From positions 1,575,988 through 1,621,207 of the forward strand of contig MU053588.1 of NCBI GenBank assembly GCA_013239625.1: DNA of 45,220 bases. Reading direction: 5' to 3'. This stretch comes from Lama guanicoe (lineage: Eukaryota). The notes beneath the pieces are model-generated. The model searched no databases, was not told the origin of the DNA, and saw only the letters and a list, made by a program, of their open reading frames with translations. The position numbers and the translations under genes are program-made. Shown here in pieces: positions 1-45,220 of this stretch. Position 1 is the first letter of the stretch. Every line of letters starts with the position of its first letter.

Positions 1-2
1 AT

Positions 3-3516
<3,514 letters not shown>

Positions 3517-3866
3517 GGCCCAGTGCCCCATCCCTGAACCAAAGAGCCCTTTGGGTCACCCCTGCCCTGCCAGAGGCCAGTGGGGAGCTGGCCCTGCTCC
3601 TCCCAGCCTGGGAGACACTCCGTGTGGCCCCACCCTCCTTGCTGGGGAGTGTGTGGGACCCTACTACTGAACTCCGGTTTTGATTTTGTGACTTCTAAAA
3701 AAACACAGGGACTTGTGGGAGCAAGTAAGGCTCCCAGGACCCCTGCCCGCACCCTCCGGGACAGGCCCGCCCCTGTGTTTTCCTGTCTCTAGGAAGGACA
3801 GGCAGACCTCCCATCACTGGAACTCTGCATTGGGGGCCACCGGGGGTAGAGACAACACTACAAAAG

Positions 3867-3920
3867 GTGTGTATGTGTGTGTGCGTGTGTGTGTGTGCGC
3901 ACGTGTGCGTGCACACGTGT
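3867..3920 (+). repeat. Imperfect (TG)n/(TGCG) microsatellite in the PAK4 3' UTR
   Basis: gtgtgtatgtgtgtgtgcgtgtgtgtgtgtgcgcacgtgtgcgtgcacacgtgt. Confidence 0.85.
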
Positions 3921-4324
3921 GGAAGGGCCAGCGCCTCTGTCCTCCAGCCTGCAAGTGGGTGTCTCTGAGACCTCGCCTGACACACAGCCCCTTCCCCCCT
4001 GAGCCACTGCGGGGGGTCAATCATGAATGTCTGAAGAGTGGCCTTTTCCCGTCACCCCGCACCCCTTTATGTGGCTGGTGGGGAGCAGGGGTCAGGGCTT
4101 CCCACCCACCCCCAGCCTCTGCAGAACATGACTACTGCACCTGGACAGCCTCCTCTTTTCTAGAAGTCTATTTATATTGTCATTTTGTAACACTCTAGCC
4201 CCCATCTGGGACAGATGGTCTCTGTCCCACAGGGTGGCACCAGGGACAGAGCCACTGCTTGAAGAATCAGGTTCCTGGCCCCTCGGCGCAGCCCTGCCCT
4301 TCCCTCCCTCAAGTTAGTTTTACA

Positions 4325-4330
4325 ATTAAA
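4325..4330 (+). terminator. PAK4: Probable PAK4 polyadenylation signal
   Basis: ATTAAA about 810 nt after the stop, followed by a U/GU-rich downstream element (ttttcttgttttgtgtgtgtg). Confidence 0.7.
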
Positions 4331-6374
4331 ACATTTTCTTGTTTTGTGTGTGTGCGGTGTGTGTAGAGGCCCCTCCCTGTCCAGACCATCTGGGGGGCGG
4401 GTGTTGATGGGGACGAGCTCTGGGGTTGGGAAAGGAAGGCCTGGCTAACCCTGGGATTCCAGCCCAGCCGGGGCCAGGGCTGTGGCCGTGAGCGGGTGGG
4501 AGTTCAGGTCCAAGCAGCCCGTAACGCTCCCCGTCGTGGCGGCAGGGTTGACACCCCCTGGGCCTGGAAGCAGCCAGTTTACTAATCCACATGCCATGGT
4601 GACCAGTTTGCTAAATCTGTGATTTGCTGGAGACTTATTTTAAAGGTCATCTGGAGTGTGTTCAGTGCGCAGGAACTGATTCTTGGTGAGTTGAAGTTAA
4701 GAAATTGGTCAGCAGGCAGATGAGCTTTGGGGGATTGGCTAAGGCAGATGGACATAGCACTGGGGCTTCAGAGAGTCCACTGGCCGAGAACTTCCCTCCT
4801 GGCTGGGCCCCGGGGGCTGAGCTGAACCTGGCTTTCGGTGACTAGGATGATGGAGAAACGAGTCCGGCTGACAGGTGACAGCGCTGCTGCTGCGCTCTGG
4901 GCAGTGACTGCCCCAGGCCAGTGTGAACTTTGAGTGCATCCTCCCCAGGACGCTGAGAGGTGTCGAGGGCAGCAGCGGCCTCCTGGGGACACTGGGAGAG
5001 CAAGGAGCAAATCCCTCTCCCCAGAGCCCTCCCCAGTACCAGGGACCTCAGCCTGGTTTGTGGGCGGGAAGTGTGTGGAAAGGGCTTAGTCCCGTCTCCA
5101 CTGTCAGCAGCCGCCCCGACGGCACACCTCCACAGGCCCTGAGTCCCCCAGGATTGGGCGCTGTTCCCATAACAGCCTGGCCAAGTCCGTGCATGAGCTG
5201 GATAGCTGATTACAGAGACTTAAACACCAGTGCGGGCAGCTGTTGCTATAGATGATGAGTGTGTTTGTGTGGGTGAAGGGGGTACGTCTCTGGGAAAAAA
5301 AGCAAGCCAAAACTGGCGTAAGGAGAAATAGAACAGAAGAAAAGACCGAAATTCATCCCCCCACCCCCACACACAGAAAGCTTCGAGCTTGAATGCGTTT
5401 ACAAATGAGTTCTACCAGACGGATGGATCAGGTAATTCCCACCTTGTACAAGTTGTTCCAGAAAATAGACAAAGAGGATGGCTGCCTGGCTCATTTAGGA
5501 GGCTGGTATGCCCACGAGTCCAGAGCCAGGTAAGGCTGGTGGAGGAGAGAACATCGCAAAGTCTCCGCTCACAGCCCCGGGGCACTGAGAGCAGCTCTAG
5601 GCTCAGGCACAGGAAGTACCTGCCCGCCTCATTACGTGGTGGGGGGAGGTCTGTCTGGCTCCACGGAGCCTGCAGTTTCAAGAATAGTTTTGGGTGGCAT
5701 GAGGGCATCTCCAGACCCCTTGCCTCCCTCCAGCTGCTGTCACCCACACAGACGGAGTTCCAGGGTAGCAGTCGCCCCTCTAGTCGTTTTCTCTGGGGGA
5801 TGGGGGAGGTTAATACAAGGGGTTGGTTACCAAGGCCCTGGGAATTCTAGGGGAGCCAGAGGGCTAGTGACCTAGCCCTGGCAGGAGGCCGCCACCTCCC
5901 GGGGGCTGGAGGAACAAAAGGGCCAGTGGCACCGCCTGAACCCTGAGGTCTGTTCAAGTCTCCACCATGGCTGGAGCAGGGTGGCTCTCCCCGCTTCCCA
6001 CCCTCTGCTCCCACTCCCGTGCCTCCTACCGCGGGGACCTTACTGATTCCCACTGGCAAGGAAGTCAGACCAAGAGGGTTTTCAGGCTTCCAGCCTCTAC
6101 AGAACCAGGGGCTCCTAGAAGGGCAAGTGTGGCGGAGCAGCAGCAGACATCTGCCCACAGCCAAGCAGCCTGGAGGACTCCCTTCGTCCAGGGGTTGGTT
6201 ATTGACCAGATGTGGCGCCCCCTCTGGGCAGAGTGAGTGTTAACATGCGCTGCAGCAGGTGCTGTAGGTGGTGGTCTGAACTGCAGATGCCCAGGAGGGG
6301 GAGTCAGAGATGTATTCACCCACAGATGAGACGTGTTTACAGAGACCCAAAATGAGTGACTGAAACAAGTCAGA

Positions 6375-6550
6375 CCAGTGGTTCTCAAAGTGCGGTTCCC
6401 AGACGAGCAGCCTCCCTGGGAACTTACAGGAAATGTGAATTCCTAGGCCCCACCCCAGGCTGAATCAGAGACTCTGGGTGGGGCCAGCAATCTTGTATTT
6501 GAACAAGCCCTCCCAGGGGTTCTGATGCCACTCAAGTTTGAGAACCACTG
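6375..6550. mobile_element. MER5A-like hAT DNA transposon fossil
   Basis: cagtggttctcaaagtg ... tttgagaaccactg terminal inverted repeats and internal gaatcagagactctggg. Confidence 0.7.
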
Positions 6551-6879
6551 AGAGCTACAATTGTGTAAAAAGGCCAAGGAGTATGGGATCCAGCCCTGTC
6601 AGGTCAGCAAGGTCCTAGACCCCTTCCCCCTTGGGCTCCTCCATCCTAGGGTTGTTGCCTCTCCTACGTGAAGAGGGGGGCACTCCACTTCCCTTTAAGA
6701 CATGACCCAGAGGTTTCACCATTGCCCCTTTGGCCTGAGCTTGGTCACACAGCCACGCCTGGCAGCAAGGCAGGTTGGGAAATGTAGTCTTCATTCTGGG
6801 AGGCTGTGTGTCTAACTAAAACTGTTACTGCAGAATTGTGACCCTCCATCCCTGCTCTTCACTAGATTTGTCAGGCTTC

Positions 6880-7320
6880 ACCCCAGAGAACCCAGAGGAA
6901 GACCCAAGTGTATGCAGGAGCAAACTGATGGGGGGAAATAGATCGTTTGATAATAGTGTTGAGGAAATTGGTTCATTCTTTGAAGTAAAAACTGACTCGC
7001 TACCGAATACAACAAAAGGGAACCCAGTTCAGTGCAGTAGAGATATGAAACATTTCTATTATCTCAGTTCTGTTGGACAGTGCTTCTCTAGCCAGATTAA
7101 ACATCACCATGAAAGGTAAATTATAAAGTTGATAGAGGAAAATACTCGATGACCTAGAGGCAGAGAAGGACTTCTTAAAGCCTCAAAGGAACACATTAAA
7201 GAAAAGTAATCAATTTGATTTTATCAAAAATTTAAGTTTTTGTTCAAGGAAGGACACTGCGGGAAATGGACTAGGTTTCAGAATGGGAGATGTTTACAAA
7301 GCCTAACACCTTCAAGATAT
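6880..7320 (+). mobile_element. Old L1 (L1M-type) ORF2/3' fragment, part upstream of the FTL retrocopy
   Basis: A-rich degenerate L1-like sequence (gatgacctagaggcagagaaggacttcttaa; aatttgattttatcaaaaatttaagtttttgttc; gaatgggagatgtttaca). Confidence 0.55.
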
Positions 7321-7327
7321 TTCTTTA

Positions 7328-8229
7328 GGCAGTGTGCTCGGTGATCCTGCGGATCATCTCTTGCTTCAACAGTGTTTGGACAGAACAGACTCAGGGACGC
7401 CCCTTGCTCCAGCCTCCGACCACTCTTCAACCTTTTTTCTAGTTGCAACCTTCAGAAGCAGCCACTCTGCTACCCTCAGCCTCGGGGACCAGCCAACACC
7501 ATTTTGTGAGCTTAACTCCTTATTACCAATCCACCATGAGCTCCCAGATTCGTCAGAATTATTCCACCGAGTTGGAGGCTGCCGTCAACCACCTGGTCAA
7601 CATGCATCTGTGGGCCTCCTACACCTGCCTCTCTCTGGGCTTCTATTTCTGCCACGATGATGTGGCTCTGGAGGGCGTGGGCCACTTTTTCCGCGAATTG
7701 CCCAAGGAGAAGCGCGAGGGTGCTGAGCATCTCTTGAAAATGCAAAACCAGTGTGGTGGCCGCAGCCTCTTTCAGAACATGCAGAAGCCATCTCAAGATG
7801 AGTGGGGTAAAAACCAGGACACTATGGAAGCTGCTATTGTCCTGGAGAAGAACCTGAACCAGGCCCTTTTGGATCTGCATGCCCTGGGTTCCACCCACCC
7901 AGACCCACACCTCTGTGACTTCTGGGAGGGCCACTTCCTGGATGAAGAGGTGAAACTCATCAAGAAGATGGGCGACCACCTGACTCACCTCCACAGGCTG
8001 GCTGGTCCCCAGGCTGGGCTGGGCGAGTATCTCTCCCAAAGGCTCACCCTCAAGCATGACTAGGAGCCTCTGCAACCCCACGGCCTTTGTGGAGCCCCTC
8101 TGGTGTCAGCGCTTCTGCCTGAAGCCTCTCTCTGTGGTCACCAGACAGCTTTTTAACCATCCTGGAGCCCTCTCCCAACCCTTGGACCACATGGTAACAA
8201 TAAAGCTTTCTGCAACAGAAAAAAAAAAA
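7328..8229 (+). pseudogene. FTL: Processed (retrotransposed) ferritin light chain copy: full-length 5'UTR, intronless open ORF 7536-8063 (175 aa), 3'UTR and poly(A)
   Basis: ATG at 7536 in ccacc[25 protein letters not shown]...[13 protein letters not shown] has the FTL length and no introns. AATAAA at 8199-8204, A11 at 8219-8229. Many R->H/W/C changes at former CpG codons. Confidence 0.93.
7357..7389 (+). promoter_or_regulatory. Iron-responsive element (IRE) hairpin in the FTL retrocopy 5'UTR
   Basis: TCTCTTG-C-TTCAA-CAGTGT-TTGGA-CAGAACAGA: CAGUGN loop at 7370-7375, 5-bp upper stem, unpaired C7364. Confidence 0.9.
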
Positions 8230-8430
8230 TTAACGGGTAAAAAAGCAACCCTAACTGTAAAATGGGCAGAGGATATAAACTGGCAATTTACAGAAGGAAA
8301 AAAATCCAAAAGGCCAATAGGGATATGCGCAGGTGCTTAAGCTCATCAGTGATCAGAGAAAAGCAAATTCAACAATGAGCTGTCATTTTAACACGGCGAA
8401 CCTGGTAAAAATTAGAAAGTCGGCCTTCAT
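8230..8430 (+). mobile_element. Old L1 fragment continuing downstream of the FTL retrocopy
   Basis: aaaatgggcagaggatataaactggcaatttacagaagg...aaaggccaatagggatatg...gtgatcagagaaaagcaaatt...caatgag resembles L1 ORF2 3' consensus. Confidence 0.6.
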
Positions 8431-9378
8431 CAGCCGAGGACTGCTCATGCGTATCTCCTGGTAACTCCGCTCTTGGGTGACTTCCCAAAGAAACTCTCCC
8501 TCTGGACCAGGACGGGGCGAGCCCAAGGATGTTCACCGCAGCAGTGTTTCTGCCAGAGCTGAGAGCGCCAGCAAGGGGCTCCTGTGCAGCCGTTGGGAGC
8601 CAGGGACCGAGTGTGCTCATGGGGAAGGATGAATGAAAGAGTGGTCTTGGGAGAAATAAAGGCCTGAAGGCCATGCTGCAGGTCTGTTGTATAAGCAAAT
8701 TGCAACCCGCTTTGGTGTGGACTGGGGCCTGGCCACAGGTGTCTAAAATGAGAATTATCCAGGTGATTCTAACCCGCAGTCAGGATGGGAAATGAGAGAA
8801 CGGCAGTTGGCCGCAGTAAGTCATTGTTAGCATCAAACCTCATGCCTGCCTCCAGCCAATGTCCCGTGAGAAGGGCTCAGGGAATCATCTCACGTCTTCC
8901 CTCATTTCACAGATGTGGAGACTGAAGTCCACGGAGGGAAAGGGCCTTGCCCAGGGTCACACGGCTTACGAGGGCCAGGCTTGAAATCTTGGGTCCCTCA
9001 CTGGCTTTTAGAGCCAGGCTTTGGGCTGGGTGGTGGGACTGCAACAGCGAGCAGGACAGACCCGGTCCAGGAGGGCCAGGCAGGTGACTTCGGTGGTTGT
9101 AGGGGGGTGGGGGGTGGTCGCACACACGCCCCTCTCAGGGTCAGTCACTTCTCAGAGCTCTGTGGCCTTGTGGGAGTTTGGTCCAATGATGCCAAATGTT
9201 CTGACTTTCCTCAAGAAATCCCCATTTTCATGTGAAAGCTCTTGAATCTTAAAGGCAGGTAACTAATTCAAACATAATATCATGTGGGCCAAGCAAAATC
9301 AAGGTAGTAGTTAACATTTATCAAAGCCTTACCGCGTCTGGTGCTTTGCTGAGCTCCTGGTATTACCTCATTTAACCC

Positions 9379-9830
9379 TGTAGTGGATTGAAGAGTGTCC
9401 CCTTTCCCCCCACCAAAAAATCAGATATGTCCCTGTGGAACCTATGGATGTGACCTTATTTGGAAAAGGAGTATTTGCAGATGTGATCAAGGATCTTGAG
9501 AAGAGACCATCCTGGCTTATCTGGGTGGGCCCTAAATCCAGTGACAAGTGTCCTTAGAAGAGAAAAATAGAGGGAGATAGATTTGAGACACCCAGAGAAG
9601 GCCAGGTGAAGACAGGCAGAGATGTGGCCATGAGCTGAGCCACATGGGCAGCCACCAAAAGCTGGAAGAGGCCGGGAAGTCTTCTCCCCCTAAAGCTCCC
9701 GAGGGAGCAAGTCCCTGTTGACACCTTGATTTCAGGCTCCAGCTTCCAGAACAGCAAGAGAAGACATTCTTGCTGTTTTAAGCCACCACATTTGCGGCAA
9801 TTCAATATGGCAGCCCAGGAAACCAACGCT
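9379..9830. mobile_element. MLT1-type MaLR solo LTR
   Basis: tgtagtggattgaa...tgtgaccttatttggaaaagg...tttgcagatgtgatcaagg...tgctgttttaagccacc hallmark blocks. Confidence 0.75.
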
Positions 9831-12239
9831 ACCCTCCTAGCAGCCCTCTGAGGGCTGTAACTTCCTTGTCCCAATTTACAGCTGGGAGATTAAGGACCAG
9901 AGACATGAAGTCACCAGCCTGAGGTCACACAGGAAGAAAGAGGCAGGGTTTGAAGCCAGGCACTTGGCCTGGAAGCCTTTCCTCTTCGTCATCATGCCAC
10001 AGCCTCCTGAAGACTGGGCAGGGCTCCCCTCAATACACACCTGAGGGACCCCTGGTCTGAGCAGGAAAGTGTCAACCCTCTGTCTTTTGGGGCTACCAGT
10101 CACAGCAACTAGGCCAGACCCCCAAAAAGGGATTCCAGAAGAAAGACAGTCACTCCTAGAGAAGACTGAGCTGTATTGAGGTTGGGGGACAAGGTGGGGC
10201 AGTAAATAGTGTCCTGGCCTGTGGTTTGCGGAGGTGGGGACAGCTCGGAGCCTTTCCCCAAATGATCAAAGGCATCAGCAGAAGTTTGGGGACCACTGGG
10301 TTAAACAGAGTTAAACTCTCTCTCACTTTCTTCCTGCCCCCATCTCTTCCCTCCACCTTTATTCCCAACTTCCTCTCTCTCTTTTAATCATTTAATCTTA
10401 TTTAATATTTGAACAGGTAACCAAAGCCCATGGTACCAACTGTAAAGGCTCCCAAAAGGAATAAATTGCAAAGTCAACCTCCCTCCCTCCCCACTCCCAG
10501 ACTCCCAGTCCCCTCCCCAGGGGCAGCCACTGATACACGTTTCTTGTCTCTCCTTCCAGAAATGTATGCACAGACCAGGAACTACCTACGTGCATATATT
10601 CATATATGTTCTACTTTGTGCAAATGTTAGCATAATGGACACATCCTTCTACACCTTGCCTTTTGCTACCTAATAGTGCATTCTGGTGGAGGAGGTGGGC
10701 CTCAGCTGGTACATAAAAGCAACCTCACTTCTGCTAATGACTGGGTGGTATTCTACGGTGCACATGAACCATGATTTATTGAAACAGCCTGAAATGATGG
10801 ATGTTCAGGAAGCCCGTGGTTACTTGCTGTTCTAAACAATGCCCCAGGAGAGATCTTCACACACTTTCCATTTGGTGCTGGACAAATTTATTTGGTGTGC
10901 ATATGCCTTGCGTCCTCCCCCACCTGCCCCTGGACTGTCACCTGGCCTCTGCCGCAGGTAATGCCTTCTGGCCTCTGACCCTCCCTCCCTGGAACTAGTC
11001 AACTCCACCCCAGTCTCCATAAGCGTCTCTCTTTTTGTCTGTCTCTATGCTTCAGCCTCTCCAGATCTCTCTGCCTCTCTTTCCTTCTGTCTGTCTTTAT
11101 CTTCAGTTCTCTGCCTAGATAGCTGTCTTCCTCTCTACACCTTCCCACCTCCTCCTCTTCTCCCTTTGTCCTGTCTTCATTTCCCTGGTTCTACCCTAGT
11201 TCATCCCTGCCTCTCTGTTGCCCCCTACAGGATGAATCTGGCTCAACACACATCCCTGCCTCAGCCCAGTGGTTTATATCTGGGGGATGCGGTACCCAAC
11301 CTAGCACAAATTTCTCCCACCCTCAACCCTCTCCTGACCTGGCTAGGATTTCCATCCCCTGCAGCCCTGGTGGAGAAACCACCATCTTCCCCTCCAGGCC
11401 CCGGTGCCTGCCCTCCTGGACCCCTGCCTTTCTCTCTCTGTATCAGCAGGACTGGGCCCTGGGATGCACAGATGCTCCCGGGGGTGATACTAGTTTTGCA
11501 ACAGGAGCTGTGGGAGCTAGACTTGGGCAGGTTGGATGTGGTTCCTGGGCTGGACAGAGCCTCATCCTCCTGTTCAGGGCCCGGCCTTCTTGCCCTCCTT
11601 GCTCAACAAACAGAGCGACCAGTCTGTGTCAGCCCTGAGCTGGGGACAAACAATAAACAAACCCACCCAAGGCCCTGCCCTGGTGAAGCTGACATTCTCA
11701 CCGGGTGACACAGGTCATGACCAAGTGAACATACTCACATACTTAGAGGTATTTACAAATCACACTAAGTTCAAGAAAGAAAGAACTGGGTGTGGTGATA
11801 AAGAAGACGGGGGGATGGGGTGGGGGGCCAGGAACTGACCTTGGCAAGGGAGGGCCCAGTTGCCTTCTATGAACCAATAGGGAAGAATCAGGTAGAATAA
11901 AGCAAGAAGGGGTGTGCCTTCTGAAGAGGTGACATTTGAATGGAGATGAAGGTATCTATGGAGGCATGGAGTGGAAGGCCTTTTAGGCAGAAGAGACAGC
12001 ATGTGCAAAGGTCCTAAGGTAGGCAGTTGGAGGGTCAAGGACCAGCAAAAATATGGGACTCACAGTGGGTGAGGAGGAAGGCATGGGCCATCTCATGTAG
12101 TATGGTGGGGAAGAGATACCCCATCTTATAGCTGGGACACTAAGGCGTGGAGAGAAGGAAAGTCCTTTGCCCGAGGACACAAAGGGAGAGGGTGAGGACT
12201 GTTGAGCTCAGGCAGCCTTGTGCTCCCCGTCACTAGGAC

Positions 12240-12410
12240 AGTGATTCTTAGTGTGGGGTCCCATTCCAGCAGCATCAGCATCACTTCTCGGTCCCCGCCC
12301 CCAGAACTACCAAATCAGAAACTTGGGGTGGGCACAGGGGTGTGTGCCCAGCAGCCTGCATTCAATAAGCCCTCCAGAGGATTCCAACACACAAATATGA
12401 GAACCACTGA
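12240..12410. mobile_element. MER5A-like DNA transposon fossil
   Basis: cagtgattct...ccagcagcatcagcatcac...aatcagaaact...tgagaaccactg. Confidence 0.6.
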
Positions 12411-12467
12411 GCCAGACGCTCCTGCCTCTACAAGTTTTGGTCCTACCGTTTGAGGCACCCTTGCCCA

Positions 12468-12890
12468 CTATGGGTTGGTAGGTGGTCCCCCTCTAAAGAT
12501 ATGGCCACATCCTAATCCCCAGAACCTGTGAATGCTATTGTATTTGGAAAAAGGGTCTTTGTAGTTATATTTAGGTTGGGGACCTTGAGATGAAATGATC
12601 ATCCTAGGTAACCCTGATGGGCCCTAAATTCAAGGACAAGTGTCCTTAAAAGAGTGAGACAGAGGGAAATCTGAGAGAGAAGGAGGCATTTGAACAGGAA
12701 GGCTGAGATTGGAGGGATGTGACCACAAGCCAAAGAACACTGGCCACCACCAGGAGCTGAGAGAGGCAGGGAAGGATTCTCTCTTACCTCTGGAGGGTGC
12801 CTGCCAACTTGATTTCAGACTCTTGATCTCCAGAATCGTGAGAGAATACATTTCTGTTGTTTAAGCTACCAAGGGTACACCAATTTGTTG
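12468..12890. mobile_element. MLT1-type MaLR solo LTR
   Basis: cctaatccccagaacctgtgaatg...tatttggaaaaagggtctttg...gtgagagaatacatttctgttgtttaagc. Confidence 0.75.
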
Positions 12891-13050
12891 AGTGAGTTAC
12901 TAGACCTCTCTGGGCCTCAGTTTCCTACCTGCCAAATGGGTATAACAAGAGTATCTGTTTCCTAGGGAGGATGTGGAAATTGAATTAATGACTCCACATA
13001 AAGAACTTAGAACAATGCCTGGCAGACAGGCAGCCCTTAATTACGTGAGA
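12890..13050. mobile_element. MIR SINE fragment
   Basis: ctctctgggcctcagtttcctacctgccaaatggg...aacttagaacaatgcctggca MIR core. Confidence 0.6.
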
Positions 13051-14304
13051 ATTGTCATTCGGGTGTGAGCTCAACTCTGAGTGTCTGTAACTCGTGTTTC
13101 TCAGCATCTTGTGGGAATCTGGGGCATGAAGGGCCCTTGGAAGTAAATGGGGTTATCTGGGGTGGTATGGGCCTGTGAGAGGGAACTCTATTTCCTCATC
13201 TGTGAAATGGGCATAGCAGTAGCTCCCCACTCAGGGTAGGTGTGCAGGAAAGAAGGGTGCTGGAGCATATCGTGTAGCTCCACACATACTTCTCTATTAC
13301 CTTTCCTTTACCCATAAAATGTCCATAATAGTAGCACGTACGACCTTACCCTTATGAGAGAATGAAATGAACTTGTAATACTTATAACAGCACCTAGCAA
13401 GCAGAAAGCGCTCACTGTGGTGCATGTTACTAGTCATCCATATGGAACTCTGCGTCTGTGCTTACCTGGCCCAGGTGTGGGATGGGGATTGGGCAGGATG
13501 TGGCGGTGGGCATCTGGCCCTGCAGGTTCCTCTGCCATCCCACTTCCTCCACACCCTGACCTCCTGCCCCCAACATCGCTCCAGCCCTCACTCCCAACTC
13601 CCTGTGACCTCTGAGGGCGGAGGCTTTGGCAGCCTGTGCCGCCTGCTCCAGCCCCAGGGAGGGGCGCAAGGCACCCTGATACCCAGGTGGGGTTGCCACT
13701 TGTCTCTCAGTGTCTCCCTGGGGTCTCCCATCTCTGTGACTCCTCATCGTTGGCTCTGGGTCTCTTTCAGTCCTCCGCCCCCCACCCCCATTGCGTTTCC
13801 AGAAAACGAAATACCAGGGTCCCAAGGGTGTGTCCTAGGGCAGGGCAGAGGAGGAAGTAGCAGAGACAGGACCTCCCCTCCCTCCCCACCCCCACCCCTC
13901 ACCGCCTAGCAGGAGATGATGAGGGGGTTTCATTAATTAGCCTCTAATCCTGCCACGCGGGATCTTAACGAGGTGGAGGGGCCTCATTAGTGAGCCGGAG
14001 CCCTGGCATTAGCGCCTTTGTCACACCCCTCTCCCAGGGCTGGGTCCTCAGCTGGCCCTGGGGAAATGGGGGCAGGAGGCCTGGGATACGGAACTGGGCT
14101 GGGACCTGGACTTCTGCATTTTGGAAGAAGGAGGAGCTGGGACCCGGACTCCTGGGTCTGATGGAGGAGGGCCAGGGGCTCAGATCCTCCCCTCAACACA
14201 CCCCTCACTTAAATGCCAGCCGAGGCGCCCCGCCCTCTCCCGCCCCGGGTAACCCCGCGCTCTGCCCCTGCAGAGGAGCCGGGACAGTCGCCCAGACCCG
14301 ACGG

Positions 14305-17089
14305 ATGGAGAAGGTGCAGGACGGACAGGCGCTCGGTGGCGGGATGGAGGCCGACCAGCCCGCAAGCCCCCAGGAGCCGCCGTCGCCGCCCTCGCCCCCG
14401 TCGCCGCGGTCGCCCGCGGCCCCCGAGGCCCCCGAGCTCCTCGCGCCCGAGCCGCCGACCGAGGCCTCCGCGCGGCAGCTGCTGCTGCAGGAGTGGGCGC
14501 CGCCGGGCGGGAGCCTGGAGCTGCCCCCTCGCCTCACCTGGAAGCTGCTCTTCCTGCGGCGGCCGCTCTACCGCAACCTGCTGCGCTCGCCCAACCCCGA
14601 AGGTGCGGGACGGCGGCCCGGCCGGGCTGGAGCCGCCCGAAGGCCGCCGCGTCCCCGTCTTCTTCCCCTAGGCTCGCTCACTCTGACCCTCTGTCTCTGC
14701 TTTCCGCCGCTCTCTTCTGTCTCTCCGTCTGTCTCTGCGTCTGTCTGCAACTCTTTATTCCTCTACATCATTCTCTACCTCTTTTCTCTCATTGTGCAGC
14801 TGTCTCCTTGCATCTCTCTGTCCCACCTGCATCTCCGTCTCTGTCCCTTTTCGTGTCTGTCTGTCTCTCCCTGTGTCTCTTTGTCCCACCCTGTACCTCT
14901 CTCCCTCTCCCTCTGCTCATATTCTCTTTCTCTCGGTGCCTGTCTCTCTGTCTCACCGCAAAGCCCTCCCGTTCCCAGCATTGTCCCTCGGTCCCCAGGA
15001 CCTTCCCAGGGCGCTCTCAGGGCCCTGACTCACTCATCCCTGCCAGGCTGGTCTGGCCTGACAGGCGTGGCACTGATTCCTGTCCTTCCAGCGGAGCCCT
15101 GGGGGCAGGGAGTGGGGAGCATGAGGAAGGTGGGCAGCCTCAGCTCGCCTGAGGCTCCACTTCCCTGCACATTTCAGGCATCAACATCTACGAGCCAGCG
15201 CCCCCTACTGGTCCCACCCAGAAGCCCCTGGAGGCCCTGGGTAAGCTATTTGTGGCTGGCCGGGTGGGGAGGGGGTGGTCCTGGAGAATAGGTGCATTCT
15301 AATCCTTCACTCCTCCACCTGCCAGGCAATTTCCGTGGGTGGCACATTAGGACTGAGAATCTCCAGCAGAACCTCAGGTGAGTGGCCAGGACCCGTGTGG
15401 TCTGAGTGTGACTCCCTGCTCTCGCATTCCTTGCTGTGGGACCTGGAGTAACTCTCTTTGACTCTCTGGGCCCCAGTCTCCTGCTCTGTAAACAGAGTTC
15501 GTCATAAGAGAGAACATATGGCAAAGGATCTGACCAGGACTAGCTTGCACATAGTAGGTGGTCAATAAATAGCAGCTAATACTGTTTCTGCGCTCAGCCT
15601 TTCTGTGGGAGGTGGAGGCTCAGCCAGGCCACCAGCTGTTCTCGATTAAACCAGGCCCTGCTTCTGCACAGAGGGTGAGACGGAGTGACTCAGGGGCTCA
15701 GAGTTATGCATCCCAGGGTTGGGCTCCCAGCTCTGCCATTTCTTTTCTTCTTAATCTTGGCAAATTACTTCCCTTAGTGAGCCTCGGTTTCCAGTTTCCC
15801 CATCTGCAGCCCGGGGTTCAGAATGCATCACCCTTAGAGGAGCTTGTGCAAGCTGAGTCTGCGAGGTGCTGAGTGAGGGCTCAGGGCCTCTATGTGGGTG
15901 CCCTTGACATCACTTCGATGTCAGGATGCCTGCCATGATCAGGGTGTCCTGCTTCTGGGGGATGCCTGAGAATCCCAGCAAGTGACAGACCTCACCTCCT
16001 TCATGCCCTCTCTCACAGCTGGACTGTGAAGCAGCAGTGTGTGGACCTTCTGGCCGAGGGCTTGTGGGAGGAGCTGCTAGATGATGAACAGCCACACATC
16101 ACGGTCATGGACTGGTACGTGCCTCTGCCCAGCCAGCCTGACCAGCCAGGTGGCACACAGGGTCTCCTCAAAGGGCAAGCCTCACCCTGTCCTGCCGCTG
16201 CAGGATCCAGCCCTGCCCACCTCTCTGGCCCCTTCTCTCTGATTCTCAGTTGTTCAAACATGCCAGCCCAGAGGCTGTTCCTTCTTCCCTGGATCCTGGC
16301 CACCCTCTTTTCTAGAAACAAATTCCTCCCTCTCCTTTAAGAGTCGGTGCACATGGCTCCACCAGGAAGCGTTCCCTGACCACTGCCAAACTGGGTCAGA
16401 TGCATTATGTTCCAGTGCCCCAGATGTCCCCCACCCCAGCCCTGACCATTCCTGATTGTCACTGCCTGGTGACATGTCTGCCTCCCCCACTGGACCATGA
16501 ATCCCATGAAGGCAGGGCAGGGGGCTGTCGTGGTCACTGCTGTGTGGCCAGCACCACCCATCTCCAGTGCACAGAGTGGATGCCAGTGAGTGTGTGTTGA
16601 ATGGTGACAGAGCCAGGGGTTGGAACTGGGAGCTTGGGGCAGTGGTGGCAGCTGATGGCCTGGCCCCCACCCCCAGGTATGAGGACAGCCGGCTGGACGT
16701 GTGTGTGTATGAGCTGCACGTCTGGCTGCTGGCAGCTGACCGCCGCACAGTCATTGCACAGCACCATGTGGCCCCCCGGACGTCTGGGAGAGGGCCCCCC
16801 GGCCGCTGGGTCCAGGTGAGGCTCCCTACTGCGGCCACCACCCGTACCCACGTGGTCATGTCCCAAGACTTCGCAGAGGGAGGAGGGAGGAGAGCAGGAT
16901 TTCTGGGTCCCTAATAAGGACTTCTTCCTGACACCGGGGCTTCCACAGGTGTCCCACGTGTTCCGCCAGTATGGCCCCGGCGTGCGCTTTGTCCATTTCC
17001 TGCACAAGTCCAAGAACCGGCTGGAGCATGGTGGGCTGCGGCGGACCAGGGTGACCGACTCCTCCGTGTCTGTACAGTTCAGGGAGTGA
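14305..17089 (+). CDS. NCCRP1: NCCRP1 (FBXO50), F-box-associated (FBA) domain protein, 6 coding exons, 262 aa
   Basis: GT-AG exons 14305-14602, 15178-15240, 15326-15377, 16019-16114, 16677-16815 and 16949-17089 total 789 nt in frame: MEKVQDGQALGGGMEAD...LYRNLLRSPNPEG/INIYEPAPP.../SWTVKQQCVDLLAEGLWEELLDDEQP.../VSHVFRQYGPGVRFVHF...VSVQFRE*. Exon 1 lies in a CpG island. Confidence 0.95.
14660..14960. repeat. CT-rich low-complexity tract in NCCRP1 intron 1
   Basis: Long polypyrimidine run of tctctg/tctctc units. Confidence 0.7.
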
Positions 17090-18543
17090 CGGGCTAACTC
17101 CGGGCCCATGCTGACCCCTTGTCTCACCCATACACCCCTTGAAACCTCCCTGAGCCGTTAGCATCTCTTTGTCTCCTTATCACTTCTGGCCTCTTAGCAT
17201 CTCTCTGACCCCACAGCAGCTCCCTGGCCCTTAGAAGTCCCTAACCCTTAGCACCTCCTTGTCCCTGAAGCGCCACCATGTTCCCTTAGCACCTCCCTGC
17301 TCCCTTGATACCCTCATGACCCGTCAGCTGCTCCAGGATCACTTATCACCTCCTACACCCCTTAATCCTGCCTGGCCCTTGGTTTCTCATTTGACATCTC
17401 CACACATCTTTGAATGTCTGACTCTCTGGCATTTTCTCCGCCCTCTCTGAGTACCACGAGGGTAGTGGCACTTCTTCCAGTGCTTGATGGATGGTAGGGG
17501 CTCAATAAATCTTTGTTGGCTGAAATAAATAAAAACACGTGCCCAAGGATGCTGACTATTTCCTTGCTGTTTGCTCCTTCGAACTTGACCAAGTTCATTT
17601 CCCACTTGTGCATCCTCTAATCCTTGATCCTCCAGCCTCTCACAACCCCTGAACCTTTTACACCTCCCTTGACCTCTGATCTCTTCACTTATCCCCAATG
17701 TACGACCTCCAAGCATCTCTGCTTACCTCTTCTGCCATATCTCTTAACTCTCAGAATCTCCCCCAATTCCCTTCCTCCTTCCAACCCCAGCTGTCAGCCC
17801 CCTAGAGTTGTGCCCCTACCTCTCTCCTCTCCAAGACCCCTCATTTCTTTTCTCTAGTTCCTTCTCTACCTCCTCCCAAACCCAGCTATCCATCAAGGGC
17901 CCTTACCCTTGGGAGAAGTAGGGGAACATAGGTTGAAAAGTCGAATTTGCAGAAAGATGCAAATTTGAACTAAAGTGGTCTCCAGGTGTTGGGGAGGGAG
18001 GCATTGAAAGTATTTAACAACCCATAAGTCCTGGGCTGTGGCCAAATCACAAAACAGACCCTGGCCCTAGCCTGGGGTAGGGTCCTTGAAGGCCTCCTTC
18101 TGTCCCATGCATGAATTCTGAGGGAATCCAGAGGTCCCGGGCAGGCCTGAAGAATCGGGGAGCTTTTAGAGAAGGGCTGTCCACCAAAAGTGTGGGAAGC
18201 AGTTAGACGTTTAACAATCTGCATGTCACATGTGTCCTGTGGTGGGGGGTGTGCACACACCTAAATCCATGTCAGGACCCATGTCCCTGGCATGGGCTGA
18301 CCCAGGCCTCACCACCATGCTCTCCTCACCATCCCACCCTGTGTTCATGTGGACTCGGGTCCCGAGAACAGTAGACAGCAGACCGGGATGACTTACAAGG
18401 GCTGTATTACAAGGAAGGCAGGGTGGGGGCAGGCAGAAAGCTCTCTTCTCTTGGATCTTGGGGACTTCAGCAGATGCCACGGACAAGGCCAGGTGAGGGC
18501 CTCAGCAATTTGTGGAGGATGGAGGTGACAGACCTCTAAGGTA

Positions 18544-19872
18544 TCAGTTGCAACTGCAACAGAATCAAAAATTATTACTACAGGATGCCAGGGGCTCAGA
18601 GACTTAAAGTGTGGAGAGTTCTAAGCCTGAGAAGGGGTGGGAAGCTGGAGCTGGGCTTGAAGTTCAGGAGCTAGGCATCCTGGCCTGGGAGTTTGGGCCT
18701 GGGGGCTCCTGGAGCTCTTGGGGATAGAGGGGCAGCTGGGGGTGGTTTTAGAGGGCGTTCTGGCTAGATCAAGGGCCGCGAAGTCTGTGAGCGTGGATAT
18801 GTGAGTCCAGGGTGGGTTCAGGGGCCTCCAAAGTTGGGTCTGGGGGCTTCAGAACCTTCACAGGGGCTCTGGAACTGGTTTCTCCGGCCACAGCCACGGT
18901 TGCACTAGAAGGCCTAGGTGGGTGGAGCATGAGGGCTAGATAGGATATTCCTAGACTTAGGTCTGGGGCCTTGAGTTCTGGGTCAAATGTAGAATCTGGA
19001 AGTTCCAGAGACAGGTCTGAGAGTTCTGGGATCTGATGACTTGGGGGTGGGGAAGAACTGGTTTTGGTTCTGAGGGCTTCAGGGTGAGCTAGGCTTGGGG
19101 ACTCCGGAGTTAGTCTGCACTCCCTGGAAAGTGCAGCTGCCAGTAGGTAGGCAGGTGGGGGATTCAGGAAGGTTGGAGGGGGCACTCCCAGAATGGAGGC
19201 AGGAGGGTTGGGTCAGCTTCTGAGTCTGGGAATCTCAGAGTTGGGTCTGGGAGATCCAAGGGGCATGGGCTTGGGGGGAGGTGGGGGTTGGGGTGAGGAG
19301 AAGGGGGATCTCCAGGACTGGTTCTAAGGATGCCCAATTTGGGTCAAAGATTCAGGGGGCGGGGCGGGGGGTGCGGTCTGGAGCCCCGGTGCTGGGTTGG
19401 GAGCTGGGGAAGCAGATGTGCGGACTAGGAGACACTGGCGGGGCGGGGTCCGGACGGGCGCGGGCGCGCACCTGCAGTAGAGCGCGGAGATGGCGTTGGA
19501 CCAGTCCCCGAAGATGCCGCGGCGGTACTCTTCCAGGCGCGGGTAGGTGCCGGCCGAGAACTTGCGCTTCTTGCCGGCCTTGCCGCGAATGGACCACACG
19601 GTGAGCTCGCAGCGCTGGCCCACCACGAGCGACGAGATGACGTTCGTCCAGTCAGAGGGCAGGTAGGGCAGGTCGGCGCCCGGCTGCAACGCCAGCTCGG
19701 CGCCGCCGCAGCAGTTCTCGTAGTAGGGGTCGCTCTTGTCGTAGAGCTTGGCGCACGTGCGCGTCCCGTTGGCGCTCTTGAGGTCGGCGGGCACCGGGCA
19801 GGCGCCTCGGACGCCGGGTCCGGCCACCAGGGCCAGGGCCAGGGCCAGCAGCAGTGGGCACAGCGGGGACAT
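18544..19872 (-). CDS. SYCN: Syncollin, 2 coding exons, 136 aa precursor
   Basis: Exon 1 is 19872-19472 ([32 protein letters not shown]...[18 protein letters not shown]...[10 protein letters not shown] + AG, donor gtgcgc). Exon 2 is 18553-18544 after ttctgttgcag (T TGC AAC TGA), giving ...YCSCN*. Signal peptide present; synteny NCCRP1-SYCN-IFNL. Confidence 0.93.
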
Positions 19873-19903
19873 GGTGACACTGCGAAGCGACGCCCCCATG
19901 TCC

Positions 19904-19948
19904 TTTTATGCATCTGATCCGTGGGAAAGGAGAAGCTGCGAGATAAGG
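19904..19948 (-). promoter_or_regulatory. SYCN proximal promoter: TATA-like box, E-box, RBPJ-type site, GATA site
   Basis: Minus-strand CATAAAA at 19910-19904; CATCTG E-box at 19911-19916; CGTGGGAAA at 19920-19928; AGATAAG at 19941-19947. Confidence 0.55.
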
Positions 19949-21879
19949 ACTTGGGGAGGGAAGGGGAGGGCGCCCCTCTCCCAGGAGCAGGGAGACCGTA
20001 TTAAGCAGGTCAAAAACCCAGACGGAAGAGTACAAGACAGACTTATTTGTAGCAAATTAGCAGCTTAAGATTTTATGTGGCAAATAGCAGGACCAGTGAC
20101 TTGCAATACAAAGGGCAGCATAGGATTAATAGCTCTAGGTAGGAAGCGCTCTTAAAAATTGACAAGGAATGAAATAACCCCCTTCCAAACAAGGAGAGAC
20201 CCAGCGAGGGGAGAGGGGGAGGGGGCTGGGCTTCCAGGCTGGGCAGGTCTCCTACCCGGACACAGGACCTTGGGAAAGGAAAAGCTGGAGATAAGGAGAG
20301 AGAGACCCTGGCGGGGAAGGGAGAGGAGGGGTGGAGATGGGGAGGGAGACCCTGTTCCCACCTCCCCCGAACCAGGAGATCCAGACCAAGGTTGAGATGT
20401 TGATAGATATATTTGCATAACAAAAACCATTGCGAGGTACAAAAGGCTTGGGGAAAAATTTGCAACACTTGGGGCCATGTAGAATTAGTAGCTATAATAT
20501 ATAAAGAGGGCTTACAAATTGACAAGATATCAAGATCCCCTCTTCCAAGGACAAGCCAAAGAGGGAGAGACTGAGGAAAGAGGAAACTGCCACCCCCTTA
20601 TTCCCACTCCCAAGGAGCCAGGAGATTTTCCTAACTAAGTTTGGATAACTTGAATCTATAAAATAAATAAAGATCCTATTGAGCTGTATAAAACTTAAAC
20701 TTTTTGTAATAGCAACAAAAAAGAACAAACAAAATCCTCATGGGGGAAAACAGACAATTCTTGTACAGTGAGTGCTTACTAATCAGCAGGCAGCAGTGAC
20801 ACAAGTCTAAGGCAAAATTAAGCAGCTGTACAGGAATGTTAGGGAGGCTGGGACCTCAGGGAGATACAGGGCCCCCGGCATCTGGTTGTGTGACCAAGGC
20901 CCTTTAGAGACTTTTTGGAGTTCCTGGCCTCCTGCCAGATGAGCACAGGGTCAAAAGTGTGGGTGAGCTGATCAGACAGACAGTGGTTCAAGTCTGTGGC
21001 TCCCTGGGTGAGTCCAAGTCTGGGCCTCAGTTTCCTCATCTGTAAAATGGGTGAATTTTCTTCCTACACTGTAGGATTGTTGTGAAGAGTACAAGGGATA
21101 GTAGAAAGTATGGGGGCTAAAGGAACAGCCTGTGGAGCCAGGCTGTCTGGAGCCAGATCCCAGCTCCTCCACAAGCTTTTGCACAGGATTCCATCTTAGG
21201 GCCTCATGGAGACAATGAGGGTATCCACCTCAGAACACTGGTGTAAGGAGTATGAATTAATCCACATAACCGTGCTGAGAATAGGGCCCTTGCTTAGCGC
21301 CATACAAGCATCTGCCATATTATTATTATGAGAGCCCTTAGTGCAGTGCCTGGCACACAATAAGGGCTCGATAAACGTAAACCAGAAAAACACATCTGCT
21401 CTTGACCACGGCCACTCAGCTGACCCTGATCCCTCCTGGGCCCCCAGATGCCTTGGCCAGGGTAAGGTTAAGAGGTTAAGAGCCAAAGGCTGGGAACACT
21501 TGAAACTAGGTTCACATTTTGACTCTGTCACCTTGCTGAATGACCTTGGGCAAGTGAACTCACCTCTCTGAGCTTTTCCTCCTACCTTCAAGGGGATACT
21601 AGAAAATGATCATCAAAATAGAAAAGGATAATAGAAAATTACTGTATCAAGGCATTTATAACTAATAGAATATTAGGAACCATTCACATAATTGTGACAT
21701 AAATATAATATAAATACTGCATGTGAGATATTGAATAAATGCAACTGTATAAATATATTTATAAATAACAGTATAAATATAATATTAAAAACAATATGAA
21801 TATAAAGCATGAAGTCCAGTATGTGCTCAATAAGCAGGAATTACTAGGACTGTTCTTAATACTTTCTTTTCCCTCTTTA

Positions 21880-21956
21880 CAGAGGGACTGGGGATTGAAC
21901 CCAGAACCTCGTGCGTGCCAAGCACACGCTCTACCACTGACCTATACCCCGCACCC
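21880..21956 (-). mobile_element. tRNA-derived SINE (Vic-1-like, camelid type)
   Basis: Reverse strand reads ggggtataggtcagtggtagagcgtgtgcttggcacgcacgaggttctgggttcaatccccagt, with A and B boxes. Confidence 0.75.
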
Positions 21957-23090
21957 TATTAAGACTATTCTTATAATGGCTCCGAGACCCTACCCTGACC
22001 TGGGCCTGCCTCAGACCAGACCTGGATCCTTCTCCCTCCTTTCCTCTTGTGACCTTGTGAAATCTAATCTCCAGCCGCTAACTTCCCAGCTGGCCTCCTT
22101 AACCTCAGGGGCACAGAGTTCCCACCATCCCAGCTGTGCAAGGGCATCTGGACTCAGGGATGGACACAGTCACCTAGAACCCCAGCCACTCAGGAGGGCC
22201 GTGAGTTTCTGACATGGAGAGCGACATGGGATAGTGAGGAGACCCCGACAGAGAGCCAGACCATGGACAGGAACACAGGACCCATGGGGCCAGAGCACAC
22301 AGCCAGCGTCAGAGAGAACCCATGGAGACCCAGGACATGGGCACAGCATCCCCAACCCTGGGACAGACACACGGGCAGTGGGGTAGGGACACTCCTTCAC
22401 ACGGTCAGCCACTGATGATCACTGATTCTCACTGGTGGATCCTAGAGGGCTACACATATTGAATGTAGACACATGCTTGTGTCCCAGAGAAACACAGTCC
22501 CAGGCAATGCCCTACTCCCTGTAGAATCAGACACCCACAGCCACCAAGAAGCTCCCAGCCCTCAACCGCTACCCCCCTACACTCCATGAAATCTCAAATC
22601 ACAAACCCCCATGCCCACATCTAACATGCCCATATGAGCACCCACCAGGCATCTTCATCCAGAAACAATTTCCTCACTGTTAATAAGACAAACTGGACAA
22701 ATAGTAGAAAAATAAACATCTCCTTATTACACTTTTTTTTTCTTCAAATGGAAAAATGTCCTTGAGGAACCCATGAACCTTTTGAGAAAGTCAGAAGGTA
22801 AACCAACAATTCGAACACAATGTGAAAAGAGTTATAAAGGACTCTAGGAATACAGTGGGAAGAATAGCAGGCTTATAAAAAAAATCCACCAATATATTTT
22901 GATTCATGTAATAGGAAAAAACCCTCTTTTTAGATGTCACACTTTGATTTGACATTTTTCATTAGACCATAAAAAAGGAGATTGGTATACATGTGAAATT
23001 GTCACTGGAAGTTTTTGTCTCCATCAAGGTGGAACCAAAACATAAATAACATGATAGGTGACACATAAGTTAAATGAAAATGCTAAGTCT

Positions 23091-23189
23091 GGTGGAAGGG
23101 TATAGCTCAGGGGTAGAGCACAAGCTTAGCATGCACAAGGTCCTGGGTTCAATCTCCAGTACCTCCATTTTCAAAAATTTTTTAAAAAA
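23091..23189 (+). mobile_element. tRNA-derived SINE (Vic-1-like) with target-site duplication
   Basis: gggtatagctcaggggtagagc...ggtcctgggttcaatctccagtacctcc plus A-rich tail; TSD gaaaatgctaagtct (23076-23090) / gaaaatactaaatct (23190-23204). Confidence 0.8.
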
Positions 23190-23315
23190 GAAAATACTAA
23201 ATCTGCTGCATAAATACAGGAAAATCACATCAGCAATTAAGTTCACACTAGATCACGGGAATGCATTACACTTCTGTAAGAATAGGTCACTGACTGGGAT
23301 CATTTCTATATAATC

Positions 23316-23445
23316 CTTTTTTTTTTTAATGTTTTTTTGAGGAGAGTTAATTAGGTGTTGTTTTTTTTTTAATGGAGGTACTAGGGATTGAATCCAGGAC
23401 CACGTGCATGCGCTCTACCACTGAGCTCTACCCTTCCAACCCCTG
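23316..23445 (-). mobile_element. tRNA-derived SINE (Vic-1-like), internally deleted
   Basis: T-rich tail, then aatggaggtactagggattgaatccaggacc...ctctaccactgagctctaccc. Confidence 0.7.
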
Positions 23446-24119
23446 CCTGCCCCTCCTCAACAGTTTGAGTTTTAAACGTTCTCTTGGTAACTTGATGCTG
23501 GAGTTTGAGAACCACTAGGTTAGGGCTTTGGCCTCCTAACACTTCATATGTCACTGGTTGTTTATTACATCTAGAATTTCTATATTGATACCTCAATTTG
23601 CTCAGCTCCTATAAAGTTTATTTTACATAAATTTCCAAACAAATTATTAAACAAAATTCCATTAGCAATAGAATACGGAACATCTCTGGGGATCCCAGAT
23701 GCAGCGGCGTAAGACAGGGCCTGGTACCCAAATGCTGGAAATGAACTTGAATCTTCCCCAAAACAGACAAAAAGTCAGTCATCATCTAACTTCAAGACGT
23801 GGCTGAAGACCATTTTCTCAGCTACATCTGCTCCAGGTGAGGCGCCTATCTGTAAGGCTCCCATCTGTAAGGCTCCCTGGGTCCCACGACCCCTTTGTGG
23901 TCTAGGCCAGAGCTACCCAACCTTCACTGGGCTGCAAATTACTTGAGGGTGAGGTGGGGCGGGGAGGGTCCTGTTAAGATGCAGATCCCAGTTCAGCAGG
24001 TCTGGAGTAGGATTTCGGTTCCGCCATTTCCTACCAGCTCCCAGGTGATTTCAGGCTGCTGGGGGGCATTGAGTAAGGCTGACACGCCCAGCTGAGACAG
24101 ATACAGCAAGAAGACAGCT

Positions 24120-24560
24120 CCAAACAGGCCACCTGCCACCAGGAGGGCGTGGCGGGAATTCAGAAGTGAGCCAGGCCCCGGGGGGCCGGGGGAGGGGGCG
24201 GGAAGAGGTCGGGGAACACGGGATGGTTGAAGCTGGAAGAAAAATTCAAATGACATTTCGGAAGGAAGCTTGTGGCAGAAGCAGAGTCTGAAATTCCCGA
24301 GGGCTGCAGCAGCTTGGGCTCGAGAGCCCCGGCAGGTGGGCCGTGGAAAGCCTACTCACCCCGGGGCGCGGACGGTTTCGCGGGCGCCCGCCGCGTCGGG
24401 GGAGGCTGGTCGCACTCGCAAGGTGGCGCCAAAGCACAGAGATTCCTGTCGCGGGCTGGGGCGTGCTGGGGCCTGGGTTCAAATCCCCACTCTGCCACTT
24501 ACGTGCTGCGCGAACCCGGAAACTCGCTCAACCTCCCTGAACTTCTGTGTCCTCGTGTGT
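24120..24560. promoter_or_regulatory. Orphan CpG-rich island with CTCF-like motif
   Basis: Dense CpG (ccggggcgcggacggtttcgcgggcgcccgccgcgtcg); CTCGCAAGGTGGCGCCA at 24415-24431 resembles the CTCF core; no coding exon nearby. Confidence 0.5.
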
Positions 24561-25199
24561 GAAGTGGAGACAATACACACAAAAGCTAGTTACCTCTTCT
24601 AGTGTTGAGGCTTGCAAGGAACATTTCCTTTCTTTTTATTTTATTGTATTATATAATTTTTAGAGGTTACAGAGATCAGAAGAGAAGAAATAAAATTATA
24701 TGCAGTTGACATAATTGTCTACATAGAACAATGCCCACAGTAGAACTTAATGACTTTTTGGTGACAAATCTCTCCCAGCCAATCTCTACCCTGACAATAG
24801 TCATCCCAGGTTTAGAACCACGGGAGGGTTGAGTGAATGAACCACAAACACAAGTTTGACCCACATCCCTAAGAATCTTCACAGATACAGACCCTAGGTC
24901 CATGATAGAGCCATTGTCCCACTGATCTGATCCAGCCAAAGCCTCCTTTGGATATCTTATTACTTGGTGTAATGATTGCTTGTAGTGTTTAAGTCACTTA
25001 CAATGAAATATTCCATTGCTGATAGCTGAAAACATCCTTAATGAGCCTTTCACTCCTCATTCTTTCTTTCTTTCATATTCTTTCCCTCTCCTTCTCTTCC
25101 CTCTCCCCATGGCCATCCACACACACTCAGAAGGCCAGTCACGTACAGGCTGCATGGTCCATGGCAGGTGCTGCATGAATGACATTGTTTTCCAGGATG

Positions 25200-27200
25200 A
25201 AAGAGGTGCATCCCTAGTGTCCCAGCAAGAGTGAACCAGCATCCTCAGGGAAGTCAGAGGTGGCTCCCTCCATGGGCCTGGGCTGGTTGGGGTGGGGTAA
25301 GCTTTTACAAACTGGTCTCCCTGATAACTATGGTGGTGGTAGGACCCCTAAGTCATAGAGGCAAGGTGGTGACACAAACTTCAGAAGCAAGCTGGACACA
25401 GTCATTGCAATGAGGGGCAAGGCTGGATCAGCAGCCAGTGGACCCAACGCCCACAGAGCGATGGAGATGGTTAGTAAAACACAAGTCTCCAAGAGGCAAG
25501 ATATATAGCAGCCAAGAAGAACATGTCTTCATTTATATAATCAAAAGAAATTGAGGGTGAATGCTCCGGAGGCTAAGGACAGACACTCTCATAAAAAATC
25601 ATGGTCCCTTACCTGGTTTCCAGACCTGAGTCAATTTTCGAATCCCAGACTTCAGGGGAGGCCAGGTCCCTATGAGGACAGAGCTGTAATGCCACTGCCA
25701 GTGTGTTATTGGCGATTTCCCACATCCTTTCCCAGTGACCCAGGGTGAGCTGGAGCTGGCTTGTACCAACTTGCCTTAATTGAGTGTTCAATTTGCAGGA
25801 ATTTCGTAAGTTGACTGTTAAATAAAGCCATTACAATTTAAAATTATATAAACTTACAATTAAAAATTATATTAAAGCAAAAGTCAAATACTCATCAATC
25901 ACTCCTGATCATTTTACCCCTTTTTACTATTATCTATGCTCTTGAGATTATTTCTGAGTTGAATTGTGTCCACCCAAAAAGATACCATGAAGTCCTAACC
26001 CCCAGGACTGAGGATGTGACCTTATTTGGAAACAGGATCATTGCAGATGGAATTACTTAAGATGAGGTCATTAAGGCGGCCCTAATCCAATATCACTGGG
26101 GTCCTTATAGAGAGAAGACCCACAGCGGGAGAGACACAGAAGGACAAGACAGTGGAGTGACAAGTGAGGGAGAGGTTGGAGTGATGCATTCATGAAATAC
26201 CAAGGACCCCTGGCAAACACCGGAAGCTGGGAGAGGCAAGGAAAGATTCTCCCCTACAGGTTTCAGAGGAAAACCTGCAGGGCCCTGCTGACACCTTGAC
26301 TTTGGACTTCTAGACTTCAGAACTGTGAGACAATCAATTTCTGTTGTTCCACATCACTCAGGTGAAGTACTTTGTTATGACAGCCCCATGAAAGTAAAAC
26401 ATTGTGTATTACATCTATATAGAAATACTATGTAATGTTCTGCTACACATCTCTTCCAAACTCCGTGCTCAGTGACATCATGTTGGCAGCTTGATATCAG
26501 CCATGGTGGTTGTGTTAGCACCACAGAAATTTTCAAATGCTACAAATTAGAGCTTTTCTCCTCAGAGAGCCTGTTGTAGAACATTTAATGGGCAGACTGG
26601 TGCCAGTGACAATTTCCTTGGTAAACAGCACACTGGTGAAAGGAGAAAACTCGGACCTTTGGTAACTGTTGGACACAGGATCTGAATTAATGTTGATGCT
26701 GAGGACACGGAGAGCCATTCTCGCCCTTCGGTTAGAGGCAGTGGGGGGGTGGGGGGAGGAGGACAACATTATGGAGGCAGATAATGAATGGAGTCCTGAC
26801 TCGGCTCTGGCCCACGAACTGGCCCCTTCCCATGCTGGCCATCATAATTTTTTTTTAAATCATCACATCCCAGGGGTGATGGCAGAGATTAGTGCCATCC
26901 ACAAAGACATGAAGGATGCCAGAGTGGTTGTTTCTATCATATTCTCATTTAATTCACCCATCTGACCCTTTCAAAAACCATCTGGATCCTGGTAGATGAT
27001 GGTAGATGTGTGAACTTAACCAAGTAATAGCCTAAATTGCAGCTGCTCTGCTGGACAGGGTATGTCTTCCAGAGAGGATTAACACAGCCTTGATATGTGA
27101 GATGCGGCCCTCGATCAGGCGAATGCAGTCTTTCCATTCCCACCTGAAAGGAGGTTCAGAAGCAGCCCACAGTTACTTAGGATGGCCAAGATGCATGTTT
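25200..27200 (+). mobile_element. Degenerate ERV-L internal remnant (protease and N-terminal RT), interrupted by younger repeats
   Basis: LLDTGSELML aspartyl protease motif at about 26666-26695; HHIPGVMAEISAIHKDMKDARVVVSIIFSFNSPI*PFQKPSGSW at about 26860-26990 matches the ERV-L RT N-terminus; stops and frameshifts present. The 5' boundary is approximate. Confidence 0.75.
25950..26400. mobile_element. MLT1-type MaLR solo LTR nested in the ERV-L region
   Basis: tgaattgtgtccacccaaaaagata...gtgaccttatttggaaacagg...cagaactgtgagacaatcaatttctgttgtt. Confidence 0.75.
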
Positions 27201-27748
27201 AGAATAGGTACAGAGACAACTAGCTGGAGTCTCTGCCACTCCTGCTTTGTTGAAAATTGTGTGATTGTGTGATGGGTGGAGCTGAGGCAGCCACCTTATG
27301 CTCTTACAAGGAGAGAATACTGATACACTGAGAATGGAGGAGCAGCCAGAGGGAAAGAGCCTAGATTCTCTATGACATCACGCTGTCTAAACCAGCACTA
27401 TTCAATATAAATATTATGTGAACCACATATATAGTTTTTACATTTCTGGTAGCCACCTTTAAAAAGTTTAAAAAATATACGAAATTAATTTTAAACACAA
27501 ACACACTTCATTTTATTGTGCCTTAGTGCACATCACAGATATCACTTATTATGCAAATTGAAGGGTTGTGTCAACCCTGTCTTGAGTAGGTCTCACCAGT
27601 GTCATTTTTTCAACAGCAATCACTCACCTTTTATCTCTGGGTCATAATCTGGTGATTCTTGCAATATTTCAAACTATCTACCAGCAAAAAGATAATGACT
27701 TGCTGAAGGCTCCGATGACGGTTAGTATTTTTTAACAATAACCTATTT

Positions 27749-27873
27749 TGGGGGGTTGGGAGTGTAGCTCAGTGGGAGAGTGCATGCTTGGTGTGCACGA
27801 CGTCCTGGGTTCCATCCCCAGTGCCTCCCTTAAGGGGAAAAAAACCAATAATTGATTTATTTTTATTTTTAAT
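27749..27873 (+). mobile_element. tRNA-derived SINE (Vic-1-like) inserted in the Tigger fossil
   Basis: gtgtagctcagtgggagagtgcatgcttgg...cctgggttccatccccagt; flanking aataacctattt direct repeats (TSD). Confidence 0.75.
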
Positions 27874-28021
27874 AATAACCTATTTTTAATTAAGTTATGT
27901 ACTTTTTAAAATATAATGCTATTTCACACTTAATAGACTGTGGTGTAGTGTAAACGTAACTTAGACATGCACTGAGAAACCAAAAAATTGTGTGACTGAC
28001 TTTGTTGATACTCCAGTTATT

Positions 28022-28079
28022 TTTTTTTTTTACATTTTTTATTGATTCATAATCATTTTACAGTGTTGTGTCAAATTCC
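28022..28079 (-). mobile_element. Very short 5'-truncated young L1 3' end with perfect 15-bp TSD
   Basis: TSD GATACTCCAGTTATT at 28007-28021 and 28080-28094; insert is poly-T plus acattttttattgattcataatcattttacagtgttgtgtcaaattcc, same family as 37141-37513. Confidence 0.8.
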
Positions 28080-29044
28080 GATACTCCAGTTATTATGGTG
28101 GTCTGGAAACAAACTCCCAGTATCTCTAAGCTTTATTTTACATAATAGATCCAAATATCATTTTGACTTACAATCAATATACAATTTATTAATGCAATTT
28201 TACTTTTTTACAGAAAATAAAAATTCTATACATACAAACATCTATTCTCAAGCTCTGTCCACTGAGAGGGTAGAGGCAATGAGATCTTTGCAGCAATCAG
28301 CCCACCTAGCACCCAAATCTTGGTTTCCAAATACTGTTCTCCACTAAAAAGAATCAGAGCTGTATGGAGAAATAGCTGGTTACAGAGAAGGGACAGGAAA
28401 ATTACAAAATGAGCCTGGAAATCTGATTCCAGAAGGTGAAGAAGTACCCAAAAATGAGGGAAATACATCAAAAGGACATGAGCCCTCTGGAAAGGGTTCT
28501 CACTGGCCTCATATGGGACAACCTGAGCATCACAGTAAATGATAGTAAAGAATTTCAATCCATTGAAAAAAAAAGAATTCATGAGTCCATGTTGATATAA
28601 ATCCATTGGTAAGTACATATGAGGGAGGGGAGGAAACTCCTCTTAAGAGTAGAATGTCTGCTAAGGAATGTAGAAAGATGGATGAAGGTAGAGGCTCACA
28701 ACCGGGTAGGTGTCATAATGGTCCAGGAAGGCAAAGCCATCAATAGATGCTGAAAAGACTGGGTCAGAGTTTGAGAAGTCACAGGAATTAACATGGTTGC
28801 AAAGACTCTCCACATCCTTGTTTATTACAAAGAAAAAACTAGAAACTGCACAGTGGAGAAATTTGGCAGGCACCATCAGAAAAAATAAAGTAAGAAAAAT
28901 TAAAAGGCATTAAATTCTGGAGGATATTTTATACTTAGAGCACAGCTTGGCTCCCACAGTTACATTTCACCTGCAAAATAGCTACATGTGATCTGGGGAC
29001 CCTACTGGACAGTTCAGCTAAAATAGACCTTACTGTTTCAGAAT

Positions 29045-29185
29045 TCTTATTTTTTACTTTCTTGTGGGGAGAGGTAATCAGATTTGTTTGTTTGCTTGTT
29101 TATTTTAATGGAGGGATGGGAGATTGAACCCAGGACCTCATGCATGCTAGGCACCCACTCTACCACTGAGCTATACCCTCCCTCC
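29045..29185 (-). mobile_element. tRNA-derived SINE (Vic-1-like)
   Basis: gattgaacccaggacctcatgcatgctaggcacccactctaccactgagctataccctccc. Confidence 0.75.
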
Positions 29186-29289
29186 TCAAGACTTCTGTAC
29201 AATAATAAATGTTCTCATTATTAAGGCATTTTTAGTTACTATTACTTTACTTGTAACAGAATGCACTCTACTGACACCATCACACACAT

Positions 29290-29885
29290 ACTGTGCTTGG
29301 CTGGATAATAACCCAACAAAGATACCCACACCATCCCTAGAAGTTATAAATACCTTGTACACACCAAAGGGACAGTGCTGATGTAATTAAGGTTTATTGA
29401 CTTTAAAATAGAGGCATTAACCTGGGTGACCTGAGAAGGCCCAATCTGAACACATGAGTTCTTAAAAGTACAGAACTTTCTCAAGCTGAGGGCAGAAATG
29501 GACAGAAGAAGAAGTGAGAGGGATTCCAGGCATGAAGAGGACTTGACCCACCATTGCGGGCTCTGAGGTAGAAGGTCCACTTGCCGGGACCAGAAAGAGG
29601 TAGCCAAGAGCTAAGGATAGGTCTTCACAGCCAACAAAGAAATGGGACAAGGCACCTGACAACCTCAAGGAGCAGAATTCTGCCAACAACTTAGATGGGT
29701 TTACAAAGCCTCCAAAACAACCCATTTGGCCACAGTATGACTCAGCCTTGTGAGACCCACATCAGGGGAACCAGGCGAGCTCACGCGATCACTGCCCTGT
29801 GGAAACGTGAGAGAAGGACTTCAACTTGTGTTGAGATGCTCAGTTTGGGATACTTTGTTAGGGCAGCAAAAGTAGACCAATCCTC
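29290..29885. mobile_element. MLT1-type MaLR LTR immediately downstream of the IFNL3-like gene
   Basis: gctgatgtaattaagg...cccaatct...gaattctgccaacaac...gaaacgtgaga...tttgttagggcagcaaaag. Confidence 0.6.
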
Positions 29886-29928
29886 AAACACGCAGTCACA
29901 GACCACAAAGAGCATCTTTTCCTCATTG

Positions 29929-29975
29929 TTTATTTGCAAAATTTTTACAAAAAGTAGAAAAATAAACATTTTATT
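29929..29975 (-). terminator. Two candidate polyadenylation signals of the IFNL3-like gene
   Basis: Minus-strand AATAAA at 29975-29970 and 29934-29929, after an AU-rich 3'UTR containing ATTTA. Confidence 0.65.
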
Positions 29976-30112
29976 GGGTATGAGTTTCAGAATTCATACA
30001 CATAAATACAAAAATAGAGACTTGCAGGCAATAAATTAGGAAAGTGGTTCTGATGCATCAATACATAAACAATATGTAAGATGCTGGAACAGGTTGCAGG
30101 TAGATCTCAGGC

Positions 30113-31544
30113 TCAGACACACAGGTGTCCGCTGGCGACACATTTCAGGTCCCGGGTGAGGAGGCGGAAGAGGTTGAACATGACAGAGGCCTCGAGGCAG
30201 TCTTGGGACTCCTGTGGGGGGGATGGCTCAGTGGTCCCCGTGCCTGGGCTCCCAGCTGCCCCCAGACATCAGTTTCCCCACCGCGGTCACTCACCTTCTT
30301 CGGGGCCTCCTGGAGCCGGTGCAGCCAGTGGTGGAGGCGGTCCCGGGGCCTGGGGCCTGCTGTGGGCTGAGCTGGGACCTGTTGGCAGAGGAGGGGGTGT
30401 GAGGGGGTGGACAGGGCCTGGGACAGAGGAGGACATTCAGGTGGTCGGAGCCTAGACACGCTGCGGGTGGCCCGAGCACTCACACAAGCCTGGAGCTGGG
30501 AGTGGATGTGGCCCAGGGTGTGCAGGGGCTGGTCCAGGGTGCTGTCCAGGGATGAGTTAGCCATGGTCCCCAGAACGGCCAGAGTCAGGGCCACCTCAGC
30601 CTTCAAGGCCACGGGGCGCTCCCACACCTGAGGCGGGGAGACAGGGCAGGGGAGAGTTGCACGTGAGAGAGGACAGGGGAGGAGGGACAGGTGGGGAGGA
30701 CACAGGCAGGGAGAGTTGAAGGGGAAGGTCGGGGTCAGGGGAGAGGCACAGCCGATGTGGTCAGCGGAGGGGAAGGGGTCGGGGACAGGTGGGCAGGGCG
30801 GGGAGAGGAGGAGGCGGGAGGAGGAGGAGGGGAGGGGCCGCCTGCAGAGCCAGGTGAGCTGGGCCAGGTGAGGGCAGGTGGGCCTGACTCTCCGGACTCA
30901 CCTGCAGCTGCCCCAGGGCCCGGGTCCTGGGGAAGATGCGCGAGCTGCAGTTCCAGTCCTTCTGCAAGAGTGACTCTTCCTAGGGAGCAAGAGCAAGGTC
31001 AGCCCACAGCACGACCGAGGGGAGACCCCGGTGAGACTGGAGGGAGGCCGACCTCAGGAGGAGGGGAGGTGAAGGTCCAAAGGACGGCAGAGGCACGACC
31101 ACCACAGGAGGACAGGGCTCAGCCCACTGCGGGGTGGACGGGGGGCCGGTGAAGGGAGAGCAGGTCCCCCTTGAGCAGAGGAAGCCCGGGCACCCACAGC
31201 GCGGGGACGGAGGGGAGCCCACAGCAGGCGGGGCTGGGGGACACTCACAAAGGCGTCCTTGGCTCTCTTGAAGGCCTGCAGCTCTTGTGGGGACAGAGAC
31301 TTGAATTGGGCCAGGTGGCAGCCCCTTGCGCCCGGGAGGGCCCTGAGGGGTGAGGGGACAGGAACTGCTCCTGTCCTGGTCAGCGCTGCGGTCACCAGCA
31401 ACAGCCCCAGCATGCAGCCCGAGGTCATGCCTGTGTTGTGGAAGGAGAGGAACGTGAGGGGACGTAGGTCACTGGGGACTGAGGGGAGGGCGTTTCGCGG
31501 GGCTCAGGTCCCGGGCAATGATGTGGGAGCTCACCCAGCTTCAT
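30113..31544 (-). CDS. IFNL3: Interferon lambda-3-like (IFNL2/3 type), 6 coding exons, 198 aa (194 aa from the second ATG at 31428)
   Basis: GT-AG exons 31544-31535 (MKL-G), 31430-31249 (MTSGCMLGLLL...GCHLAQFKSLSPQELQAFKRAKDAF), 30979-30902 (EESLLQKDWNCSSRIFPRTRALGQLQ), 30627-30484 (VWERPVALKAE...SQLQAC), 30378-30295 (VPAQP...QEAPKK) and 30211-30113 (ESQDCLEASVMFNLFRLLTRDLKCVASGHLCV*). Frame intact; six conserved Cys in the mature chain. Confidence 0.95.
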
Positions 31545-31744
31545 TCCTGGTCTCTGATCGCTGGTCTCTGTCAGCAGGTGGGGGATCAAGTGTCCACTCT
31601 GAGGCTGTCGCCTGAGATCTCTCAGTCTTGTTTGATGTCTCTGACCCCAGTCTCCTCTTCTGGACCTCAGCCCGCTGCTCGTCCGAGTGTCTGAACTTCC
31701 AGCTCCGTCTGAGGTCTAATTCCTGCCTGAGCTCCATGGTGTCG

Positions 31745-31898
31745 CTTTTAGCCTGTGCAGCTGGGCAATCCCAGCTGATGTAGGAAAAGTGAAAACACAG
31801 CTAGAGGGTGACACCGGCCACCAGAGAGGCCCAGGCAGGAAAGCCCAGAGCAGGGCGGGGCCTGGGAGCCAGGTGAGCAGCTGAGTGAAAGAGAAACT
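31745..31898 (-). promoter_or_regulatory. IFNL3 promoter: TATA-like, NF-kB, IRF-E and ISRE sites
   Basis: Minus CTAAAAG at 31751-31745; GGGATTGCCC at 31772-31763; GAAAAGTGAAAA at 31784-31795; GAAAGAGAAACT (ISRE AGTTTCNNTTTC) at 31887-31898. Confidence 0.75.
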
Positions 31899-33557
31899 GA
31901 CCTCCATTAGGGCTCACCTCCAAGAAAGTGCGTTCTGAACACAAAATCCAGGCTGGGGCAGCTGCAGCCCCACATGGGGGTGTCTTGTGCAGTGGCCAGG
32001 CTAGATCTAGGACTGGGGTGCAGAGGGGACAGAGGGATTCCTTGCTGCAGGATGCCCCAGTGCAGGGAGTGGGGGGAAAGAGCACGCCTAGAAGGAGTTG
32101 CCGGGAAGAACCTGGACCTTCCAAGTGGGAGGCTGTTTAGGTGATGGGAGAAGATCTGGGGGTGCTGCTGGGGGTGGGGAGAGAGAGTCAGAAGGCAAAA
32201 CACACCCATTAAGAGAGGAGACCAGCTCCTCCCCACCTTTCGCAACCTGGTACACACAAAGATGGAATGGGGGAGGAGGCGAGCCCGCGCTAACATCTCT
32301 AATTGTCCAGGCATAGAAGGACCCAGGAACAGGAGGCTCTGCTCTGGAATTGTGGGCCGACCAAGCCTTCAAGGCAACCAGCTTGGTTTGTGACAAACAC
32401 CTTCATTTGTTCACCAAATATTTATTCAGCCACCACTTTGGGTCAGACCCTGTTCAAGGTGCCAGGGCAAGAGCACTGAAAAAAGAAAAAGACATACCAC
32501 AATCCTTCATGGAGCTTTTTGCTAGAGAGGAGGAACACACAGTGGAGGTCGGGGAGTCGGGCTTGTGGTGTGTATTGTGTCAGAGAACGTCAGATAACAG
32601 AAAATGAAAAAATGAAACGGGGTTGAGAGCAGAGTGCGGGAGGAAGTTTGCATTAAATGAGGTGTCTGAGAAATGACATTTAGGGAAAGACCTAAAGGAA
32701 GTGAGGGAGGGAGCTCTGTGAAGATCCGAGGGGGAGCATTCTGCGAAAAGGGAACAGTCAGTGCAAATGGAAAACAGACACCACCGCCACCCCCACTTTT
32801 GGTGTATGTCTCACCCTGTCACAGAGGCTTGGCCACAACGTGGTTAAATACCCACAGTAGCACCAAGGACTTACTGTGCTTTGCCTACATGTCAAATACA
32901 GATGGAAGTTTAGAGGCTCAGAGAGGTTAAGAGACTTGTTCAAGGCCACACAGCAAATAACTAGTGAGGGCAGGATTTTAACTGAGTTTTGCCTGGCATC
33001 AGGCAATAACCACTGCACCCTCCAGCCTGACTGTAGCGAGACCTCCTGGACCTGGAAGTGATGGATTTCTTGGACAGAAGTTGCTGAGTCCTTTTTGACT
33101 GTTACTCCCACCCTCTCTTTCCCTCATTTTAATTCCAGGGAGAGGGTAGACTGAAATCCGTGTTGGGTAATATCTTTGAGGTCCGATATGCAAAAATGTG
33201 TTAAAACCAATAGCAGGGATGTGCAAGTCACCGCCGGTGTTCTGGTCAGTTTCTGTCACTTGGAGGAGGCCTTACCTCAGGGGAGGAGACAGTGAAACAA
33301 GAATGAATTTTGAAAATTAACTTATTATCTCAAAATCCCTAGACATCATAATGTCTTTCTTAGAAAGAAAGCTCAGGGAGTGGTTAGGAACATGTGATCC
33401 AGAGCATGAAGCCTCGGGGGCTCCCCACTAGCTGTGTGATCTTGGGAAACAGGCTTTGCAGTTGGCCACAAAGATTACCCATCCTGCCCAGATCTCGATG
33501 AATGTAAAAAGTACAATTGTTTGCACTTTTATGTGTGTGATTATTTCATGGAGACCA

Positions 33558-33563
33558 TTTATT
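33558..33563 (-). terminator. Candidate polyadenylation signal, IFNL4 copy A
   Basis: Minus AATAAA about 790 nt after the stop; mirror of 43628-43633. Confidence 0.55.
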
Positions 33564-34350
33564 AAGATCATTCTGTGACTTCAGCTGGAAGCTTCACGAG
33601 CACTGTTTCAATGTGTATTACTCATGGCAAGGGACGTGTAATAATATCATGGCATAGAAGACTAAACGGAGGCTGGGTACACAATTAAGTAACGGGGCAG
33701 AATTGAAACTCAGGTCACCTGATTTCCCTCTCAGCATTTTGTGCTGTACAGTCACCCTCAAAATGATCACAGAGAAACAACCAATGCAAATGCAGTAATA
33801 TTTAATAACTGGCAATAAATTAACCCAAGAAGACAAAAGAGCAAACATACATAGGAACTTCATAAATACAAAACACACAAAAGTAACAGAATTCAAAAAA
33901 CTACTTAACAGAAGGACTCTTGCCCAGTCCCTCATGGAATGAGGTCTCCCCAGCAGAGAGATCCAACAGTCCCATATTCATGGAATGTCAAAGCGGGCAC
34001 TGAAGGTTCAAAGCAGGCGTTGGAACCTGTCAAGGGACAGGGAGGTTTCTGTAACCACAGAAGTAGAAACTGGTCCATGGTACGTGGTGGTCAGCGACCA
34101 AGGTCGACACGGAATCCAGTCTTTTCCTGCCAGCCCGGGGCCCTGGCAGATCTTAGGGCGACACTTCCCACGGAAATAGAGCGGCTTCCGAGGGGAACTG
34201 GTTCTGGCTCTGGGAAAAGGGCGCCTCTGGCACCAGCGCAGGCGGGTGGAGGCTGAGAGACCCGCCGGGTCCAATGGGGCAGCGGAGGGGGGCGGCGCCC
34301 GCAGCCAGGCGACCTCGGAGCTTCGGGTCCCAGGCGGGGCCGCGGCGGGA

Positions 34351-35691
34351 TCACAGACAAGGTCCCGAGTTTGCCACCAGCCGCAGGTCCCACGCGAGCA
34401 GGCGCAGGAGGTTGAAGATGACGCTGGCTTCATGACACCGAGGCGACTCCTGGAACCCGGGAAGGAGGCAGAGCCGGCCTGAGTCAGGGCCCCCCCTGCA
34501 GTCCGTCACCGCTCCACGGCGCGCGCCCGGCCCGTCTCAGCCTCACGCCGTCCTCCCTGCGGTCTAACCGCTTGACCGCCCGCTCCACTCACAGCTCTGC
34601 GAGTTTTGTGACGCCTCCTGGGCGGCCGCGGGGACCTCCTCCAGGAGCCTGGCCGGACCAGCTGCAGCTGGAGGGGAACCGCACGTAACTTGAAGACGGC
34701 GAAGAACGGAGCCTCCCTCCCAGGTGGCTCCGCCCCTCACCCTCCCGGCCGCAGACCCAAGCCCGGATTAGGGGACACCGAGCGAGCTGGGAGGGGTGCG
34801 GGGCCAGGGCGGGACCGGCACTCACGCAGGCCGCCACGTCCCGCCCCGCGGCCGCCAGCAGCTCCAGGGTCGGGCCGACGCCGGGGAACAGCTCGGGGCT
34901 CGGCAGGCTGCTCAGCACGGCCTGGGCGTCGGCGAGGCCGCGGGCCACCAGGCGGAGTCGGGCGCAGGACTGCGGGCACCGAGCGGCAGTTAGATGGGGC
35001 CGCGCTCGGGGCCCAAGTCCCCAAGCCCCTGCCGGCCGCGGGCCTCACCGACGGCGGCGGAGGGTTCCTCCTCGGGTGGAACGAGCAGTTGCGCGGCCTC
35101 CAGCTCAGCGTCTCTTCCTCCTGCGGGACAAGGGCCGGGATGATGCTGGGGATCCTCGCGGACTCCTGCACGTGGATCGGGCCGGCCCACAAGGTTGTGC
35201 TCATCGTGTCCTGACCAGAGAGCTCTCTGAAGGCGCGAGGCAGGCCTGAAATGCACCTGCGCTCCAGGTGCGGATCCTGCGCAGGGACGTGGAGCCGAGT
35301 CCACCTGAAGGGGGCGCCCCTCTGTGACAGCCACTAAGGCCCTGTATGAGCTGACCACCAGGGCGGCTGGAAAGGTGTGACCTGAATTCTGGACCCCGAG
35401 ATCCAGGATGCGCCTGCTGGACGCTAGGACAAGAGGGCCCCTCGGGACAAAGTTTGTCGTCCTGGGACCCGGGGGCCCGGTGGTCCAGGGTCCGGGGGGC
35501 AGAGGCGTGTGGGCATCACTCACATAGCGGTTCCTCAGGGCCTTGACTGCCTCCAGTGCCCGGGGATCCAGGGAGCGGTATTGGGAGAGGAGGCAGCGCC
35601 CGGGAGCCTCCACACCGGGGTCCACCGCCACGCCCACTGTCACCAAGACCCACAGCCCCATGGCCACCGCGGCTGCGCCACTCGGCCCCAT
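34351..35691 (-). CDS. IFNL4: Interferon lambda-4, copy A (5 coding exons, 185 aa, intact)
   Basis: Exons 35691-35524, 35120-35049, 34969-34826, 34667-34593 and 34449-34351; mirror image of the + strand copy with the same translation. Confidence 0.94.
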
Positions 35692-35996
35692 CTCTGCTCC
35701 TGCAAGAGGCAACAGACGTCAGGGAGCCCAAAGAGAAAGCCCCCAAGTCCAAGCCCCTGCCTGTGGTCAGACTCGCAGAGGGACTGACGCTCAGAGGGCG
35801 GGCACTGAGCCCTCTCAGGGGGAGAGACAGGATGGGTCCAGACACCTACTCCTACCTTCAGCCTCTCTCCCCTCACTCCTCACCTGCCATGTCTTCAGTG
35901 CCACTTGCTGCAGCAGGGCCTGCCTTCCAGTGTCCCCCAGGTGGTGTCCAGATTGTTGTCCACCTGGGACAGTGGTACCTGCACCCTCCATGGTGG

Positions 35997-36063
35997 CTTT
36001 TAAGTGAGGGGCTGAGAATGATGAGCAGCCGGGCTTCCCCGTGCAGGTTGTTTCCTAACGTCA
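35997..36063 (-). promoter_or_regulatory. IFNL4 copy A core promoter (TATA-like, NF-kB-like, CRE-like)
   Basis: Mirror of 41128-41194. Confidence 0.5.
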
Positions 36064-37140
36064 TTGCTGGCCATTGATCGGCCTGGAGAGTTGCAGGCAT
36101 GGTGTGAGGACTTTACCCGCTCGTGGGACAGTGCCAGCAATGATTCTACCCAAACTCTTCTGCCACCAGTTATGGTTTCTGTCCCTGTCTGTATCCTTTT
36201 GCTTTCTTTTTGTCACCCTCGGTTTCCTTATCTCTGTTGTATAATAATAACCAGCCCTTATACAGTGTTACTGTTACTAGGCCTTGTTCTAAGTAATTGA
36301 TATGCACATGTCTCATTTAATGCTCAAAAAATAACACTGCCAGAATTTTTCTACCTCCAATTCATAGGTGGGAAAACTGAGCCACAGTAAAGGGAAGGAA
36401 CTTTTCCAGGATACAAAGTAATTGGCAGAGGCAGGATTTGAATATATACTCAGTCCAGCCTCAAAGCTTGGTCTAACCCATTAACTCCCCCTAAATATCT
36501 AATTCAATGCCTCCTTCTCTCTCTTCACGGTCTGTCTCTGTTTCATTCCATTTCTCTTTCTGTCCCTCTCTGTATGCCTCCCTTTTGTCTCTGTTGCTCA
36601 GTTCCTGGTTTTGTCTCTGTCCATGTCTAATTCCATCTTTCTTTTTCTAGCAAACATTCAGGCCAGGGTTTTTCTGTCTGTTCTGTCTCAATCAGTCTCT
36701 TTTTTTTGAATGAAAAATGAAATCTACCACTTATCTTGATAAAATTAGCAATGCAGGATCATTGGTTAAAGCTTGAAAAATATAGACGTAACATAAGGGA
36801 GGAAAAAAACCCACCTATAACTTCACCACCCACCTCTCTCCCCTCACCCCAGCTCTGGAACAATTTTTCCCATGTGTAGAAATGTTAAACATATATATTT
36901 GTGCATATGTTTTCTGATTATCGAAGTAACACATTCATTATAAAGATACAGTCAATACAAAAACATACAACTTGGAGATTTAAAGTCTTGAATCCCACTT
37001 CCTGGACGTAATCTTTTTAGCCATCAGTTACTATTCCTCTTTTTTTTTCTCTCTCTCTCTTTCAATGAACAATTTCTCCCAAATTGAAACCAGGCTGTAT
37101 AATGTTTAGCAGCTTGCTTCTCGTGTCTTACCATTGTCTC

Positions 37141-37513
37141 TTTTTTTTCTTTTTCTTTTTTAACATTTTTTATTGATTTATAATCATTTTACAATGTTGT
37201 GTCAAAGTCCAGTGTAGAGCACAATTTTTCAGTTATACATGAACATATATACATTCATTGTCACATTTTTTTCTCTGTGAGCTACCGTAAGATCTTGTGT
37301 ATATTTCCCTGTGCTATACAGTATAATCTTGTTTATCTATTCTACAATTTTGAAATCCCATCTATCCCTTCCCACCCTCCGCCCCCTTGGCAACCACAAG
37401 TTTGTATTCTATGTCTATGAGTCTATTTCTGTTTTGTATTTATGCTTTGTTTCTTTGTTTTTGTTTTTTAGATTCCACATATGAGCGATCTCATATGGTA
37501 TTTTTCTTTCTCT
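37141..37513 (-). mobile_element. Young 5'-truncated L1 3' end at the inner edge of the left arm
   Basis: Poly-T start, L1 3'UTR-like body (ccctgtgctatacagt, ggcaaccacaagtttg, tagattccacatatgag); imperfect TSD ttaccattgtct (37128-37139) / ttaccattatgtct (37514-37527). Confidence 0.75.
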
Positions 37514-38129
37514 TTACCATTATGTCTTGTTTGCATTCCCCCACATCTTTAGTTATACTGTATCAGTGAAGGTCCCTGCAGGAGACAGATGACCAAATCA
37601 GTTTAGGGTAACTTGAGGTGGGTTTAATACCAGGAGTATTTACAAACGGATTGGATAGTGAAGGAAACAGATGAGGAGTAGTGCAAGGCCTTGGGACCCA
37701 CATGCATGAGGGTCTATCACGTGTAGGCCTGAACAAAAGGGAGGGAAGGGAGTGGTTACCTGACCTGGAAGGGAGGGGTCAGGTACACAGGTGGAGGACC
37801 CAGAGAGGTAGTGGTTGCCCTGAATGAAGGAAGCCTGAGGAGTAAATACTCTAACACTCTCCTTCCCCTCTCTCTGGCCCTACTCCTAGGCTCCCCATTG
37901 CCTGCACCCAACAGAAGCCAAAGGCCAGCTTCCTGGGGCCCAGAGGTGGGTGGAGAAGTGGGAGGGGCAAAAGGGAGACATCCTGCCTATACCACTAGTA
38001 AGGCTTCCATTCTAACAGGATTATTGAATAACCATCCCCTGTTGGTGAACATTAATGTTCTTTTCAGTGTTTTGTTAAAGTCATGGCTCTCAAGGCTGGG
38101 GGAGAGAAAGGGAGTAATTTTTCATTCTT

Positions 38130-39000
38130 TTAACAGTATCTTTCATAGGGCTGAAGTTTTATATTTTTCCAACTCATTGATTTTCTTCTTTTATGGATGA
38201 TGCTTTCATGATTTTAAAAAGTCATCACCTTGGTCCCTTACATTTTCTCCTATTTTAAGTTCTAGGAGTTTTATAGTTCTGCACTTCACGTTTAGGTCTA
38301 TGATACGTTTTAAGTTAATTTTTGTTAAATGTGTAAGGTCTGTATCTAGGTTTTTTTTTTTCCCTACGTGAAAGTTCTTTCAACACCATTTGTTGAAAAG
38401 ACTATCTTCTCATCATTGAATTGCCTTTGTTCCTTTCTTAAAGACCAGTTGACTATATTTGCATGGGTCTGTTCCTGAGCTCTCTATTCTGTTCCATTGA
38501 TTTGTCTATCCTTTCATTAATATCACACTGTTTTGATTAGTGTAGCTTTATAGTAAGTCTTGAAAGTCAGAGAGTGTCAGTCCTCCAACTTTGCTCTTCT
38601 CCTTTAATATTGTGAGAGCTATTCTGGGCCTTTTGGATCTCTGTATAAACTTTTACTTTGTCAATATCTACAAATTAACTTGCTGGGATTTTGATTGGAT
38701 TGCAAGGAATCTATAGATTAAGTTGGGAAGAACTGACATCTTGACAATATTGAGTCTTCCTATCTATGTTCATAGAGTATTTTCATTTTTAGATGTTCTT
38801 TTATTTCTTCCATCAGTTTTCCTTATATAGATCGTGTTCAGTTTTTGTTAGATTTGTACTTAAGCATTTCATTTTTGGGTGGTGCTGACGTAAATGGTCT
38901 TTTTTTTAAATTTCAAACTCGAATTGTTTATTGCTATTATACAAGAAAGAAATAGACTTTTGTATATTAACCTTCATCTGGCAACATTGCTATAATCATT
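38130..39000 (-). mobile_element. Old L1 ORF2 fragment (antisense) in the spacer
   Basis: tctaggagttttatagtt, caacaccatttgttgaaaagact, gttgggaagaactgacatcttgacaatattgagtcttcc L1 hallmarks. Confidence 0.8.
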
Positions 39001-39004
39001 TATG

Positions 39005-39445
39005 GTTCAGAAATACGTTTTTAAATGCATAATATTAAATACACAGGACTATGACGGAAACTGACTATATTGAAACACAGTTACCAAAACATAAAAGCAA
39101 TTTTGTGATAAGCAATACATATGCCTTTTTATTAATGTGTTAAGTAACAAGATATTGCAATGAGTTTAATAACTACTATACTTTTGAGGTAGTAATGAGA
39201 GTAAATGATATTTCAAGATGTGTGCCACATCTCTAACATGTTATGAAATATTTATGACTCCTTTTAGTGACAAAGTCACAGATTCTGCTAATACTATTGT
39301 GATTTGTTACTTACATTCATCATGGAAGGAAATGCTAAATTTCAGTTAAGGTTAGTGAAGGTGGAGATGCAGCTTTTTCTAGTGTTAAGTTCACCCTCCC
39401 CTGAATCCTATCACGGGGTGGTCCACGAACCCCAGGTTAAGCTAG
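39005..39445. mobile_element. Charlie1-like hAT fragment in the spacer
   Basis: gtgacaaagtcacag...ggaaggaaatgctaaatttcagtta...ccccaggttaag. Confidence 0.6.
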
Positions 39446-41127
39446 CCTTGCAGCAGTTAAATAGAATGAAGTAGATCTATATGCATTGACATGGAAAAAC
39501 TTTCAAGATATATTACTGAGTGAAAAAAGTAAATTGCTGAACAATACACATGGTGTGACACTCCTTGTGTTTATAAGTACTCACACATGCAAAAGCAATT
39601 CAGCAGAGAAAAATCGCCTTTTCAACAAATAGTGCTGTAGTAATTGAACCCCCATAGGCTAAAAAAATGTACCTTGACCTAAACCTTACACTAAAATAAA
39701 AATTAACTCAATATGTGACATGGACTTAAACATAAATTATAAAGCTATAAAACTTTGAGAAAAAATTATGAAAAACCTCTTCAGGCAATAGGAGGTGCTG
39801 GAAGCAGATTGAGGGAGGAAGGAAAGCAAAGTTGGAGAATTTATTCTCCCTTCGGGTTCCCTCCTGGCAGGGATGAGATCTGACAGTGGCTGGATTCCTC
39901 TGTCTCCAGCCACACATCTCACCTAGGATGGTAACAGCTCTCCGTGTTGCCAGCCTCCAGGTGCATCACCGCCCTTTGTTGATTTCATTAATCCTACTCA
40001 CTTTTTCCCAGGTTAAACATTTGAATAGGTCCCCTGCTTACTGTACAAAGAGACAATGGTAAGACACGAGAAGCAAGCTGCTAAACATTATACAGCCTGG
40101 TTTCAATTTGGGAGAAATTGTTCATTGAAAGAGAGAGAGAGAAAAAAAAAGAGGAATAGTAACTGATGGCTAAAAAGATTACGTCCAGGAAGTGGGATTC
40201 AAGACTTTAAATCTCCAAGTTGTATGTTTTTGTATTGACTGTATCTTTATAATGAATGTGTTACTTCGATAATCAGAAAACATATGCACAAATATATATG
40301 TTTAACATTTCTACACATGGGAAAAATTGTTCCAGAGCTGGGGTGAGGGGAGAGAGGTGGGTGGTGAAGTTATAGGTGGGTTTTTTTCCTCCCTTATGTT
40401 ACGTCTATATTTTTCAAGCTTTAACCAATGATCCTGCATTGCTAATTTTATCAAGATAAGTGGTAGATTTCATTTTTCATTCAAAAAAAAAGAGACTGAT
40501 TGAGACAGAACAGACAGAAAAACCCTGGCCTGAATGTTTGCTAGAAAAAGAAAGATGGAATTAGACATGGACAGAGACAAAACCAGGAACTGAGCAACAG
40601 AGACAAAAGGGAGGCATACAGAGAGGGACAGAAAGAGAAATGGAATGAAACAGAGACAGACCGTGAAGAGAGAGAAGGAGGCATTGAATTAGATATTTAG
40701 GGGGAGTTAATGGGTTAGACCAAGCTTTGAGGCTGGACTGAGTATATATTCAAATCCTGCCTCTGCCAATTACTTTGTATCCTGGAAAAGTTCCTTCCCT
40801 TTACTGTGGCTCAGTTTTCCCACCTATGAATTGGAGGTAGAAAAATTCTGGCAGTGTTATTTTTTGAGCATTAAATGAGACATGTGCATATCAATTACTT
40901 AGAACAAGGCCTAGTAACAGTAACACTGTATAAGGGCTGGTTATTATTATACAACAGAGATAAGGAAACCGAGGGTGACAAAAAGAAAGCAAAAGGATAC
41001 AGACAGGGACAGAAACCATAACTGGTGGCAGAAGAGTTTGGGTAGAATCATTGCTGGCACTGTCCCACGAGCGGGTAAAGTCCTCACACCATGCCTGCAA
41101 CTCTCCAGGCCGATCAATGGCCAGCAA

Positions 41128-41194
41128 TGACGTTAGGAAACAACCTGCACGGGGAAGCCCGGCTGCTCATCATTCTCAGCCCCTCACTTAAAAG
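41128..41194 (+). promoter_or_regulatory. IFNL4 copy B core promoter (CRE-like, NF-kB-like, TATA-like)
   Basis: TGACGTTA at 41128-41135; GGGGAAGCCC at 41151-41160; TTAAAAG at 41188-41194 followed by ccaccatggag, as in the IFNL3 promoter. Confidence 0.5.
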
Positions 41195-41499
41195 CCACCA
41201 TGGAGGGTGCAGGTACCACTGTCCCAGGTGGACAACAATCTGGACACCACCTGGGGGACACTGGAAGGCAGGCCCTGCTGCAGCAAGTGGCACTGAAGAC
41301 ATGGCAGGTGAGGAGTGAGGGGAGAGAGGCTGAAGGTAGGAGTAGGTGTCTGGACCCATCCTGTCTCTCCCCCTGAGAGGGCTCAGTGCCCGCCCTCTGA
41401 GCGTCAGTCCCTCTGCGAGTCTGACCACAGGCAGGGGCTTGGACTTGGGGGCTTTCTCTTTGGGCTCCCTGACGTCTGTTGCCTCTTGCAGGAGCAGAG

Positions 41500-42840
41500 A
41501 TGGGGCCGAGTGGCGCAGCCGCGGTGGCCATGGGGCTGTGGGTCTTGGTGACAGTGGGCGTGGCGGTGGACCCCGGTGTGGAGGCTCCCGGGCGCTGCCT
41601 CCTCTCCCAATACCGCTCCCTGGATCCCCGGGCACTGGAGGCAGTCAAGGCCCTGAGGAACCGCTATGTGAGTGATGCCCACACGCCTCTGCCCCCCGGA
41701 CCCTGGACCACCGGGCCCCCGGGTCCCAGGACGACAAACTTTGTCCCGAGGGGCCCTCTTGTCCTAGCGTCCAGCAGGCGCATCCTGGATCTCGGGGTCC
41801 AGAATTCAGGTCACACCTTTCCAGCCGCCCTGGTGGTCAGCTCATACAGGGCCTTAGTGGCTGTCACAGAGGGGCGCCCCCTTCAGGTGGACTCGGCTCC
41901 ACGTCCCTGCGCAGGATCCGCACCTGGAGCGCAGGTGCATTTCAGGCCTGCCTCGCGCCTTCAGAGAGCTCTCTGGTCAGGACACGATGAGCACAACCTT
42001 GTGGGCCGGCCCGATCCACGTGCAGGAGTCCGCGAGGATCCCCAGCATCATCCCGGCCCTTGTCCCGCAGGAGGAAGAGACGCTGAGCTGGAGGCCGCGC
42101 AACTGCTCGTTCCACCCGAGGAGGAACCCTCCGCCGCCGTCGGTGAGGCCCGCGGCCGGCAGGGGCTTGGGGACTTGGGCCCCGAGCGCGGCCCCATCTA
42201 ACTGCCGCTCGGTGCCCGCAGTCCTGCGCCCGACTCCGCCTGGTGGCCCGCGGCCTCGCCGACGCCCAGGCCGTGCTGAGCAGCCTGCCGAGCCCCGAGC
42301 TGTTCCCCGGCGTCGGCCCGACCCTGGAGCTGCTGGCGGCCGCGGGGCGGGACGTGGCGGCCTGCGTGAGTGCCGGTCCCGCCCTGGCCCCGCACCCCTC
42401 CCAGCTCGCTCGGTGTCCCCTAATCCGGGCTTGGGTCTGCGGCCGGGAGGGTGAGGGGCGGAGCCACCTGGGAGGGAGGCTCCGTTCTTCGCCGTCTTCA
42501 AGTTACGTGCGGTTCCCCTCCAGCTGCAGCTGGTCCGGCCAGGCTCCTGGAGGAGGTCCCCGCGGCCGCCCAGGAGGCGTCACAAAACTCGCAGAGCTGT
42601 GAGTGGAGCGGGCGGTCAAGCGGTTAGACCGCAGGGAGGACGGCGTGAGGCTGAGACGGGCCGGGCGCGCGCCGTGGAGCGGTGACGGACTGCAGGGGGG
42701 GCCCTGACTCAGGCCGGCTCTGCCTCCTTCCCGGGTTCCAGGAGTCGCCTCGGTGTCATGAAGCCAGCGTCATCTTCAACCTCCTGCGCCTGCTCGCGTG
42801 GGACCTGCGGCTGGTGGCAAACTCGGGACCTTGTCTGTGA
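41500..42840 (+). CDS. IFNL4: Interferon lambda-4, copy B (5 coding exons, 185 aa, intact)
   Basis: GT-AG phase-0 exons 41500-41667 (MGPSGAAAVAMGLWVLVTVGVAVDPGVEAPGRCLLSQYRSLDPRALEAVKALRNRY), 42071-42142 (EEETLSWRPRNCSFHPRRNPPPPS), 42222-42365 (SCARLRLVARGLADAQAVL...GRDVAAC), 42524-42598 (LQLVRPGSWRRSPRPPRRRHKTRRA) and 42742-42840 (ESPRCHEASVIFNLLRLLAWDLRLVANSGPCL*). Confidence 0.95.
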
Positions 42841-43627
42841 TCCCGCCGCGGCCCCGCCTGGGACCCGAAGCTCCGAGGTCGCCTGGCTGCGGGCGCCGCC
42901 CCCCTCCGCTGCCCCATTGGACCCGGCGGGTCTCTCAGCCTCCACCCGCCTGCGCTGGTGCCAGAGGCGCCCTTTTCCCAGAGCCAGAACCAGTTCCCCT
43001 CGGAAGCCGCTCTATTTCCGTGGGAAGTGTCGCCCTAAGATCTGCCAGGGCCCCGGGCTGGCAGGAAAAGACTGGATTCCGTGTCGACCTTGGTCGCTGA
43101 CCACCACGTACCATGGACCAGTTTCTACTTCTGTGGTTACAGAAACCTCCCTGTCCCTTGACAGGTTCCAACGCCTGCTTTGAACCTTCAGTGCCCGCTT
43201 TGACATTCCATGAATATGGGACTGTTGGATCTCTCTGCTGGGGAGACCTCATTCCATGAGGGACTGGGCAAGAGTCCTTCTGTTAAGTAGTTTTTTGAAT
43301 TCTGTTACTTTTGTGTGTTTTGTATTTATGAAGTTCCTATGTATGTTTGCTCTTTTGTCTTCTTGGGTTAATTTATTGCCAGTTATTAAATATTACTGCA
43401 TTTGCATTGGTTGTTTCTCTGTGATCATTTTGAGGGTGACTGTACAGCACAAAATGCTGAGAGGGAAATCAGGTGACCTGAGTTTCAATTCTGCCCCGTT
43501 ACTTAATTGTGTACCCAGCCTCCGTTTAGTCTTCTATGCCATGATATTATTACACGTCCCTTGCCATGAGTAATACACATTGAAACAGTGCTCGTGAAGC
43601 TTCCAGCTGAAGTCACAGAATGATCTT

Positions 43628-43633
43628 AATAAA
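43628..43633 (+). terminator. Candidate polyadenylation signal, IFNL4 copy B
   Basis: AATAAA about 790 nt after the stop; alternative ATTAAA at 43385-43390; ATTTA motifs in the 3'UTR. Confidence 0.55.
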
Positions 43634-45220
43634 TGGTCTCCATGAAATAATCACACACATAAAAGTGCAAACAATTGTACTTTTTACATTCATCGAGATC
43701 TGGGCAGGATGGGTAATCTTTGTGGCCAACTGCAAAGCCTGTTTCCCAAGATCACACAGCTAGTGGGGAGCCCCCGAGGCTTCATGCTCTGGATCACATG
43801 TTCCTAACCACTCCCTGAGCTTTCTTTCTAAGAAAGACATTATGATGTCTAGGGATTTTGAGATAATAAGTTAATTTTCAAAATTCATTCTTGTTTCACT
43901 GTCTCCTCCCCTGAGGTAAGGCCTCCTCCAAGTGACAGAAACTGACCAGAACACCGGCGGTGACTTGCACATCCCTGCTATTGGTTTTAACACATTTTTG
44001 CATATCGGACCTCAAAGATATTACCCAACACGGATTTCAGTCTACCCTCTCCCTGGAATTAAAATGAGGGAAAGAGAGGGTGGGAGTAACAGTCAAAAAG
44101 GACTCAGCAACTTCTGTCCAAGAAATCCATCACTTCCAGGTCCAGGAGGTCTCGCTACAGTCAGGCTGGAGGGTGCAGTGGTTATTGCCTGATGCCAGGC
44201 AAAACTCAGTTAAAATCCTGCCCTCACTAGTTATTTGCTGTGTGGCCTTGAACAAGTCTCTTAACCTCTCTGAGCCTCTAAACTTCCATCTGTATTTGAC
44301 ATGTAGGCAAAGCACAGTAAGTCCTTGGTGCTACTGTGGGTATTTAACCACGTTGTGGCCAAGCCTCTGTGACAGGGTGAGACATACACCAAAAGTGGGG
44401 GTGGCGGTGGTGTCTGTTTTCCATTTGCACTGACTGTTCCCTTTTCGCAGAATGCTCCCCCTCGGATCTTCACAGAGCTCCCTCCCTCACTTCCTTTAGG
44501 TCTTTCCCTAAATGTCATTTCTCAGACACCTCATTTAATGCAAACTTCCTCCCGCACTCTGCTCTCAACCCCGTTTCATTTTTTCATTTTCTGTTATCTG
44601 ACGTTCTCTGACACAATACACACCACAAGCCCGACTCCCCGACCTCCGCTGTGTGTTCCTCCTCTCTAGCAAAAAGCTCCATGAAGGATTGTGGTATGTC
44701 TTTTTCTTTTTTCAGTGCTCTTGCCCTGGCACCTTGAACAGGGTCTGACCCAAAGTGGTGGCTGAATAAATATTTGGTGAACAAATGAAGGTGTTTGTCA
44801 CAAACCAAGCTGGTTGCCTTGAAGGCTTGGTCGGCCCACAATTCCAGAGCAGAGCCTCCTGTTCCTGGGTCCTTCTATGCCTGGACAATTAGAGATGTTA
44901 GCGCGGGCTCGCCTCCTCCCCCATTCCATCTTTGTGTGTACCAGGTTGCGAAAGGTGGGGAGGAGCTGGTCTCCTCTCTTAATGGGTGTGTTTTGCCTTC
45001 TGACTCTCTCTCCCCACCCCCAGCAGCACCCCCAGATCTTCTCCCATCACCTAAACAGCCTCCCACTTGGAAGGTCCAGGTTCTTCCCGGCACTAAACAG
45101 CCCTTGGAAGGTCCAGGTTCTTCCCGGCAACTCCTTCTAGGCGTGCTCTTTCCCCCCACTCCCTGCACTGGGGCATCCTGCAGCAAGGAATCCCTCTGTC
45201 CCCTCTGCACCCCACCCCAG

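Follow-up and report, generated by a model that had tools for sequence, protein, structure and literature searches.

Two intact IFNL4 genes in the guanaco IFNL cluster

The window, a stretch of 45,220 nucleotides from a Lama guanicoe contig, was analyzed for its genes and repeats. The end of a kinase gene, an FBA-domain gene and syncollin lie upstream of the interferon genes; we take the first two to be PAK4 and NCCRP1, in which case the order would presumably be the PAK4-NCCRP1-SYCN order of the human locus. They are followed by an IFNL3-like gene (30113..31428, minus strand; five exons, 194 amino acids), the product of which is identical to the alpaca protein P0227 and to P0217 over 194 columns. 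Farther along the window there are two intact IFNL4 genes, each with five exons encoding 185 amino acids. Copy 1 (34351..35691) is on the minus strand, with exons at 35524-35691, 35049-35120, 34826-34969, 34593-34667 and 34351-34449, and copy 2 (41500..42840) is on the plus strand, with exons at 41500-41667, 42071-42142, 42222-42365, 42524-42598 and 42742-42840. All exons are identical between the copies. Both have GT-AG phase-0 introns, an open frame of 185 codons and a signal-peptide-like start. They point away from each other, and the 1.45 kb of DNA upstream of them is identical as well.

The assignment to IFNL4 was supported by several comparisons. The encoded protein is letter for letter that of P0118, labelled interferon lambda-4-like in alpaca records. 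Pfam PF15177 (IL28A) was matched by three of the exons and, with an E value of 1.5e-34, by P0118. In a comparison of exon 3 with the PDB, the sole significant match was IFN-lambda 4 (E 9.5e-18). A crude scan with approximate motifs for these factors found two IRF-like words upstream of IFNL4 and no NF-kB site. No further IFNL remnant was detected in the rest of the window or between the two IFNL4 genes (best E 0.15; a stretch of about 1 kb was excluded).

RNA reads cannot distinguish the two IFNL4 copies, because their coding sequences are identical. Judged from the sequence, the IFNL4 dosage may be doubled.

The genes lie in the arms of a near-perfect palindrome

Self-BLAST of the window returned one long inverted match, 40047-45214 against 37143-32014 (99.2% over 5,168 columns); among the other off-diagonal matches of at least 60 columns in the whole window, none was longer than 373 columns. 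An exact alignment of the arms comprised three blocks of 85, 4,601 and 444 columns, 5,130 aligned columns in all. The identity by aligned column was 99.9%, a figure which, like the arm junctions, comes from a single assembly, and the longest run without a difference was 4,156 bases. By self-BLAST and exact alignment the left arm spans 32013/4-37143 and contains the region from the IFNL3-like promoter to IFNL4, IFNL4 itself and the 1.45 kb upstream of the IFNL4 start codon; the IFNL3-like gene is just outside this visible part. The right arm (40047-45220) is the reverse complement of the left and reaches the end of the window. Since its outer boundary lies beyond the window, the arm length of 5.1 kb is a minimum.

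The first-pass annotation had described a palindrome with only four differences between its arms and a spacer of 2.9 kb. Both analyses confirmed this description as accurate, the spacer measuring 2,903 bases (37144-40046). The sole substitution is T at 32543 (plus strand) versus C at 44648, a TpG/CpG transition. The other differences are a T8 versus T9 run at 36700/40491, a 37-base insert found only in the right arm (45093-45129), and, at the very end of the window, a repeat of 5 bases. The insert copies the 42-base unit next to it imperfectly, falling five bases short, and could be either a true change or an end-of-contig error. Consensus errors are plausible at two of the four differences, both of which are within the last 130 bases. 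A CpG transition as the sole substitution is what a real mutation would be expected to produce.

Between 0.88 and 0.95 of the words sampled from 30100-40046 were present in 18 of 24 sequencing runs (7 studies, 6 organism labels); such word presence attests that the single-arm sequence and the spacer exist, and word counts do not address copy number. With two inverted multi-kilobase blocks at the IFNL cluster, near-identical in introns and flanks, we conclude that the mirror feature itself is real.

The spacer carries a young L1-type end and mirrored old repeats

The spacer (37144..40046) has a G+C content of 37% and is repeat-derived; it contained no tandem array longer than about 30 bases. 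The repeat family names used below (L1, LTR) are those to which the elements presumably belong. At the left edge is a young L1-type 3' end (37144..37513, minus strand), whose poly(A) tail begins exactly at the inner boundary of the left arm. The target-site duplication on either side of it (37128-37142 and 37514-37528) is imperfect, with 13 of 15 bases matching. As a free local alignment this match is not significant (38 of 200 shuffles scored as high), and it is its position alone that favours a duplication. The target-site copy within the left arm equals the right-arm sequence. Overwriting of one copy by conversion would fit the mismatch at 2 of the 15 bases, and ordinary decay could also have produced it. 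A related short insertion near 28020 has perfect target-site copies. A search for resumed arm homology past the young L1 found none (38 of 200 shuffles as high).

Moving inward from either arm, one meets first an LTR-like piece and then one of an old L1 type, mirrored in order and orientation. The LTR-like pieces (37818..37903, plus strand, and 39783..39872, minus strand) match at 71% over 83 columns, and the old L1-type pieces (38244..38429, minus strand, and 39590..39775, plus strand) at 69% over 191 columns (E 8e-21). Chained, they gave a mirror score of 6,580, which none of 304 control windows attained (the highest scored 2,621); the test was devised after the pattern had been seen, and a stretch of about 1 kb was excluded from the controls. 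Most of the score is owed to the old L1 piece. The LTR-like piece scored 2,479 against a third copy of its family and 2,566 against its mirror partner. The mirrored pieces fit an inner stretch of this palindrome that has decayed, and on this point the sequence gives a hint only. A continuous decayed mirror through the whole spacer was also considered and rejected, only the two repeat pieces being alignable.

Camelid protein records hold several IFNL4 and IFNL3-like accessions

The P0118 protein is listed under two RefSeq accessions of alpaca, whose numbers fall in separate blocks. Dromedary IFNL4 has two RefSeq blocks and four GenBank models, the latter each adjacent in number to an IFNL3 model, and for the wild camel there are two accessions. 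We read separate accessions as separate loci; protein records carry neither orientation nor position, several accessions could represent isoforms, or a single gene assembled more than once, and the assembly that contains the window may itself be the source of the alpaca records. The IFNL3-like records are multiple as well: in alpaca, a single 77.9 Mb contig carries two groups of accessions whose protein is identical, and dromedary has four models. Given these multi-copy records, a second IFNL3-like gene, the mirror copy of the first, is expected past the end of the window, and the predicted length of the arm is at least 7 kb.

Alpaca and Camelus IFNL4 differ at 6 of 185 residues, and each of the five Camelus IFNL4 rows shows the Camelus residue wherever it covers one of these six positions. 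Similarly, six fixed differences separate the IFNL3-like proteins of alpaca and Camelus, and there are none within either genus. A sixth row, the partial Bactrian IFNL3-like record P0218, has 114 columns in common with the others, shows one of the six differences and differs in its front end. The arms of the guanaco palindrome are more alike (1 substitution in 5,130 columns) than the alpaca and Camelus orthologues (6 of 185 residues). Had the arms been independent since a split at 1% divergence, about 51 differing sites would be expected, and 4 were observed (Poisson, 2e-17). Identity within each genus together with differences between the genera implies either a late re-duplication in each genus or an old pair that was homogenized. 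With up to four units in dromedary, fresh duplication occurs too.

IFNL4 copies tend to group by lineage across mammals

A quick tree was built from 133 of the 135 rows labelled IFNL4 (two were dropped for low coverage, and unnamed rows were excluded). Among these 133 rows, no pair of mammal-wide IFNL4 paralogue clades was present. Copies clustered by species, genus or family in Afrotheria, primates, bats, carnivores, rhinoceros, shrew, whales and ruminants. In 19 of the 31 species with at least two distinct IFNL4 rows, the copies were less distant from one another than from the closest other genus, some rows possibly being one gene from different assemblies. The 12 misses mostly concerned close genera, such as those of whales and caprines. 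Truly diverged copies were found in Phyllostomus, elephants, buffalo and Myotis lucifugus. In five additional species, the IFNL4 copies were 0 to 5 residues apart. Pig and warthog each had one IFNL4 accession at NCBI (six rows examined); a single porcine IFNL4 subtype is also given in the available text of PMC13511426.

The ruminant rows offered a marker for the age of the duplicate. In one IFNL4 copy, a 33-residue gap in exon 1 removes the signal peptide; it was found in seven caprine or antelope rows and in two deer rows. Because this gap is common to both families, the gapped duplicate must be older than the bovid-cervid split. In exons 2 to 5, however, each of the nine gapped rows was nearer to a full-length copy of its own family (0 to 5 differences in 129 residues) than to a gapped copy of the other family (7 to 11). 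The two red deer IFNL4 copies were identical across exons 2 to 5. In line with this, a single clade of gapped copies was rejected by the AU test (p-AU 2.6e-9), which used 21 rows in groups fixed before the tree was built, Moschus P0037 and Dama P0022 being excluded from the long group. The ruminant mosaic, as read from these predicted proteins, is the signature of conversion acting on an old duplicate, and it bears on ruminants, not on camelids.

Probable maintenance of the camelid arms by gene conversion

Taken together, the sequence data make it probable that the palindrome is an old inverted duplication, the arms of which were kept near-identical by repeated arm-to-arm gene conversion. The layout, IFNL3-like <- IFNL4 <- spacer -> IFNL4 (-> IFNL3-like past the window), would be the camelid form of a placental IFNL mirror. 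Each arm would serve as template for the repair of breaks in its partner, through fold-back or between chromatids, and this non-allelic conversion would erase new changes or spread them to both arms. The animal would thereby retain a working pair of IFNL4 genes, both with the same promoter. Conversion would halt at insertion differences, in this palindrome at the young L1 tail, and the part of the old mirror inward of that point would have decayed. The crossover outcome of the same pairing would flip the spacer, probably to little effect, because no gene was found in the spacer. We infer how old the camelid duplication is, that conversion acts in camelids and that the L1 forms the edge. The first-pass annotation had named both an ancient, homogenized palindrome and a very recent re-duplication as possible origins. 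The former gained cross-species evidence, since in the protein-level comparison copies group by lineage rather than by position, with exceptions in Phyllostomus, elephants and buffalo; its support within camelids is at the protein level only.

Under the competing origin, a copy of the left unit arose in inverted orientation, at a late date and within the South American camelid line; the T-run of the young L1 would be the point of breakage and an old LTR-like element the site of insertion, and comparable events would have taken place separately in other mammals (birth and death). The abrupt boundary, past which homology does not resume, agrees with such an event, as does the variation in copy number between the four dromedary models and the one IFNL4 subtype of the pig (PMC13511426), and independent duplication was the preference expressed in PMC2654155, as far as its available text goes. 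We nevertheless regard a recent re-duplication as unlikely, because it requires parallel events in camels, in alpaca and in most placental orders, leaves the ruminant mosaic unexplained and makes the mirrored old repeats of the spacer a coincidence.

The near-identity could also have been introduced during assembly. If there were two real copies and an assembler or polisher had written one consensus into both arms, the true identity would be below 99.9%. That the window ends within an arm, with two odd short duplications in its last 130 bases, would suit such flattening, and even at 0.2% divergence 10 differences would be expected instead of the 4 observed (P 0.025). On the other hand, one arm-specific CpG transition persists, and identical or near-identical pairs recur across many separately made assemblies; we therefore think it rather improbable that the consensus was flattened, and if it was, the identity figure would be reduced and the concerted-evolution reading would not. 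A more drastic error would be a fold-back or mis-join chimera, with a single IFNL4 gene and a second arm that is an artefact. Near-perfect arms reaching the end of a sequence are the usual look of a fold-back. However, the arms are separated by a 2.9 kb non-repetitive spacer with inner junctions that differ in sequence, and three Camelus and alpaca assemblies, as well as many other mammals, have several IFNL4 models. Neither a second copy absent from other assemblies nor a small or missing unique spacer, the marks of a fold-back chimera, was found. A pure fold-back artefact is unlikely, and we give a chimera of either kind very little credence.

The conversion reading can be extended to placental mammals in general. 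IFNL4 may have been a head-to-head, conversion-locked pair since the placental ancestor, with two working copies as the usual state and with indels setting both the edge of conversion and the copy that escapes; we consider this broader proposal to be evenly balanced between true and false. If it is true, the decayed human copy, the ruminant copies lacking a signal peptide and the diverged copies of Phyllostomus and elephants would be escaped copies. It would also settle the question posed in PMC2654155 in favour of conversion, and sets of IFNL4 orthologues with one copy per species would under-count the gene.

Relation to known mirrors and to IFNL biology

An inverted duplication of IFNL2/IFNL3 in human and mouse is described in PMC2654155, which cites Lasfar et al. 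According to the available text, blocks of about 6 kb, more than 97% identical, are inverted about 10 kb apart, and conversion is raised as an explanation, with independent duplication favoured. The resemblance to the human mirror layout that had been pointed out in the first-pass annotation is thus borne out in outline (PMC2654155). Like the human and mouse mirror, the camelid palindrome involves the same gene family, inverted blocks of about 5 to 6 kb, near-identical introns and flanks, and a unique spacer. Its identity is higher (99.9% by column versus more than 97%) and its spacer shorter (2.9 kb versus about 10 kb). Unlike in human, the homogenized camelid block spans IFNL4, and both copies are intact, a point that the first-pass annotation did not make. 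The name "IFNL4" as it appears in PMC2654155 is presumably the older name of a pseudogene. For P0113, the second IFNL4-like sequence in human, the identity is 85% and the alignment has 10 gap columns, and mouse is without IFNL4 (PMC4199494). The mirror layout was already known; what is added here is an IFNL4 pair that is intact and identical, together with evidence for conversion from the comparison across species. Duplicates or conversion of IFNL4 orthologues are not mentioned in the main text of PMC4199494 and PMC4722605, as far as available. Our literature search returned no paper on a palindrome at the camelid IFNL locus or on IFNL4 genes in pairs; the likeliest earlier account, Gautam et al. 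2024 (doi 10.1093/jeb/voae094), may cover them.

Type I interferon clusters provide another parallel: their paralogues group by lineage as well, and conversion versus birth and death is debated in the available text of PMC6640115 and PMC13511426. In contrast to those clusters, which are large arrays of single-exon genes, the structure described here is one two-arm mirror with a five-exon gene. The human and mouse mirror and the camelid one can be set beside larger systems too. Y-chromosome palindromes and the FLNA-EMD inverted repeats are maintained by conversion, and population data have shown both conversion and flipping. These systems share with the camelid palindrome near-identical inverted arms that are older than their identity implies and a unique, flippable spacer. 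The camelid mirror differs in being small and in carrying immune genes, and its conversion and flipping are deduced here.

Type III interferons guard mucosal surfaces. In alpaca nasal epithelium infected with MERS-CoV, IFN-lambda 1 and 3 were strongly induced (PMC8195365), and several predicted camelid lambda genes have not yet been cloned or validated according to a 2026 review (PMC13343275). IFN-lambda 4 has been reported as a gut antimicrobial protein (PMC11536128), a role in which gene dose could count. An identical, intact pair alters the interpretation of camelid IFNL4 reads, variants and knock-outs. Furthermore, the cross-species pattern informs whether the mirror shared by human and mouse reflects conversion or coincidence. 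The camelid locus is compact, with both arms within reach of one long read, so the question can be tested there.

IFNL4 copies seemingly outside homogenization and with an exon-1 lesion

In a quick tree of 133 IFNL4 rows (protein records, here given P-numbers), the copies of Phyllostomus bats and elephants clustered across species (P0038/P0144 versus P0040/P0047; P0101/P0090). Because of this grouping, they seem to have escaped homogenization. Furthermore, a 33-residue exon-1 gap, by which the signal peptide of the predicted protein is lost, was common to the ruminant IFNL4 models P0125, P0126, P0130, P0131, P0135, P0136, P0042, P0043, and P0210. Since the gap was present in both oryx IFNL4 rows, the lesion may have been copied to both copies in this animal.

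A single dromedary annotation (P0003, P0119, P0223, and P0224) contained four IFNL3 and four IFNL4 models with interleaved accession numbers, representing either a four-unit cluster or a false duplication. The second human IFNL4-like sequence, P0113, has E in place of the K of human IFNL4 in the word CRK/CRE near the C terminus; this site appears to be the position 154 treated in PMC6181419.

Other features of the window

The window also harbors three ordinary neighbors: the 3' end of a kinase gene (1-3516), an FBA-domain gene (14306-17090), and syncollin (19472-19899), which has two in-frame start codons, at 19899 and 19872. Between the kinase and FBA-domain genes lies an intronless ferritin light-chain-like retrocopy (7536-8063, plus strand), whose 175-codon reading frame is open; it also carries a poly(A) signal as well as a poly(A) tail at about 8217-8229. 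Finally, a 60-base 3' tip, inserted at about 28007-28095 and flanked by a perfect target-site duplication of 13 to 15 bases, was 92% alike to the element at 37151; both are of L1 type.
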